A stretch of 64,000 nt of DNA from Macrostomum lignano (taxonomy: Eukaryota), in the NCBI GenBank assembly GCA_002269645.1, contig NIVC01000272.1, forward strand, positions 372,001 to 436,000, read 5' to 3'. The position numbers and the translations under genes were made by a program. Of this stretch, positions 1-64,000 are shown piece after piece; within the stretch, counting starts at the first letter, position 1; every line of letters starts with the position of its first letter. Under the pieces are notes generated by a model. The model was not told the origin of the DNA, ran no database searches, and worked only from the letters and a program-made list of their open reading frames with translations.

Positions 1-1216
1 CTTGCTTTGAACTACCGTCTGTGCCGCCAGAGCGGTTTGGAATCGCTCTGCGAGTGTTTTAGCCTGGTGGAAATCGTTGCTCGCCGATGTTGTAATGCTT
101 AAGGCACAAGCGGCAGATGGTAACAGCCTCGTGATGATTATTCAACTGCTTGTGAATGAGTCTTGAAAGATATCTAATCCAAACATAGTGAGCCTCCTCT
201 AGTAAATTACCAATCACTAGAATATCGACCTCAGTCCGCCTTTTCCCCTCAGGATCTAAAACGTCTTTGCTACATCTGACCGGTTGAACTATCTCAGTTT
301 TTTCACTCCACTTAAAGACTGTGATTCTAATTTTACATTAGTTAGTTCGTTAGTTATTAAACGTTTCTTCTAGCTTTGGGATCTGAGAGATCGCCAAGCC
401 TCCTTTGTCAAACCTGATTCCCTTCTTTTCGCATTCGATGAGATAGTACGAGCTAGTTGAAATAATTCTGATAATTTGTGGTTCTTTCAAGGTGGTGAGG
501 GACACTACCATGAAGAAGTGCAGAAATAACTGCCCATAAAGCACAACAATTGTCTTTATTTTTAACATTTATGCAAGCTTTTTTGCCGGCTAGCTTTTGC
601 GGGAGCTCTATATAAGACGAGGCTTTAAGTGGGTCATATTTCATGACCATGACAGTCGCTCTTTGAATCCCACGACCCATCCGGAACCTCTGGATGTAAA
701 CGCTTCAATTTTCTTAGTGACATCTTGAACGAAAGGATCCAGTGTGTCTGTAGGGGTGAATGGCTTTGCCTTTGTTGTCATGTAATACTCGAGATGCTCA
801 GTGGGTTTTGCAGGCATATAAAACGCAATCTTGAATGATATCTGTAGTTTAAAGGCCTTGCGGGTTTTGACTGTGTGATCAACAACTGATTGGATGCTGT
901 CTTTATAGTCGTAGGTGTTTGCGGTGGTGCCGTTGGTGTCAGTAATTTGGTTGGTGTCGTTAATTGGGATTGTGTACTCTATATAATGTTCTGTAAACTT
1001 CCTCTGTGACAATTTAATCTCTTCAGTTGCAAGCTCCGACTCTTTTAAATGGATTAATTGCTCTAATTTCTCTTGTTCCTGCTTATTTTGTGGGTACTTT
1101 GCTTTTTCACCAGTGAGAGTTTCGTATTTGTTAACTAAGTTGCGACTCCTCTCTTGGTGTTCCTTCTCAGGATTTTTTATAGGCGCATACTGGTTCGATT
1201 TCCAACTGTTTTTCAT
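1..1216 (-). pseudogene. polB: Polinton/adintovirus protein-primed DNA polymerase B, N-terminal part, frameshifted; runs off the window start
   Basis: Successive fragments carry Polinton pPolB N-terminal motifs: FTSRGSGW (641-1216), KASSYIELP...KKACINVKNKDNCCALWAVISAL (453-680), and by my translation of ~90-240 HYVWIRYLSRL...ICRLCLKHY. Confidence 0.85.
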
Positions 1217-1508
1217 AGCTTCCCAGGTGACCAGGGTCGGTTTTAAACTTTTGTTTACATGCTTCTCTTAGTAAATTACTTTTGTCTTGAAATGAGACGC
1301 CTTTTGAAAAATATTTTTTGACTAAATCTTTTGCTGGATTGGCTTTTGGCATTTTTTTCTCTAAAATAAAAACATTTTTGAGGGTGACCACCCTGATAGA
1401 AAAGTTGAACTGTTTCTCCATCTTATAAGTAGCGTTAGGTTTATGAAGCTGGAAATTAAACCTCATAACATTCACATTCACATTCACATCCGCAATTTTG
1501 CAAACCAA
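1167..1508 (-). CDS. hypothetical protein of the Polinton segment
   Basis: 113-aa ORF co-oriented between the pX-like and pPolB genes; no motif recognised. Confidence 0.3.
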   Translation of the reverse strand: MVCKIADVNVNVNVMRFNFQLHKPNATYKMEKQFNFSIRVVTLKNVFILEKKMPKANPAKDLVKKYFSKGVSFQDKSNLLREACKQKFKTDPGHLGSYEKQLEIEPVCAYKKS

Positions 1509-1620
1509 GCATTGTGCAGTGTCATGATGGCTTTGACAATGTCAGACTTGCTTACAGAATTTTCATGCTCACAATAATCACGATCATCACAATCAGGACA
1601 GCCCTCTCCTGCCTTAATTG

Positions 1621-1833
1621 TTATACCTTTGTCTCTTGCAATCTTTGCAATTCAAGCTGGTGGGCTCTATCATTCCCAGCTTTAACAGCAGTTGCTACAC
1701 CTCCAGCTACACCACCTGCGGCACTTACAGCGCCTGAAATGATCGGGATAAGAGCTGCTAATGGTAGGATTCCTCCTGACTTTTCATCTGTGATGCTGTG
1801 TCTTTGCTCATTACACTGAACTATTTGCCGCAT
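1621..1833 (-). CDS. adenovirus pX-like small hydrophobic virion peptide
   Basis: GGILPLAALIPIISGAVSAAGGVAGGVATAV resembles the C-terminal GGILPLLIPLIAAAIGAVPG segment of adenovirus pX; lies within a Polinton gene set. Confidence 0.6.
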   Translation of the reverse strand: MRQIVQCNEQRHSITDEKSGGILPLAALIPIISGAVSAAGGVAGGVATAVKAGNDRAHQLELQRLQETKV

Positions 1834-2142
1834 GGGATCGATTTTAACTTTGACACCTTTAACTGATATAAGACCTGGTTTCTTTGATTCAATGATTTTA
1901 TTGAGTTTATTGATGGTTCTGGTTTAAACCGATGTCATTTTTTATTTTAATATTTTAATTAATTTCTGTGTCGGCTGGTATCACTAGGAGTTCAGCTCTA
2001 GTAAATGACCGCGTGGGGGATTTAGGGTTAAAGGCCTGAGATAAAAAGTAATACTCTCCAGAGTCGGAGGTAAAATGTCTGTCTATTTAATGCACATCAA
2101 TGCTGAAGTATGGATCTGTAGCTCTTCTTTTGGTGTCTTTCT

Positions 2143-2960
2143 CTAGCTCTCCAGGTAGATATAAATGCGTAGAAACTCAGAGTTTGTCAGTATGTATGGT
2201 GATTCAACTCCTGGAAGCTTAGGGTAGTTCGAGGTGTATATTGTGTTGTGTGTATTGTGAGACGCCTTAAGTTCGACAGTGACTTGTTTAATTGCATGGG
2301 ACGGTTTCAATTCAGTCATGCGTGTGACTTCATTGTTCAGTTTCTCTATAACAGTGGGGAGGCGGTCTGTCCACTTGGTAAAGTACTGCCCCGCACTTAG
2401 TTTGAGTTCTTGCGCTGTCTGCTTAGTGAATAGTCTCTTGGCTAGAGGTAGATTGAATCTCTCAACGTACGCTTGGTCTCTGTGCAAGTTTGTTCTGCCA
2501 TAGCGAATCTCTGTATTTTTCTTTTCCATAAGGGATTTGACTGCCCCAAAGAATTCCTTACCCTGATCGGCCATGAACATTTCTGGATAGGTTAGAGGAG
2601 AGGTTTTATAGATATCTTGCAGTGCGCTGGCAACAACCTCTGACTTCTTCGTCTTGAGTGGGCGAGCTTCCTTATATCTGGAGGCAATGTCTATAACTGT
2701 GAGAGCATACTTGTAGCCTGAGTCATTGGGGAGAAACAAAAGATCTGCTTGGTGCGCCTCATTATGTTTATAGATGCTAAAGTGAGGTCTTGTAAATTGA
2801 ACAGGTGGGAAATAGACTGGTAGACTGCTTGCTTAGAGAGCCACTTTTCTACTGTAGCTTTTGGTTCCTTACTTAGTTCTGCGAGTTTGGTGACTGAATT
2901 TTTTCCTACAAAGAATCCTTTGTCGCTGTAGTAGAGCTTTTGAAGTTTCTGATCTGTCAT
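2143..2960 (-). pseudogene. int: Polinton retroviral-like (rve, DDE) integrase, frameshifted near 2740
   Basis: N-terminus MTDQKLQKLYYSDKGFF...VEKWLSKQAVYQ, then YKYALTVIDIASRY, MADQGKEF, QAYVERFN. Confidence 0.9.
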
Positions 2961-2988
2961 TTTTAAAAATAAATTTTTAAATAAAATA

Positions 2989-3300
2989 ATGCAACGCTCT
3001 GGTGGTAACATAGATTCACATGGACTGATAGAAAAGCTTCCTCATCCAAACAAAGGCTGGACAATTCCCGGCTTCAAATATTGCAGGCCTTTGAATCCAC
3101 TTGAAATACAGTTAGATAAAAACAATAATCCAAATCCTGGGCATGAGCCTGTGAACGAGCTAGACTCTGTCTGCATGTGGCACGACGTTAAGTATAGGGA
3201 TAATCCTGAGGAGAAGAATCGCTGGGATAAAGAAATGCTTAGGAGATTAAACAATATGGGACTTCAAGCGGATTTCGCGAGTCTATTGCTAGGAAATTAG
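2989..3300 (+). CDS. parvovirus-type phospholipase A2 (PLA2-like) protein of Polinton
   Basis: IPGFKYCRPLNPL...PVNELDSVCMWHDVKY matches the YCGPG / LDxxCxxHDxxY PLA2 signature; the Ca-loop G appears replaced by R. Confidence 0.75.
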   Translation: MQRSGGNIDSHGLIEKLPHPNKGWTIPGFKYCRPLNPLEIQLDKNNNPNPGHEPVNELDSVCMWHDVKYRDNPEEKNRWDKEMLRRLNNMGLQADFASLLLGN

Positions 3301-3849
3301 TCAAGGCGGTTATTTCTGGAAAGTCTAAGTTAGGATTAGGAATTGGCGCCGAGGATGTGTGTTTGGGGAGAGAGGGTGGGTGCACGGGGAGAGAGGGCGG
3401 ACGCTCGGGAGCAGAGTTTATTTTGTGCGCTCCTAACAAGGAACTGGGAAGACTTTTGAAATATATGGGGGTAGAGAGAGACGCTTGAGTCGGGAAGGGT
3501 TTAAAAAAGACTCATCGATATTAAATTTTAATAAGTGAGAAGCTTGGTTCAATATTTTATTTCATGGTAATAAATAAAAAACATTCATACAAAGTTGTTC
3601 AAAGTTACGTATAATAATTTGCTTATTTAATTCATCCAGTTATTATTACATTGAAAACTACCATGAGTAGGCTTAGCTTCGAAAAAATTCTAAACACTTT
3701 CCTGGATCTCCAGGATTTTTTTCCAGGATTTTATCAATGTAAGCTACTCATAGTAGTTTTCTAAACACTTTTCTGGATCTCCAAGATTTTTTTCCAGGAT
3801 TTTTTTCCAGGATTTTATTAATGTTAGCTACTCATAGTAGTTTTCAAGG

Positions 3850-4642
3850 TAAAATAACAGGATGAAATTTTTTAGAGCGTCCTCGTTCCCTCCTTCAAAC
3901 ACGATGGCAATATCGGTCTTCATCTTGAAGCAGAAGTTGTCGTCCTGCTCCGCCTCTTTCTCGATGGCTCTTTTGTATGTGAGCAGCGACTCGAACGAGT
4001 ACCCAGAGAAGACTAAATTTGGGTACTTCCTGATGAAATCGTGGAGGTGTACAGTCGTTTAGCGAACTTGGGGTCGATGTCCAGTCGCTTGGCGGCTCCT
4101 TCTGTTGAGAGACCGAGTTGGTTCTTCATTGTTGCTACGACCTCCGCTTGTTTTTTCCTGGCCAGACAGCTGAGCACCTCCAAGTCCCCAATGAAGGACT
4201 CTAAACTGGCGAACTGCGTCAACATTCCGTTCAAATCCGTTTGAACGTCGGCCAAGCATAACGCTTTAGCGTTGTAGAAACTAAAAAAGCAATAACATGG
4301 AATCATAATGTAAAATATGTTTCGCTTTCTAGAAATCATAAAAGCCTTAAGTAATTTAAATCACGTTTTAACCAAGTCAAGGATTGCAAATAATACGAGC
4401 TAGAATAAGCAAAAAAAACTTACGGCGTCTTGATGTCGATCTGCTCTTTTTTAATTTTTTTGAGACTCTCTTTTAGATGCGCTATGAAGCGTGCTTCTCC
4501 GCGCACCTTGTCATTACTGGAGCGCTTGGCCTCGTCAGATTTCTTTTTTTCAACGATTCACGATTGATTTTTTGCAAGCATTCAAACAGTGAGGCCTGCT
4601 CCTCTTCTTTAATGGCGGCTGTTGTTTCGCCTTCGAATTCAT
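3850..4642 (-). pseudogene. unknown spliced gene, disrupted; homologous to 32640-33540
   Basis: ATG at 4642 with TATATAAA about 90 bp upstream; GTAAGT donor near 4424 and TTTTTAG acceptor near 4283; downstream segment DFIRKYPNLVFSGYSFESLLTYKRAIEK. Confidence 0.4.
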
Positions 4643-4989
4643 GACAGAAGAGAGCAAGGTGAGGCTAGGCGAGGCGGGGCGAGTCAGGGCGGGGCGAGGC
4701 GAGTCGAGGTGGGGTGTGAATCGGCTGTTTATATACCCTTGGTGTGGGCTCGGAAATCCATGGATTCTCTTCTTATTCTATAATATTCTAGAATTCGAAT
4801 TCTAGAAGGGAAACCCGCAGATTTTCTATTTATAGGCAGTATTTTCTATTAATGGTGTATTGGGGTTGCCAGAGCAGAAAGAAAAAGGAAAGCACGTGTG
4901 GAACGCATGGCATGGGTTTTATTTTTAGAACTTACGTCTACACTCTACAAGGTACAACCTTGTAGTTGGCAACTACAACTGTCTTATTC

Positions 4990-5170
4990 TGTCTTATTCT
5001 TATTGTCTGATTCTGTCAGGGATAATATGGATGGATTTGGGTGGATTATTTTCGAAGTTTTCGGAGCAAGTGCAGCCCTTTTTCTGATTCAGGGATAATA
5101 TGGATGGATTTAAGAGGATTATGTTCGAAGTTTTCGGAGCAAGTAGGACACCTGTTATGCTCTAGGACAC
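4990..5170. repeat. dispersed repeat with internal ~80-bp tandem unit; second copy at ~30740-30910
   Basis: CTGATTCTGTCAGGGATAATATGGATGGATTT...TTCGAAGTTTTCGGAGCAAGT occurs here (about twice) and at 30761-30850. Confidence 0.8.
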
Positions 5171-5498
5171 CTGATATATCGAGGGAAATTCAAACGTAAC
5201 AATTGTCAGCATAAGCAGTGTTTGTGGGTACAATGTGTGTTGTAGTGGGTTAAGGTTAATGTTTTTGTGGTTAGATTATATAGCGTTGTAGCTGGCTTCA
5301 AAAATTTACTTTCGTTTGGTCTAGTCTTATCGCTAGAGTATGCCGCCCTGCTGTGAGGCTGCATTAAACAAGGAGCATACCTGTGGGTGAAGGTGCCTCA
5401 AGGATGAGGCGGATTCGTATCGCACCGATTCGCTACAACCCTAAGGCAGGGCTTCATTCCTTGTATTATCCTTTTTGTTCTCTTGCAGCTGGGCCCGC

Positions 5499-6644
5499 CT
5501 AGTACCTCAAGGGTCCAGGTTGGGGCCTTCTGCTGCAGTCAACGCTATGAAAAAGTGAGGCCATTGTAGGTTGGCCGGTGAATGCGAGATTGTGGTTATC
5601 GGTTGCCGTTCCTTGGGTTTGATTTCGAGGCCGTGATAATTCAAGGCGTTGATAAGATACGTGATTAATACGTCCGCTTGGAGTGATAGTGTGCTGGTGG
5701 GTCCACGAGGATGAATTAGAGTGTTCGTCAATCGGCGTTCCCACACTATGACACGTAAACAAGAGAACGCAGACTTATCGTCGTAGAGGAAAAAGAGTGT
5801 GGTGTTGAATTTCAAGATAGAGTAATCAGAGAGTAACCAGCGTGGGTCTTTAGGATCTACCAGGATGCGTCGCGTAGTGAGGTGTGTTACAATTTTAGCA
5901 GGTATTTGTGGCATGTCAAGCATCTGTTGGTGAGTCCTATCTTACTTAACTGTCACTGGGTCGTCTACTTCAAGTAGGATTGTCTGCTCCTAAGCTACGA
6001 TTTTCCCCTAAAATTTTCTAACTCACGTAATTTCTTAGAAATCTGTGATAGCGTGTAGTGCCTGAGCGGTAAGACACTGTCTAATTTCCTAATTAAGTCA
6101 TTACATGACCTAAATATTTTAACTCGCTGTAAAATAAATTGCACTTCTTAGCTCTTAATTTCAGTCCTACACTAATTGATCTCCGAAATACCTCTCTGAG
6201 GTGTTCTAAATGCTCTTCAAACTGCTTAGAATAGGTCACTATGTCATCTATGTATGAGATGGCATATTTATGCTGAATACCAGTCAATACTAGATTCATA
6301 AGCCTTTGAAAAGTACCTGGGGCATTAGATAAGCCCTGAGCCATAACTTGGTACTCAAATTGACCTCTTGTTAACGTTGAGAATGCAGTTATAAACTTAT
6401 CTTGCTCTTTTATCGGGACTTGCCAATAACCAGAATTCAGTTCAAGGCTGCTAAAATATTGACTGCCTGTCAAATGTGAAAATGTCTCTTGAATATTTGG
6501 CAGCGGATACGGAAAATAATTCACTCGTGAATTAAGCACTCTAAAATCACTAACTATTCGAATAGTACCATCTTTCTTGGGTACAATTACTAAAGGTGTT
6601 GTGTAAGTCGAATAGCATGGCCTAATTAGATTTTTGGCTAACAT
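5499..6644 (-). pseudogene. pol: decayed Ty3/Gypsy pol (RT domain plus degraded downstream part)
   Basis: PLVIVPKKDGTIRIVSDFRVLN, LELNSGYWQV, MAQGLSNAPGTFQR, YIDDI, KYLGH; the following frame has several stops. Confidence 0.9.
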
Positions 6645-7620
6645 TTAAGAGTTTGGTCGGGTGGTGATCAGTCACCCGAAAACTCCCACTTCCAGAAACT
6701 TAAGCCTGGGAACAAAATCAGTGATCACTTACTGTTGCGGGCTCCTCTTCTTTGTCGCGCGTGTCTGTAGAGATCGTCTCCGTAGAGCTGTTCCTCCCGG
6801 GGAAATACTGCAATTAAATCGACGTTGCAGTATTTCCTCGAGTGCCGAAATCATTGTATTCCTCAAGAGCAAATCAATATCAACGATACGCCCTAATAAC
6901 AAAATCAACTTCTATAACAGCACGAGTTCCTCAAAATAGGGCGTCTTCTTCTAGAACTAACGGAATCGGAGTCGTGTGCTCCTATCGGTTAATCTAGGAT
7001 AACCAAAATCAATCACTCAATAATTCTCTAAGGGTATCAGAATCGGTTTGCAGATCCTATCCAATCCCTTAGGAAAACGGTGGCCTCAAACTCAATAGTC
7101 TCAATAAAATCGACTGAACAGTAACGGCCGGCAATAACAATCGCTCTCAATAACCAAAATAACGAAGACTTGAACAAGCTTACCAATTGCTGTTTATCTC
7201 TTCCTCAGAGATATGGCCTCGTTTGGCTGCTCTTGCAAAGCTCAAGATCTTTGGAGGCTGCTCCGAGTCTGAGATTTCAGCTCGGATTTTGCGTTTGTAT
7301 TTATACACAATTTGTCGGCCTTGAGCTCAAAACCGATTTTTTATGAGTTCACGAAAGGAATTTTATTGTTTGACAGGTGGGGTTTTTGAATAGAAATGGG
7401 TGAGACTTGGGTCACATTCAGGTTAAAATTTACCATATTTGGAAGTTCAAAAAATAGATGTCGAGGACCGGTTTTTCGGACAATAGCATAGTCACTCGCT
7501 GTTTGCGTGATATTACTGGTAATACTATAAATAGAGTATGACACATAGCTATTTTTTAATTTGTGTTCATAATTTTATGTTACTACTTTTAGTAGGCTAC
7601 TGTGTTTGGAGATCTCTACA
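6645..7620 (-). mobile_element. 3' LTR of the RING-carrying Gypsy element (copy 1)
   Basis: On the minus strand begins TGTAGAGATCTCC immediately after a PPT and ends ...ACTCTTAA (ACTCTTCA in the copy at 39738); alignable with 39738-40862. Confidence 0.75.
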
Positions 7621-7634
7621 ATATCTCCTTTTTT
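7621..7634 (-). other. polypurine tract (PPT)
   Basis: AAAAAAGGAGATAT directly before the TGT LTR start; same arrangement at 35241-35255 and 40863-40875. Confidence 0.7.
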
Positions 7635-7915
7635 ACGAAAAATTCGTCCCGAATTTTAATTGAAGTGAAATTCACGCAAAGTAACTTTACTTAAATTCAA
7701 TTTAATTTAATTGAAGCGTTCAGAGGTACAGGCTTGTATTTATTTTAGGTATAGAACAATGAGAAGTGGCGACCGGATTATATAGTGGAGGCTAAATATT
7801 GTAGTTTACGTAACGAGCAAGAAGCAATAAGCCATACGGGCATAATAATTAGTGAATTAAGTACTGCCTATAATAGAAGTAGTTCATAATGTTGGGTGTA
7901 TAACTAGTTCGTCAG

Positions 7916-8512
7916 TTAGGCGAAGATGTCGTTGATGGCCGATTTCAGCCGAATTATGAGCGCCGCGAGAGGTCCAAACAGGATCTGCAGTTGGGTATAG
8001 CTGGGTTCCTCTGTGCGATTGAGGATGGCGAGGTAGGCCTCCGTCTCGCTAGTAATCGTCGCATCCAGCGTTATCTTCCGGCTGATCCGCAGCAGATTCT
8101 CCCGGGCCTTTGCGTGGGCCATTGTGACGGGCCATGTTTTTATAGCCCGCGTCAATTCCGTCGTGGTCAGCCTCGGAATGCAGCCGGCGTATATCCATAG
8201 AGTAGGCTCGTAAGGTATTGTAGATGTGATGGCAAGGGTGGTCGATAGGAAATTCCAACCACATTGGATACAGTGGCCGATAGCGCGACAAGCGAGAAGT
8301 CGCAGGCAGTCATTCCAAGTCCAATGACCGTCCGGGCACCATTTTACGAGCGGTAGTTGGCCGCACAGGATGCACCATACCCTGTCCTGTCGACATATTG
8401 GGCAATGGTGGATTTCCTCCCTGGCGGCACAGTCCCGGCAGGCCATATGGCCCCAGGCGCAGGTGGAGACCATGGCGCGCGCCTGATCAAGACAAATGGG
8501 GCACTCAGACAT
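7916..8512 (-). CDS. tandem RING-RING zinc-finger protein, paralog A (cassette 1)
   Basis: CPIC-x-CAWGHMACRDC-x-CPIC followed by CILC-x-CPDGH...CIQC and a shared helical C-terminal domain (IKTWP...EAYLAILN). Confidence 0.85.
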   Translation of the reverse strand: MSECPICLDQARAMVSTCAWGHMACRDCAAREEIHHCPICRQDRVWCILCGQLPLVKWCPDGHWTWNDCLRLLACRAIGHCIQCGWNFLSTTLAITSTIPYEPTLWIYAGCIPRLTTTELTRAIKTWPVTMAHAKARENLLRISRKITLDATITSETEAYLAILNRTEEPSYTQLQILFGPLAALIIRLKSAINDIFA

Positions 8513-8850
8513 GATAGTAGAGGTAAAAAGGCAAAATATTAGAGTATGGAATACTAGGAATTATAGAAAGATGTGTGAGGGTGGAAGTTGTAAGTGAAAT
8601 TCGCGTATATATATATATATATATATATGGCTACGTATCGCGTTTTAATTGGTTCGTTGGCACTAAGCAATCTTTGAAGAAAAAAAATAACACGTTCCTT
8701 CGAGCGCCTTGCCGCATTGGTATATAGGTTTCTTGGTTTATAGTATCGTTGGGGTAGTCGGATGGTATCTTAGAGGAAAACGTAAATAGAGGCATGAATT
8801 TTTTTTTATGAAACCACGTTCTTAGCTAACTAAGATTGTACTGTGAATTG

Positions 8851-9443
8851 TTATGTTAGGTAGAATATGTCGCGTGTCAGTTCTCGTGTTTTTTGTGTGA
8901 GGCGTGCCATGGGCCAAATCATATGTTGTATTGCCACATATTCCGTGCATTCTGTCGCATAGAGGAAGTCAAGGTAGATTTCCTCGGTTGTGGTGTTGTC
9001 CGGGTGTATGACACAATGGCGCATTAGGTCGAACAAATACTCTCTGTGTTGCTGACGGTTGAACGGTATCGGCCATGTTTTTATTGTCAGTGCTAGCGCC
9101 CGTGCGGTCATGTGGTCCATAGCTTCTTTAGTTAGCTGTATCGTCGGCAGGTCGTCTCGTGTTTGGTCCCAGAATTCCGTCGTGATGGGTGTCGCACAAG
9201 TGATGCAATTTGGACTGTTGGTACGCCGGATATTGTTTGCACACTTTCGGCACACCCAATGTTGATTGTGGCATAGTTTTATTCGAGGTGTCGTGGCACA
9301 TACTTGGCACCGGGTGGCTGGCGCTCGACATAACGGGCATTTATCGATCGCATCTGTCGTACAGCAGTGATAGCAAAATTGATGGCCGTTATGACAGTAA
9401 ACGAATGGCTCGATGTCCTCTCGCAGCAGACGATACATTCCAT
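8851..9443 (-). pseudogene. tandem RING-RING protein, paralog B (cassette 1), frameshift just after the start
   Basis: ATG at 9443 (MECIVCC), then EDIEPFVYCHNGHQFCYHC...CPLCRAPATRCQVC...CHNQHWVCRKC...CITC. Confidence 0.85.
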
Positions 9444-9468
9444 AACTGCAATATTAGGAGCATTATAA

Positions 9469-10163
9469 TTATATCGCCCTATAAGATATAATTATAATTA
9501 TATCTTCATCGTACATATCGCCCTGCCAATTTGTCAATTCACTGTGCTTTAATAACATAGTTAGATCCGCATGTCGCTTAATAAGTATGGGGAGTATAGC
9601 GCAATGAAATGGGAGGCATGGTAATTCGCATGTTGATAGGTATCGTAAAAGACGTTGCTGAATACGTTGTAACGGGAAGAGTATTAGTTGGTGTCTATTA
9701 TGATGTGCGTACATAACGAGGTGCACATATGCGGAGCGAGAGTTTCTAGGAAATGGCCAATCGTCTAGTCGGCGAATAACATCTATTGGAGCGAGTTAGT
9801 ACGCAATGGTTTCAGACAATTGAACCGTTTGTACCGGTTGTATACGTAGGGGTTGATCGCGCATTTGTACTAAGGGAAAGGCATCGCATCTAGGGCACAT
9901 AAGCAGTTTTCGAGCGGCTAGTTTCTTGGTACACTGCATGCATAGAAAATGTTCATTTGTACAGAACTTTCGGGTGCGCCATGATAAACAAATCATACAT
10001 TGTCGTAGAGCGCCACGACACATGGGGCAGGCTTGCCAGGGTTGGATATGGTGAGCATCACTTAAGCAGGATCCGCATACGTGGTGGTTATTTACACATA
10101 TACACGGATGTTTCTTGGTGAGAGCATCGTCTAGACAGACAGGGCATTCGAATGTGTTAGCTA
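9469..10163 (-). pseudogene. tandem RING-RING protein, paralog C (cassette 1), disrupted
   Basis: Start codon is ATA; fragments 9796-10023 and 9469-9726 are closely similar to the intact 222-aa ORF at 42624-43292. Confidence 0.85.
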
Positions 10164-10271
10164 TTGTTGCGTTTCAAGTTGCTATGGAATATCTGTTGAG
10201 TCGCCTCTTACGACAAGCACAGATAAGCTGTGGACTTATTCTTTCCCGAGTTCCACACGGGTGTGAGTGAG

Positions 10272-11964
10272 TTAGCGGGGTCTAAGGTTATAGGGGTGGT
10301 TAGTTGGGGAAGTGTCCGTAGTTTGTGTTTCAGCGTGAGAAGTAGCAATATGTTTGGACGGTGTTTTTGTGTGTTTTTTTGTTGTTTAAGTTCGGTAGGA
10401 ACGTAGAGTCTGTGTTGATGCGTTTCAGTCGATGAATGTGCACGTAGAACTGCGGTTGATGTGGATCTTGGACATTGGCCAGTTTGGCTGTGGTTGCCGA
10501 AGTCAATGCTGATACACGAAATGGTCCTTTGTACTTTTGTGCGTGTTTATGCGTCTGTTGGGCTGGATAGTGCAAGTAGACCATATCTCCAACCTGTAGA
10601 GTAGATGCGTTGTTGGTTTTCGTTGCTGTTGCCGTCTGGTTGTCAAGATTGTGTTTGGCAATTTGCCAAGCCAGGTGTAGTCGCGTTGCAAAGGTCTGGA
10701 GTGTCGACGGTGTTTCCACGTACTGAGATGGTAGTAATTGTTTTGCTAGTAGGCTGGGCGGTTGAAAATCTCGAGCGAAAATTAATAAAAATGGCGTATT
10801 GTCCGTTTACCGATGTCCCGCGCTGTTGTATGCCATTGTTACCGCTTGCAAGTAGATGATCCAATCTTCTGGTTGCTTGTAGACATAGTGAGTCAGCATT
10901 TCATGTAAATTGCGGTGATATTTTTCTTCTAGGTTTGCCTTGTGATTGTAGGTGGCCGTAAAGATTTGTTGTATGTTGAGCAGTTTTGCAGCCTGTTGAA
11001 ATAGTTGTGAAGTGAACTGCGTTCCGTTGTCGGTGGTTAGAGTCTTGGGCGTTCCATACTTGCAGACAATCTCGTTGTAGAATGCCATAGCTACAGTTTC
11101 GGCGGTTATGTTCGGCAGTGGAATTGCTAGAGCAAATTTCGAGAAGACGTCGAGAGCGGTGAGGATGTATGTATAGTTGATCGAGTGTTGTCGTGCGGCA
11201 GGTAGTGGTCCTGTAATGTCGAGGGAGACTGTGTCCCATGTCGTTGTTTTAGGTACCGTTTGTAATTGTGGCTTTTGGCGTCGTCCTGTTTTGGCGGCTG
11301 CGAATGAGTGGCATTCGTAGCAATATTTGCTGATGTCTTTGGTCATTGTCGGCCAAAAGTAGAATTTTGCCACTCGTTCGATTGTCTTCTTAGCGGAAAG
11401 GTGTCCGGCTAATGGCATGTCGTGCAATTCTTGCAAGATAGCGGCTCGAAACAAATATGGCAGATAGAGTCGCGGAATATTGTCACAGATCCAATAAAGG
11501 ATTGCTTCTTTGAAGATTAGATTGTCGCTCTGTTTTTTAAGGAATTTTCTTTCTTGTTTTGTTAATTTTGCGTACGTGGCGTCGTCGTTGTTTTGTGCGG
11601 CTTTGTAGAAGTTGTCGTCTTGCTGTGCCGTAATCAGTTCTTGCATTTTCGGAATCGGATGGATAGCGTTGACTTCGTAGGCTCTGGAGAGCGCGTCTGC
11701 TGCTTTATTAAGAGGTCCTGGTTTATAGACTAGTTAAAAGTTGTAATTCTGAATTTAGAGTGTCATTCGGATGTGGCGGTTGTTAGTCTGTCTTTTCGTC
11801 TTGACAACGTGTGTCAGCGGTTCATGATCGGTCCTGACGATTGTCGGTAATGGAGAACCATAGATGTAGTAGTGAAACTGTCGTAGTGCGAACAGGACTC
11901 CAAGTAATTCTCTTTCTGTGGTGGACCATATGGTTTCATTTGGTCGTAGAGCTCGACTGATGTA
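10272..11964 (-). pseudogene. pol: Gypsy pol RNaseH-integrase segment, frameshifted, cut by the Polinton at 11964/11965
   Basis: ELHDMPLAGH...CYECH zinc finger, SLDITGPL, TDNGTQF, ends YNLRPR*; close relative of 51522-53768. Confidence 0.92.
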
Positions 11965-11979
11965 AGTAGTAATAGGAAA

Positions 11980-12235
11980 TTACACACAACCCCGAATTTT
12001 ACATTATAGAACAAATAGGAAGGTATCCGTCAAAATTTTCCTTACACACAACCCCGAATTTTGCATTATAGAACAAATAGGAAGGTATCCGTCATAAATT
12101 TCATTACACACAACCCAGATTTTTACATTACAAAACAAATAGGACAGTATCTGTCAGAAAATTTATTGAACACACAGCCCGATATGTTTTAAATAGAAAA
12201 CAAGTAGGACGCTATCCGTCTGTTTTCATTACACA
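11980..12235 (+). repeat. subterminal tandem repeat, ~63-bp unit, about 4 copies (about 2 in the right arm, ~27830-27950)
   Basis: TTACACACAACCCCGAATTTTACATTATAGAACAAATAGGA... repeats with progressive divergence. Confidence 0.85.
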
Positions 12236-12712
12236 TAATCTGTTTTGCAGTAGCCACATTCACTGTATACACACTTGCTGTTTAGAATTCTCGCTCATTC
12301 TCTCTAGTTATATCTTACACTCCGTGCTACCCATCTTCTACACACATCCCTCTCAGTCTAAATTGCCAAGAAAAAATCATATCAACAATTTGTGTGTACA
12401 GCCGACTGTACAATGCCCGAGCCCGCGAAGAGTCTTTCAAGGCACACACCCCCTCTCGCCCAAAAAGAGACCCTATGTACGTTGAAGTTGTACGGTGCTC
12501 TCCCCGCACGAAGAGAGGAACGACCCTCCCTCCCCCCAACCCACAGTGGCGCATAGGAATCAAAATAACCCACCCTTCGATTCGCGCAATGAGAAGCGTG
12601 CGCTAGCCAGCCTTAAAAGCGAAGTCTACTGCAACCGGTTTAGTTTAAGATAGCGAAGCCAAGTCAGTGCTCCGAATTCAACCCAGTGGCAAGAAATCTA
12701 CTTGTAAACACT

Positions 12713-13237
12713 ATGTCAAGTCAAATGCAGAAAATAGCCATTATATTAAATCGACAGTCTGAAGCACTGCAAAAGAATACTGAAGCTTTCGAAAAACTCC
12801 AAGAATCAGTGAGACAATTAGCCCAAGCTTCAAAAAACACACTCGAAACGCTAGAAGCAGAGCATCGTTCCTCGCAAATCCAAGTCTACAACAGTTCGGC
12901 TGCAATCGCCTCAATTAGCGAAGTTTTTCAACGAATATCGAAAGTGTCCAACGCGCAAAGCGCCAGCTTTGGTTTTCTCGCGCTAATTCTTGTGCTCCTG
13001 TTGGCTAGCACTGCCGTATACTGTCTCTGCAAACGCGGCTACAAGCAAAAGTTGATGCGCACTATTTCGCGTCCGCATCATGACAATACTCAAGCCACAC
13101 AAACGATCCCAAGGGCCAACACCGAAATATCCGTTTGGTGCACACCGATTCGCTCTCCTACTGTTCGATTCTCGACACCCCGCTCGTCGTCTCTACCAAC
13201 GTTTCCACAGGGCTCTGATGTCGGTCTAATCGTGTAA
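12713..13237 (+). CDS. coiled-coil plus single transmembrane protein of unknown function
   Basis: Heptad-like N-terminal region, hydrophobic FGFLALILVLLLASTAVYCLC, then basic KRGYKQK; identical protein in the right arm despite synonymous differences. Confidence 0.65.
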   Translation: MSSQMQKIAIILNRQSEALQKNTEAFEKLQESVRQLAQASKNTLETLEAEHRSSQIQVYNSSAAIASISEVFQRISKVSNAQSASFGFLALILVLLLASTAVYCLCKRGYKQKLMRTISRPHHDNTQATQTIPRANTEISVWCTPIRSPTVRFSTPRSSSLPTFPQGSDVGLIV

Positions 13238-14457
13238 TCGCAGAGCAGTACGATGGGCTTATTTTTTTAACTATAACGACCCGATTTTTACTGTTCTAAC
13301 AGTGGCTAGCGTAGCAGTTCCAATCATAACAAATATATTTCTCATGTTTAACCGTGGCCTGCTTAATAATCTATAATTTTTATTGACTGCAATGACGCAA
13401 TACGCTTCAACAGGTGGTAATATTTTGTAATGCTTTCTCTAGCCTACGAATTAAGCACAACGACCAATATTTTCAGTATTGTTATATGAAGAAACCCGTG
13501 CAGCTTATATATAATTCACTTATTTAGTTTACCGTGTTTTATACGATTAAAACCATGCAGCTTATAATTGACATTTTTTAATTTCACCAACACGTAAATT
13601 ATTATTGGTTGCGTATAGCAAACCGATAACAAGGTTCTCGACAATTTTTACCTCAATTTCGTTGGAAGAATTTTCTCAAGTTAAAGAAAGGAGATTGCAA
13701 GCATTTTCATTAGAACGACATGTTTCGCCTAACTTTAGGCATCATCGGGCAGATTGGAATTTATTTTATTTAAGTCAAAACGTAGAGTATAAATACATTT
13801 TAGTGGCAGATAGTCCAATCTGCCAATCTGAAGTTAACTCCGAGTGAACGTTTACTTTGAAATAAACGACGAACTAGTTTGTTGTATATTTGCACCACAC
13901 AAGTTTTTTTTCACTAAATCATCGAAAAAAGGATTCCTGTGTTAGAAGAATAGTTGTCTTCACGTGCCTTCAGGATGCCGAGCAACAAGCCACTCTGCCC
14001 GGTCCGGTATAGCTGGCGCGTACGGCCCACGAATTGTCTCCGAATTTGAGCTGCTCTGAGCAGCCGAATCTGAGAAGTTGGTTCAAAGATAAAGCGCAGA
14101 TTTAGCGGCATAATGGGAATTAAGATGCTAGACAGAGGCTTTACTCACCACTCTCTCCAGTAGACGCGCTCGCTCGCCTTGTCGGTTTTTCAGCAATTTG
14201 TGTGAGACAGGAGGAATTTAAGGAATCGCCAGTTTGGCCTTGTTTAAGTTGCCTAGGATGATAATATTTATTTTTCATCAAGATTGTAGGAAACAAGATT
14301 GGAACTAAAAAAACACCTTCTCTTCAACTATCTGCAAGGTATGATTTTGTTGGCATATACGAATTCCGCCACTAATTACACGCAGCTGACTACGTACATG
14401 AAAATGTAATACATAAGAAATAGAGTCAATGAATGCATATACATGTAAAACTGTTAC

Positions 14458-14902
14458 TATGAAAGGTCCCAAAACTCCGTCTCGCTAATGACGGCACCGT
14501 TCCTCTTCACGATTATGTTGTATCTGGCGTCCCTCAACACCTCGATCGCTACGTTCAGATCATTTTCACACATAACGCGGAATGTTGGCGAGCGGTAACC
14601 GGGAGGCAGTCGGTACCCAGGGGGTGGATGGTTGAATACCCCGTTTTTGAAGGCTGCAAGGTTCGATTGAAGAGTTGTTAACCACTACTCAATTAAGTTT
14701 ATGCAAAATATAAATTTTTACCGCTTACCTTCTTTGATGTACCGCTCGATAAGTTCCTTACGTCTTGATTCCTTGTCCATCGCGACGATTCAACAGCCCG
14801 TAGTAAAAGTAAGTTGTCAATGAGCTCGATCGAATGAAGGACAGACTTGTAGACCTTGGAGTTTTTATTAACATATATACCATATATACATGGCTCTCTC
14901 AT
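14458..14902 (-). CDS. hypothetical protein segment(s), probably spliced
   Basis: Stop-free frame by my translation of ~14458-14690: FKNGVFNHPPPGYRLPPGYRSPTFRVMCENDLNVAIEVLRDARYNIIVKRNGAVISETEFWDLS*; upstream ORF 14699-14902. Confidence 0.3.
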
Positions 14903-15465
14903 TAAGGAGAAACACCCAGCTAATTATGCAGGCAATCAACCACATTATTTATGTTCACTTGATGCCTGACTTAATTAAAGGTTCTTACGAAAAACGAATT
15001 GATTGCATAAAGAATGATTCCATAAATTGGCTTCCATAAATTAGGATTAATTACAGGTTCTCATGAGCAGTGATAAACAAAAGCATTGGTTTAATTAAAA
15101 CAACTTTTCTGAAGTTAAGCAGCTTATGTAGATTTGGACGCATGCAACCGAGCGAATCTGATGGTCGCTCTTAGATTCTGCTGTTGTTGCCATGGTGTTA
15201 CCATGGTATCCGTCCAGTCAATTAACTTAGCTTCCGGTGATATTGACACTTTCAACGCCGCCTATATGCAGGTGGTGACCGCATGATTCCCAGAGCTGTT
15301 TCAATCAGACTACTGATGAGGTGGGAATGCAGTCCCACCCCAACAAAATTTTCTATAAAAGAAAGCAGATTTTTTAGTCGAAAACCCAGGGAGCAAGAAC
15401 TACTGGACCGACCTCGAGACGACGACCTGTCGACCTCGGAACAGCAATGACAACGTTTCTCTCTG

Positions 15466-16601
15466 ATGCGGTTCTCACACAAGAAGATAGATCTGACGAA
15501 CGGAGCAAGAATCCATATTGGTGACGAGACAACCAACGGTGAATGTTTTTTTCGATCGGTGTCTTGGTCGCGACCAGGAGAGAAAAGACGCTACCCGGTG
15601 GTCCTTCAGACGAAGGACCAGATCGAACTGCTGAAGGGTCTTCATGAGAGGGGCAGCGTGTCGGATCATTCAACCTCACCCAACGCCGAACCTCGAGACG
15701 AAGTCGCCCTGCCTATTTTCGCAGAAGATTTTTGCAAAACTCTGTTCGACCTTTTGAGGTAGATTGCGTTTTTGTTAAATGTCTATGTACTGTAATATAT
15801 ACTTTTGCCATTTAAAAAAGTTGCCAAACTATTTTCTGCTGCAGATCGGTGGAGCGCATAATCGAGATTGAGCTGGAGGCCAAGTCAGTCTGCAAGATAC
15901 TGTTTCGCGCAACGAAACAGCCATGTCGCCACGCGACGGAAGGGTCTTCTGCAGACTACAACCCGGTGCAGTGGGTACCGCTTAAGGCCGCGTACGCTTG
16001 CCTCGGCTTTCGAATGAACGACCCTGCGCATCCGGACGGTGTGGAAGCCGCGCCGAGCGAATTTAAGGGGGTCTCAGGCCGTTACCACCTATCCATTCAG
16101 GCGACGTCCCTGTTTCGACCGCGGATTGCGACCGGCTGGAAGCTCTCCTTCGCTTTACGATCTATCGTACTAATGGACAGGAACCCAAGCAACCTAAATC
16201 TGTTTGCTGGACTCCGCCGACAGCTAGCCAAGAATCCGACCAAGCTAAAGCGCAAACTATCCACTGGGTCGGGAGAAGAGGAAGAGCAACCTGGGAAGAA
16301 GAAGTCCCAGACTTCGTTGGGGAGACAGCAAGCCAAGAAACCAGCTGCACCCCGTCGCTCTTCTGGCACTAAGAAGCAACAACAAAAGAAGGAGCATGAG
16401 CAGCACGACAGGTTGGACGCGGCTGAGCCGGTCCCTCCGGTCAAGGTTCTGGTGAGCCCTCCGCAAACCACTGCTGCTTCTTCTTCGGGCTTAGTTGACG
16501 GAAACCGGGTACCGTCAAAGGACCTAGCCTATCAGCGCTACCTGGCTGCAAACGCCGCGGAGCACTCATCTAGTGAATCGGGCGAGTCGGAGGCTGAATG
16601 A
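15466..16601 (+). CDS. two-exon hypothetical protein (exons to 15758 and 15845-16601), beta-rich core plus basic/acidic tail; possibly ssDNA-binding
   Basis: AG|GTAGAT donor at 15759 and TTTTCTGCTGCAG acceptor at 15844 join the 98-aa and 250-aa ORFs in frame across an AT-rich 86-nt intron; tail rich in K/Q/E/S. Confidence 0.6.
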
Positions 16602-16923
16602 TTAGAAACGTTTAAAATTTAAAATTGATTTACAAATGATTTCGATATATACCCGATTCTAAACTCGATAATATATTATAATACTAATTCCACAGACCAA
16701 ATCAGAGTTAAAAAATATTTTAAAAGTCGCACTAATTAATTTTGTTGTATCAGTTTTTTCTTGGTTTCAATAGTAAAAAAATGCATTAACCACCTGGCTT
16801 CCGCCAAGAGCACATCTATATCGGCGGCGTACTATTGTTTTGTGCCTTTTTTCCTTCTTTCAGCGAGTGGTGCTACTTATTTTTTCTGCAAGTCTGAAAC
16901 TTTTTACTGGAGAAAAACTGAGC

Positions 16924-17430
16924 ATGGAAGACATTGCGGCGGTGCTAGCGCTTAAAGCTTGCCCATGCAAAGTCTTTAATGCAAAGCCTACAATGTGCAA
17001 ATTCAAATTTGCACAATCGAAAATTCAGATATATCCTAACGGAAAGCTGACTATTTTTTGTAGTAGCATGAATACAGACATTAATTTAATTCTGCAATTT
17101 GTTAACGAACTTACGACTTACAAGGTAGATTTTGATTCTGTTCATGTTCAAAGCTCTACGTTGGTTGGCCAAGTCGAGTTTCCCGGTCAAAACATCTTTC
17201 ACTATTCAAAAATGGGTGTTGGAAAGTATAAAGACTTTAGCGTTAGCTACGATGCAGAAGTGTTTCCGCAGGCCATCAGTTTGAGACATTCGACAATCCC
17301 AAGACTATTCTGTAATATTTTTTGCACAGCAAAAATTGTTGCAATGGGAGCAACGAACCGTACGGAAGCAAATGTTATAATTAGTTGCGTGAAAACATTT
17401 TTGAACACAGTGTTTCAAACCGCAAAATTT
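16924..17430 (+). CDS. TATA-binding-protein (TBP)-like protein
   Basis: Two TBP-like repeats: KFKFAQSKIQIYPNGKLTIFC...VHVQSSTLVGQVEFP and SYDAEVFPQAISLRHSTIPRLFCNIFCTAKIVAMGAT (compare YEPELFPGLIYR...LLIFVSGKVVLTGAK). The frame stays open to 17838, overlapping the kinase. Confidence 0.72.
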
Positions 17431-17446
17431 GCAAATTATTCCAGCC

Positions 17447-18109
17447 ATGTCCAAGCAAATATTTGTGTTGGAAGGCCTCCCAGGATCGGGGAAGTCGACT
17501 GTTTTGCGCGAGTTGGCCCTGAGTTCACGACTGGAGAGATGGGAACGTCGGGTTCTATGGGCTCCGGAACCTGTCCAGGAATACAGCAGGCACCAGAGTC
17601 TAGAGGTGGAGATAAACCCACTAGAAGAGTTTTATCGTGGATTGCTATCTGCGATCGGGTTTCAAGTCCATGTGAACCACTGCCTGTTTCGGCGGGACAA
17701 GCAAATGAAACAGCGGTTGCTAGAGGGCGATCGGTACGACAGCCTGGTGATGGAGAGAGTGCTAGCTTCGAGTCATTCGTTCACGAGCGCTCTGGCGGAG
17801 ACGGGTCGCATCACGGTTCTGGAGAAGGCGATCTGTAATGCACAGATAGAGGCGCTGCAAGTGATACAGCCAAGCGAAGTCACGTTGATATATATGAACA
17901 AAGAACCCAGCTTGGCGTTGGAACGAGTTCGCCAACGCAATCGCACAGGAGAATCGGAGCTCCACCTCAACTACCTCCAACAGTTGGATAAAGCCATGCG
18001 TGAAAACTTCTTCCGATACCACCAGGTTCATCAGGTGTTAGTCAGAGCCGGTACAATGCCGAGTGATTTGGCTCGCCTTCTCGGACGCATTATCCAGGGC
18101 AGGGTTTAG
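17447..18109 (+). CDS. deoxynucleoside kinase family protein
   Basis: IFVLEGLPGSGKST P-loop, PEPV, VMER, IYMNKEPSLALERVRQRNRTGE lid motif, YLQQL. Confidence 0.88.
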   Translation: MSKQIFVLEGLPGSGKSTVLRELALSSRLERWERRVLWAPEPVQEYSRHQSLEVEINPLEEFYRGLLSAIGFQVHVNHCLFRRDKQMKQRLLEGDRYDSLVMERVLASSHSFTSALAETGRITVLEKAICNAQIEALQVIQPSEVTLIYMNKEPSLALERVRQRNRTGESELHLNYLQQLDKAMRENFFRYHQVHQVLVRAGTMPSDLARLLGRIIQGRV

Positions 18110-18419
18110 TCTAAAAAACTGTATTCCGATCGATATCGTGAGCCATATCTGATTTAATCATACAAAAAACATTATTAAGTATGAATCATTTGATTTAATT
18201 CAAACCTAATCTGATATAATAATTCAAATACAATATCTGAATGCAAATAAAAACACTGATTCTATTCTAATCCCTACCGTTTGCTTTTTTTTATTTCTAC
18301 ACAGTCATCGTGCAGGCCAAAAGTTTAGATACTAACTAACTACAAAGGCGCATATTGCACAGCAACAGCAAAATACGCGTTACCGCTCCGCCACTCACCC
18401 CCAAGTTTAGATACTACTT

Positions 18420-21400
18420 TTGTCTTTTTGTATGTTGGGGTTACTAGTAGTAAAATATGCCTCTAGCAGATTATGCAGTAGATTTGCTCAAAAATATGTA
18501 ATTCAACAACAAAAACCTCCCCACCACATCAATTTCCAGCCCATTGTACGCTGCGTGATTTGCAAGCGCGCGTTTCGCAGCAGGGCGGAGCTGCACGTTC
18601 ATGCACACCAGTTCTGCTTTACCCCTAAAAAGTTGCTGGATGAACCAGTGCGGCAGTTGACTGAGAACCCGCCGCCCGGCTGGTCAATTGACTTACGCGA
18701 GTCGGCACATCGAGGTCGTGTCAACTATCTAGTGTTTGTGCCCCACACCGCAGGCGAAGACGACGATGAGCGACTATTGCCCGGCAATGCAATGGCCCAA
18801 CTACGCACTTCGATATATCGCCTTTTTACCCGGCTGGCCTCGCCTCTACTACTAATGCGAACATGCATACATTTGAGAGTGAAAATGTTTCGATCAAGAA
18901 CAACTAACAACGATGACGATGACAACAATGAAATGCTGGAGAATATCTCTGTTTATTTCAACACTAACGTTGCAACGATCCGGTCTGACGAAAGCGACAG
19001 TGGTGGGTTGCTGCTCTCGCGCGATGCCTTCAACGAATGGTTCGAATCGGTTGTCACAGAATTGGTGAGCAAATTGGAAAATTTTACTGCCCGAGGTTCA
19101 AATTGGCAGTATGGTGGAATCGAACAACTGGACTTGATGCTGTGCATCTATCGTAAAGGGAGTGTTCGACCGACGAGAGCGAGTAGTAGTGCTAGCACTG
19201 CTCAGAACAACACCAGCGACCAGACGGCGCCGTCTGGTCACAGGCGTCGTACAACCACCCTACGTGGCAGCGGCGGCGGCGGCGGTGGCGGTGGCGGTCC
19301 ATTCAAAGTGCCGATTTCGCTTCGGCGCAAACGAGATGCAGTAATCTACTCTAAGCCACACAACGCTAACCAAACCGACTGTTTTCGGTATTCAATATTG
19401 GCAAGCATCTTTTATGAAAAGGTTGCCAAACCTACCTCAAAAAAAGCTACGCCCCATGGCTGATGATGGTGTTGTTCGGTAGTAGGGTTGGTCCGGCTCG
19501 ACATACAGCTGGTTCGTACAGGAAGTTCTGTCGTCGAAACCCGCATATCAGCTTGCGCATATTTGTCTGGGATCACGAAAGCAAGACTGGTGTTCTCTAC
19601 TTTTCATTGCGTAACAGGGAGGAGAAGCATTTAGCCAATTGTTTGTTCATTCCTCCGTACGGTGAGCACAATTTGGGGCACTACATACCCGTCCGAAATG
19701 TGAATTCGCTGCTGAGCACGAGAAATAAACGGAGGCGCTACTGCCCCGACTGCTTGGTCGGGTTTTCCCACACCGTTCCGTGGGACTACATTTTGAAGCA
19801 GCACAATTGTCAGGGAGGAACTATGGACCAACCGACAGTCCAGTGGGCCTCGTCAGACCAAAAACAATTTCGTGTGAGCCGATGCGCGCCAGTAGAATCG
19901 CTACCAAAACCCTCTGATGCAATTCTTGAGTTTACTGCACACGAGGCTCGATTGCCTCCGTTGTATATCATTTATGCTGATATCGAGAGCGTTCTGGCGC
20001 CGCCCGAGACCGTTGCTGAAGTCAACAAGCCGCGAGTTGCAAGTTCGAATATGCGGATTCGAGATATTCACGTTCCTTTATGTGTAGCCTATCGATTGGT
20101 AGTTTGCCCAGAACTTGACAAAATTTCGGCTGCGCGATTGCAAGCCAAAGTTGGTCAACAGCGACCATGCAATGTGTTCTACAATAATCCAGACGGCGGT
20201 CCTAATTGCATCCGCCAGTTTTTGTTGGCTCTTCGCCAGTTGGCTACGGATATTTGTTGCGAGACCGAAACTTCTGGAGCCACGTTTACTCCTTTGTTGC
20301 GCAAGTACTCACCTCTACCACCAAATAACCGAACGAGATTAGAATATTGTCAGTTGTGTCATCGGGCATTTGCTCCTGATGAGCGCCAGGTTTTGGATCA
20401 TTGCCATTTAAGTGGGATACCTAGAGGTATTGTATTTTTTTCGTGTAATCGGAAACTTTCTCTGAAACGATACCGGCTTCTTGTCTATACGCACTGCCTG
20501 AGCAACTATGACGGCAAATTTTTCGTTATAGAATTGTACGAATATTTTTCTGGAAACGATGTACAGCTTCACGTGCTTCCCGAAACCAGAGAGAAATTTA
20601 AAACTTTTTCAGTAAAGTTTAAGATACCACTGCGTGCTTCTTGGCGCCAGCAGAAGCGAGATTATGTATGGTTTGAAGTATGCTTCAAGGACACTTTTGC
20701 CTATCTGTCTACCAGTCTGGCGGTATTGGCTCAACGTCTCTTGCCAGAGCAGCTGGTTCACACGCGCGAGTTGCTCGAGGTGTATCCACAACTGCAGCCG
20801 GCTACGCTCCAACAAAAAGCCGTCTATCCATATCAATTCTTATCCGATGAAGAGTTACTCGATTCTTTTAAGCAGCTCCCACCAAAAGAGGCTTTCTACG
20901 ATAGCGTCACTATGCAGCACTGTTCCGATGAAAACTACGCTCGAGCTCAACGAGCCTGGTTAGAATTCAGTTGCAAGAGTTTGCGCGACTACACCACCGC
21001 CTATTTGCTGTTGGATGTGTTGCTTTTGTGTGATGTGTTTGAGACCTTTCGAAAGACAGCAATGCAAGAGTATGGAATTGACCCGGCGAATTTTCTTGGC
21101 TCGCCCATGTACAGTATGGCGGCTTGCTTGCTTCGTTTGGAGTCACCGATTCATTTGTTTACAGATTCTAAAATGTATTCAGAAGTAGAATCCTCAATTC
21201 GTGGAGGATTTAGTTTTGGAACCCTACATATTACGACCGCCAACAATAAACTTGTAAGAAAGTATCGCAACCAGTTGAATCAGGAGGAGCCTCAATATTC
21301 CACGCTGCGGGACAATGCACCCGATGAAACTTATTTGGTTTATTTGGACGCTAATTCTCTGTATGCTTCTTGCATGATTGAACCGATGCCGTGTAGCGAC

Positions 21401-22827
21401 TTTCGCTGGCTTACTAGGCAAGAGATTGCTCAAATCCCATGTGACAGCGATCTTCTTGAGACTCTGCATGTTAAAAGTTGCATGCTTGACTGGCTGACTA
21501 GTTTTTGCTGCAATGAGCGTGGAGCTCTGTTCAATGTAGACCTTTACTATCCACGATTTTTGCATGACTCGACCGCCGATCTTCCACTAGCTGTCGGGCA
21601 CGAGACGTTAACGGGCTCTCAGCTTACCCAACAGATGAAAGACGATTGGGTTTACCTGCAACGCCAACTGAATCCGGAACGCTATGCCAATGCTACAAGC
21701 TACGAAGATGTTAAACCTTTCAAGAGCTCGACAAAAAAGCTTGTCGGTTCGGTGGACCACAAGCGCAACTACGTGGTTCATCATCGTGCTTTGCGTCTCT
21801 ACTTAGAGTTGGGGTTGCGAGTCACCCGCGTACATCGAGTCATTGCTTTCGATGAGAAACCCATTCTGCGTCAATACATTAATCACAATATTGCGCGCCG
21901 GGTGGCTGCGAAGACAGAGTTTGAAAAAGACTTTTTCAAACTTTTAAACAATGCACTTTTTGGAAAGTTCCTTTAACGCGTTCGAGATCGGGTGTCGTAT
22001 CGAATGTGTTCTTCAGCGGAAAAGTTGGAGGCCTACATAGGCCGAGAAGAATTTTTGGGCGTGACAATATACACCGAGAGTTTGGCTGGTGTCAGCCTGT
22101 CTCCTCAACGAGTAGTGCTTAACAAAGCAATCATTATTGGTGCAACGATTTTGGATATTGCTAAAACGATTGTGTACGAATTTTATTATCAACACGTGCA
22201 GTTGAGTAAACCGCAGCTGTTCGTGTTGGAGAGCAAATGATGACCTTAAATATTCACCGTTTTCTCGTTGAATCTATATTCCAGGTGCATCGATCGCTTG
22301 CACGTGCTCGCGTACTCGGAGGTGATACAGACTCTCTAATGATGGCGTTGGTAATGCGAAACGCTTTTGAGACGCCATACGAGACGCTATTCAAGGACTT
22401 GGCCGCACAGGGGCTCTTGGATACTAGTAACTACCCACCAACCCACGAGCTCTATTCTCTTGCTCACAAGGGAAGATTGCTGGCCTGGAAAGACGAGTTC
22501 GGTGGTCGACTGGCGTTAGAATTTGTTTTTCTCCGTCCAAAGAACTACTCTTTTTTGCATTGCAATGACGAGGGAGCAGTTCGGCAGCTGTCTCGATCTA
22601 AGGGAGTGTGCAGAAGTGTTGGTCGTAGTCTGAAGCATAATGTTTTTTTGCATGTACTAATCGAGCGGCGTTTGCACTACGTAACCATGCAAACAATTAC
22701 GTCGCGCAAGCAGCTTGTGTTTTCGATGAGTCAGTACAAGCAGGCACTAGGCTACTTCGACACAAAGCGAGCCTGGACCAGTGATTTGGTCTCACTACCT
22801 TTTGGTCACTGGCGTCTTGATGATTAA
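18420..22827 (+). pseudogene. polB: protein-primed DNA polymerase B (Polinton type) with N-terminal C2H2 finger; frameshift ~19460, premature stop at 21974, probable intron 22196-22284
   Basis: CVIC...HVHAH, FTARGSNW, YADIES, DHCHLSG, HCLSNYD, FKDTFAYL, KAVYPY, YLDANSLY, KLLNNALFGK, DTDS, WKDE, LRPKNYS, SKGV, LPFGH. Confidence 0.95.
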
Positions 22828-23179
22828 TCAATTTATTGACTTGCTGCTACTTTGTAGACTAAGAATGATCTAATCCTAATATACGAGCTACGTTTCTGAT
22901 TAAATATTATCGTTTTATTCTATCTGCATAATTATCGTTTTATTCTATCTGCATAAATGTTGTCAAACTTGAGATTTCACTCATTTGGGAATTTAGGGTG
23001 TAAGCAAAGTAATATTTGCTAGGTACTTAGCACAAAAAATGTGGAATACGTACGCATTGAAACCATTAGTATTCGTCGATATTGAAGAAGAAGAAGCGTT
23101 TGATTTTGGGTATAAGCAACCATCTCTGCTAGAAGGTGGTGACTACAAAGAGACCTCTGTTTCACAAATTTCAGCCACA

Positions 23180-23707
23180 ATGGATTCGACAGATCAGAAG
23201 CCAGAACTGTGTGGCGAGACAATGACGACGGAGAAAAACGATTCAACGAATCATCTGCCGGCTGTACTGCAAGTGAAACGATTGCGGGAAACTGGTGTGC
23301 TTCCGGTGCGTCTTACCCAAGGTTCCATCGGCTACGATTTGTCTGTCATCGAAGACAGGTTGATTCCTGCACACGGCCGCGCGGCTGTACCGCTCGGAAT
23401 CTCTATTCGCGTTCCGGACGGGACCTACGGAAGGATTGCACCGCGATCTGAGCTTGCAATGCGTGGCATTGATGTTGGTGCGGGTGTCATCGACCCGGAT
23501 TTCGCCGGCGAGATTGCTGTGATTTTTTACAACCACAGCTTTGAAGACTACACTTTTAAGGCTGGAGAACGCATTGCCCAGCTGATCTTGGAACAGGCAC
23601 TGGTGGTTCCGGTCGTGCTGGAGGAGGCTCCTGGAGAGTGCTGCTTGATTGTTGAACCCAAGCCCCGCAAGCGCGGAGCTATGGGCTTTGGTAGCACCGG
23701 TCGATAA
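23180..23707 (+). CDS. dut: trimeric dUTPase
   Basis: GSIGYDL, GTYGRIAPRS, GVIDPDFAGEI, GERIAQL, RGAMGFGSTG; motif 2 reads RSE rather than RSG. Confidence 0.95.
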   Translation: MDSTDQKPELCGETMTTEKNDSTNHLPAVLQVKRLRETGVLPVRLTQGSIGYDLSVIEDRLIPAHGRAAVPLGISIRVPDGTYGRIAPRSELAMRGIDVGAGVIDPDFAGEIAVIFYNHSFEDYTFKAGERIAQLILEQALVVPVVLEEAPGECCLIVEPKPRKRGAMGFGSTGR

Positions 23708-23857
23708 ATGAGCAACAAGAGCAACAAAAAGACTTTAAAAATTTGAGAAACCTCAGATTAAATACACAATAACCACGCTTAAAAGCTATATGCAAGGGTA
23801 TTTTGTCTTGTCTACTATCGATTTTTTTCTTTTGCTTTGCTGGTACCGATATTTTGG

Positions 23858-24277
23858 ATGGGTAAAAAGTTAGTTGAAAAGAAGAAGAAAACTAAACTCG
23901 TATCAGGCCGAATTGATTCCAAAAGTAGAAGTTCAAAACAGAAGCAAAAACGAGGTTCCGGAATAGTAAACTGGTTAATCAACCATTTGCCTGTTGAGGT
24001 CCAAATACCTGGCTACCGTTTCTGTGGTTTCGGAACCCGCCTACGCCAGCGTTTATCGGAGGGACAACGCGGGGTTAATCGTCTTGATGATTTGTGTCTG
24101 ATCCACGACTTGGCCTATTCGAAGCACAAGGGGGTAAAGGAACGCTTGGAGGCAGACCGGGTTCTAGAAACCGGTGCCCGTGAGATTGCACAAGATCCAA
24201 AAACACCTTTCGGTGAAAAGGTTACTGCCAAGATGGTATCAAAAATGATGTCCTTGAAACAGAAACTGAGTGCCTAA
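23858..24277 (+). CDS. Polinton PLA2-like protein
   Basis: IPGYRFCGFGTRL...GVNRLDDLCLIHDLAYS...RLEADRVL; basic N-terminus. Confidence 0.85.
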   Translation: MGKKLVEKKKKTKLVSGRIDSKSRSSKQKQKRGSGIVNWLINHLPVEVQIPGYRFCGFGTRLRQRLSEGQRGVNRLDDLCLIHDLAYSKHKGVKERLEADRVLETGAREIAQDPKTPFGEKVTAKMVSKMMSLKQKLSA

Positions 24278-24278
24278 A

Positions 24279-24864
24279 ATGACTGCTGCAACGCCGGAGA
24301 CATTCAACTTGCAATTGGCACACGATTCCTCGTTCATTATTGCTGGCCCAGCGATGTCTGGCAAGACCGAGTGGACCCTGCGACTCTTGAAGGAACGCCA
24401 TGCGATGTTTGACAAGGCTCCAAAACGTCTAGTTTGGTGTCATGGGACCGATTTGTCAGCGACGGAACAGCAACGTATTCGAACGTTTTGGCTAGACGGA
24501 GGCGACAGTCCAATTCACTTTGTTAGAGGATTTCCAGACACGCTGGTTAGCCAACTTCAGGAGCACGATTTCGTGGTAGTGGACGATTTACAAAGCGAAG
24601 TTGCTAAATCTACAGCCTTGACTGGCATGTTCACAAAATATGCACATCATATACCCTTAACGTGTGTGTACCATTGCCAAAATCTATTTAATCGGTCGGA
24701 TCCAGAGGCGCGAACTCGGAGTCTATCAGCTAGTTATATTTGTCTCATGGGGAGTGTGCGAGACCGATCTGCCGTTGAACACTTGAGTCAGCAAATGCTC
24801 AGTCGGGGCAGTAAATTCTTGGTTCGTGCCTACGAGGACGCCACTGACAACAAACCGCATAGCT
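24279..24864 (+). pseudogene. A32-like DNA packaging ATPase, 3'-truncated by the inverted-repeat junction
   Basis: Walker A IAGPAMSGKT, Walker B VVVDDL, QNLF, AYEDAT; after KPHS the frame runs into antisense sequence of the repeat arm. Confidence 0.9.
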
Positions 24865-25867
24865 GTTTGCGGAGGGCTCACCAGAACCTTGACCGGAGGG
24901 ACCGGCTCAGCCGCGCCCAACCTGTCGTGCTGCTCATGCTCCTTCTTTTGTTGTTGCTTCTTAGTGCCAGAAGAGCGACGGGGTGCAGCTGGTTTCTTGG
25001 CTTGCTGTCTCCCCAACGAAGTCTGGGACTTCTTCTTCCCAGGTTGCTCTTCCTCTTCTCCCGACCCAGTGGATAGTTTGCGCTTTAGCTTGGTCGGATT
25101 CTTGGCTAGCTGTCGGCGGAGTCCAGCAAACAGATTTAGGTTGCTTGGGTTCCTGTCCATTAGTACGATAGATCGTAAAGCGAAGGAGAGCTTCCAGCCG
25201 GTCGCAATCCGCGGTCGAAACAGGGACGTCGCCTGAATGGATAGGTGGTAACGGCCTGAGACCCCCTTAAATTCGCTCGGCGCGGCTTCCACACCGTCCG
25301 GATGCGCAGGGTCGTTCATTCGAAAGCCGAGGCAAGCGTACGCGGCCTTAAGCGGTACCCACTGCACCGGGTTGTAGTCTGCAGAAGACCCTTCCGTCGC
25401 GTGGCGACATGGCTGTTTCGTTGCGCGAAACAGTATCTTGCAGACTGACTTGGCCTCCAGCTCAATCTCGATTATGCGCTCCACCGATCTGCAGCAGAAA
25501 ATAGTTTGGCAACTTTTTTAAATGGCAAAAGTATATATTACAGTACATAGACATTTAACAAAAACGCAATCTACCTCAAAAGGTCGAACAGAGTTTTGCA
25601 AAAATCTTCTGCGAAAATAGGCAGGGCGACTTCGTCTCGAGGTTCGGCGTTGGGTGAGGTTGAATGATCCGACACGCTGCCCCTCTCATGAAGACCCTTC
25701 AGCAGTTCGATCTGGTCCTTCGTCTGAAGGACCACCGGGTAGCGTCTTTTCTCTCCTGGTCGCGACCAAGACACCGATCGAAAAAAACATTCACCGTTGG
25801 TTGTCTCGTCACCAATATGGATTCTTGCTCCGTTCGTCAGATCTATCTTCTTGTGTGAGAACCGCAT
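24865..25867 (-). pseudogene. inverted, 3'-truncated copy of the two-exon gene at 15466-16601
   Basis: Same exons and intron; C-terminus replaced after VSPPQT by antisense ATPase sequence. Confidence 0.6.
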
Positions 25868-26816
25868 CAGAGAGAAACGTTGTCATTGCTGTTCCGAGGT
25901 CGACAGGTCGTCGTCTCGAGGTCGGTCCAGTAGTTCTTGCTCCCTGGGTTTTCGACTAAAAAATCTGCTTTCTTTTATAGAAAATTTTGTTGGGGTGGGA
26001 CTGCATTCCCACCTCATCAGTAGTCTGATTGAAACAGCTCTGGGAATCATGCGGTCACCACCTGCATATAGGCGGCGTTGAAAGTGTCAATATCACCGGA
26101 AGCTAAGTTAATTGACTGGACGGATACCATGGTAACACCATGGCAACAACAGCAGAATCTAAGAGCGACCATCAGATTCGCTCGGTTGCATGCGTCCAAA
26201 TCTACATAAGCTGCTTAACTTCAGAAAAGTTGTTTTAATTAAACCAATGCTTTTGTTTATCACTGCTCATGAGAACCTGTAATTAATCCTAATTTATGGA
26301 AGCCAATTTATGGAATCATTCTTTATGCAATCAATTCGTTTTCGTAAGAACCTTTAATTAAGTCAGGCATCAAGTGAACATAAATAATGTGGTTGATTGC
26401 CTGCATAATTAGCTGGGTGTTTCTCCTTAATGAGAGAGCCATGTATATATGGTATATATGTTAATAAAAACTCCAAGGTCTACAAGTCTGTCCTTCATTC
26501 GATCGAGCTCATTGACAACTTACTTTTACTACGGGCTGTTGAATCGTCGCGATGGACAAGGAATCAAGACGTAAGGAACTTATCGAGCGGTACATCAAAG
26601 AAGAGAAAGCTAGAGAAAGCATTACAAAATATTACCACCTGCTGAAGCGTATTGCGTCATTGCAGTCAATAAAAATTATAGATTATTAAACTGGCCACGG
26701 TTAAAACATGAGAAATATATTTGTTATAATTGGAACTGCTACGCTAGCCACTGTTAGAACAGTAAAAATCGGGTCGTTATAGTTAAAAAAAATAAGCCCA
26801 TCGTACTGCTCTGCGA

Positions 26817-27341
26817 TTACACGATTAGACCGACATCAGAGCCCTGTGGAAACGTTGGTAGAGACGACGAGCGGGGTGTCGAGAATCGAACAGTAGGAGA
26901 GCGAATCGGTGTGCACCAAACGGATATTTCGGTGTTGGCCCTTGGGATCGTTTGTGTGGCTTGAGTATTGTCATGATGCGGACGCGAAATAGTGCGCATC
27001 AACTTTTGCTTGTAGCCGCGTTTGCAGAGACAGTATACGGCAGTGCTAGCCAACAGGAGCACAAGAATTAGCGCGAGAAAACCAAAGCTGGCGCTTTGCG
27101 CGTTGGAAACTTTCGAGATTCGTTGAAAAACTTCGCTAATTGAGGCGATTGCAGCCGAACTGTTGTAGACTTGGATTTGCGAGGAACGATGCTCTGCTTC
27201 TAGCGTTTCGAGTGTGTTTTTTGAAGCTTGGGCTAATTGTCTCACTGATTCTTGGAGTTTTTCGAAAGCTTCAGTATTCTTTTGCAGTGCTTCAGACTGT
27301 CGATTTAATATAATGGCTATTTTCTGCATTTGACTTGACAT
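26817..27341 (-). CDS. second copy of the coiled-coil/TM protein
   Basis: Identical translation to the left-arm ORF in the ORF track. Confidence 0.65.
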   Translation of the reverse strand: MSSQMQKIAIILNRQSEALQKNTEAFEKLQESVRQLAQASKNTLETLEAEHRSSQIQVYNSSAAIASISEVFQRISKVSNAQSASFGFLALILVLLLASTAVYCLCKRGYKQKLMRTISRPHHDNTQATQTIPRANTEISVWCTPIRSPTVRFSTPRSSSLPTFPQGSDVGLIV

Positions 27342-27965
27342 AGTGTTTACAAGTAGATTTCTTGCCACTGGGTTGAATTCGGAGCACTGACTTGGCTTCG
27401 CTATCTTAAACTAAACCGGTTGCAGTAGACTTCGCTTTTAAGGCTGGCTAGCGCACGCTTCTCATTGCGCGAATCGAAGGGTGGGTTATTTTGATTCCTA
27501 TGCGCCACTGTGGGTTGGGGGGAGGGAGGGTCGTTCCTCTCTTCGTGCGGGGAGAGCACCGTACAACTTCAACGTACATAGGGTCTCTTTTTGGGCGAGA
27601 GGGGGTGTGTGCCTTGAAAGACTCTTCGCGGGCTCGGGCATTGTACAGTCGGCTGTACACACAAATTGTTGATATGATTTTTTCTTGGCAATTTAGACTG
27701 AGAGGGATGTGTGTAGAAGATGGGTAGCACGGAGTGTAAGATATAACTAGAGAGAATGAGCGAGAATTCTAAACAGCAAGTGTGTATACAGTGAATGTGG
27801 CTACTGCAAAACAGATTATGTGTAATGAAAACAGACGGATAGCGTCCTACTTGTTTTCTATTTAAAACATATCGGGCTGTGTGTTCAATAAATTTTCTGA
27901 CAGATAGTGTCCTATTTGTTCTATAATGTAAAATTCGGGGTTGTGTGTAATTTCCTATTACTACT

Positions 27966-29340
27966 AAGGGTATCGAGTTGTTGGTCATACATCTGGCGTA
28001 ATAATTCGTTTTAGAGGGGTTAAAATTAAGTGTTGATATTTGAGTAAATAATAAATTTGAGTTTCTAATTCTAGTGTGCTCAGCACGCCAACGAATGAAT
28101 ACGTAAATCAAATAGTCACTATAGTCTTTTACTCTCCCCCCATCTCCTGACATCATTTGTCTAGGAGTATGGGAATTGTACTTCTTTCGAACTGTGTCCG
28201 CGAGCGTCTCATCATCAGCTTGTACGCTCACTTCCTTACTGAACTGTTGCCTGTGTTGGCGTTGCGTTCTCCACGGATCACTTGGGCCGTGTGCACCTGG
28301 AAAGATTCTTGCGTCGGATCGTCGATTTTCCTTAATCTGACGGACGTGGCGCTGTTTCTTTTCACGATTTCATATGCGCCCGTGAACTTGGCTTGGTGCT
28401 TTCCCTGTCTCATTGGGATCTGAAGCATAACTCTGGTTCCAATAGCTAGTGTAGGGGCCATTCGATTTTTGTTAGCTCTGCCGGTATTCTTTTCCTGGGC
28501 CACTTTGAGATGGTGTCTGGCTATTTCTCTAGCCAGGGTAATAGCTTCTTGCATTCGGGCCGCATAGGACGGTTCATCCATATATCTTACTAGATTCAGC
28601 TGAGTTTTGAGCTCTGTGGGCATCAAGGGGTTTCCTCGCGAAAACCAATTCGAAGGGAGAATAGTTTGAAGAGGATTGCTTGGCTGTATTGTAGGCATAG
28701 ATTGTGGCTGATAAGTATTTATGCCATTCATTTGGATTTTCCGCCGTGTAATGTCTAAGCATGTTTGCAGAGTAGAGTGTAGTCTCTCTACATGGTTTGC
28801 TTGCGGATGGTAGGTGGACGAGAAGATGTGCTTGACTCCCAGAATTTCTAGAACTTCAGCTAATAGTGATGCCGTGAAATTTTTTCCATTGCTTGCGAAA
28901 ATTTCTATCGGGATTCCAAACATACAGAAGACTTGGAACAAAGTTTCGGCTGTGGTTTCTGCTGGTAGATCTGGATTGGGAATGCAAAGGCGAATTGTGA
29001 AAAACAGCATAGAATAGTCAAGATGTGGGTGACTGTCTCGTTCCGGAGTTTTGTGGGGACCATGGGTCCCTACGAGATCTACTGATAGATTTCGGGCATT
29101 TGGATGAGCCCCTTGTGTAGTTGGCCGAATTTGTTCTTAGCGCAATCCATGCAGTCTTGACAAAAGGTTCGAATATCGGAAACCATTGAGATCCAGAAAT
29201 AGTGTCACCAAATTCTTTCTAGGTTTTTTTCGAATCCTAGGTGCGCTGCTAGTGGTAGTGCATGTAACGAGTGGCAGATTGTTTCGCGAAACTTGAATGG
29301 AAGCACTATTTGTTGGGTGTGATCTGCTGTCCTGTGAATG
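27966..29340 (-). pseudogene. pol: integrase region, PPT and LTR stub of a different Gypsy family
   Basis: Decayed H...H...CQDCMDC finger, FGIPIEIFASNGKNF, STYHPQANHVERLH, FTGAYEI; purine tract GGGGGGAGAG near 28135-28145. Confidence 0.8.
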
Positions 29341-31089
29341 ATTCCGTGATAGAGGGGTTAAAATTAAGTGTTGCCTGCTACCCCTCTGCCACGACAGGCA
29401 GAAACTTCGAAGAACTGAGACAAGTCCTTTCTTAGGTTTGAGCTCAAACTTTACTAAACTCGGCAGTGGAGAGCCTCGGCTCTTCCAATTGCATTGTATT
29501 TATAACACTCAGCATTGTGCTCGGGGGCAGTGTTGGGGTGGTGGCGTGATATTTTTCCGCCCCACCCATCTTATTTGCTTTTTTGCATAGTTAGCTAGTT
29601 AGATGGATTAACACAGAGAGGGCGCGCATGGTCTGCGTGGCTGTTTTAGTGCTGGCAAATGGGTGGGTCTAACATTAAATATCTATGATAAGTTTGTAAT
29701 AGCCTTCGTTTGTAAAACGAAAGATCCTGCCGAGCTGTAGGCCGTTTGCAAAGCCTTGCTGACCGCGCCGTTCAACTAGTTTATTAAGGTTGGCAATCTG
29801 TACAAGCACCGCGTCGATCGTGAATGCTCCTGCTCAAATTCTTCTAGAGAATTCTCAGGCACATGCTCGCCGTTGGCCTTGTAGGCCTGCGCAGCTCGTC
29901 CAGAGTCTTGTTGATTTGCGATTGCTTGTCGGCAGTTTTTGCTATTCGACCGATGATAGTTGGCTTCTCGATGGGTGTCCGAGCAATTGCATTATATTTA
30001 TCGGCCCAAACATTCCAATTGCCAAGATCTTTACTAGAAAATACTGCCTTAATGAAGTTCTCCAGATTTTCGATGTAAACGTTGTCGCCTGCTCGCATTT
30101 CAACATCCATGGCAAGATGCAAAGATTAAGCAAGTCAAAAATAAGAAATTGCTGCATGCTCTGTAAAGGTTAACTGGCGCGTGAATCACATAACATGCTC
30201 TTTCTATAAGGCTGACCTTAAAATTCCCACAAGGAACTTCTTTTTTCCTTGGGTCGAAAAAGGAGAGGAGAGAAACGTGTCTCGTTCACTTTAAACTCCT
30301 TTCCCGAGAGCACCAACCAAAACAAAAATTAGGAGTTGTGAGTACTCCGCAGAGAATCAATCGTTTGTCGAAAAAAAACTACAATTGCTTAATGATTTCT
30401 GCAAAGTTATAGTAGCTGTCGTAATCTTAAACGTAGGTTACTCCATACTTAAGAAACCAGTGGCTTTGGAGAGCTAGATTAATATTAGGGACATTGATAT
30501 CAACGCCGGGCCAATATTTTCTCATGTAATCACTGCATTCTAGTTTGCATCGGTACTTACTCTTGTAATTAGACTCGTGCGCTTTGTAATAAAAACCTGG
30601 AGAGACGATTGGAAGCATTTTTATTAAGAATTTAATTTTTTTCGGGGATGAGCACCCTGCGCTGAGGATCTGGTTTAGCGTTGCGAAATGAATGTGGGGA
30701 GAAGAATACATATTATTTTCTGATTGTTTCGAAGATGCTATGGGTGGATGTCAGTGGATTATGTAGGACACCTGTTATGCTCTGATTCTGTCAGGGATAA
30801 TATGGATGGATTTAGGAGGATTATGTTCGAAGTTTTCGGAGCAAGTGCGACTCCCCTTTTTTCTGATTCTGTCGGGTATAATATGAATGGATTTAATAGG
30901 ATTATGGAGGACAATAAAAAAATTGTCTCAAAAGCCCCCTCATGCATTCTACTGAGAGGAAATGTATAATTTATTGTTAGCTAATAGAAATGTTTCAGAC
31001 TCTTATTCAAAGGAAGATAATGATGCAATGAATATCGCCGTTACAATTAATTGACGATGCTAATGGGCACGTAAACAATGTGTACACAA

Positions 31090-31676
31090 AAATTGAAATT
31101 GACACTAAGATGTATTCTAAAACTGAAATTGACACTAAGATGTATTCTAAAACTGAAATTGACACTAAGATGTATTCTAAAACTGAAATTGACACCAAGA
31201 TGTATTCTAAAACTGAAATTGACACCAAGATGTATTCTAAAACTGAAATTGACACTAAGATGTATTCTAAAACTGAAATTGACACCAAGATGTATTCTAA
31301 AACTGAAATTGACACTAAGATGTATTCTAAAACTGAAATTGACACCAAGATGTATTCTAAAACTGAAATTGACACCAAGATGTATTCTAAAACTGAAATT
31401 GACACCAAGATGTATTCTAAAACTGAAATGGACACTAAGATGTATTCTAAAACTGAAATTGACACTAAGATGTATTCTAAAACTGAAATTGACACTAAGA
31501 TGTATTCTAAAACTGAAATTGACACTAAGATGTATTCTAAAACTGAAATTGACACTAAGATGTATTCTAAAACTGAAATTGACACTAAGATGTATTCTAA
31601 AACTGAAATTGACACCAAGATGTATTCTAAAACTGAAATTGATACTAAGATGTATTCTAAAACTGAAATTGACACT
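31090..31676. repeat. 30-bp minisatellite, about 19 copies
   Basis: GACAC(T/C)AAGATGTATTCTAAAACTGAAATT in tandem. Confidence 0.97.
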
Positions 31677-31910
31677 TTTTTTAGCAGAAAGGCAAGGTAC
31701 TGTGGGGGTACAGAGAGTTCGAAATTAGTCAATATTCTTTCATTACTGACTTCAAACGCTTTCCATCCTGACATCAAAGTGACCGCTTCTCATAACTCTT
31801 TAGCAGCATTTCATGTTGCAGATTCCAAACCCATCTTCAGAATGGAGCAGTAAGGAGTTCGCTTTAGCACACTAGAGAGAGGCAGGGAAAGACAGAGAGA
31901 ACGAGAAGAG

Positions 31911-31913
<3 letters not shown>

Positions 31914-32002
<89 letters not shown>
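31914..32002. repeat. (GA)n microsatellite
   Basis: Direct reading. Confidence 0.97.
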
Positions 32003-32006
<4 letters not shown>

Positions 32007-32099
32007 ATGTCTAGTGTCTAAACGCTCGAACTCCCACTTCCAGACCCTAGGCCTGGGACCCCTATAGAATGCATTAGGTTTGAGCCTCGAATACCATAT

Positions 32100-32252
32100 T
32101 CAGAGTTATAAATTTAAATGTTGCAAAAGATGATCATTTGTTGCTTTCGTGGTCTTAAAATTTGCAATTTTTAGCTTTTGAGTTTTCACGTTTTTACGTT
32201 ACTACTTACCAGTATAGTGACTTACTTTGTACCGTACCTGGAGATCTCCACA
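32100..32252 (-). mobile_element. fragment of the RING-Gypsy LTR start, no PPT
   Basis: TGTGGAGATCTCCAGGTACGGTACAAAGTAAG...GTAAGTAGTAACG resembles the LTR start at 40862. Confidence 0.55.
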
Positions 32253-32639
32253 GCAGCGCAGATGACTCAGATTTAAAGTGGCTTACTTGAGTGGCACATT
32301 TTTGTTTCTATTTTAGTAGGTGAAAAATAAATGAGACGAGAAGACACTAATGAGTATCTGTCCAAAGATAACAATGCGCTCGTGGAACACAATAGTGGCG
32401 CGCTTTTTATTCAATGAGATGGTATGCATTTTGCCGCTTTTTCCTGTGAGTAGTGAGAAAAGAAGTGTTGCTTATTTTGTACAATATTTCTTCGTTTTTT
32501 ACGAAATCTTCATAAAAAACTTTGGCTTAAGATGAATAAAGAAGAAAACTTTTTCCTACTACTCACAGTAGAACACTATTAATTCAATCATCAAACAATC
32601 AATTAAAATGCGCAGTCTTTGTATAGCGGCGCATTCCTG

Positions 32640-33540
32640 AGAAGAATCAGTCCACACTATTCATGAGATCGTCTTCATCGTCTTCATCGTGACCTCCAGT
32701 TGCTGAGCTCTAAAGAAAATGTATTACAGGTAAGTTAGTAATGGCATGAAACTTTATTGTAAAAAGCTGAATCGCTTCTTACCAGAAGCCGCACAGTTGA
32801 AACCGAGAGTACGTCATCTTTTCTGGTTGTTTCGTCCGTACGTCAACTGTCCAAACGGAAACACTCTTCTCCTTGGTTTTTCCATCACTACAAATATACT
32901 CTACTGTCTCGTGTGAAATTTTCAAACACTCGCCAAACTCTTCATCTTCGTTACTGAATCTCTCTATTGTTTTCTTGTATTTCACAATTGTTGATAGACA
33001 ATAGCCAGAAAAAATAGAGCTGGGAATTTTAGACAAATGTCATAAAAAGTTGTGTGATCAAGAACCTTTCGTTTCGCTCCAAAGTCCTCTGCGATATTTT
33101 CCTTGGTGAGAGTTCGTCTCGAAAATGATATCGTTCTGGCCAGTTCAAACTCTCTCAACGTCTTTAAAGTCTTCAGCAAGAGCTTCGGAAATTAAACAAA
33201 AGTGCTTCTTGACTTCGTCTATATCCTTTGACTCTAGATCGTTTGCCAATTCGTCAAAAAGTTTGTCAAACTGTCGACTGTCAATTAGTAATCCCCAAGA
33301 ATTGAGTTTTACAAGCTTCTCTCTAAGATTTCGCAAAAATATGCGCTCTTCACGATCATTACTGGTAGCTCTTTTAGGCTTTTTAGCTTTTAGCTTAACC
33401 CCTTCCTCCAAATTGGAGATCCGGGTTTTGAACTTGCGTCCCTCTTGCGCCTCCCACTTAGTAAGAGCTTTAGTTAGTCCAATATCAGTTCTAGTTCGTA
33501 GTTGCTTTGATTTCTCTATAGCTACTTCTATATCACTCAT
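32640..33540 (-). pseudogene. unknown gene, disrupted; homolog of 3850-4642
   Basis: Across a frameshift reads FYDICLKFPALFF/SGYCLSTIVKYKKTIER; GTAAG donor near 32781 and TTCTTTAG acceptor near 32710. Confidence 0.4.
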
Positions 33541-34999
33541 AGTAAAATACTTTCAACACAGAGATTCAGAGGAATCGCTGTGCAGGTATTTATATGGAAG
33601 CTTTTTTTAGTTTAGTTGTTCTGTGTGTTAGCCATCCATTTCGTAGTGGGTCATTGTGTCTTTTGTTAAAAACGAATAGAGGCCAGTGAATGAAACCTCA
33701 TGCAACATACTGGGGTTAAAAACGAATAATTGTAACGCACACAGGTTTAGAGAAGAGTGACTCACTGCAGAAGCTTTGGATTGCGCATTTATACGCAGTT
33801 AACTAGTTTTTGCTTGCTTCATTGAATGGTTTACAAAGAAAAATTGGTTTACTGAAAACCATTTTTATAATGAAAAAAGTAAGTAATCTCAAATCGGATG
33901 ACACTTTCATATTGTTTATTCTTGAAAATAGATTATATTAACCCCCAAACCACACATTTCTTATGGTTTTACTCACAAATGGTTTTACTCACAAATCTCG
34001 AAAATGGCACTTTTGCCAAATATTTGAAAATCACAAAAAATGAGGGCATGAGATGAGGGCACCCCCTTTTTTAAAAGTGTAAAAAATTCTAAAAATCTGT
34101 GTTCAGCGAAATATACCACATGCCAATGCCCCCTCCATGCCCTCACCCTCATTGCCCCACGCCATGTCTATACACCCTCTTGCAACTCTGACCTCCTGGT
34201 TGTAGTTGAATGGTGTAAGGGGGTGAGTCATCTAGTGAGTGGCGCGAACTGCGCCCGAACGATCAATGTGGCCCAACCCCTTACATCATACTACTACTTA
34301 TGTAGCGGATCATTTTTTGCTTCCGGGGCGCTCCGTTGGGGTTGCCCCAGGCAAAGATGGAGTGGGTCTGGAGAGACCGCCAGCGGCTAGTTGATGTTGG
34401 CTCATAGTCGCCCCCCGGCCATGCCCTTCTTGGGATTCGGACGACTCCCCCTTCGGGATCCGTGGTTCCGGAAGCCACGGATCGCCCGCCGTCGAGGTCT
34501 TCCTCTGTAACCTGCGTCGGGGCGTCCACCTTCATGCACGGTTGGCCTTGCACCGTGACATCTCTAAAACGGATGCCCGGCCTTCTTTGATACGCATCGT
34601 AGGCTGTGTAGGTGCGCCACCCACGACCGGCCATTGTGCGGGAATAATTTCGGCTGTTAGTTAATTCTTGTTTTGGCATTGTACATACGTGGCTAGCCAA
34701 ATGTACGCGGGTGAGGGTTGTGGGCCTCTGCTGTTTTATTTACGGCTCTTACCCCTACTGGGGGTGGGGATCGTAGGATGATCGATTTTATTGGGGTTTT
34801 TTTCTCTAGGCCTACTATAAACTTTGCCGCGGGAGTTTCATCGGCGCTGGCGAGGATTGATTAAACTGGATTTGCTCGCTCCTTAACTATCTACGTCTTT
34901 GTGGGCACTATGTCGCAGCATGCTATTCAACAGTTATCTGAATTACTCTCGGAGGTGGAACGGATGGAAAATTCTATTGATAAGAATCAAAAGATGGAC

Positions 35000-35240
35000 T
35001 TTGTCTCTTGACCGGTGGGGTTTTACATAGAAAAGGGTGAAGCTTGGATCGCATTTAAATTGACATTTACCATATAGGTTGAAAACATGTTTTTTGGACT
35101 ATGTTGATGGTCACTCGCTGTTTACGTGATATTGCATGTATTACTAAAAATTATTACTTTGACGCATGTTAATTTTTAAATAGTATTCATAGTTTTATCT
35201 TACTACTTCTAGTAGGTTATGAGGCTTGGAGACTTCTACA
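35000..35240 (-). mobile_element. LTR start (U3 part) of RING-Gypsy copy 2, preceded by PPT 35241-35255
   Basis: AAAAAAGGGAGATAT then TGTAGAAGTCTCC; blocks such as GTCACTCGCTGTTT and TTTACCATAT are shared with 7380-7620. The far end could not be placed. Confidence 0.6.
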
Positions 35241-35395
35241 ATATCTCCCTTTTTTACGAAAAATTTCTCCCGAATTTACGTTGGGACTTAAAGGCGATTT
35301 ACAGTAGGCAAGCGGCTCATTAATGATATGGAAAACGTTATTTGATATATTCAATATATTGACATAATATTAAACCGTAATAACCGATTGTCGCG

Positions 35396-36055
35396 TTAAA
35401 AGTTTAAATATGTTCGTATGCAGGTGAGAGTCCTAGCTTGTTTTTTTCTAATCGAAATGTTCGTCAAAAATATGTGGAATATTCTCTGTACTCTGGCTGT
35501 CAACACCGCCACGGGCCACATGAGGTGTTGAATTGTGGTTAGCTGCGTGTCTTCTGTTGCCTCGAGGAGGTGGTAGTACACCTCCTCCTCCGGGATCAGC
35601 AAACTGTCGGCCATGGTGTAGTATCGTCCAACGGCCAGAAGATGTTGACGCGCACCGTGCAGGCTAGTTGGTATTGGCCAAGCCTGCACATTGGCAGCAA
35701 TCTCATGTGCTGGTAAGGCTTCTAGGTTGTTGAGACCGAGTTCATTGTGTCTTGGCGTTTGTTGTACTAGATGAGCTGCGGCCGGTTCTATCGGCCCGAA
35801 GCAGGTGGGGCAATAGCTAATGCCCCGTCGTGCTAGCCACTGGAGGCATGTGAAACAGCTCCAGTGTTTGGAGCTACATGGTTTCACGTTGGGATCTTCC
35901 CCACAAAGTCTGCAGCTAATGATCGGATCACGGCATAATGGACCGTTGTGAATGAAGCCCATATCGAAACAGGTGAAACATATTCTATGACCGTACTGGC
36001 AGAGGGGTCGTTGCTGGGATTTCTCTTCCAAGCAAACGGGGCACATATCTTCCAT
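35396..36055 (-). CDS. tandem RING-RING protein, paralog A (cassette 2), open
   Basis: CPVCLEE...CQYGHRICFTC, CRLC...CSSKHWSCFTC...CPTC, VQAWP, EEEVYYHLL; one RING1 Cys reads G (NGPLC). Confidence 0.85.
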   Translation of the reverse strand: MEDMCPVCLEEKSQQRPLCQYGHRICFTCFDMGFIHNGPLCRDPIISCRLCGEDPNVKPCSSKHWSCFTCLQWLARRGISYCPTCFGPIEPAAAHLVQQTPRHNELGLNNLEALPAHEIAANVQAWPIPTSLHGARQHLLAVGRYYTMADSLLIPEEEVYYHLLEATEDTQLTTIQHLMWPVAVLTARVQRIFHIFLTNISIRKKQARTLTCIRTYLNF

Positions 36056-36399
36056 CTCGGAGGGTATAGTCTTGTGTTAAATTTTTACAAAGGGCGTTTG
36101 GCAAGGCATGGATGGTTGTTAATGAGTATATATATGTAGGTACGCATGGCGGCTATCATTGGTTTGTTGTTGCAACCATTAAATTTTAATTGGTGAAAAG
36201 TAGCGCATATTTTCTAGGCCGGCATGCATTGGTTTCAAGTTTCACTCTGAAATACGGTGGCCTGGACATGGATTAAAAGTATTTTCCTATGATACCATGT
36301 TATATCTATTGGTACGAGTATATTTGAGTCAGGCATGGGTGTAAGAATTCCGATATAGTAGAACAACGTTGCACTATCTTACTGTAGCTCGTATCTGTT

Positions 36400-37657
36400 A
36401 GTCTCAGAATAGTTATGTGTATCAGAATGTATCGCATGTTAGTTCCGTGTCTTTTGTGTTAGACATGCCATCGGCCATATTAGATGCTGCAGTGGCACAT
36501 ATTCTGTACATTCCGTCGCATAGAGGAGTGAAATATTATTTTAAATTATTTTAAAATATATGTTATTGTTCTTCTTCTGGTCTCTCACTTCTATGTCTCT
36601 TGTTCTACTTCAAATATCAATGTGAGAGCCAAATAACTGAGGCGGTGGATTCAACTGACTTTTCCTGATGATGCAAACACTTGATGTTAACTTACAGACC
36701 GTTGTATTTGATGGTCACAATCTCGAGATGTTATCTTACAAAATATAATGTCTAAGATGGAATTCCAAATAAGAAGCTCGTTTTGTTCGAGTTCCAAGGG
36801 GTTTCTAAGTGTTCGGGTGAACCGAAGGTTCCGTCTATTGTGGAACGTGGGTTGGTTGTTGTTTTAGTTTTAGTGAGTCAATTTATCAGTTTTAGTGTTT
36901 GGGTTGAGACCCTAGCTGTGTTAATCAAAAGTAGTTAGAATAGCGAGAAGGGAGAACAGAGGCGAAAGAGAGGCGAGGCCAGGGAGGGGCGAGCTTCTTG
37001 CTTGGTTAACATGAGCTTTTTATAGTACTTTGTCTTAATTGCATTGGATGGTACATAACTGCTTTTCATTGGTTGAGGTTGGAGTCGTGTCCTCAGCTTT
37101 TGCTATTTGGAGCGCATTCATTGGTTAAAATACATTCAATCTGGATGGGAACTTTCTAGAGCCAAAATGTGTCACTTCAGGAGGTCGAGGTAGATCTCCT
37201 CGGTTGTAATTTTGGCTGGGTACACGACATATTGTCGCATCAGGTCGAAGATATTTCCGGTGTTGCCGTCGATGAAATGGAATGGGCCAGGCTTTTATTG
37301 CTAATGCTAATTGTCTGGCCGACATTGCGTCCATAGCTTCTTTTGTCCGCAGTAGTGGTGTTAGATCTGCCGGAGTTTGGTCCCAGAATTCCGCTGTTAT
37401 GGGTGTTGTGCAGTGAGGCAGTAAGGACTGTTTGTGCTTCGGATGTTCGTTGCACATTCGTGGCACACCCAATGTGGATAATGGCAAAGTTTTATTTGCG
37501 GTGTTGTACTGCAGACTTGACAGTGGGCGGGGGGTGCTCGGCACAAAGGACATATATCTATTGCATCCGTCGTGCAGCAGTTGTACCAGAACTGATGGCC
37601 GTTTTCGCAGTACACGAAGGGCTCAATGTCCTCTACGCAGCAGACGATGCATTCCAT
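36400..37657 (-). pseudogene. RING paralog B (cassette 2), broken, with a ~0.6 kb unrelated insert
   Basis: MECIVCCVEDIEPFVYCENGHQF at 37657; C-terminal remnant at ~36400-36530. Confidence 0.75.
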
Positions 37658-37679
37658 ATCTGCAATTTTAAGAGCGATC

Positions 37680-38012
37680 TAATTAGTCTACTTCCTCGTA
37701 CATATCGATTTTGGTTTAGTGCGACTGTCGGGGGAAGAAGTGTGCCGAGGCAGCTGGGGCAGTAAGTTATGCCGCCTGTACCTAGCCTTTGCAGGCAGGT
37801 GAAGCAGCACCAGTGACGGGACTGGCACAGCCTCACCTGGGGATTGTCCCCGCAAAGGCTACAAGCTATTAGCGGGTCGCGGCATAGGGGGCACGTAGCT
37901 ATTATTCCTGAGTCGACACACCTGAAGCAGGTTTTGTGCCCGTATTGGCACATTACCTGCTGTAAGGTGGCCGCCTCCAACACACAGGGCACTCTTCTTC
38001 TGTGTTTGCCAT
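37680..38012 (-). pseudogene. RING paralog A 5' half (cassette 3) fused by deletion to the last codons of a paralog C
   Basis: ATG 38012 (MANTEEECPV); QQVMCQYGHKTCFRC...CPSC; then the sequence matches the ...YDEVD* end of paralog C. Confidence 0.75.
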
Positions 38013-38544
38013 TGTGAATGAAGATTTAGTAGGACCGTTCGCTAAATTGTTATTTTAATATAAGTGCGCCTGCACTTGCTCCCCTCTCTGTCTAACCATC
38101 CACCTTATTGATCAGCGCCTCGGCCCCCCATGTACGCCAACCCCCTTCGTCCATCGCTTATCTTTTTCGATAAATGTACGTTCAACCCCCCTCTTCTGTG
38201 GTTCTGTTATCTACGCGAATCAATAAACTCGGCTAATAAGTTATTTAGGCTCGCGTGCGGGCTCTCTAGCTCCAGAACGCTCTCTCGTTAACTACAAACT
38301 TCTATTTAGCGTTCTCTACTTTATTTGCATGAAAAGTCACAACAGGACCTGCGCTGTGTATGTTGGCGAGACGTGGCCTATATATGTTATCGTAGACTAA
38401 TTGTAGTTTGCTCGGGAGTGTCGATGGTTATTGTTTGTGATAGGTGCGTAGAAACAATGTTTTTTGTGTGGCCATAATTGGTTGAAGGTAGGTGTTTACT
38501 ATTTATCATTATCTGAGTGATAGTAAATTGAGCTATGTTATTGT

Positions 38545-39147
38545 TTAATAACAAGAGGCAAAGTGGTCATTGAGCGTTGTGATGAAGTAATTATTGATGC
38601 TTGCCGTTAGTAGTGCGATGGGCCGAACTAGGTGTTGAACCGTTGCGTACTCCTGAGCGTTGGTCTCGTGCAGTAGGCTTAGGTAGATCTCCTCCGCAGG
38701 AATGGCATTTGTCATCATGGCGTAATGTCGGGCCCGTTGGAACAAAAAGGTTAGCTGTGGTTATCGGTCGTAGGGAATAGGCCACTCTCGGATGATGTGG
38801 GCAAGGTCAGTTGTCGTCATGTTGTTCAAGCTGTCTGTCGTTAGTGTGACTTTGTGTTCATTGTTGTCCGGAGTGTCGACCAGAATCGGTTGAGCGTAGG
38901 TGACACACTTTGTGATTTTGTGTCGCTGTGTTGACATTACGCAATCGTGGCAGACCCAGTGCTTGTTTTCACAGAGTTGTAGTTGTGGGACGGTGTTGTA
39001 CACTTGGCAGTGCGTTGGTGGTGCTCGGCACAAGGGATACTTGTCGATCATTTCTGTAGTGCAGCAGAGGAAGCACAGCCTGTGTCCGTTCTGGCAGTAG
39101 ACAAATGGTGTGATTTCTTCCTCGTAGCACACGTGACATGATTCCAT
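38545..39147 (-). pseudogene. RING paralog B (cassette 3), premature stop
   Basis: MESCHVCYEEEITPFVYCQNGHRLCFLC...IIREWPIPYDR* then FQRARHY...EEIYLSLL. Confidence 0.85.
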
Positions 39148-39179
39148 CTGGGGGATAAGGAAGGTACTGGTATACTTTA

Positions 39180-39737
39180 TTAATCTACTTCGTCGTACGT
39201 ATCGCCTTGCCAGGCTGTTAACTCACTGTACGTTACTAACATGGTTAAATCAGCATTTCGTTTAATAAGTATCGATAATATAGCGCAATGAAATGGGAGG
39301 CATGGTAATTCGCATGTTGATAAGTATCTTAAAAGACGTTGCTGAATACGTTGTAACGGGAAGAGTATTAGTTGGTGTCTATTATGATGTGCGTACATAA
39401 CGAGGTGCACATATGCCGAGCGAGAGTTTCTAGGAAATAGACAATCGTCTAGTCGACAAATAACGTCTATTGGAGCGAGTTAGTACGCAATGGTTTCAGC
39501 CAATTGAACCGTTTGTACCAGTTTTATACGTAGGAGTTGATCGCGCATTTGTACTAAGGAAAAAGGCATCGCATTCAGGGCACATAAGCAGTTTTCGAGC
39601 GGCTAGTTTCTTGGTACACTGCATGCATAGAAAATGTTCATTTTTACAGAACTTTTGGGTGCGCCATGATGTACAAATCATACATTGTCATAGGGCGCCA
39701 CGACATATGGGGCAGGCTTGCCAAAGTTGGATATGGT
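39180..39737 (-). pseudogene. RING paralog C (cassette 3), 5'-truncated by the neighbouring LTR
   Basis: Similar to 42624-43170; sequence switches to LTR at ...GGATATGGT|TGAAGAG. Confidence 0.85.
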
Positions 39738-40862
39738 TGAAGAGTTGATTCGGGAGGTGATCAGTCACCCGTAAACTCCCACTTCCAGACACTTAAGCCT
39801 GGGAACAAATTTAACGTGTGCACTTACTGTGGCGGGTTCTTCTTCTGTGTCGGGCAGGTTCTCCGAGCTTGTTCCTTGTTTCTTCTTTAATGCGCGCGTT
39901 TGTAGAGTTCGCTTCTTCCAATCTTCTTCTCCGGAGGAATCTTCTTGAAGTCTTCGAAGTCCAAAGTCGGCCGAGAGTGAGAGCAGAACAGTGAAGTCGA
40001 CGTCGAAATATCTCCTTGAGTGCGGGATTCAGTACGTTTCTCGAGTGCCAAATCAGTATCAACAGAGCGCCCTAATAAACTCGAATTCTAACGCGAGGTC
40101 CTCCAAAAGGGGCGTCATCTTTTAGATCTAACGGAATCGGAGTCGTGTGCTCCTATCTGTTAATCTAGGATAATCCAAATCAACAGTCAGTAATCCTCTA
40201 AGGGTATCGGAATCGGTCCGCAGATCCTATCCAATCCCTTAGGAAAATGGGAGGCCTCAAATAGTCTCAGTAAAGTCAACGGATCAGCAACGGCCGGCCG
40301 GCAATAAAATCGCTCTCAATTAATCAAAATAACGAAGACTTGAACAACACTTCACAATTGATACGCTTCTCTCCCAGAGATATAGCCTCGATTAGTTGCT
40401 CTAACTAACCACAAGATCTTTTGAGGCTGCTCCGAGTCTGAGGTTTCAGCTCGGATTTTACGTTTGTATTTATAGTCGAATTTTTTGTATATACTTAGTA
40501 GCGCGACTCATATTTCATCATATTTCATCAGATTTAATCTTATTTTATCATATTTCACCATAGTTGCAACATATTTCACCATAGTTGCAACATATTTCAC
40601 CATAGTTGCAACATATTTCACCATAGTTGCAACATATTTCACCATAGTTGCAACATATTTCACCATAGTTGCAACATATTTCACCATAGTTGCAACATAT
40701 TTCACCATAGTTGCAACTTGTCTCATGCTTCGTCGTACGTTGTATTCACGGTCTTAAAATAGAGTATGACAATTTTGCAATTTTTATAACATTCAAGTTT
40801 TTCGCTTTTTTATGTTACTACTTACAGTAGTTTACTTTGTATCGTATTTGGAGATCTCTACA
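39738..40862 (-). mobile_element. 3' LTR of the main RING-Gypsy element
   Basis: TGTAGAG...ACTCTTCA (TG...CA) directly after PPT 40863-40875; homologous to 6645-7620. Confidence 0.8.
40549..40717. repeat. 21-bp tandem repeat x8 inside the LTR U3
   Basis: CATATTTCACCATAGTTGCAA repeated; absent from the LTR at 6645-7620. Confidence 0.95.
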
Positions 40863-41161
40863 ATATCTCCTTTTTACGAAAAATTCGTCTCGAATTTGTT
40901 TTATAAGCTGAAGGGTTGAACTGGTGAATATTGTTTTATTTACATGGTTATTATAATAATTTTAAGCTGAGTATGTGAACAAGGAAGCAATTACATGCCA
41001 GATGCTAAGTAAGTTGGTGAAGACATAGTCATTGTCACTTATTGGGGAGAGTCAAAATATGAGTATACAAGATACATATGAGGGAGCAACACATACAAGC
41101 AAAACAGTTACGTAAGTAAATCAGTTAAAATAAGCAAGAGTACATGACAGTGTCACAATGT

Positions 41162-41768
41162 TTATTGAAAAATGTCCGTCGAAGTGCGCCGGATGTATCG
41201 TTGCGTTCGTGTCACCAAGATGGCGACTGGCCAGAACAGATGTTGTAGTGGGATGTAGTGGGAGCTATTCATCGTATTGGTTAGTTGGTTGTAGATGTCC
41301 TCCGCCGATCTAGGCGGTTCCGTAACCGCTTGTTGCCGGCCGAAAGCTAGCAGTCGCTGGCGTGCGTCGTGCAACTCGACCGGCAGCGGCCACTCTCAGA
41401 TATTGTCGGCGATTTCTCGTTCGGTGAATTGTTCCAGGTTATGCAGGCCCACCTCTGGCCAGATTTCGGTATTTTGGTTTAATTCTACTGTCGGGGGAAG
41501 GAGAGTGTCAAGGCAATTAGGGCAATAGGTGATACCACGTGCACCCAGCCTTTGCAGGCAGGTGAAGCAGCACCAGTGACGAGACTGGCACAGCTTCACC
41601 TGCGGATTGTCCCCGCAAAGGCTACACGCTATTAGGGGGGTCGCGACATAGTGGGCAAGTGGCTATCATGCCGGAGTCGACGCACCTGAAGCAGGTTTTG
41701 TGCCCGTATTGGCACATCACCTGCTGGTAGGTGGCCTCCAGGCAGACGGGGCATTCTACTTCAGGCAT
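41162..41768 (-). pseudogene. RING paralog A (cassette 4), frameshift/stop
   Basis: MPEVECPVCLEAT...CQYGHKTCFRC...CPLC; CQSRHWCCFTC...CPNC; helical tail. Confidence 0.85.
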
Positions 41769-41988
41769 TGTAAGGCAAGATATGGTAGCGTGGTAGGGTA
41801 GTTTCGTAGGGCGTGTGCTATGTATGTAGGCGAGTAGTGGCATATATATATATACTATATATGTAGACTAATTGTAGTGGACTCGGGTGTTTCGATGGTT
41901 ATTGTTTGTGATTGGTGCGTAGAAACAATGCTGTTTTCTATGTGGCCATAATTGGTGGAAGGTAGAGTCAATTGAGCTATGTGAATGT

Positions 41989-42590
41989 TTAGTAGCAAGA
42001 AGCAAAGTGGTCGTTGAGCGTTGTGATGAAGTAATTGTTGATACTTGCCGTTAGTAATGCTATGGGCCAAATGAGGTGTTGAACGGCTGTGTACTCCTGA
42101 GTGTTGGTCTCGTGAAGTAGGTTGAGGTAGATTTCCTCTGCAGGAAGGGCGTTTGTCGTCATGGCGTAATGTCGGGCCCGTTGAAACAAGAAGGTTAGCT
42201 GTGGCTGCCGGTTGTAGGGTATAGGCCACTCTCTGATGATCTGGGCAAGATCAGTTGTCCTTAAGTTGTTTAAGGTATCCGTCGTTAGCGTGATTATGTG
42301 GTCATTGTTGCCCGGGTGTCGATTAAGATTGGTTGAGCGCAGGTGACACACCTTGTAATGTTGTGTCACTGTATTGACATTACGCAGTCGTGGCATACTC
42401 AGTGCTTGTTTTCACAGAGTTGCCTTTGTGGGACTTCGTTGCACACTTGGCAGTTGGTAGGTGGTGCTCGGCACAGGGGGCACTTGTCCATCAGTTCTGT
42501 AGTGCAGCAGAGGAAACACAGCTTGTGTCCGTTCTGGCAGTAGACAAATGGTGTGATTTCTTCATCGTAGCACACGGGACATGTTTCCAT
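41989..42590 (-). pseudogene. RING paralog B (cassette 4), premature stop at ~42399
   Basis: METCPVCYDEEITPFVYCQNGHKLCFLC...CENKH*...IIREWP...EEIYLNLL. Confidence 0.85.
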
Positions 42591-42623
42591 CTGGGGAATA
42601 AGGGGAGGTACTGGTATACTTTA

Positions 42624-43292
42624 TTAATCGACTTTGTCGTACGTATCGCCTTGCCAGGCTATTAGCTCGCTATACTTTAATAACATCGTAAAATCGGCAT
42701 GCTTCTTAATAAGTAGGGGTATTATAGCACAGTGGAATGGAAGACTTGGCTGTTCGCATATTGATAGATACTGTAACAAACGTTGTTGAATTCGTTGTAA
42801 CGGGAAGAGTATTAGTCGGTGTCTATTATGATGTGCGTACATAACGAGGTGCACATATGCGGAGCGAGAGTTTCTAGGAAGGGGCCACTTGTCTAGTCGG
42901 CGAATAACGTCTATTGGAGCGAGTTGATGCACTATGGATGCAGATAACTGAACCGTTTGTACCGGTTGTATACGTAAAAGTTGGTCGCGCATTTTTACCA
43001 GAGGAAAAGCATCACATTCAGGGCACAGAAGCACTGATCGCTTAGCTAATTTCTTGATGCAACGCATGCATAGAAAATGTTCATTGGTACAGAACTTGTA
43101 GGTGCGCCATGATGTACAAATCATGCATTGGCGTAGAGCGCTTCGACACATGGGGCAATTTCGCCAGGGCTGGATATAATGAGCGTCACTGAGGCAAGTG
43201 CCGCATGTGCGGTGATTATTTACACATATACATGGCGGTTTCTTCGGAAGGTTGTCGTCTAGACAGACAGGGCATTCGAATTTTTTAGCCAT
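42624..43292 (-). CDS. tandem RING-RING protein, paralog C (cassette 4), intact 222 aa
   Basis: CPVC-x12-CVNNHRTCGTC-x12-CPMC then CMIC-x8-CTNEHFLCMRC-x11-CPEC, followed by LDKWP helical domain; starts ~106 bp after the pol stop. Confidence 0.9.
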   Translation of the reverse strand: MAKKFECPVCLDDNLPKKPPCICVNNHRTCGTCLSDAHYIQPWRNCPMCRSALRQCMICTSWRTYKFCTNEHFLCMRCIKKLAKRSVLLCPECDAFPLVKMRDQLLRIQPVQTVQLSASIVHQLAPIDVIRRLDKWPLPRNSRSAYVHLVMYAHHNRHRLILFPLQRIQQRLLQYLSICEQPSLPFHCAIIPLLIKKHADFTMLLKYSELIAWQGDTYDKVD

Positions 43293-43397
43293 TATTGTGT
43301 TTCAGTTGCTATAGATTTCTGTTGAGTCGCCTCTTACGACAAGCACAGTGAAGCTGTGGACTTATTCTTTCCCGAGTTCCACACGGGTGTTAGTAAT

Positions 43398-43712
43398 CTA
43401 GCGGGGTCTAAGGTTATAGGGGTGGTTAGTTATGGGAGTGTCCGTAGTTTGTGTTTCAGCGTGAGAAGTAGCAATATGTTTAGACGGTCTTTTTGTGTGA
43501 TTTTCATTGTTTAAATTTGGCAGAAATGTAGAGTCTGTGTTGATGCGTTTCAGTCGATGAATGTGCACGTAGAACTGCGGCTGATGTCGATCTTGGACAT
43601 TGGCCAGTTTGGCTGTGGTTGCCGAAGTCAGTGCTGATACACGAAATGGTCCTTTGTACTTTTGTGCGTGTTTGTGCGTCTGTTGTGCTGGATAGTGCAA
43701 ATAGACCATATC
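43398..43712 (-). pseudogene. pol: duplicated 3' end of Gypsy integrase
   Basis: Identical translation to the end of 51522-53768 (..HPYNLRPR*). Confidence 0.9.
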
Positions 43713-43721
43713 GGATCACAA

Positions 43722-45079
43722 AACTCGGGTCACAAAGGGGGAGCTCCCCCGTGGGGGCACAGGAGGGCGACCCGACGGCAGACATTGAGTCCTGTGCCCC
43801 CACCTCGCACGCTAGTTTTTTGAAAATTGGCCCGGGTCCCCATCAGCGTGGGCTCGGGCTTCAGAGTGCGGCTGTGAGCACCTGCGGCACTGATGGGCGA
43901 AGCGGCAGTGAGTTCTGTTGCAGCCGCTAAGACTGTTGAAGTCGAAACAGACAGGTGGCTGCGTTCGCTTTTTAGGCGCTGTTGCGTTTATCATTTTTGT
44001 TGGTGCCATCAAGTGTGTTGCCACCAGACCCAGGTCTGCGCTAACAGCGCTCCACCGCGTTCCATCATGCTGGAGAAGCCGACATTCGTCATCATATCTC
44101 ATGACTTTAGTGCGATCGAAGCCTAAATCTAGCAGGTCACCAATTCTAGCGTTATGTCGGAGATGATCGATCAACTCGGATGAATCGATTCTGCCATCAA
44201 CAATGCGCAGCAGTTTGCCATCACGCAGCATTTGCACCAGTAAGTTACAGCTACCGGAGATGAAATCGCCAAACGACAGTGACTCGGGACTGACGTGTCT
44301 CAACCTCTCTGGCTTTGCCGCTCCCACAACAGACTGGCTTCCTTGTCTCCGCTTACGCTCACTGATAAAATCAACGACTCTGTACACCGCCGGCGCCTGA
44401 GCATGCGAAGTTGCAGCCCCAGCCTGCCCGAGTATACACTCGCCAACCAAATCATGCCACTCACCGGGAGTCTGATCACGTTCTCTCGCAGCCGCCGTGC
44501 CACTGTGACGCGCTTCAGCGAGCTCGGCTTCGAGCTGAGCCTCTCTTTTTTTCAGGTCCAGCAGCCGAATGCGCAGTTCAGTCTCTCGCAGCTGATCCTC
44601 GAGACCGCCTCCCGTCGCCGCCCGACCCTCGGCCGAGGCGCCCACCGCCGGAAGCATCTCGTCCTCAGGTGGAGCCAGACTTAGCTCGGGTGCGCCCGCA
44701 TTCGTCGGTGATGTCTTGTCATCTTGAGCACGACGAGATGAGCTTCTGTCCTGCTCCAACGCCTGCCGCTCAAGCTCCTTGGCAATGCTGAGTTTTAGAG
44801 GACTTGTTAGCTCTTGCTTATTGCCATTAGTAGGCAGGCCGCGCTCACTAAGGGCTTCTCGTAGCGCTTTGTTAGTTGCGGGCAGTACAAGGCTATCTGC
44901 CATGATTCAGCAAAAAAAATTCAACCGCGAGCAACCCCGCGCAGCCACAAAGGTGGCGGCCTAAAAAGGCACGCGCACGCACCAACGCACCCACCACCCC
45001 ACCAGACAGCCAGCACCCAAACAGCCCCCCTGCACTAACAGCGGTTAGCCCTCGCGGGCTCGCGCAAACCGATGCATTA
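43722..45079 (-). mobile_element. partial duplicate of the Ngaro element (A repeat, gag, first codons of RT)
   Basis: Near-identical to 49985-51342 with a few substitutions. Confidence 0.9.
43812..44903 (-). CDS. gag: Ngaro/DIRS gag-like ORF1, copy 2
   Basis: 363 aa, one residue different from 50076-51167. Confidence 0.8.
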   Translation of the reverse strand: MADSLVLPATNKALREALSERGLPTNGNKQELTSPLKLSIAKELERQALEQDRSSSRRAQDDKTSPTNAGAPELSLAPPEDEMLPAVGASAEGRAATGGGLEDQLRETELRIRLLDLKKREAQLEAELAEARHSGTAAARERDQTPGEWHDLVGECILGQAGAATSHAQAPAVYRVVDFISERKRRQGSQSVVGAAKPERLRHVSPESLSFGDFISGSCNLLVQMLRDGKLLRIVDGRIDSSELIDHLRHNARIGDLLDLGFDRTKVMRYDDECRLLQHDGTRWSAVSADLGLVATHLMAPTKMINATAPKKRTQPPVCFDFNSLSGCNRTHCRFAHQCRRCSQPHSEARAHADGDPGQFSKN

Positions 45080-45258
45080 TTTACACATATACATGGCGGT
45101 TTCTTCGGAAGGTTGTCGTCTAGACAGACAGGGCATTCGAATTTTTTAGCCATTATTGTGTTTCAGTTGCTATAGATTTCTGTTGAGTCGCCTCTTACGA
45201 CAAGCACAGTGAAGCTGTGGACTTATTCTTTCCCGAGTTCCACACGGGTGTTAGTAAT

Positions 45259-47034
45259 CTAGCGGGGTCTAAGGTTATAGGGGTGGTTAGTTATGGGAGT
45301 GTCCGTAGTTTGTGTTTCAGCGTGAGAAGTAGCAATATGTTTAGACGGTCTTTTTGTGTGATTTTCATTGTTTAAATTTGGCAGAAATGTAGAGTCTGTG
45401 TTGATGCGTTTCAGTCGATGAATGTGCACGTAGAACTGCGGCTGATGTCGATCTTGGACATTGGCCAGTTTGGCTGTGGTTGCCGAAGTCAGTGCTGATA
45501 CACGAAATGGTCCTTTGTACTTTTGTGCGTGTTTGTGCGTCTGTTGTGCTGGATAGTGCAAATAGACCATATCTCCGACTTGTAGCGTAGATGCGTTGTT
45601 GGTTGTTTTCGATGTTACCGTCTGGTTGTCAAGATTGTGTTTGGCAATTTGCCAAGCCAGGTGTAGTCTTGTTGCGAAGGTCTGGAGTGTCGACGGTGTT
45701 TCCACGTACTGAGATGGTAGTAATTGTTTTGCGAGTAGGCTGGGCGGTTGAAAATCTCGAGCGAACATCAAGAAGAATGGCGTGTTATCCGTTGACCGAT
45801 GTCTCGCGCTGTTGTATGCCATTGTTACCGCTTTCAAGTAGATGATCCAATCTTCTGGTTGCTTGTAGACATAGTGGGTCAGCATTTCGTGTAGATTGCG
45901 GTGAAATCTTTCTACTAAGTTTGCTTTGGGGTTGTAGGTAGACGTATATATTTGTTGTATGTTAAGCAGTTTTGCAGCCTGTTGAAATAGTTGTGAGGTG
46001 AACTGCGTTCCGTTGTCGGTGGTTAGAGTCTTGGGTGTTCCATACATACAGACAATCTCGTTGTAGAACGCCATAGCTACTGTTTCGGCGGTAATGTTCG
46101 GCAGTGGAATTGCTACAGCGAATTTCGAGAAGACGTCGAGAGCGGTGAGGATGTATGTGTAGTTGATCGAGTGTTGTCGTGCGGCAGGTAGTGGTCCCGA
46201 AATGTCGAGGGAGACGGTATCCCATGTTGTTGTTTTCGGTACTGTTTGTAGTTGTGGCTTTTGGCGTCGTCCCGTTTTTGCGGCTGCGCATGAGTGGCAT
46301 TCGTAGCAATATTTGCTGATGTCTTTGGTCATTGTCGGCCAAAAGTAGAATTTTGTCACTCGTTCGATTGTCTTCTTAGCGGAAAGGTGTCCGGCTAATG
46401 GCATGTCGTGCAATTCTTGCAAGATAGCGGCTCGAAACAAATATGGCAGATAGATTCGCGGAATATTGTCACAGATCCAATAAAGGATTGATTCTTTGAA
46501 GATTAGGTTGTCGCTCTGTTTTTTAAGGAATTTTCTTTCTTGTTTTGTTAATTTGGCGTGCTTGGCGTCGTCGTTGTTTTGTGCGGCTTTGTAGAAGTTG
46601 TCGTCTTGCTGTGCCGTAATCAGTTCTTGCATTTTCGGAATCGGATGGATAGCGTTGACTTCGTAAGCTCTGGAGAGTGCGTCTGCTGCTTTGTTGAGTG
46701 GTCCCGGTTTGTAGGCTAGTTGGAAGTTGTAATCCTGAATTTTGAGTGTCATTCGGATGAGGCGGTTGTTAGTCTGTCCTTTCGTCATGACAATGTGTGT
46801 CAGCGGTGCATGGTCGGTTCTGAAAATTGTCGGTAATGGAGAACCGTAGATGTAGTAGTGAAACTGTCGTAGTGCGAACAGGATTCCAAGTAATTCTCTT
46901 TCTGTGGCGGACCATTTGGTTTCGTTTAGTCGTAGAGCTCGACTGATGTAGACGATGGGTTTTTCGACTTGTCTTTCCGTTTCTTGCAGTAGAACTGCGC
47001 CTAGTCCACTTCCTGAGGCGTCGGTTTCAATGAT
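45259..47034 (-). pseudogene. pol: duplicated Gypsy RNaseH-integrase segment, followed by a RING-C 5' stub (45080-45153)
   Basis: IETDASGSG, TDHAPL, NKAADALSR, HHCC finger, DDE motifs; near-identical to 51522-53297. Confidence 0.92.
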
Positions 47035-47371
47035 CAACCGCGAGCAACCCCGCGCAGCCACAAAGGTGGCGGCCTAAAAAGGCACGCGCACGCACCAACG
47101 CACCCACCACCCCACCAGACAGCCAGCACCCAAACAGCCCCCCTGCACTAACAGCGGTTAGCCCTCGCGGGCTCGCGCAAACCGATGCATTAGTGAAGGG
47201 GAGGCAAAGACAAAGACAAACCGAGTGCGGCGATGGAGAGGCAGCGAAAAGCCAGAGGATGCAACCCCAAGGCCAAACAAACAAATGAATGAACGAAGGA
47301 GAGAATTTACGAAACGGCGGAAATAAGGCTGGGGATAAGAACGGAAATAAAACTTTGAACACAAGCAAAAG

Positions 47372-48418
47372 TTATTCAAAGGCAACCTCGTTAAAAGCAC
47401 CAGCAAAACGCGAACCAGCCCGCACAGAATCAGCAGATGGAAGGTAGGCAGTCACAGCATCACTTCGCCAGTCACCGATGCACTTCACCTCTTGAACAGA
47501 TAGTCCGAGACGGTAGGCCCAGGTGGCACCACCTCTGCGCAGGCTGTGCGCTGAGAAAGAACGAGCGTCCTGCTCAGCCGTTGCTAGGCAGCGCTTGAGG
47601 AACCTGTCGAATCTTGAGGCAGACAGGACAACAGAGGATCCGCTCGCCAACTGGTAGGAGAACACAGGCTGCCTGCAGCCAAGCTTGCTGACACGGAGGT
47701 GACCCTCTAGCGCAGCCACTGGGCAAAGCGGATGTCCTTCTTTTAGCCTTGGAAGCAACACCCGGTGCAGCTTCGCGCCGAACTGATTCGTTTTGCCATA
47801 ACTGACAGAGAGCACAACCCCCTTCGGGTGGCGTTGAAAGGCTGAGACGGAAATCGGTGAAGCGGACTGCTGGCTGGGCAGGAGACTGGAGCGCCGAAAC
47901 ATCCCCCACCAAGCAATAAGCGTCACAAGCCAGCAGACTCTGTCAAGCGAACTGCTCGAGTTAAGCCGGTTTTTCACAGACAGCAGCATCGCAGGCGAGA
48001 TCGGCAGCTTCCGTCTTGGTCGCTGGCCCATCCTCCGTTTAGCGCCGCGAACGAGCAGTGAGACCAGGTGGTGTTTTGTTAGGTCCTCAGCACCACAGGC
48101 TTTGAACCAGCTGGACAGTGCACTGACATGGACACGCAGACTGTTGAACGATCTCAGGCGGCATTCGACTAGGTGAGCCAGGTAGTTGAGTAGCACCGAC
48201 CGGTCGGATCGAGCCGGGTTGGTCCCGTTCTCGTTGCAGAAGCTGTGCCAGGACCGGACGGCCGATGAGATCGCCCTGCGTGACTGCGGTGCGTATGCTG
48301 CGGCGAGGAGGCTGGAGGCGGCGGCGCCGAGGGTCGGCGTTGCAGGGAGGCGGCCTGTGAAAATAAAAAACGGGAGGCAAAAACAGAAAACGCGTGATCC
48401 GAAAACTCCACAGGGCAA
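47372..48418 (-). CDS. tyrosine recombinase (YR)
   Basis: GMFRRSSL, YGKTNQ, CPVAAL, SAHSLRRGGATWA, IGDWRSDAVTAY. Confidence 0.93.
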   Translation of the reverse strand: MPCGVFGSRVFCFCLPFFIFTGRLPATPTLGAAASSLLAAAYAPQSRRAISSAVRSWHSFCNENGTNPARSDRSVLLNYLAHLVECRLRSFNSLRVHVSALSSWFKACGAEDLTKHHLVSLLVRGAKRRMGQRPRRKLPISPAMLLSVKNRLNSSSSLDRVCWLVTLIAWWGMFRRSSLLPSQQSASPISVSAFQRHPKGVVLSVSYGKTNQFGAKLHRVLLPRLKEGHPLCPVAALEGHLRVSKLGCRQPVFSYQLASGSSVVLSASRFDRFLKRCLATAEQDARSFSAHSLRRGGATWAYRLGLSVQEVKCIGDWRSDAVTAYLPSADSVRAGSRFAGAFNEVAFE

Positions 48419-50067
48419 ACTGGTACAGACCCGTAAACACGGAAAATAAAATTAAGCAACTCATGACGCGAGTGCAGGCGGGACCCTGCATCAGCAAACA
48501 GCTGATAAGCACCAGGAACGTGAAAGACCTCAAAATCAACGTCAAAACGCAGACAGAGCAACGCCACAGACTGCAGCAACCACATCAGACGCGAGTCCTT
48601 GGAGACACCTCGCCTTAGAATCCAACACGCCGTCTCATTGTCGCAGTACACAGCAAGCCGACAACCAGCCAAGGATTGGCCCCATCTCAAAACAGCCAGC
48701 AATATAACCACAGCCTCCTTGTAATTGATGCAGTAATTCTGAAAAACACCATTTGCGTCGATCTGCCAGTCAATAAAGCACCAATCACGAATCCCATCAC
48801 CGTCACGGAGCACCGCCGCGGCGCCTGAAGACGACGAGTCAGTCTCTATGGCAACACAAGCCCTCGGCGAAGTCCACAGGCCAACACCGATGCGATGCTG
48901 CAAAGCCAACCGCCACCAGGAGAGGTGGTGCACCATGGAGGGACTAACAAGAACCCTGTCATGAGGCCGATGCAGCTTGTTAACAATGTCGATAAGAGGT
49001 CGGAGGAAAACTCTCCCGTGCCGAACAACTTGCGACGCCCAGTTTAACTTGCCGATCAACTTCTGCAAACACGACTTTGACAGCCTTTTCTTCGAAGAGC
49101 AGAGAGATAAAACATGCAACAAGTCTTGGACTTTTTCGGCAGGAAGAGACATCTGGCCTGCCACGCTATCAAATAAAATGCCCAGAAAGGTCATCCGCGT
49201 TGTCGGCGGAACACACTTGCTACGGTTAACGGTGAAGCCTAGCCGCTCGAGCAGATCGATGAGATGGTTGTAGAACTTCCAGCAGGACTCCAGATCTCCA
49301 CAAAAGGCGAAGTCATCCATGTAGGCCTCCATAGCGTAGAAACCATGCTTCAACATCATAAAACGCACAGCTTGGCTCAGCTCGTAAAAGCAGAAGACGG
49401 AAGCCGAAGCACCAAACGGGAGCCGCGTGTCGTACAGGTACACTGGCTGGCCCTCGCCTTGGAGCTGAATCTTCATGCCTGTGACCCGGTGGTCATCAGG
49501 GTGCACACCACATGAACGATATGCTTGCGACAGATCCACTTTGCACATGTACGCGCCGCTGTACAGCTTCGAGGCAAAGTTGCTGGCCGAAGTAAAACGC
49601 AACTTCCGTTTCGACTCAAAGAAATCATTCACAGAGGCGCCAGTTGGCAGGCTGCAGTCGTGAATAAGGCGGATGGAAGACGAATCCGCCTTAGGGATCG
49701 CACCAAGTGCACTAACGATGAGCGGCCGATTGCCTGCCTGGCAGCGCCTGTAGCGGTCCTGCTTGAGCTCCTGGCGCACCTGGGCCTCAACAGCTTGCTG
49801 GTGAATGGTAGCTGATCTGTGATTTGCCATCTCAGTGTGGTTCTTACAATCCATCACTTTATTAGTAATTCGAAAGCCATTCTTCACACCATCGAGCACG
49901 AACCTGACACGGTCCTCCGGCATCTCGGTCCCAGCCAGCTCTTCCCGCCAAACCGCAAACACAAGGTCGCTCGACAACTCAGTTGAACTCGGGTCACAAA
50001 GGGGGAGCTCCCCCGTGGGGGCACAGGAGGGCGACCCGACGGCAGACATTGAGTCCTGTGCCCCCAC
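48169..50067 (-). CDS. pol: DIRS/Ngaro reverse transcriptase-RNaseH
   Basis: RLIHDCS, KVDLSQAY, LPFGASAS, YMDDF, FLGI; RNaseH IETDSS, INYKEA, YCDN, ADAGSR; overlaps YR as is typical of this group. Confidence 0.93.
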   Translation of the reverse strand: MGAQDSMSAVGSPSCAPTGELPLCDPSSTELSSDLVFAVWREELAGTEMPEDRVRFVLDGVKNGFRITNKVMDCKNHTEMANHRSATIHQQAVEAQVRQELKQDRYRRCQAGNRPLIVSALGAIPKADSSSIRLIHDCSLPTGASVNDFFESKRKLRFTSASNFASKLYSGAYMCKVDLSQAYRSCGVHPDDHRVTGMKIQLQGEGQPVYLYDTRLPFGASASVFCFYELSQAVRFMMLKHGFYAMEAYMDDFAFCGDLESCWKFYNHLIDLLERLGFTVNRSKCVPPTTRMTFLGILFDSVAGQMSLPAEKVQDLLHVLSLCSSKKRLSKSCLQKLIGKLNWASQVVRHGRVFLRPLIDIVNKLHRPHDRVLVSPSMVHHLSWWRLALQHRIGVGLWTSPRACVAIETDSSSSGAAAVLRDGDGIRDWCFIDWQIDANGVFQNYCINYKEAVVILLAVLRWGQSLAGCRLAVYCDNETACWILRRGVSKDSRLMWLLQSVALLCLRFDVDFEVFHVPGAYQLFADAGSRLHSRHELLNFIFRVYGSVPVCPVEFSDHAFSVFASRFLFSQAASLQRRPSAPPPPASSPQHTHRSHAGRSHRPSGPGTASATRTGPTRLDPTGRCYSTTWLT

Positions 50068-50075
50068 CTCGCACG

Positions 50076-51167
50076 CTAGTTTTTTGAAAATTGGCCCGGG
50101 TCCCCATCAGCGTGGGCTCGGGCTTCAGAGTGCGGCTGTGAGCACCTGCGGCACTGATGGGCGAAGCGGCAGTGAGTTCTGTTGCAGCCGCTAAGACTGT
50201 TGAAGTCGAAACAGACAGGTGGCTGCGTTCGCTTTTTAGGCGCTGTTGCGTTTATCATTTTTGTTGGTGCCATCAAGTGTGTTGCCACCAGACCCAGGTC
50301 TGCGCTAACAGCGCTCCACCGCGTTCCATCATGCTGGAGAAGCCGACATTCGTCATCATATCTCATGACTTTAGTGCGATCGAAGCCTAAATCTAGCAGG
50401 TCACCAATTCTAGCGTTATGTCGGAGATGATCGATCAACTCGGATGAATCGATTCTGCCATCAACAATGCGCAGCAGTTTGCCATCACGCAGCATTTGCA
50501 CCAGTAAGTTACAGCTACCGGAGATGAAATCGCCAAACGACAGTGACTCGGGACTGACGTGTCTCAACCTCTCTGGCTTTGCCGCTCCCACAACAGACTG
50601 GCTTCCTTGTCTCCGCTTACGCTCACTGATAAAATCAACGACTCTGTACACCGCCGGCGCCTGAGCATGCGAAGTTGCAGCCCCAGCCTGCCCGAGTATA
50701 CACTCGCCAACCAAATCATGCCACTCACCGGGAGTCTGATCACGTTCTCTCGCAGCCGCCGTGCCACTGTGACGCGCTTCAGCGAGCTCGGCTTCGAGCT
50801 GAGCCTCTCTTTTTTTCAGGTCCAGCAGCCGAATGCGCAGTTCAGTCTCTCGCAGCTGATCCTCGAGACCGCCTCCCGTCGCCGCCCGACCCTCGGCCGA
50901 GGCGCCCACCGCCGGTAGCATCTCGTCCTCAGGTGGAGCCAGACTTAGCTCGGGTGCGCCCGCATTCGTCGGTGATGTCTTGTCATCTTGAGCACGACGA
51001 GATGAGCTTCTGTCCTGCTCCAACGCCTGCCGCTCAAGCTCCTTGGCAATGCTGAGTTTTAGACGACTTGTTAGCTCTTGCTTATTGCCATTAGTAGGCA
51101 GGCCGCGCTCACTAAGGGCTTCTCGTAGCGCTTTGTTAGTTGCGGGCAGTACAAGGCTATCTGCCAT
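50076..51167 (-). CDS. gag: Ngaro/DIRS gag-like ORF1 with N-terminal SAP-like motif and C-terminal CCCH/CCHC finger
   Basis: LREALSERGLPTNGNKQELTSRL; CFDFNSLSGCNRTHCRFAHQCRRCSQPH. Confidence 0.82.
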   Translation of the reverse strand: MADSLVLPATNKALREALSERGLPTNGNKQELTSRLKLSIAKELERQALEQDRSSSRRAQDDKTSPTNAGAPELSLAPPEDEMLPAVGASAEGRAATGGGLEDQLRETELRIRLLDLKKREAQLEAELAEARHSGTAAARERDQTPGEWHDLVGECILGQAGAATSHAQAPAVYRVVDFISERKRRQGSQSVVGAAKPERLRHVSPESLSFGDFISGSCNLLVQMLRDGKLLRIVDGRIDSSELIDHLRHNARIGDLLDLGFDRTKVMRYDDECRLLQHDGTRWSAVSADLGLVATHLMAPTKMINATAPKKRTQPPVCFDFNSLSGCNRTHCRFAHQCRRCSQPHSEARAHADGDPGQFSKN

Positions 51168-51342
51168 GATTCAGCAAAAAAATTCAACCGCGAGCAACCC
51201 CGCGCAGCCACAAAGGTGGCGGCCTAAAAAGGCACGCGCACGCACCAACGCACCCACCACCCCACCAGACAGCCAGCACCCAAACAGCCCCCCTGCACTA
51301 ACAGCGGTTAGCCCTCGCGGGCTCGCGCAAACCGATGCATTA

Positions 51343-51416
51343 TTTACACATATACATGGCGGTTTCTTCGGAAGGTTGTCGTCTAGACAGACAGGGCATT
51401 CGAATTTTTTAGCCAT
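51343..51416 (-). pseudogene. RING-C 5' stub interrupted by the Ngaro element
   Basis: MAKKFECPVCLDDNLPKKPPCICVNN then Ngaro A1. Confidence 0.85.
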
Positions 51417-51521
51417 TATTGTGTTTCAGTTGCTATAGATTTCTGTTGAGTCGCCTCTTACGACAAGCACAGTGAAGCTGTGGACTTATTCTTTCCCGAG
51501 TTCCACACGGGTGTTAGTAAT

Positions 51522-54500
51522 CTAGCGGGGTCTAAGGTTATAGGGGTGGTTAGTTATGGGAGTGTCCGTAGTTTGTGTTTCAGCGTGAGAAGTAGCAATA
51601 TGTTTAGACGGTCTTTTTGTGTGATTTTCATTGTTTAAATTTGGCAGAAATGTAGAGTCTGTGTTGATGCGTTTCAGTCGATGAATGTGCACGTAGAACT
51701 GCGGCTGATGTCGATCTTGGACATTGGCCAGTTTGGCTGTGGTTGCCGAAGTCAGTGCTGATACACGAAATGGTCCTTTGTACTTTTGTGCGTGTTTGTG
51801 CGTCTGTTGTGCTGGATAGTGCAAATAGACCATATCTCCGACTTGTAGCGTAGATGCGTTGTTGGTTGTTTTCGATGTTACCGTCTGGTTGTCAAGATTG
51901 TGTTTGGCAATTTGCCAAGCCAGGTGTAGTCTTGTTGCGAAGGTCTGGAGTGTCGACGGTGTTTCCACGTACTGAGATGGTAGTAATTGTTTTGCGAGTA
52001 GGCTGGGCGGTTGAAAATCTCGAGCGAACATCAAGAAGAATGGCGTGTTATCCGTTGACCGATGTCTCGCGCTGTTGTATGCCATTGTTACCGCTTTCAA
52101 GTAGATGATCCAATCTTCTGGTTGCTTGTAGACATAGTGGGTCAGCATTTCGTGTAGATTGCGGTGAAATCTTTCTACTAAGTTTGCTTTGGGGTTGTAG
52201 GTAGACGTATATATTTGTTGTATGTTAAGCAGTTTTGCAGCCTGTTGAAATAGTTGTGAGGTGAACTGCGTTCCGTTGTCGGTGGTTAGAGTCTTGGGCG
52301 TTCCATACATACAGACAATCTCGTTGTAGAACGCCATAGCTACTGTTTCGGCGGTAATGTTCGGCAGTGGAATTGCTACAGCGAATTTCGAGAAGACGTC
52401 GAGAGCGGTGAGGATGTATGTGTAGTTGATCGAGTGTTGTCGTGCGGCAGGTAGTGGTCCCGAAATGTCGAGGGAGACGGTATCCCATGTTGTTGTTTTC
52501 GGTACTGTTTGTAGTTGTGGCTTTTGGCGTCGTCCCGTTTTTGCGGCTGCGCATGAGTGGCATTCGTAGCAATATTTGCTGATGTCTTTGGTCATTGTCG
52601 GCCAAAAGTAGAATTTTGTCACTCGTTCGATTGTCTTCTTAGCGGAAAGGTGTCCGGCTAATGGCATGTCGTGCAATTCTTGCAAGATAGCGGCTCGAAA
52701 CAAATATGGCAGATAGATTCGCGGAATATTGTCACAGATCCAATAAAGGATTGATTCTTTGAAGATTAGGTTGTCGCTCTGTTTTTTAAGGAATTTTCTT
52801 TCTTGTTTTGTTAATTTGGCGTGCTTGGCGTCGTCGTTGTTTTGTGCGGCTTTGTAGAAGTTGTCGTCTTGCTGTGCCGTAATCAGTTCTTGCATTTTCG
52901 GAATCGGATGGATAGCGTTGACTTCGTAAGCTCTGGAGAGTGCGTCTGCTGCTTTGTTGAGTGGTCCCGGTTTGTAGGCTAGTTGGAAGTTGTAATCCTG
53001 AATTTTGAGTGTCATTCGGATGAGGCGGTTGTTAGTCTGTCCTTTCGTCATGACAATGTGTGTCAGCGGTGCATGGTCGGTTCTGAAAATTGTCGGTAAT
53101 GGAGAACCGTAGATGTAGTAGTGAAACTGTCGTAGTGCGAACAGGATTCCAAGTAATTCTCTTTCTGTGGCGGACCATTTGGTTTCGTTTAGTCGTAGAG
53201 CTCGACTGATGTAGACGATGGGTTTTTCGACTTGTCTTTCCGTTTCTTGCAGTAGAACTGCGCCTAGTCCACTTCCTGAGGTGTCGGTTTCAATGATAAA
53301 GGGTTTTTGGAAGTTTGGATGTTGCAGTAAGGCGTCGGTCGTCAGTTGCTGTTTGATCTTTTCGAAGCTTTCTTGTTGTTCGTCCTTCCAGTTTTCTTCT
53401 TTCCACTTTGGTTGTTTGAGCAGTTCGTATAGCGGTTTGGCAGTTTTGGCAAAGTTTGGCAGAAACTTTCGGAAATACTGTGCTAGTCCTAGAAAGGACT
53501 GCAATTTTGTTATAGAGGTTGGTCGTGGGAATTTCTTTACTTTCTCCACATTACTTGGATCTGGTGAGATTCCTTTTGCGGATACGTGGTGTCCCAAGTA
53601 TCGTACCGAGCTTCGGCAAAACTTGCACTTGGTGGGTTGTAGTTTGAGACTTTGTCGCCTGAGAAGGAATAATGCGAGTTCCATCATTTGAAGTAGTTGT
53701 TCGAAGTCTTCTCCGAAGGCAAGAATATCGTCTACATAGTGGAGTAGATTGGTACATCCAGCAAGCATGTAGGCTGTTAGTCAGCTCATTGTAGCAGGTG
53801 AGTTTGAAATTCCCATAGGACTTCTTTGGTAAGCGAAGACTTCTCCATTGTACGTCTTAAAGGCTGTGTATTGCTTAGACTCTTCTTCTAGTTCGATTTG
53901 CCAAAATCCATGTCGTAGATCAAAGACTGTGAAGAGTGTCGCTGTGTTGAGTCTCGCCATTAGTTCCGAAATCTTGGGTAGGCTTTGTTGATCTGTCGGG
54001 ATATACTTGTTTAGGACTCGAAAATCGCAGACAAGTCTTCTCTCGTTTGTGTCCTTCTTCTCGACAAGCAAGCATGGAGAGGAATAGGCTGAAACTGTCC
54101 TCTTGATGATACCGGCTTTGAGCATTTTCTCGATGATCTCGTCGAAGTGTTGTTGTAGATGTTTTGCAATCGGATACGGTTTGCACTGAATCGGTTCCTG
54201 GTGCGGCAGCAGTGTGATCTTCTGTTTGATGTCTTTGGCTCGTCCAATGTCGTAGTCGTGGTGGCAGAAAACATCGTTGTACTTCCATACAAGATCTTTA
54301 ACTTGGTTCTTTTGTTCTTCGGTGATCGGACTTTGTGACAGATCGATTTGTTCTAGGAATTGTTGCCTTGGCAATGTTGTCGATGTTGATTGAATAAGCA
54401 TCACTGACGCTTGTGTGCTGAGATGTCCGATGCAGGTTCCTGCGTAGATTCTCACTGGGTGCTTGTTAGGATTGACGATTTGTACCGGAATCGTTTTGTC

Positions 54501-54545
54501 GGCTGTGATTAGTACCAGTGCTGTGGGGATGAGGATTTCGTTGTT
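51522..54545 (-). pseudogene. pol: Ty3/Gypsy pol (RT-RNaseH-IN); protease missing; one in-frame TGA at 53781-53783
   Basis: IPVQIVNP...GTCIG linker, PCLLVEKK...RLVCDFRVLN, DLRHGFWQI, YVDD, FLGLAQYFRKF, IETD, HHCC, DDE, YNLRPR*. Confidence 0.95.
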
Positions 54546-56468
54546 CTATTAAACTTCAGTTGAAGATCCGACATTTCGTAGGTTTCATCAACAATGGCTT
54601 GTGATTTCGAGATGTTCTTGATGTCTCCTGTTGGCGAAATTTGATGTAGTAGATCGTTCACGTTGAAATAGTTGGCCGAATTGGTACATGGTCGTGGAAT
54701 GGCAGTTCCGACAATGATGTTGTGGACCGTATCCAAAAATCCTCGAATTCGCTTTCCATTGTAGAAGGCTTCGATCCGCGGTTTGTCGTAGCAAGTTGTT
54801 GACGTGTTTGATGACAAGATGTTAAAGTGATGGATCAGAGTACACTTGTAGATTAGCAAGTATCCATAAACCGGAACGGCGAGGAAATCTTCAATTCCTG
54901 TGATCTTCCTGAAGGTGGTCGTAGGGTTGACGTAGTAGTTCTGTCGCGTGTAGTTTAGACTGGTCTCGTGCATTCGACATGTCAGTTTGACCATGGAGCG
55001 ATGCAGATAGTTCAGTTGCTTGTGCAGTTTGTGTTCCATCGCGGCTAGTTTTGCTGCCAGAAGTCGTGCTGATACTAACGAAGGCTTATCCAGGTTTCGC
55101 TTTTGTCTTTCCAAGGTTTCTTCTCTTGGATAGGTACCATTTATCACCTTCAAAAATACATTCTTGTCCATGTCCTTCAGTGCAATTGGTATTTCTTGGT
55201 CAGATAGGATTAGTTGTTCATTGTTTTCCTTGCATTTCAGTTGTGTATAGCTTGGTTGCTTTGGAAAGGTAAGAGCTAGATCTCCAGAGTCGGCAAGGAA
55301 GGTGTTAGATAGCAGTTTTCTTTGAACAGTATGGTATTTCTGTAGTTTGCAGTCAATTTCAGTTTTGACTTCCCATGCGATGAAGTATTTGCGAGTTCGA
55401 CTCGGTTCTTTGTATCGAGAATCCGATCTGTACTCGATTTGGTATCGATAGTCATGGAAATAATTCGGAGCTAGCGGTAAGTTTTGAGCTTCCTCTTTGT
55501 TGTAGTTAGGAGTAGCACAATATCCTGAGCTGTAGTGGCATTGGTCAAGCGGTAGTTGCAAGGATTCCATGTTTTCGAAAGGATTGTGGTAGAACAAGAC
55601 GTTTAAAATCAGATAGCTGTTGTAGACAGTATACAGAGGCCATCGTGCTGCGTGGTAGTGCACATATCTTCCTTCGGCTACGTTGTTGGTGCGGAATAGT
55701 TGCGCTCCGCTTGCTGAAGTGTCGTGGAGCTTCAATTCACCGTCTTTGGAAAACAGGGTTTGGTTCCACTGCATGGAGGCTTTCTTCATGTGATACCTTC
55801 ATCGATGTTTGCCAATATCTGATTCGGTTCCATTGTACCAACCAAATCTTTTCGAGTTCGTCTTTGTCTCTAAAGCACAAAATTCCCATCTGTCGATGCT
55901 TCTTTGTATTCGCTTTGTAGATGTCGATTGTAAGCGGTAGCGGCTTTGTTTGATTCGTCTTAAAATAACTGCATTTGATTTCCGTAGGAATTTTGTAGAT
56001 GACAGGCTGGATGGTAGCGTCTGTAGGACAAATCATTGGTACTGAAGTTGAAGTTACCAGTGGTAGCAGGATGAGAAGGATCATCGCAAATAACCATTTC
56101 ATTAGAGGGTGTCTCTTCTTGCTCTTCTTCGGCATCGGCATACTTTCTTCTTGTTCTCCTTTCTTGTTGGAGTGACTTGTGATCGTGGTTTCGTCCAGTT
56201 CCTCGTAGTCGTTTTCTGGTTCTTCAGATGGAGTGATGTCTTGTGGACGGAAGAACCATTTTCTTGAGTGTGGTACTGGTGTTAGAGGTTCCTGATACGC
56301 TGGTGGGTGACACGCTGTAGGGTGTCTTCGAAAGGTACCCATGAATTCTGGTCGAGTCGGCGTAGAAGAAGTCTGTTGATGCAGTTCTCCGACATTCATC
56401 GTAACGTAGGTGTTATCTTCTGTTTGAGTGAATCGATTGCATGTGAAGTGGAACGGTTGGGTGTTCAC
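54509..56468 (-). pseudogene. env: envelope-like glycoprotein, class III (herpes gB/chuvirus-like) type; frameshift ~55790, C-terminus and TM missing
   Basis: Signal-like MKWLFAMILLILLPLVTS followed by VPMICP; CHYSSGYC; furin-like RQKR at 55097-55108; heptad-like helix then C...NPTTTFRKITGIEDFLAVPVYGYLLIYKC and CYDKP...GFLD...PC; several NxS/T sites. Confidence 0.72.
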
Positions 56469-56536
56469 AGCTTTGTTTGTCCGTTTCCGTTTTCAGCATT
56501 AAGAATTGTAGCAAGATTCTCGTATTCCGGTTCGGA

Positions 56537-57736
56537 TTATTGTACCGTTGGAGATGGTAACATGTAGTCGGTATCTTCAAAGAGAGTATCACGTACGTTG
56601 ATACTGAAATCTGGTGTTAATTCTTCTACCGAAAATTTTGGTTCGATAGCCTGTTGTTCACTGGCCTGTGGTTCAATGGCCTGTGTGTACTGTCTATGCA
56701 CCTGCGTTGGCTGCCTTGGTGGAGCGGGTCGGCGTGGGTTGTAAGGTACCATCGTATTGTTAGGGCGGTTATCCCGCCATGGTGGTGGTCGATTATTCAT
56801 CCGATTTCTGTTTGGTGGATATTGTTGGTTTGGATAGCGTGACCAGTTTTCTCGTCTGTTTCCACCGGAATAATTTCGTGGTTGATTCTGGCGCAAGTTT
56901 TGGCGGCAATCTCTGTAGTAATGACCTACTCTTCCACAATTGTGACAAGTAACGTTTCGAGGGTTGCTTTGCTGCGGGCGCATTGCAATTGCTGCGGCTT
57001 GGTGTTGTTGCATAAGTTTGCTTAATTGTTCTGCTAATTGTGCGGTGTCACTAGTGCGGTTAGCTAGAAGAGGTGCGCTTGCCTCCCACTGCATTCCACA
57101 GCGGAGTAACTGTTCTTCTGTCTCAATTGTTTCTCGCAGGAGTCTATCTCGCAAGGCAGGTTGAGCGTTGTTAATGACATTAAGAATTAGACTTTGCTTT
57201 TGATCTGCAAGCCGTTGTCTTTCTCTAGCAGCTGCTTCTGCTGGTCCAAGGGGTTGAGCTGCTGCTGCTGGTTGCGGTTGCTGTTGATGCAAGGCTTTGA
57301 TGATTTGTCGAATATCATCGACAAAGGTGAGGAATGATTCCGTGGGTGTCATTTTCCGGTTATGTAATTTATGTAACAACACCGATCGATTGGTTCCGCA
57401 TCGTGCGAACTGTGTTCGAAGTTGGGTAATCATGGCATGGTAATCTCGTTGTGTAACTGCATCTAATTTTCCATAAATTTCTCGGGCTGTGCCTTGTAGC
57501 AATGGAGGGAGGAGTAGCGCCTTTTCTGGATTTTGTAATCCATATTCCCTTGATACCAAATCAAAGTGGTCAATGAAGGTCGCAAAATCTTTGTCCATAG
57601 TGTAAGATACGACTGTCTCTTCTTTGTCTCTCTTCTTGTCTATGACCTCTCTTCTCTCTCTCTCTCTACCTCTCTCTTTATCGATTTTCCTCCCCAGCGT
57701 TATCGCCTTTAAATATTTTGACGGCAATTCGGGCAA
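56537..57736 (-). CDS. gag: Ty3/Gypsy gag with CCHC zinc knuckle
   Basis: FIDHFDLVSREYG...LLQGTAREIY capsid-like segment, RKMTPTESFLTF, CHNCGRVGHYYRDC; the 5' end is affected by a GA-rich tract. Confidence 0.9.
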   Translation of the reverse strand: MPELPSKYLKAITLGRKIDKERGRERERREVIDKKRDKEETVVSYTMDKDFATFIDHFDLVSREYGLQNPEKALLLPPLLQGTAREIYGKLDAVTQRDYHAMITQLRTQFARCGTNRSVLLHKLHNRKMTPTESFLTFVDDIRQIIKALHQQQPQPAAAAQPLGPAEAAARERQRLADQKQSLILNVINNAQPALRDRLLRETIETEEQLLRCGMQWEASAPLLANRTSDTAQLAEQLSKLMQQHQAAAIAMRPQQSNPRNVTCHNCGRVGHYYRDCRQNLRQNQPRNYSGGNRRENWSRYPNQQYPPNRNRMNNRPPPWRDNRPNNTMVPYNPRRPAPPRQPTQVHRQYTQAIEPQASEQQAIEPKFSVEELTPDFSINVRDTLFEDTDYMLPSPTVQ

Positions 57737-57905
57737 ATAAACTATACTCGAATATGAGTACTTCCCTGACGAAGAGTAACCTTACTCGAAATATCGGTAA
57801 CATTAACTATTTCGAAGTAAATTGACTTTTATCAGTCCTTTCACCGTGTCAGCGCCTGGGATTGGATGTGCGTTCCTCTCTCTCTGTCTGCCTGTTTGTC
57901 TTGGT

Positions 57906-58262
<357 letters not shown>

Positions 58263-58833
58263 TTCGCCTCATTCCAATCAACTTGCAGAAGCTGAATGCT
58301 TTGAAATCTTAAAATAATACGAGTAGTTCTTTCGAATGAGTCAATGCTCTTGCACCGCTTCAACTGTAATCAGGTATTGATTTTCTGTTTTTCTTGACTT
58401 AAACTACTCGTCTTTGCATTTTTGCTCTCTGTCTCAGACCAAGGGACTTAGCTGAGGCGGCAGTTTGCATTCGAATTGCACATTTACTGCCAGTAGCTCC
58501 GCGGCCCAAAGCTCGTTGCAATTAATGTACAGTTGGTTTAGACAGAAGCCTCTTACATGTAAGTCGTTTCCCTTTATAAATTTACAAGGAAATTCTTTCC
58601 TCACAAAGCATTACTAATAAATAATACAATTTATTAACTTCTGGCGATTTGTGATTGCTTCCCTTTAATGCTCAATGGTACAGTGCTTGTTTTAGGGATT
58701 TTTAATACGCCATCATAACTGCACTCTTCCCCTCAAGCAGCTTCTCAATTCATGACAATTTGGCACATTGTATTATTCTCGAGCCTACTAGATATGCATA
58801 CTGAATAGAATACACTTGGACTGGCAATTAGCG

Positions 58834-61800
58834 CTGCGATTCAGTAACAGCAGTGATGCTTTTAAATCTGCGATTCAATAACAGCAGTGATGCTTTTAAA
58901 TCTGCGATTCAGTAACAGCAGTGATGCTTTTAAATCTGCGATTCAGTAACAGCAGTGATGCTTTTAAATCTGCGATTCAGTAACAGCAGTGATGCTTTTA
59001 AATCTGCGATTCAGTAACAGCAGTGATGCTTTTAAATCTGCGATTCAGTAACAGCAGTGATGCTTTTAAATCTGCGATTCAATAACAGCAGTGATGCTTT
59101 TAAATCTGCGATTCAATAACAGCAGTGATGCTTTTAAATCTGCGATTCAGTAACAGCAGTGATGCTTTTAAATCTGCGATTCAATAACAGCAGTGATGCT
59201 TTTAAATCTGCGATTCAGTAACAGCAGTGATGCTTTTAAATCTGCGATTCAGTAACAGCAGTGATGCTTTTAAATCTGCGATTCAGTAACAGCAGTGATG
59301 CTTTTAAATCTGCGATTCAGTAACAGCAGTGATGCTTTTAAATCTGCGATTCAGTAACAGCAGTGATGCTTTTAAATCTGCGATTCAGTAACAGCAGTGA
59401 TGCTTTTAAATCTGCGATTCAGTAACAGCAGTGATGCTTTTAAATCTGCGATTCAGTAACAGCAGTGATGCTTTTAAATCTGCGATTCAGTAACAGCAGT
59501 GATGCTTTTAAATCTGCGATTCAATAACAGCAGTGATGCTTTTAAATCTGCGATTCAATAACAGCAGTGATGCTTTTAAATCTGCGATTCAGTAACAGCA
59601 GTGATGCTTTTAAATCTGCGATTCAATAACAGCAGTGATGCTTTTAAATCTGCGATTCAATAACAGCAGTGATGCTTTTAAATCTGCGATTCAGTAACAG
59701 CAGTGATGCTTTTAAATCTGCGATTCAATAACAGCAGTGATGCTTTTAAATCTGCGATTCAATAACAGCAGTGATGCTTTTAAATCTGCGATTCAGTAAC
59801 AGCAGTGATGCTTTTAAATCTGCGATTCAGTAACAGCAGTGATGCTTTTAAATCTGCGATTCAATAACAGCAGTGATGCTTTTAAATCTGCGATTCAATA
59901 ACAGCAGTGATGCTTTTAAATCTGCGATTCAGTAACAGCAGTGATGCTTTTAAATCTGCGATTCAATAACAGCAGTGATGCTTTTAAATCTGCGATTCAA
60001 TAACAGCAGTGATGCTTTTAAATCTGCGATTCAATAACAGCAGTGATGCTTTTAAATCTGCGATTCAATAACAGCAGTGATGCTTTTAAATCTGCGATTC
60101 AATAACAGCAGTGATGCTTTTAAATCTGCGATTCAATAACAGCAGTGATGCTTTTAAATCTGCGATTCAATAACAGCAGTGATGCTTTTAAATCTGCGAT
60201 TCAGTAACAGCAGTGATGCTTTTAAATCTGCGATTCAATAACAGCAGTGATGCTTTTAAATCTGCGATTCAATAACAGCAGTGATGCTTTTAAATCTGCG
60301 ATTCAGTAACAGCAGTGATGCTTTTAAATCTGCGATTCAGTAACAGCAGTGATGCTTTTAAATCTGCGATTCAGTAACAGCAGTGATGCTTTTAAATCTG
60401 CGATTCAGTAACAGCAGTGATGCTTTTAAATCTGCGATTCAGTAACAGCAGTGATGCTTTTAAATCTGCGATTCAATAACAGCAGTGATGCTTTTAAATC
60501 TGCGATTCAATAACAGCAGTGATGCTTTTAAATCTGCGATTCAGTAACAGCAGTGATGCTTTTAAATCTGCGATTCAATAACAGCAGTGATGCTTTTAAA
60601 TCTGCGATTCAGTAACAGCAGTGATGCTTTTAAATCTGCGATTCAGTAACAGCAGTGATGCTTTTAAATCTGCGATTCAATAACAGCAGTGATGCTTTTA
60701 AATCTGCGATTCAGTAACAGCAGTGATGCTTTTAAATCTGCGATTCAGTAACAGCAGTGATGCTTTTAAATCTGCGATTCAATAACAGCAGTGATGCTTT
60801 TAAATCTGCGATTCAGTAACAGCAGTGATGCTTTTAAATCTGCGATTCAGTAACAGCAGTGATGCTTTTAAATCTGCGATTCAGCAGTGATGCTTTTAAA
60901 TCTGCGATTCAGTAACAGCAGTGATGCTTTTAAATCTGCGATTCAATAACAGCAGTGATGCTTTTAAATCTGCGATTCAGTAACAGCAGTGATGCTTTTA
61001 AATCTGCGATTCAGTAACAGCAGTGATGCTTTTAAATCTGCGATTCAGTAACACAGTGATGCTTTTAAATCTGCGATTCAGTAACAGCAGTGATGCTTTT
61101 AAATCTGCGATTCAATAACAGCAGTGATGCTTTTAAATCTGCGATTCAGTAACAGCAGTGATGCTTTTAAATCTGCGATTCAGTAACAGCAGTGATGCTT
61201 TTAAATCTGCGATTCAGTAACAGCAGTGATGCTTTTAAATCTGCGATTCAATAACAGCAGTGATGCTTTTAAATCTGCGATTCAGTAACAGCAGTGATGC
61301 TTTTAAATCTGCGATTCAATAACAGCAGTGATGCTTTTAAATCTGCGATTCAGTAACAGCAGTGATGCTTTTAAATCTGCGATTCAATAACACAGTGATG
61401 CTTTTAAATCTGCGATTCAGTAACAGCAGTGATGCTTTTAAATCTGCGATTCAATAACAGTGATGCTTTTAAATCTGCGATTCAATAACAGCAGTGATGC
61501 TTTTAAATCTGCGATTCAGTAACAGCAGTGATGCTTTTAAATCTGCGATTCAATAACAGCAGTGATGCTTTTAAATCTGCGATTCAGTAACAGCAGTGAT
61601 GCTTTTAAATCTGCGATTCAGTAACAGCAGTGATGCTTTTAAATCTGCGATTCAATAACAGCAGTGATGCTTTTAAATCTGCGATTCAGTAACAGCAGTG
61701 ATGCTTTTAAATCTGCGATTCAAACAGCAGTGATGCTTTTAAATCTGCGATTCAATAACAGCAGTGATGCTTTTAAATCTGCGATTCAGTAACAGCAGTG

Positions 61801-62368
61801 ATGCTTTTAAATCTGCGATTCAATAACAGCAGTGATGCTTTTAAATCTGCGATTCAATAACACCAGTGATGCTTTTAAATCTGCGATTCAGTAACAGCAG
61901 TGATGCTTTTAAATCTGCGATTCAATAACAGCAGTGATGCTTTTAAATCTGCGATTCAGTATATGCTTTTAAATCTGCGATTCAGTAACAGCAGTGATGC
62001 TTTTAAATCTGCGATTCAGTAACAGCAGTGATGCTTTTAAATCTGCGATTCAGTAACAGCAGTGATGCTTTTAAATCTGCGTGATGCTTTTAAATCTGCG
62101 ATTCAGTAACAGCAGTGATGCTTTTAAATCTGCGATTGCAGTGATGCTTTTAAATCTGCGATTCAGTAACAGCAGTGATGCTTTTAAATCTGCGATTCAG
62201 TAACAGCAGTGATGCTTTTAAATCTGCGATTGAGTAACAGCAGTGATGCTTTTAAATCTGCGATTGAGTAACAGCAGTGATGCTTTTAAATCTGCGATTC
62301 AGTAACAGCAGTGATGCTTTTAAATCTGCGATTCAGTAACAGCAGTGATGCTTTTAAATCTGCGATTC
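58834..62368. repeat. 34-bp satellite, about 104 copies
   Basis: TCTGCGATTCA(G/A)TAACAGCAGTGATGCTTTTAAA head-to-tail, with occasional shortened units near the right end. Confidence 0.98.
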
Positions 62369-63361
62369 GCCACGAACGCACGACAACGGGATTGATTTGG
62401 TTGCTAGGGACGCTAAGAATAATAGCACGAGAGACAATTCTGGTTGCTAGGGACGCCACGATTGTTGTGAGCCCCGTCCTCCGGAGCAACGCCTACAGCT
62501 TTAACCTGTCGGGAAGCTGCGACCCCCAGGTCCCCAGTCAGAGCTCCCGTCCCGCGCCCTAGGGAGAAGCAGAAAAAGGACAGTAACTCGCGAACACGAA
62601 CTTACACACCGTAGCCGATGCAGTTCGCCGTGCACTTTTTATGGTAGATCGACGAGTCGTTAATAGCCAACGGAGGCGGACCAACGCGCGCAAGGGAGGA
62701 GTCTGCCCTCCAGACAGCGACTATATATTTTTCATTGGTCCTACGCGTACATGAATATAACTTAAGAACAAATGTACGGTACAGCAGGGGAGGTGGGGCG
62801 GGGTGGCGTGATCGGCGTACGCATTGATTATTGATTGGAGGGGTGGGGCAGACTGGAGGGTTGGGGCGGGGCAGGAGGGCGAGAAAGGGCACGATTGCAC
62901 AACATCCTCCCCTCCTTAAAAAAGGCGAGTCACAAGAACAAAGACTGAATGGAGACAAAGACAGGATTCGATGAGTTGGACAGATACGACGGCGCAATGA
63001 GGATAAACGCGAATAATTTATAGCACGACAACGACATTTATGACGAACAGTCTTAGCGTTAGCAACATTCGAATAATGAAACACGAGTTTGACGCATATG
63101 AAAAATGTACGAGTGTTGAGAAAACGCATTTTGGACGATAAATGTTAGAGAAATAAACGCGAAAAATAAAAAAAGCAAGAACTTCAGTGTGACAACCGCA
63201 ACGAAACGAAAAAATTGCACCACTGTCTACCGATGTTACTTTAACTTCGAAGAATTTCTTGCGACATGAACGTAAAGCAACAGTTTAATAATGTCAAATT
63301 GTCAATTGAAAAAAAACATGAACCAAAAAGCATGATGAAAAATACACTAAAATGAAGTAAA

Positions 63362-63856
63362 TCAGGCCGAATGGGCTGCGCCGGACTCCTGCTCGACTCC
63401 AACACGACGGACACCCGACGATTCGCGAGCCGACTCGACGATTGGCACTCTGGCACCCGAAGTCGCTTGCTGACGCCGAAAACCGGTGATGTCGCTGAGG
63501 CCCTGGTCATCGCTGTCTGCCACCGTGGCTGCTGAACCTCCTTCGTTGGGCTGCACATGCCTCGCCAGCAGAAGTCCTTGTACCGCGACTCTCGGTCGTA
63601 CTGGAGATGTCCTGAGCGTTGTCACTGGCGCCGCTGATGTCTGCTGGAGCTTGCCTGACATCACCGCGATCCCGTCGACTTGTGCAAACCAGCCTCCGGC
63701 CGACTTGCTGACGCCGCATCCGCATCTCCCGCGCCGGTTCACTGTTCTCACGCTGGACGGATCCGTGGGTGCAGTCAGCTGCGCAGTGCCGCCTCCTGCC
63801 GGTACTTGATGCTCGACTCCTTGCCCTGGGTGTCCTTTGAGCCTGGCTTTCCCCAC
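63362..63856 (-). CDS. hypothetical ORF, GC-rich
   Basis: 164-aa open frame; no motif recognised; overlapping frames are also open. Confidence 0.2.
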   Translation of the reverse strand: MGKARLKGHPGQGVEHQVPAGGGTAQLTAPTDPSSVRTVNRRGRCGCGVSKSAGGWFAQVDGIAVMSGKLQQTSAAPVTTLRTSPVRPRVAVQGLLLARHVQPNEGGSAATVADSDDQGLSDITGFRRQQATSGARVPIVESARESSGVRRVGVEQESGAAHSA

Positions 63857-64000
63857 AACTCCCGAGGAACGAGCCGAGAAACCCCAACATGGGAACAGGG
63901 AGTGCAGCTTCCCGAGCAGGTGCCACCCACCGCTAAGCTCTCCAGCAAAGGCAAACCGATCTAGCCCGACTACTTCTGAACTAAACTAATACTAACTATA

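Follow-up and report, generated by a model that had tools for sequence, protein, structure and literature searches.

How does a Polinton that carries genes for a TBP-like protein, a deoxynucleoside kinase (dNK), and a dUTPase order its gene expression, and where do these genes come from? The question is raised by a 64,000-nucleotide stretch of the Macrostomum lignano genome (contig NIVC01000272.1; referred to here as the window), in which a first-pass annotation had noted co-oriented genes for the TBP-like protein, dNK, protein-primed DNA polymerase B (pPolB), dUTPase, a PLA2-like protein, and an ATPase. All of these are indeed on the plus strand between an AGTAGT end (position 11965) and an ACTACT end (position 27965). 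From the conservation of splice sites and a promoter box common to its members, we propose that this lineage likely possesses an early/late switch built on host RNA splicing. The features of the window copy are listed in Table 1.

Table 1. Features of the Polinton copy in the window (positions of the forward strand)
Feature	Position	Strand	Remarks
Left terminus	11965..12220	+	AGTAGT end and a 62-bp repeat (~3.9 copies); family terminal repeat
174-aa ORF with hydrophobic segment	12713..13237	+	Second copy at 26817-27341, - strand
Canonical TATA box before first gene	15354..15361	+	Predicted early promoter
First gene	15447..16601	+	Two predicted exons (15447-15758 and 15845-16601); about 350 aa, acidic tail
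Phase-0 splice donor within exon 2 of first gene	16452..16457	+	Predicted to join TBP exon
TBP-like exon	16864..17838	+	Phase-0 acceptor 16862-16863; TBP fold 16864 to about 17430, then unconserved tail overlapping dNK
dNK, open frame	17447..18109	+	Acceptor 2 nt 5' of ATG; AATAAA at 18246
pPolB	18540..22827	+	Phase-0 acceptor 18538-18539; predicted intron 22202-22284
TATAAGCAA box upstream of dUTPase acceptor	23111..23119	+	
dUTPase exon	23175..23707	+	Spliced-leader acceptor 23173-23174; ATG 23180; ATTAAA 23757
Variant late box TATATGCAA (at 23787) and PLA2-like gene (PLA2X, 23858-24277)	23787..24277	+	PLA2X by Pfam
Packaging ATPase	24279..24864	+	Stops at 195 of 239 codons, cut by fold-back junction
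Inverted duplicate of left end	24865..27965	-	Stands where the integrase/capsid/protease half would be

The copy in the window is a defective, folded-back Polinton that is unable to replicate or package. Positions 24865 to 27965 are an inverted copy (99.0 to 99.8%) of positions 11965 to 16468 minus about 13444 to 14722. Integrase, protease, and capsid genes were not found in this copy, and its pPolB gene (frameshift, internal stop, and defective intron) and first gene (frameshift in exon 1) are both broken. Since a second contig (C4009) carries an identical junction, the fold-back is not a one-off assembly slip. The AGTAGT and ACTACT ends are real but are not ordinary terminal repeats, the right arm being an inverted duplicate of the left end. 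An intact element with long terminal repeats was rejected, because the repeats of complete relatives are shorter than 200 bp and the long arms represent the fold-back. No target-site duplication was found at the ends of the window copy, which fits two inverted insertions and a fusing deletion slightly better than the insertion of a fold-back genome by an integrase.

Complete relatives were recovered from the same genome, and they bear out the identification of the element as a Polinton. Two copies (C889:26751-45674 and C2529:17164-35936; 18.9 and 18.8 kb) have 6-bp target-site duplications, terminal repeats of about 130 to 195 bp, and the full core, including integrase and putative capsids and protease (Polinton ranges: target-site duplication, 5 to 8 bp; length, 13 to 25 kb; PMC10748475). 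The end sequence of the left terminus in the window is found at both termini of these copies. The pPolB genes of the window and of C2529 match PF03175 (DNA_pol_B_2; E = 2.3e-19 in the window, which also has an Endonuclease_7 domain), and the PLA2X gene of the window matches PF08398 over the cut-off (E = 3.4e-7). The integrase of C889 matches rve plus chromodomain (E = 2.6e-6, below the cut-off) and has homologues in all six families of the lineage. The ATPase has no Pfam match in the window, and its full-length relative matches Pox_A32 below the cut-off (E = 0.002), as the protease of a complete relative does Peptidase_C48 (E = 0.033). A separate 142-aa ORF matches Adeno_PX (E = 6.9e-5). Two ORFs of the relatives (441 and 331 aa) have no Pfam match; from their size, position, and likeness, we take them to be the putative major and minor capsid proteins, respectively. 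The major capsid proteins of the six families are 67 to 100% identical to that of family A. An N-terminal OTU domain on PolB, a trait of alpha adintoviruses, gave no match in Pfam scans. The 174-aa ORF had no match over the cut-off in Pfam and PHROG scans and has a weak homologue near family D.

The gene order TBP-(dNK)-pPolB-dUTPase is repeated across the six diverged families. TBP and dUTPase are traits of the lineage and occur in all six, but dNK is missing from both copies examined of family C (a family of 26 full-length TBP matches). The dN/dS values between families A and B (TBP, about 0.12; dNK, 0.11; dUTPase, 0.18) show that the three genes are under purifying selection. The dUTPase assignment is supported by Pfam (E = 4.3e-31), as is that of dNK (PF01712; E = 8.5e-19). 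The closest solved structure to dNK is the multisubstrate deoxynucleoside kinase 1j90 (E = 5.6e-6), with which its P-loop, EPV (catalytic Glu), ER motif, and lid arginines align; by these motifs, it is a predicted deoxynucleoside kinase. Given its loss in family C, dNK appears to be dispensable, and dNK and dUTPase are probably accessory enzymes of dNTP supply. No relatives outside the host were found with TBP and capsid queries against viral contigs, among metagenome contigs, or in a word search with a single TBP. A profile search recovered 14 proteins (4 of them close), and the named matches were all from Macrostomum lignano; none of nine element ORFs had an exact counterpart in the annotated proteins.

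The ORF of the TBP-like protein matches the Pfam TBP model below the cut-off in the window (E = 0.0014) and above it in C2529 (1.1e-7). Its TBP domain is a near-minimal core (about 185 aa). The fold model is a two-repeat saddle with a pLDDT of 93.7, obtained from an alignment that included two canonical TBPs (a 4-sequence alignment only gave a pLDDT of 41); the C2529 Pfam match is independent of these two sequences. The top Foldseek matches of the model were TBPs (E = 3e-9; TM = 0.71). At the exon start, there is a phase-0 acceptor and no start codon in all six families, and the preceding codon is a stop in family C. The first Met downstream is at residue 21 to 44, and the residues before it form strand 1 of the TBP fold (pLDDT, about 95). 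The donor in the first gene lies 42 to 50 codons before its stop in all six families and is the sole GT[AG]AG of that exon in five. We predict that the TBP exon is cis-spliced onto the protein of the first gene. A leader-supplied AUG for TBP, which we had considered, was demoted after this conserved in-frame donor turned up. The protein of the first gene had no match in Pfam, PHROG, and PDB searches; it may resemble ssDNA-binding proteins. A functional TBP tail over dNK was ruled out by its dN/dS (about 1.1) and variable arrangement (i.e., in-frame run-through in family D and a stop before dNK in families E and F).

The transcript contig of dUTPase starts with the host spliced leader. In a contig from run X21, 20 nongenomic letters are joined at position 23174, and the Macrostomum lignano leader as published (PMC8629364) has an identical 3' end. 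A contig from another study (run X10) starts at the same base and has six extra letters. None of the 24 listed runs is on record as RNA; the X21 contig is of RNA type. The leader occurs 61 times in the host genome assembly (0 for the control), and five of the six array loci sampled have GTAAG and an Sm-like site after it. A [CT]TN[CT]AG acceptor is present within 25 nt of the ATG at 9/9 dNK/dUTPase starts (9/10 with the family-F dNK), compared with 3/54 virion-gene starts and 221/2432 background ATGs. At pPolB, four families (A, B, D, and F) have a phase-0 acceptor without an adjacent ATG, and families C and E have their own ATG at that conserved start position; in families A and F, there is an in-frame Met further upstream. 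Families C, E, and F are without the predicted pPolB intron, which fixes its borders. The eight runs examined, of 24 listed, yielded no joints at any predicted intron and no leader junctions at dNK or pPolB, though the acceptors are conserved. Contigs of X1, X5, X6, and X8 cross the first predicted intron unspliced and may be DNA, as X1 and X5 appear to be. The contigs with the leader agree with the C272/C4009 alleles, which are those of the defective fold-back locus, and not with the complete copy C889, which differs at 15 places; therefore, the observed dUTPase splice could be a read-through by-product.

The heads of the virion units carry a box, TATAAG(C/T)(A/T)A, that we identified post hoc (21 of 24 exact, 2 variant, and 1 absent; 45 coding-strand versus 4 opposite-strand matches). 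Clade III, a clade with a different TBP, has a different box (40 versus 1), of which there are only two matches in clade I stretches; the TATA box of the first genes stays canonical throughout the three clades (within the lineage, TATAAA or TATATAA in families A, B, C, and F). These patterns make the TATAAG box a candidate target of the element's own TBP. Clade II, a further TBP-bearing clade that was examined, showed no TATAAG box. Five virion genes lack both the box and an acceptor, and the proposed program does not cover their translation. The "late" box also precedes dUTPase in families A and E, and the early/late split is thereby blurred.

Taken together, a two-step expression program is probable, in which an early block transcribed from a host-type promoter is cut by host splicing and the virion block is likely under the element's TBP; the dUTPase junction is its observed step, and the other splicing and promoter steps are predicted. 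The canonical TATA box would drive a single long early transcript (i.e., first gene, TBP, dNK, pPolB, and dUTPase). Unpaired acceptors would take the host spliced leader in the manner of the host's operons, as observed at dUTPase; dNK and dUTPase would be translated from their own ATGs, and pPolB in four families would most likely obtain its initiator Met from the leader-terminal AUG. In-frame cis-splicing of the first-gene donor would yield TBP with an N-terminal part of roughly 300 aa, and intron retention would yield the free first protein. The TBP may then recognize TATAAG(C/T)(A/T)A before four virion units (i.e., PLA2X-ATPase; minor capsid; PZ-p236-integrase; and p143-major capsid-protease), comparable to the reading of TATT late promoters by herpesviral TBP mimics. 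We advance a fuller picture tentatively, at less than even chances, in which this DNA-virus lineage has become embedded in the RNA processing of flatworms. The early genes would then make up an operon of the host style, pPolB would have lost its own start codon and would use the leader AUG instead, and the TBP fusion, a product of alternative splicing, would by itself act as the late switch on TATAAG promoters private to the element.

An adenovirus-like arrangement, in which the first-gene donor is alternatively spliced in cis to TBP and pPolB and the dUTPase leader is incidental, would account for the retention of that donor in all six families in phase with both acceptors; as both joints are phase 0, no leader-supplied start codon would be needed. 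Trans-splicing is, moreover, described as possible at any unpaired acceptor (PMC8629364). However, in family E, where pPolB has its own ATG, the acceptor is 14 nt upstream of it and not in phase with the donor, and in families B, C, E, and F, the 700 nt upstream of the pPolB acceptor contain no GT[AG]AG donor. The acceptors of dNK and dUTPase are 2 to 23 nt before the ATG in varying phases, and cis fusion therefore cannot keep the frame there. We regard a cis hub of this kind as rather unlikely. It is quite improbable that the TBP-like protein instead modulates host TBP/TFIID or serves as a decoy for it, with the TATAAG box read by host machinery. Its identity to cellular TBP of only about 18 to 20%, the absence of a TFIIB-like partner from Pfam scans, the small difference between the TATAAG box and a canonical TATA box, and the box-free, TBP-bearing clade II all agree with such a role, whereas the box is clade specific and shifts with the TBP type between clades I and III while the first-gene TATA stays canonical, and the full saddle fold is retained under purifying selection.

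Large DNA viruses commonly encode TBP-like proteins and enzymes of nucleotide supply, and the first-pass annotation had seen here a kit of that origin in an unusually autonomous Polinton of nondividing cells. The BFVD matches and the conservation of TBP, dNK, and dUTPase speak for such a source. The TBP model is no closer to giant-virus TBP-like proteins (TM = 0.61 to 0.67; 9 to 16% identity) than to cellular TBPs (TM = 0.70; 18 to 20% identity); the protein would be at least as near to the latter, and nothing in the model indicates a giant-virus donor (the TBP tree included no giant-virus sequences). With dNK nearest to 1j90 and lost in family C, TBP-like genes in two other Polinton clades of this genome, and heavy reliance on host splicing, neither the large-virus origin nor the unusual autonomy holds up well. 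None of the results suggests an adaptation to nondividing cells, and we consider this explanation very improbable.

The two-step program that we favor gives the lineage named parts (i.e., a promoter box, a candidate factor, and exact splice acceptors) that are checkable in existing flatworm RNA data. Polinton-type elements are known for crossing species. If true, a leader-dependent pPolB start would be an unusual host-range lock, restricting the element to hosts with an AUG at the end of the leader.

In adenoviruses, one promoter feeds several genes via alternative acceptors, and viral exons joined in cis serve as the leaders; the one junction observed here is instead that of the host's trans-spliced leader. 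The leader 3' end, the [T/C]TNCAG acceptor, and a first gene without an acceptor are as described for flatworm spliced-leader operons (PMC8629364), and a leader AUG starts more than 40 Schistosoma cDNAs (PMC9851317, citing Cheng et al. 2006). In contrast to those operons, the unit here is carried by a virus-like mobile element, and it is a DNA polymerase gene that would need the leader AUG. A dinoRNAV with the dinoflagellate spliced leader is also a viral sequence bearing a host leader, but it is an RNA virus discussed in terms of mimicry or retroposition (PMC10235124), whereas we describe a DNA element with conserved acceptors. The beta- and gammaherpesvirus TBP mimics (KSHV ORF24, EBV BcRF1, and HCMV UL87; PMC6541308) likewise come from viruses that have no RNA polymerase of their own and that pair a protein of TBP fold with an altered TATA box (TATT) at structural genes. 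Here, the protein is close to a minimal TBP core, the box is TATAAG, and their pairing is a candidate from sequence; no partner complex was found for the element's TBP.

In the literature searched, we found no work on the ordering of gene expression in animal Polintons, and no description for Polintons of the TBP/dNK/dUTPase block, the introns, the leader acceptors, or the late box. The list of TBP, dNK, and dUTPase alone is less surprising than the first-pass annotation suggested. For alpha adintoviruses, "TBP" is given in the Fig. 5 legend and a dUTPase label on the Hydra map of Starrett et al. (2021; PMC8502044). As described there, Polintons/Mavericks and alpha adintoviruses are like the present elements in their pfam03175 pPolB, rve integrase with chromodomain, putative packaging ATPase and protease, capsid-like ORFs, PLA2X, terminal repeats, 6-bp target-site duplication, and length of about 19 kb. 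Unlike them, the M. lignano lineage unites TBP, dNK, and dUTPase in one conserved block and combines spliceosomal introns, leader acceptors, and a clade-specific late box.

The window element is defective and belongs to a genuine Polinton lineage whose expression design is distinctive and partly shown here. The co-oriented genes and the terminal AGTAGT and ACTACT described in the first-pass annotation were confirmed, and its interpretation, an unusually autonomous lineage with a large-DNA-virus-like gene kit, was supported in part. The ATPase gene is interrupted by the right arm at codon 195 of 239 (at a junction without microhomology), pPolB is disrupted at three places, and the first gene (i.e., the predicted two-exon gene upstream of TBP) is disrupted at one. 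The rearrangement is real because another contig (C4009) has the identical fold-back junction and right flank. The compared flanks of the element showed no target-site duplication, and the Pfam scan of the window detected rve-type integrase fragments on either side. The pPolB gene contains an HNH-type domain; HNH insertions are on record for pPolB2 of nematodes and oomycetes (PMC10748475).

Features of the window and related loci in the Macrostomum lignano genome assembly (C, contigs; L, stretches)
Feature	Location	Strand	Remarks
Polinton copy	window 11965-27965		AGTAGT at 11965; ACTACT at 27965
TBP-like ORF, dNK, pPolB, dUTPase, PLA2-like gene, ATPase	window element	+	ORF and Pfam scan
Right arm	window 24865-27965		inverted copy of 11965-16468, 99.0-99.8% identity, minus about 13444-14722
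Endonuclease VII/HNH-type domain in pPolB	window 20340-20460		Pfam, over cut-off
Decayed LTR-retroelement integrase pieces	window 8851-11964, 27966-29010		beside element
RING-finger ORF	window 8851-9438	-	
Repeated segment	window 11000-11964		also at 45986-46950 and 52249-53213 (94%)
Tandem array	window 31089-31676		period 30 bp, about 20 copies
Tandem array	window 57879-58262		period 4 bp, about 96 copies
Tandem array	window 58834-62368		period 34 bp, about 104 copies
Leader-bearing dUTPase contig sources	window 23175-23800; C4009:59779-60539		
Complete copies beyond PLA2X	C889, C2529		full ATPase; 331-aa ORF; 142-aa ORF, pX-like end; 236-aa ORF
Complete copies, further on	C889, C2529		integrase with chromodomain; 143-aa basic ORF; 441-aa ORF; protease
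Family D, TBP and dNK in one open frame	C297:261440-262818 (L068)		about 470 codons; dNK acceptor retained
Different Polinton-like gene set	C4948:5001-14600 (L070)		adjoins 5'-truncated family-F copy
Clade II examples	C414:265881-266543 (L093); C100:1009640-1010284 (L096); C84:671624-672184 (L099)		
Clade III loci	C807:311600-320700; C416; C384; C261 (L076-L091)		

The TBP-dNK stretch has seven matches in the assembly, and the search for complete relatives proposed earlier yielded two among them (C889 and C2529), each complete at both termini and flanked by a 6-bp target-site duplication. C889 (18.9 kb) is 96 to 98% identical to the window, while C2529 (18.8 kb) shows 64 to 75% identity in its left half and 96% from the PLA2-like gene (PLA2X) onward. 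By general likeness, their 331-aa and 441-aa ORFs are the putative minor and major capsid proteins, respectively. The 441-aa ORF has at least 96 matches in the assembly (95 of 486 candidates scored), and one or two copies per identity class of these matches were sampled. The resulting six families (A to F, or clade I) share the order first gene, TBP, (dNK), pPolB, dUTPase, PLA2X, ATPase, and virion genes. Absence of the genes from other copies had been named as a refutation; the order TBP-(dNK)-pPolB-dUTPase recurs in all six families, but dNK was not found in either of the two family-C copies examined. A search with the window TBP gave 70 matches (84 candidates scored). The gene set beside the family-F copy presumably includes ATPase-like and capsid-like ORFs, again by general likeness.

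The TBP-like protein was modeled with a pLDDT of 93.7 (19-sequence alignment), and TBP structures filled the first 44 Foldseek ranks shown (best E, 3e-9; TM, 0.71). Giant-virus TBP-like proteins matched the model no better than cellular TBPs, and a large-DNA-virus origin of the TBP was not supported. In a tree that included no giant-virus sequence, clade I TBPs joined four database proteins (97/93), apart from the host TBP. The dNK retains the P-loop, EPV, ER, and lid motifs. Comparison of families A and B by the Nei-Gojobori method, with synonymous sites close to saturation, gave dN/dS ratios of about 0.12 for TBP, 0.11 for dNK, and 0.18 for dUTPase.

In all six families, the TBP frame opens at a phase-0 acceptor, and the first strand of TBP is located ahead of the first Met; in family C, a stop codon immediately precedes the frame. 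Exon 2 of the first gene carries a phase-0 donor (GT[AG]AG[CT]; six of six families); this donor follows a Leu codon within otherwise poorly conserved sequence and is located 42 to 50 codons before the stop. The acceptor and the donor suggest that TBP is probably a spliced fusion with the first gene, for which no Pfam, PHROG, or PDB match was found. The first intron of the first gene is also conserved. In the simplest reading, two isoforms would be produced, i.e., the first protein on its own, with its acidic tail, and a fusion that has TBP as its C-terminal part. Eight of 24 sequencing runs, none on record as RNA, were compared with the window; no splice joints were found at the predicted introns, and several contigs continue through them unspliced. 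These runs or contigs may be DNA.

The sole contig of run X21 on the stretch spans dUTPase (23174 to 23719), and its first 20 letters are absent from the window; a contig from a different study (X10) also begins at 23174, with 6 unaligned letters. Together with the shared G, these 20 letters are identical to the published 3' end of the host spliced leader (PMC8629364). They are found 61 times in the assembly (vs 0 for the reversed control), and GTAAG and an Sm-like site come next at five of the six array loci sampled. At the sixth locus and the first six matches listed (L036-L041, L047), other sequence follows the leader copy instead of GTAAG, and several such copies share one downstream start; these copies probably arose by retrocopying or represent a retroelement family that carries the leader. 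Both dUTPase contigs carry the sequence variants of the fold-back locus (those of the window in X10 and those of C4009 in X21) and not those of C889. Leader-bearing dUTPase from a defective locus possibly reflects read-through from neighboring elements or incipient host use.

An acceptor motif, [CT]TN[CT]AG (loosened from the host trans-splice motif [T/C]TNCAG), ends within 25 nt of the ATG at 9 of 10 dNK/dUTPase starts, the exception being the family-F dNK. The same criterion picks out none of the 3 first-gene starts, 3 of the 54 virion-gene starts, and 221 of the 2,432 background ATGs. The count leaves out C593 (the second family-C copy) and the frameshifted family-D dUTPase, which is without an in-frame ATG. 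In families A, B, D, and F, pPolB has a phase-0 acceptor at its start and no adjacent ATG. An in-frame upstream Met lies 36 codons (A) or 15 codons (F) away across unconserved sequence; in family B, a stop closes the frame two codons upstream, and no Met occurs before residue 112. Families C and E have an ATG exactly at the acceptor position of the others; therefore, the pPolB protein begins M-P. The leader of flatworms terminates in AUG and is known to provide start codons in Schistosoma (PMC9851317), and on balance we favor a pPolB start codon taken from the leader AUG.

The most enriched words upstream of virion genes share the core TATAAG (23 of 54 regions vs about 2 expected). At the heads of four units in each of the six families (PLA2X, minor capsid, and the virion-side ORFs PZ and p143), a 9-mer found post hoc, TATAAG[CT][AT]A, is exact in 21 of 24 cases, 41 to 88 nt before the ATG; the variant TATATGCAA occurs in 2 and no box in 1. 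The 9-mer is absent within 110 nt of the 30 downstream-gene starts; across overlapping stretches totaling 150 kb, the box occurs 45 times on the coding strand vs 4 times on the opposite strand. First genes retain canonical TATA boxes. The dUTPase genes of families A and E carry the putative late box, which counts against a clean early/late split.

Other Polintons of this genome, clades II (three loci examined) and III (four loci), carry other TBP-like genes. Clade III has a different box, [CT]TA[TC]AAATA (40 vs 1 by strand; 2 matches in clade I stretches), and no TATAAG box was seen in the clade II loci examined. Clade II is far more numerous; most of 150 scored PF00352 matches have ORFs of its size. 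Its TBP-like gene is intronless with its own ATG and lies directly downstream of an ORF of about 280 aa, and a PC4-domain gene is present (Pfam E, 3.6e-6). Clade III combines integrase, capsids, ATPase, and a divergent TBP-like gene (without a Met ahead of the first strand) with its own upstream box; no pPolB match was found in the stretches examined, and C807 has a Fic-domain ORF (E, 6.7e-14).

In Starrett et al. (PMC8502044), a figure legend about MELD viruses names TBP, and a Hydra map is labeled with dUTPase; thymidine-kinase-like or dUTPase-like genes are common in bidna-class parvovirus segments (partial text of PMC11071296). Among the terms tried in each, the available text of four Polinton papers (10.64898/2026.06.19.733378, 10.64898/2026.10.13.758929, PMC10748475, and PMC11161782) yielded no passage on TBP, dUTPase, or nucleoside kinase, and that of PMC12721341 yielded nothing on TATA, kinase, or leader. 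The sole "trans-splicing" match concerned the host gene eri-6/7 (10.1101/2024.01.15.575659). Searches of the open literature turned up no paper on leader trans-splicing, late promoters, or TBP function in animal Polintons; subscription papers, Repbase, and bioRxiv supplements may describe them. As a working analogy, the TATAAG box, a candidate late box, may be likened to the TATT box of the herpesviral TBP mimic (a passage in PMC6541308), although the motifs differ, i.e., TATT there and TATAAG here.

Follow-up and report, generated by a model that had tools for sequence, protein, structure and literature searches.

The 64,000-nucleotide stretch of Macrostomum lignano DNA analysed here (the window) carries on its minus strand a decayed, 5'-truncated and dead member of a recently active retrovirus-like family. 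Structure, copy number, recent insertion and selection on env and on the RING genes are observed directly in the family, and these observations support a stable, envelope-bearing Ty3/Gypsy lineage in which the RING genes are the element's own, selected genes. We consider it probable that the family has the layout LTR, tRNA primer-binding site (PBS), one gag-env-PR-RT-RNase H-integrase frame, RING genes, polypurine tract (PPT) and LTR, combined with the topology, expression and E3 roles proposed below.

The order gag (with a zinc knuckle), env-like, pol ending at 51522, spacer, three intronless double-RING genes (RING-C, RING-B, RING-A), PPT and LTR, which a preliminary description had read from the letters, is present in the window according to both sequence and Pfam matches (Table 1). 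The element start that it placed at 57736 is not retained: homology to the closest paired-LTR copy (C391) stops near 57619, and relative to C391 the 5' LTR, primer site, leader and first gag codons are missing. The truncated gag is followed by an in-frame stop, env has a frameshift near 55780, pol has an in-frame stop at 53781-53783, and a 1.07-kb deletion at the env-pol junction (near 54545) took the env membrane anchor, the PTAP-bearing tail and the protease, which is found in other family copies. Stops and frameshifts thus account for the separate gag, env and pol frames of the window; the three genes assumed previously form a single frame of ~2,500 aa in other copies. The order assigned to the three double-RING genes stands, whereas their number is that of one variant only, and RING-B and RING-A are broken here, leaving RING-C as the sole intact RING gene of this copy. 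A pyrimidine-rich CAG acceptor lies immediately 5' of the RING-B ATG (42590). The 3' LTR of the window copy directly borders RING-C from an older copy.

The Ngaro insertion, which comprises gag-SAP, RT and tyrosine recombinase, interrupts a RING-C copy at codon 29 and is accompanied by duplications: self-alignment equates 43722-47037 with 49986-53300 at 99.8% identity and finds 43215-43712 in three copies at 100% identity. Contig C4009 contains a second version of the same insertion with the same parts and the same nest but lacking Ngaro, which justifies taking Ngaro out of the layout, as had been done provisionally. The recurrence of the pol-RING-LTR part in a diverged copy also holds, with the qualification that the third RING gene of that fragment (7919-8512) belongs to a lineage different from RING-A.

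Table 1. Features of the element and of associated insertions in the window.
Feature	Position	Strand	Basis or remark
Gag part of polyprotein gene	56540..57619	-	One CCHC knuckle (Pfam zf-CCHC)
Gag-env linker, acidic, proline-rich, PPxY motif	56103..56492	-	Sequence; dN/dS 0.54 (one pair), weak constraint
Env	54546..56102	-	Internal signal peptide, class III-like ectodomain, furin-like site
Junction of 1.07-kb deletion	54539..54547	-	Window aligned to C391
Pol: RT, RNase H, integrase, Ty3/Gypsy order	51522..54545	-	Pfam
Secondary Ngaro (tyrosine-recombinase) retrotransposon, foreign to element	47034..51342	-	Pfam SAP, RVT_1, Phage_integrase
Local duplications: pol 3' end, spacer, RING-C start, Ngaro 5' part	43398..47037	-	Self-alignment 99.8-100%
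Pol-RING spacer: H-type pseudoknot and two hairpins	43319..43406	-	Also 45180-45267, 51443-51530, 10193-10280
RING-C (RING-1), intact 222-aa double-RING protein	42624..43292	-	dN/dS 0.18 vs C391
RING-B (RING-2)	41989..42593	-	Two in-frame stops
RING-A (RING-3)	41162..41768	-	Frameshift and stop; open version on contig C4009
Polypurine tract	40866..40875	-	Kept in 10/10 fetched copies
3' LTR, TG...CA	39738..40862	-	21-bp tandem expansion, TATA box, splice donor GTAAGT from 39827
Older nested RING-cassette fragments, same family	35008..39737	-	Self-alignment, Pfam
Second, diverged 3' fragment	6645..11964	-	Integrase, pseudoknot, three RING genes, LTR; pol 92.7%

Each of the ten copies fetched from elsewhere in the genome is bounded by paired LTRs that are 99.0-100% identical and has a target-site duplication (4-bp in nine, 5-bp in one), a primer-binding site and a PPT. 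Together with the TG...CA termini of the LTRs and the PR-RT-RNase H-integrase order, these features place the family in Ty3/Gypsy (Metaviridae), consistent with the RT of a sister copy, whose best solved-structure match is Ty3 (E 8e-45) followed by foamy virus (5e-33). Three subfamilies (A1, A2 and B) were compared, and the full-length span is 10.6-12.5 kb. Env is located between gag and pol, and among the 100 env matches listed 10 have one open frame of 2,480-2,538 aa containing gag, linker, signal peptide, class III-like env, transmembrane segment, PR, RT, RNase H and integrase in that order, indicating that gag, env and pol constitute one polyprotein and not three genes. Two late-domain-like motifs, PTAP and PPxY, lie inside the polyprotein. 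Env matches PF24664 with E 2e-4 in the window and about 1e-5 in other copies (23.5-24.2 bits in the latter), in both cases under the curated cut-off of 27, which a homologous sister env passes with 31.3 bits. The env profile had 0 matches among PDB sequences, and a structure model from the single sequence reached a pLDDT of 31.

The 3' cassette consists of one to three double-RING genes per copy, some copies carrying two and others one that is truncated. In 52 of 57 loci RING-1 follows env on the same strand, three of the misses being at contig ends, and each of the nine RING pairs that are not saturated has a dN/dS of 0.12-0.28, with both domains constrained. With the paired-LTR copies, this linkage and selection bear out the envelope-bearing Ty3/Gypsy lineage with a RING cassette of its own that had been proposed. 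The cassette is conserved as such, and it turns over rapidly and is exchanged between close copies: second RING genes are just 34% identical between two copies whose RNase H-integrase is 96% identical. Truncated forms make up 41 of the 150 RING-1 matches listed and occur in young copies, ~40 of which retain just the truncated RING-1. The C3HC4 zinc ligands are invariant or nearly so in 18 RING proteins, and an invariant CPxCR arginine, which we take to be the E2-activating residue, is confined to the first RING. All RING Pfam matches of the aligned members fall below curated cut-offs, including those to Sina_RING obtained for 16 of the 18 proteins. An AlphaFold model of the RING protein has a pLDDT of 90.8 and in fold searches comes closest to RING E3 domains, although no match reaches E 0.001. 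For the four-helix domain the fold search found no clear structural relative; its matches are to generic helices (best Z 6.1), and a new fold is therefore not demonstrated. Only about six full-architecture homologues occur among 1.84 billion representatives; a word-index search with one RING protein gave no match, and a profile search gave three unnamed proteins.

5' of RING-1, the spacer can form a covarying pseudoknot with a 4-bp stem and a 9-nt A-rich loop, the apical loop pairing with a 3' segment. Paired bases occupy 96.5% of cells, and two pseudoknot pairs are changed on both sides, this covariation deriving from just three sequence states. Nested folding of the spacer is no better than that of shuffles (z -0.3 to -0.5), Rfam has no meaningful match to it, and the pattern was not found in viral contigs. 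HDV-like and pistol ribozymes were rejected as identities for the spacer, their topologies not fitting. Readthrough of the pol stop codon into RING-1 was rejected as well, since in A1 and B a further in-frame stop comes after no more than 7-11 codons. RING-2 has a different signal: all 23 distinct RING-2-type starts have a CAG at most 2 nt from the first ATG, compared with 0 of 21 RING-1/3-type starts and a background of 26 in 637. The LTR contains a splice donor 90-100 nt before its end in all three subfamilies, and public contigs from two studies depart from the LTR exactly there, so the donor is a working one, although the exon to which one contig joins it is a genomic (host) exon preceded by TTGCAG. 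A joint between the LTR donor and the RING-2 acceptor is absent among the six joints listed, apart from 33 loose ends, from four runs, which are contigs of presumed RNA status. The donor could alternatively serve poly(A)-site control. The genome gave no match to a loose-end consensus from the contig joints (X2), and gene model P0001, in which LTR sequence is joined to RING-2, was disregarded as splicing evidence. Transcription covers the family in runs whose RNA status is presumed, none with the element being recorded as RNA. The preliminary description had noticed neither the union of gag, env and pol in one polyprotein nor the pseudoknot nor the splice signals.

According to the reading that we favor, the polyprotein would cross the ER membrane twice: Gag would be cytosolic, the internal signal peptide would import the env ectodomain, and the anchor would stop transfer. 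PR-RT-IN would then be a cytosolic tail of Env until released by the protease, tying Pol packaging to Env, and the PTAP and PPxY motifs may recruit budding machinery. Because the downstream RING genes would be unreachable by scanning from capped genomic RNA, each would have its own route. RING-2 might be read from a subgenomic RNA that is spliced from the LTR donor or trans-spliced, and RING-1 might be reached through the pseudoknot by means of a nuclease block or internal initiation. As putative E3 ubiquitin ligases, the RING proteins would bind E2 through the first RING and substrate through the second RING and the four-helix domain, their likeliest job being degradation of host silencing or restriction factors, a role that would be useful for long-term survival and dispensable for copying inside the genome. 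Both the E3-ligase function and retrovirus-like infectivity are what we infer. A bolder reading, put forward tentatively and as doubtful in its entirety, is that of a complex, still transcribed invertebrate ERV lineage that duplicates and swaps E3 ligases of its own to destroy anti-transposon factors, uses separate RNA tricks and delivers Pol as an Env tail. The RNA tricks would be a new pseudoknot class for RING-1 and LTR or spliced-leader splicing for RING-2.

Complex vertebrate retroviruses and large DNA viruses characteristically carry ubiquitin-hijacking accessory genes, and no report of such genes in Ty3/Gypsy elements was found in the literature searched. If correct, the bolder reading would provide the first retrotransposon-encoded ubiquitin-ligase counter-defence in that literature, in a genetically tractable animal. 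E3-like genes that are under selection and rapidly exchanged would be pointers to the host factors limiting retroelements in stem cells and the germ line, and substrates pulled down with the RING proteins would name those factors. The family is also a testable case of one polyprotein holding an envelope between Gag and Pol, and the spacer pseudoknot is a candidate new RNA structure.

Alternatively, the RING proteins might, like arenavirus Z, be zinc-binding adaptors at the membrane with a part in budding or the assembly of particles, and not counter-defence ligases. Subfamily B RING-1 begins with MGNALS or MGNAQS, presumably an N-myristoylation-like motif, which is kept while the residues after it diverge; truncated young copies retain the MG start and the first RING; and Lassa Z is among the fold neighbours, with a Z cluster at 0.84 in the Atlas list. 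Nevertheless, RING-1 of A1 and A2 lacks the MG start, the matches to Z are non-significant and of the generic RING kind, the polyprotein already has late-domain-like motifs, RING genes were not found in the sister env families, and duplication and swapping suit conflict better than a structural role, so that we regard an adaptor function as unlikely, though less so than the explanations that follow. That the RING genes are captured host genes carried passively with no role for the element might be suggested by the most numerous young form, which has lost most of the cassette. This idea is already largely refuted and is given very little credence here, considering the purifying dN/dS between element copies, the scarcity of full-architecture homologues and the conserved expression signals 5' of the RING genes. 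In addition, the RING matches examined in 20 further stretches lie next to pol ends, LTRs or other fragments of elements, and none of these stretches showed a host donor with introns.

The envelope might similarly be a functional relic of an element that now moves only intracellularly, as a six-copy derivative without the env anchor and most of pol could indicate. We consider this improbable, since env dN/dS is 0.06-0.09 at every depth measured, and the signal peptide, furin-like site and anchor, identified in four of four copies examined by a hydropathy scan and not a dedicated predictor, are kept across the three subfamilies and also in sister env families at 24-28% identity. Stops in env would be selected against in any case in a single frame, but this does not explain the amino-acid constraint. 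The window itself is densely nested, contains tandem duplications and owes its env-pol junction to a deletion, and it could give the impression of a chance nest of unrelated insertions or of an assembly chimera; the recurrence of this order inside paired LTRs in all ten fetched copies, whose flanks are unrelated, and the linkage of RING-1 to env refute that explanation to the point that it deserves practically no weight.

Several known systems resemble parts of this family. Herpesvirus ICP0, RING proteins of large DNA viruses and arenavirus Z likewise place a RING fold in a viral accessory protein, although matches to viral RING E3s cover one RING and are non-significant, and the double-RING and four-helix architecture is matched by unnamed proteins only. 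Class 3 exoribonuclease-resistant RNAs, as described in PMC12397905, resemble the spacer in lying just past a coding region and in forming a compact stem-loop, the loop of which is paired to a segment on its 3' side; the spacer differs in its short stem and A-rich loop and has neither stacked P1-P2 nor an L2B T-loop. For LTR elements, the literature listings contained no paper dealing with RING genes or with nuclease-resistant RNAs, and in the outline, passages and supplement 1 of PMC12801592 RING occurs 0 times and env is not discussed. Bdelloid rotifer Ty3/Gypsy elements have an enzyme-like ORF after pol (PMC5408684); there one ORF (DEDDy exonuclease or GDSL esterase) replaces env, whereas env is here accompanied by up to three accessory genes, and the terms RING, ubiquitin and zinc finger have 0 occurrences in the accessible text of that paper. 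Nematode ERVs described by Sacco et al. 2022 (doi 10.1099/jgv.0.001739) have a flipped env-pol order, as cited in the accessible text of PMC13524379. They are reportedly a monophyletic group restricted to nematodes, whereas the closest named proteins here are labelled as flatworm. These ERVs reportedly have a continuous gag-env-pro-pol frame, as do 10 of the 100 env matches listed here, and extra 3' ORFs that are said to encode a helicase or a small hypothetical protein and not RING genes.

The layout, regarded in the preliminary description as undescribed, is in its GAG-ENV-POL part already published: the accessible parts of PMC13524379 report such elements with a gB-type env in Nematoda, Bryozoa and Platyhelminthes, hosts whose elements do not form one clade, an outcome that the preliminary description had itself named as refuting it. 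Gene order and Ty3/Gypsy pol are common to those errantiviruses and the family here, and the env of the family is a candidate for the same gB-type. The words RING, ubiquitin, accessory, pseudoknot, polyprotein and splic- have zero occurrences in its main text, and the 3' double-RING cassette is apparently undescribed within a searched scope that lies outside Repbase, Dfam, GyDB and subscription papers. A table in the same paper lists Platyhelminthes_Rhabditophora_Mlig_errantivirus_2 with an LTR of 864 nt, a span of 10,592 nt, 16 copies and a primer site whose reverse complement is GCGAGATCACCA. The short subfamily-B copies C4296, C102 and C3 (LTR 855-864, span 10,577-10,614 nt) match this entry in LTR length, primer site and span, an identity by features only because the sequence of the entry is absent from the supplement searched. 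The window copy belongs to another subfamily, with an env 63% identical to that of B and with three RING genes.

Searches of the M. lignano genome with env as the query returned 100 matches, 10 of which lie in open frames of 2,480–2,538 aa. Ten copies fetched for high identity or long frames, a non-random sample, all carry gag-env-pol-RING between paired LTRs that are 99.0–100% identical, together with a TGGTGA primer site and a polypurine tract; they span 10,577–12,511 nt and have a target duplication of 4 bp in nine cases and 5 bp in one. The stable element structure proposed in the preliminary description is thus upheld. Three subfamilies are distinguished: A1 (the window copy and C391, its nearest paired-LTR copy) has three RING genes, A2 has two, and B has two or one truncated. 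Near-identical proteins are labelled as coming from Macrostomum lignano, most likely the host. In the two copies scanned, zf-CCHC, aspartyl protease and RT share one frame, with env between. The elements of Sacco 2022 are said to have a continuous frame. The env regions match Pfam entry PF24664 with a score under the cut-off. In all four copies examined, the stretch ahead of the protease contains a signal-like segment, a furin-like site and a membrane anchor. Four of five copies have PTAP in the interval from the anchor to the protease, and one of two sister families has PSAP there. Values of dN/dS are 0.05–0.11 for gag and pol, 0.06–0.09 for env, 0.54 for the linker, and 0.12–0.28 for nine unsaturated RING pairs, four deeper pairs being saturated. 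The element is autonomous and recently transposing, and its env and RING genes are under selection.

Locus L034 (contig C301) and five similar loci (C352, C525, C1192, C2828, C2869) form a six-copy non-autonomous derivative in which an in-frame fusion links gag and a partial env to the end of the integrase; the copy examined has both RING frames open. Self-nesting and tandem dimers of the family occur on contigs C87, C1130, C2121, C272, C669 and C2447, and several single copies lie inside simple repeats. Genome-wide, an A1 LTR query (window 39738–40500) gives 41 matches (81–100%); for most of these the contig has no listed env match, and they are probably solo LTRs.

All minus-strand parts previously assigned to the window copy, from gag to the LTR, were found (Table), as were the Ngaro insertion and duplications, seen as 99.8–100% repeats between 43398 and 53300; contig C4009 holds another version of the window's element insertion that has neither. 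The Ngaro region (43398–51342) has RING-C at one flank and an RNase H position at the opposite one; these flanks, together with a short templated insert at one of the duplication junctions, suggest later break repair, not clean insertion. The element start had been misplaced at 57736, which is flanking DNA: homology to C391 extends no further than about 57619, and the copy therefore lacks its 5′ LTR, its primer site and the start of gag. Stop codons occur at 56537 and 53781 and frameshifts near 56500 and 55780; near 54545, 1.07 kb has been deleted, and RING-B and RING-A are broken. The RING-C gene of an older copy adjoins its LTR end.

Table. Features of the window and antisense ORFs of the sister families
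Feature	Position	Strand	Remark
gag		minus	with CCHC
env-like region		minus	bears signal peptide
RT-RNase H-integrase	end at 51522	minus	
RING-C, RING-B, RING-A		minus	three double-RING genes
Polypurine tract		minus	
LTR	40862–39738	minus	
Polinton/Maverick-like element	12103–27951		
Its inverted repeats	12103–13443 with 26609–27951; 14729–16468 with 24865–26603		>99%
Protein-primed DNA polymerase B	19418–21976		between long inverted repeats
dUTPase	22997–23707		between long inverted repeats
Tandem array, 30-bp unit	31089–31676		×20
Tandem array, TCTG	57879–58262		×96
Tandem array, 34-bp unit	58834–62368		×104
Sister-family ORFs	L058:2540–2791; L060:1807–2058; L062:9055–9312; L064:2554–2820; L068:8220–8567; L070:8781–9047	antisense	after pol

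RING-1 (RING-C of the window) lies 1.5–9 kb downstream of env on the same strand in 52 of 57 env loci (long env matches, counted without the six-copy derivative, the short rows and one additional row), and three of the remaining five loci are at contig ends. In 20 further stretches, RING matches adjoin the pol end, an LTR or another element fragment. RING-1 is separate from the other RING genes in the protein tree, where genes at the second position fall into more than one group; the RNase H-integrase regions of C583 and C717 share 96% identity, whereas the second RING genes of these two copies share 34%. The protein model (pLDDT 90.8) comprises two RINGs and a four-helix domain; fold searches matched single RING E3 domains, below significance, and gave no clear match for the helical domain. 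Among 1.84 billion representatives the whole architecture is matched only by proteins P0001–P0004, and partially by P0005 and P0035; a profile search added P0155. Of these proteins only P0001 has a name, and the others come without context. Because two truncated forms (41 of 150 RING-1 rows) occur in young B copies and RING genes are missing from the sister env families examined, an essential role of the RING genes is disfavoured.

In the pol-RING-1 spacer, a 4-bp stem carries a loop that base-pairs with a segment ∼10 nt downstream, and two hairpins follow. Across 18 distinct sequences, 96.5% of cells are paired, against 30–44% with slid partners, and two pseudoknot pairs are changed on both sides, changes that stem from no more than three states among the related copies. 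The covariation score, for a structure drawn from those same sequences, was reached by 0/500 shuffles. In nested folding the energy is unremarkable. Genome-wide, the pattern occurs 101 times, and not in the reversed control. CAG lies ≤2 nt from the first ATG in 23/23 distinct RING-2-type starts (roughly nine lineages) and in 0/21 RING-1 and RING-3 types, against a background of 26/637. All subfamilies have a splice donor 90–100 nt before the LTR end, identified by eye in B. In four runs from four studies, contigs fill 28–30 of the 30 bins into which a B copy was divided and run colinearly across its gag-env and anchor-protease junctions, with no env-skipping or RING splice among the six joints listed. 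In public runs X2 and X11, contigs diverge from the LTR at precisely the donor position. The tail of X11 matches three genomic places, and the one read has a canonical acceptor; the LTR donor therefore works, with RING-2 as a candidate target only. One run has an LTR donor joined by splicing to an exon from outside the element (L075:1501–1545), an LTR-driven chimeric transcript. An alternative route for RING-2 is spliced-leader trans-splicing; the host has this process and operons, according to the available part of PMC8629364.

The topology points to a single precursor that signal peptidase, furin and the element's protease would cleave, Pol being tethered to the tail of Env, and the motifs suggest that RING-1 may be read through the pseudoknot and RING-2 by splicing. 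RING-3 has neither signal. The fold, an invariant CPxCR arginine and turnover point to putative E3 ligases directed against host defence. As an overall reading, an element with E3 ligases aimed at host defence is reasonably probable, and its main rival, in which RING proteins would act in Z-like budding, is unlikely; in its most novel form, with counter-defence ligases, the reading is proposed only tentatively.

At least three further families have the order gag-env-PR-RT-RH-IN (L057–L070, on contigs C270, C247, C1189, C172, C1884, C3269 and C759), some in single frames of 2,458–2,866 aa, with RT about 40% and env 24–28% identical; the fetched stretches gave no double-RING or pseudoknot match. 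Their antisense ORFs (84–116 aa) encode a single membrane segment along with a run of cysteines and a basic tail, and have no Pfam match at cut-off. They are reminiscent of FAST/sORF2 fusogens, although the sORF2 genes in the available part of PMC11952523 are sense-strand and myristoylated.

The layout, initially thought undescribed, is not new in its gene order: GAG-ENV-POL elements with gB-type env are described from nematodes, bryozoans and flatworms in the portion of PMC13524379 consulted, which also lists an element equal to short B copies in LTR length, primer site and span, so that subfamily B is very probably already catalogued there. Its text contains none of the terms RING, ubiquitin, accessory and pseudoknot, and RING is likewise absent from the available parts of PMC12801592 and of the rotifer paper PMC5408684, whose elements, as here, have extra ORFs after pol. 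Literature searches, with Repbase, Dfam and GyDB outside their scope, gave nothing on point for such a cassette. Relative to these systems, what appears to be new is the double-RING cassette, under selection and exchanged between copies, along with its RNA signals.

Follow-up and report, generated by a model that had tools for sequence, protein, structure and literature searches.

LTR retrotransposons that bear a viral-type fusogen include the Drosophila gypsy/ZAM errantiviruses and the BEL/Pao elements with viral glycoproteins (Anakin, Tas, Atlas), in all of which env follows integrase. The insect gypsy env is F-type and is made from spliced RNA. A second arrangement has now been described in Platyhelminthes, Nematoda and Bryozoa, where Ty3/gypsy "errantiviruses" have the order GAG-ENV-POL and an HSV/gB-type Env (Chary and Hayashi, eLife 2026; PMC13524379). 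The accessible part of that paper includes Platyhelminthes_Rhabditophora_Mlig_errantivirus_2 in its set, cites endogenous retroviruses of nematodes, or NERV (Sacco et al., 2022; doi 10.1099/jgv.0.001739), as having env before pol, and calls Env expression and the spread of gB-carrying retrotransposons unknown. Neither a single polyprotein nor splicing, frameshifting or RING ORFs come up in that part. It was the only paper found on GAG-ENV-POL retrotransposons. In the available portions of two others, the whole words "env", "glycoprotein" and "RING" are absent (PMC12801592) and nothing relevant appears (PMC11889832).

The window analyzed here, a 64,000-nt stretch of the Macrostomum lignano genome, contains a dead, partly deleted retrotransposon with no 5' LTR, multiple lesions and a DIRS-like insertion. 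Very probably it belongs to a Ty3/gypsy family that natively carries gag, env and pol in a single ORF, and died as a copy cut by one deletion of ~1.07 kb among other lesions. Its features are given below against P0001 (an unbroken relative), C391 (the nearest relative with both LTRs, 90-93% nucleotide identity) and two related places, C4067 and C4009.

56537-57631, minus strand: gag remnant with capsid-like helical domain, 68% identical to P0001 aa 33-359
56906-56947, minus strand: single gag CCHC knuckle (Pfam zf-CCHC, E 1.6e-4)
56537-56539, minus strand: premature TAA at the gag/spacer border, present in the window, C4067 and C4009
~56490, minus strand: one-base frameshift at the gag/spacer border, in the window and C4067 only
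56130-56487, minus strand: acidic Pro/Thr-rich spacer from Gag to Env, between the frameshift and the signal segment
56043-56129, minus strand: predicted internal signal (anchor), a basic patch and hydrophobic segment ahead of Env; counterpart aa 617-635 in P0001/P0002, hydropathy 2.06
54540-56042, minus strand: gB-type (class III) glycoprotein ectodomain ending short of the TM, 88% identical to P0001 aa 727-1137
55097-55108, minus strand: furin-like RQKR in the glycoprotein
54539-54547, minus strand: out-of-frame deletion junction; P0001 aa 1138-1497 have no match
51522-54545, minus strand: pol (linker remainder, RT, RNase H, H2C2 and integrase core), 82.5% identical to P0001 aa 1498-2503
53727-53738, minus strand: YVDD motif of RT
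51768-51776, minus strand: GPF motif of pol
47034-51342, minus strand: DIRS-like tyrosine-recombinase element (SAP-gag, RT/RNase H and Phage_integrase ORFs), not of this family, a later insertion into the first accessory ORF
43722-47037, no strand assigned: tandem duplicate of 49986-53300 (integrase end and part of the DIRS-like element), 99.8% self-match, absent from C4009
40863-43712, minus strand: 3' accessory region, which like that of relatives has RING-finger-like ORF(s), one of them at 42624-43301; 88.9% to C391 137027-140049
39738-40862, minus strand: 3' LTR (TG...CA) with a purine tract ahead of it, 92-96% to the C391 LTR

The sequence-only reading had placed the envelope between gag and pol, and the order on the minus strand bears this out: gag, low-complexity spacer, signal segment, glycoprotein to ~54540 and then pol. 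A tblastn search of the window with P0001 matches aa 33-359, 498-724 and 727-1137 before jumping to 1498-2503, and finds no protease, RT or integrase remnant between gag and env, again as that reading had it. Pfam recognizes RVT_1, RT_RNaseH, Integrase_H2C2 and rve in pol. The accessory ORFs have weak Sina_RING/C3HC4 matches, mostly below cut-off.

Just as had been noticed, env has no TM and its last residues are LQLKFN (54548-54565), and the frame of pol, which opens at 54545 (NNEILIPTALV), has no protease motif. What is gone at 54539-54547 amounts to ~1.07 kb (~360 aa), namely the membrane-proximal part of env, the TM, the cytoplasmic tail, the protease and the start of the PR-RT linker. C391 has ~1,070 nt extra at this point, encoding the env tail and a TM, then a proline-rich tail and a protease (LDSGS), all in the frame of a window-type RT. 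The window joins C391 position 133242 to 134313, and its flanking sides are collinear with C391 at 90.5% and 92.7%. The same junction, with a common flank, is present at three places in the genome (G000), namely the window itself (C272), C4067 and C4009, one of which is only 97.5% identical. Its presence on three contigs rules out an assembly artefact. One out-of-frame deletion hit a single locus. It preceded both the duplication or divergence of that locus into three assembly copies and the DIRS-like insertion. It possibly arose through a ~6-nt microhomology, by template switching or end joining; such a microhomology is present when the junction is compared with C717 but absent against C391.

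What of the TAA and the frameshift after gag? Both are present as claimed, but they lie ~50 nt apart, not 68 nt. Programmed read-through or frameshifting at the gag/env border was rejected, as C4009 lacks the frameshift and neither of the two lesions occurs in relatives. Because env sits in frame inside one polyprotein in the family, the two are decay lesions and not recoding signals. Unmentioned in the sequence-only reading, a second frameshift lies inside env (~55780) and a stop inside RT (53781-53783). The 5' LTR, leader and gag start are absent, the C391 LTR has no match upstream of gag, and the 3' LTR is the only one kept. The DIRS-like element, which has terminal repeats of 159 nt, is absent from C4009. 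By itself the deleted copy is ordinary decay; the family, in contrast, has uninterrupted ORFs and multiple young copies.

The case that gag-env-pol is the native order is made by these relatives in the same genome. An intact copy had been expected to show the env TM, then a protease, then this RT, and precisely this is present in C391 and, among 30 loci with an anchor immediately ahead of RT, in 26 (env C-half, TM, PR, linker, RT). Of the other four, three represent the deleted locus and the fourth is a truncated one with nothing upstream. Env is next to gag in 25/30 gag-anchored loci, the other five being short gag-only elements that run into an LTR. The distance from gag to the linker was taken at 70 of the 81 family-level RT places (11 with no gag match nearby or a partial match were left out); it is 4,137-4,445 nt in 65, 3,076-3,079 in the three deleted copies and longer in two. 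No env-less gag-pol sister with this RT is among the 70, the informative part being that no spacing falls below 3.0 kb. Nor do the relatives and anchored loci include a member with this gag and RT but with env after integrase.

Two copies, C717 and C583, each read as one uninterrupted frame (2,503 and 2,502 aa, respectively), and a domain-by-domain check of these two gave the Pfam order CCHC, fusion, PR, RT, RH, IN. Gag and RT matches fall in frames of equal length, at least 2,400 aa, at 11 of the 81 places. Translated copies read Gag-signal-Env-TM-PR-RT-RNaseH-IN, and a simple Kyte-Doolittle plot of P0001/P0002 has exactly two hydrophobic segments flanking the ectodomain (aa 617-635 and 1218-1236), the second of which is deleted in the window. 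Contigs of sequencing runs X1 and X5, from two studies, span the TM and the protease motif. All eight elements with both LTRs have LTRs that are 99-100% identical, 4-bp target duplications, TG...CA ends, a PBS and a purine tract. The native layout is thus LTR, one ORF (Gag-spacer-signal-gB-type Env-TM-tail-PR-RT-RNase H-IN), two RING-like ORFs, LTR. At least three subfamilies occur in the one genome, with the order common to all three.

The proteins place the family. Against solved structures, a library that possibly lacks BEL/Pao and copia RTs, the top matches of RT are Ty3 RT (E 3e-60 and 9e-60), followed by one at 2e-42 and by retroviral RTs at 2e-38 or weaker. The Pol order is PR-RT-RNase H-IN, of which the window keeps RT-RH-IN. 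On these comparisons and the LTR features above, the family is assigned to the Ty3/gypsy LTR retrotransposons (Metaviridae). The Pfam Monjiviricetes_fusion match of the window glycoprotein is below cut-off (E 1.9e-4). However, an ectodomain profile of the family (A1) run on PDB sequences has herpesvirus gB as 16 of the 16 matches listed (best E 2e-12). Foldseek with the ectodomain model (pLDDT 72.6) gives EBV gB as best solved structure (E 1.4e-20) and nyavirus G, from a nyamivirus, as best viral fold match (E 3e-23); whole-model TM-scores to gB are low, at 0.24-0.32 (PDB) and up to 0.46 (BFVD). Profile and model together point to an Env resembling herpesvirus gB (class III). For Gag, the top named ESM Atlas clusters are Retrotrans_gag (score 0.90-0.91), which is a lead only, and a single-sequence model of low confidence (pLDDT 50.6) has no fold match.

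How might such a chain work? From its anatomy, the polyprotein would most likely cross the ER membrane twice. Gag would remain cytoplasmic, tethered to the internal signal anchor, while signal peptidase would free the N-terminus of Env on the lumenal side. Transfer would then halt at the TM, leaving protease, RT and integrase cytoplasmic on the Env tail. Budding would enclose Gag and Pol and display the class III fusogen, the protease would free RT and IN, and furin would cut Env. The particle could then pass from cell to cell and the cDNA integrate with a 4-bp target duplication. We tentatively suggest, as a possibility rather than an expectation, that the family is still mobile and infectious between cells in this way, with particles assembled otherwise than in retroviruses. 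Signal peptidase would split the two-pass polyprotein into membrane-anchored Gag and Env-TM-Pol, with the enzymes packaged via the fusogen tail at a fixed 1:1 ratio. Open-frame gag-only and gag-envN satellites, which transposed independently, would add to the Gag supply or serve as restriction factors, and the RING ORFs would provide E3-ligase counter-defence.

A rather unlikely alternative accepts the native order and supposes that the enzymes come from a conventional Gag-Pol precursor, produced when env is spliced out or by other recoding, so that Pol is not carried on Env. A single frame implies Gag:Env:Pol at 1:1:1, which is unusual where excess Gag is needed; copia splices, and Ty3 and HIV frameshift. 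Heptamers of the form XXXYYYZ do occur in frame, for example at aa 286 just past the CCHC, although chance also yields such words. Against this, the two translated copies preserve one frame that runs through Gag, signal, Env, TM and Pol. Of 24 long distant relatives scanned, 12 have protease behind env in one chain, and six have gag marker, env and protease in that order. Contigs of four runs presumed to be RNA (X1, X5, X11, X15) were placed on C717, and the joints listed, one being left out, include no GT..AG joint that skips env, a result that is neutral on splicing.

The sequence-only reading had offered a chimera as its alternative to a deletion, with gag-env and pol coming from two elements joined by recombination. 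The junction is indeed abrupt and out of frame, and synonymous divergence is uneven along env. Between the window and C391, dS is 0.19-0.36 in seven of eight regions measured and 0.74 in the env C-half (pS 0.47 there, 0.17-0.28 in the remainder). Between the window and C717 subfamilies, pS is lower in env (0.54-0.61) than in gag/pol (0.70-0.87), spacer and tail left aside. Therefore, env has probably been exchanged among family members, and the window copy may be a local mosaic. Env also appears to be under purifying selection (dN/dS 0.05-0.14, and 0.06-0.14 for the two unbroken copies); nowhere is the polyprotein more variable or less constrained than in the spacer, at 0.29-0.44. However, C391 is the closest relative of the gag, env and pol parts alike, both sides of the junction match that one collinear element with similar dS, and the order is common to all three subfamilies. 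These comparisons largely refute a chimera of unrelated parents, and a recombinant of two near-identical members would leave the layout unchanged. The chimera is thus unneeded and very improbable, and a single deletion from a native gag-env-pol element, as first proposed, is the preferred account. That the deleted copy still functions as a non-autonomous element, or that the host uses it as a secreted fragment of Env, is scarcely credible: other internal-deletion derivatives have moved (different flanks in 5/5 gag-envN and 3/3 gag-only elements checked), but this one is confined to one locus with the same flank at all three places, has no 5' LTR, and carries a stop and frameshift before the signal, a frameshift in env and a stop in RT.

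As far as the available text of PMC13524379 goes, gag-env-pol with a gB-type env is already published, and the family adds another member. The shared traits are the order, the gB-type Env, a Ty3/gypsy Pol, LTRs, multiple young copies and an ectodomain between two TM segments. The 12-nt PBS given there for Mlig_errantivirus_2 is the exact reverse complement of the PBS in seven of eight relatives here, and at 9,727 its LTR spacing comes close to the third subfamily (C1006, C30, C32; 9,606-9,626), a likeness drawn from PBS and spacing. The window subfamily (the window and C391) has a different PBS and 68-72% DNA identity to the third. Close relatives already have names in this laboratory flatworm. 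Two M. lignano database proteins, UniRef A0A0M4HFM6/ALD16272 ("retrovirus-related polyprotein", 61% identical in env) and PAA86625 (2,852 aa, 28% identical in env), likewise combine in a single chain the env C-half, TM, PR, RT, RNase H and IN; they are named as retrotransposon polyprotein or hypothetical protein, with env unrecognized in the names. Gypsy/ZAM and BEL/Pao elements share a fusogen on an LTR retrotransposon; the present family differs in its internal, in-frame env of gB type and its Ty3-like Pol. NERV reportedly run gag-env-pro-pol as one continuous ORF, with a glycoprotein like that of nyamiviruses and additional ORFs. They are from nematodes and not a flatworm, and are likened here by description, nyavirus glycoprotein being the best viral fold match of the family Env. 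If the two-pass polyprotein is true, it would offer a route to enveloped retroelement particles that needs neither an env RNA of its own nor a Gag-Pol frameshift. In any case, the gag-env-pol class, described only recently, gains in this family a clean and young example whose multiple copies form at least three subfamilies within the same genome.

The window copy of this Ty3/gypsy LTR family is read on the minus strand. Its parts, and an element inserted into it, are as follows.

56537-57631, minus strand: gag, with a CCHC knuckle at 56906-56947
between gag and the hydrophobic segment, minus strand: acidic, Pro/Thr-rich spacer
56043-56129, minus strand: basic patch and hydrophobic segment
after the hydrophobic segment, minus strand: cysteine-rich glycoprotein (env), with a furin-like RQKR at 55097-55108
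51522-54545, minus strand: pol (RT, RNase H, integrase)
47034-51342, minus strand: DIRS-like element (SAP-domain gag, RT/RNase H, tyrosine recombinase; 159-nt terminal repeats)
40863-43712: 3' accessory region with RING-like ORF(s), surviving 3' part of the element
39738-40862: 3' LTR, surviving 3' end of the element

The sequence-only reading had placed env between gag and pol, and this order is confirmed, with no pol remnant between gag and env by Pfam. It was also correct that env ends at LQLKFN without a TM and that the pol frame starts at 54545 without a protease (Pfam gives none in this copy). One detail needs correction: at the gag border, about 50 nt separate the TAA from the frameshift, not 68 nt. 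The glycoprotein has a weak viral-fusion match (Pfam, E 1.9e-4, below the cut-off). An additional frameshift lies within env at about 55780 and a stop within RT at 53781-53783, and the 5' LTR and gag start are absent. The window copy is dead, and it performs none of the particle steps proposed below.

The gag-env-pol order of the family is native, as judged from the layout, spacing, unbroken frames and LTRs of its relatives, and from contigs bridging the junction. A search of the window's own genome (G000) with window 54300-56800 gave 40 scored matches among 101 candidates. Among the matches scored, the closest relative with both LTRs is C391, a locus of the window's subfamily. It is collinear with the window copy (90.5% on the gag-env side, 92.7% on the pol side) and carries roughly 1,070 additional nt where the junction lies. 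This stretch codes for the env tail, TM, a Pro-rich tail and an LDSGS protease, in the same frame as env and RT. An intact copy had been expected to look like this, and the proposed deletion from a native gag-env-pol element is therefore supported. C717 and C583, of a second subfamily, have unbroken single frames of 2,503 and 2,502 aa, with a Pfam order of CCHC (258), fusion (965-1092), protease (1329-1427), RT, RNase H and integrase. Residues 1138-1497 of the unbroken C717-subfamily protein have no counterpart in the window copy.

Loci anchored immediately upstream of RT read env, TM, protease, linker and RT in 26 of 30; three are the deleted locus and one has nothing upstream. Anchoring on gag finds env next in 25 of 30, the other five being short gag-only elements. 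Seventy places were picked from 81 family-level places for a gag match nearby; at 65 of them gag and linker lie 4,137-4,445 nt apart. This distance is 3,076-3,079 nt at the three deleted copies, and two places exceed the main range. Gag and RT matches lie in equal-length frames of at least 2,400 aa at 11 of the 81, two of which were checked domain by domain. All eight elements examined with both LTRs have TG...CA LTRs, 99-100% identical, and 4-bp target duplications. Contigs from two sequencing studies (runs X1 and X5) bridge the TM and protease motif. The C391 primer-binding site (L031:4811-4830, C391 129310-129327) differs from those of the other subfamilies and may resemble tRNA-Trp. A more distant family (G000 C247, C270, C1672 and C4280) has single frames of 2,859-2,866 aa, each with gag and RT matches. 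A named protein of 2,859 aa is of matching length, and in its cluster env precedes protease.

The alternative that the window copy is a chimera of two elements is unlikely, since dS against C391 is similar (0.19-0.36) across gag, spacer, env N-half, linker, RT, RNase H and IN, and no foreign pol is required. Two observations speak against a wholly clean history. In the C-half of env, dS rises to 0.74. Between the window subfamily and C717, env pS (0.54-0.61) is below that of gag and pol (0.70-0.87), a dip absent from the comparison with the third subfamily. Env segments have probably been swapped within the family, as these divergences suggest, with the order unaffected.

The deletion, which shifts the frame in the window copy, has its junction at three places (window, C4067 and C4009). 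All share an upstream flank, indicating one event at one locus and not a spreading sub-element. In C4009 (97.5% identical) neither the DIRS-like insertion nor the tandem duplication (43722-47037) is present; the deletion therefore predates both. A 6-nt word at the junction occurs on both sides in C717, not in C391, making microhomology plausible. The DIRS-like element sits in the first RING ORF and is followed by the 3.3-kb tandem duplication. Further remnants of the family (integrase, RING ORFs, LTRs) lie at 6649-11964 and 35008-39737, nested in a mobile-element cluster. A Polinton/Maverick-like element (~12100-27950, between long inverted repeats) encodes a protein-primed DNA polymerase B with an endonuclease VII domain, a deoxynucleoside kinase, a dUTPase and a weak TBP-like ORF. 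Repeats at 58700-62300, 57840-58260 and 31081-31676 comprise a 34-nt satellite with about 96 copies, a tract of (CTGT)n and a tandem array with a 30-nt unit.

What kind of Env is this? A profile of the ectodomain from 25 relatives finds herpesvirus gB in all 16 matches listed among solved structures (best E 2e-12). The predicted ectodomain model (pLDDT 72.6) matches gB of EBV and HSV (E 1e-20 to 1e-19) as well as glycoproteins of nyaviruses and other negative-strand viruses (E 3e-23); TM-scores over the whole chain are low (0.24-0.46). The named protein closest to this Env (61%) is from M. lignano. Among solved structures, the RT is nearest to that of Ty3. Among 24 of 74 distant env relatives scanned, mostly the longest and some perhaps gene models and not single frames, 12 have a protease after env within one chain, and six join a gag marker, env and protease in one chain. 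Protease precedes env in two, Pfam finds RT or IN before env in none, and two have no Pfam match.

The family has one frame, young insertions and purifying selection (env dN/dS 0.05-0.14). Exactly two hydrophobic segments flank the ectodomain, and basic residues precede the first. Most likely, the first would serve as an internal signal anchor at which signal peptidase cuts, and the second would act as a stop-transfer TM. This would leave Gag and Pol cytoplasmic and Env lumenal. Pol would be packaged on the tail of Env and then freed by the protease, Env would be matured by furin, and particles would bear a class III fusogen. The chief alternative is that an env-skipping splice or other recoding yields ordinary Gag-Pol. 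A single two-pass polyprotein, with mobile gag-only satellites and RING ORFs, is a tentative prediction, and this expression and assembly strategy is the worthwhile part of the finding.

Several smaller elements accompany the family. A non-autonomous gag-envN derivative of the C717 subfamily (L009, L011-L014, L085, L086, L088, L091 and L094; C2869, C1192, C525, C352 and C301) retains a 1,031-aa open frame of gag plus the N-half of env, without the remainder up to the integrase end. Its flanks differ in five of five cases, and the same joint is found in three of four sequencing runs. Gag-only elements (L089, L090 and L093; C3022, C70 and C1130) hold about 290 gag codons between two LTRs, at sites differing in three of three; a second type (L095 and L096, on C40) has a flank common to both. 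Gag-only elements could possibly donate Gag or act as restriction factors. Between integrase and 3' LTR, the C391 and C717 elements have two RING-finger-like ORFs. Sina_RING/C3HC4 matches in such regions (window 40863-43712, L032:2907-4250 and L039:7-1420) are mostly below the cut-off, and one ORF has none.

Nematode elements are said to have a continuous gag-env-pro-pol ORF, so the single frame too has probably been published already. Literature searches on the gag-env-pol order found one relevant paper, in which Ty3/gypsy elements of Nematoda, Bryozoa and Platyhelminthes have only gB-type Env and a GAG-ENV-POL layout (Chary and Hayashi, eLife 2026, PMC13524379). For nematode elements in which env precedes pol, it refers to Sacco et al. 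(2022). The eLife text does not contain "polyprotein", "splic", "frameshift", "RING" or "accessory", although its figure supplements or sequence archive may add to this. The window copy is a decayed member of a further subfamily of this described class, and its novelty is limited. The tables of PMC13524379 hold one M. lignano element, with 16 copies; reverse-complemented, its 12-nt primer-binding site is identical to the site of seven of eight relatives here.
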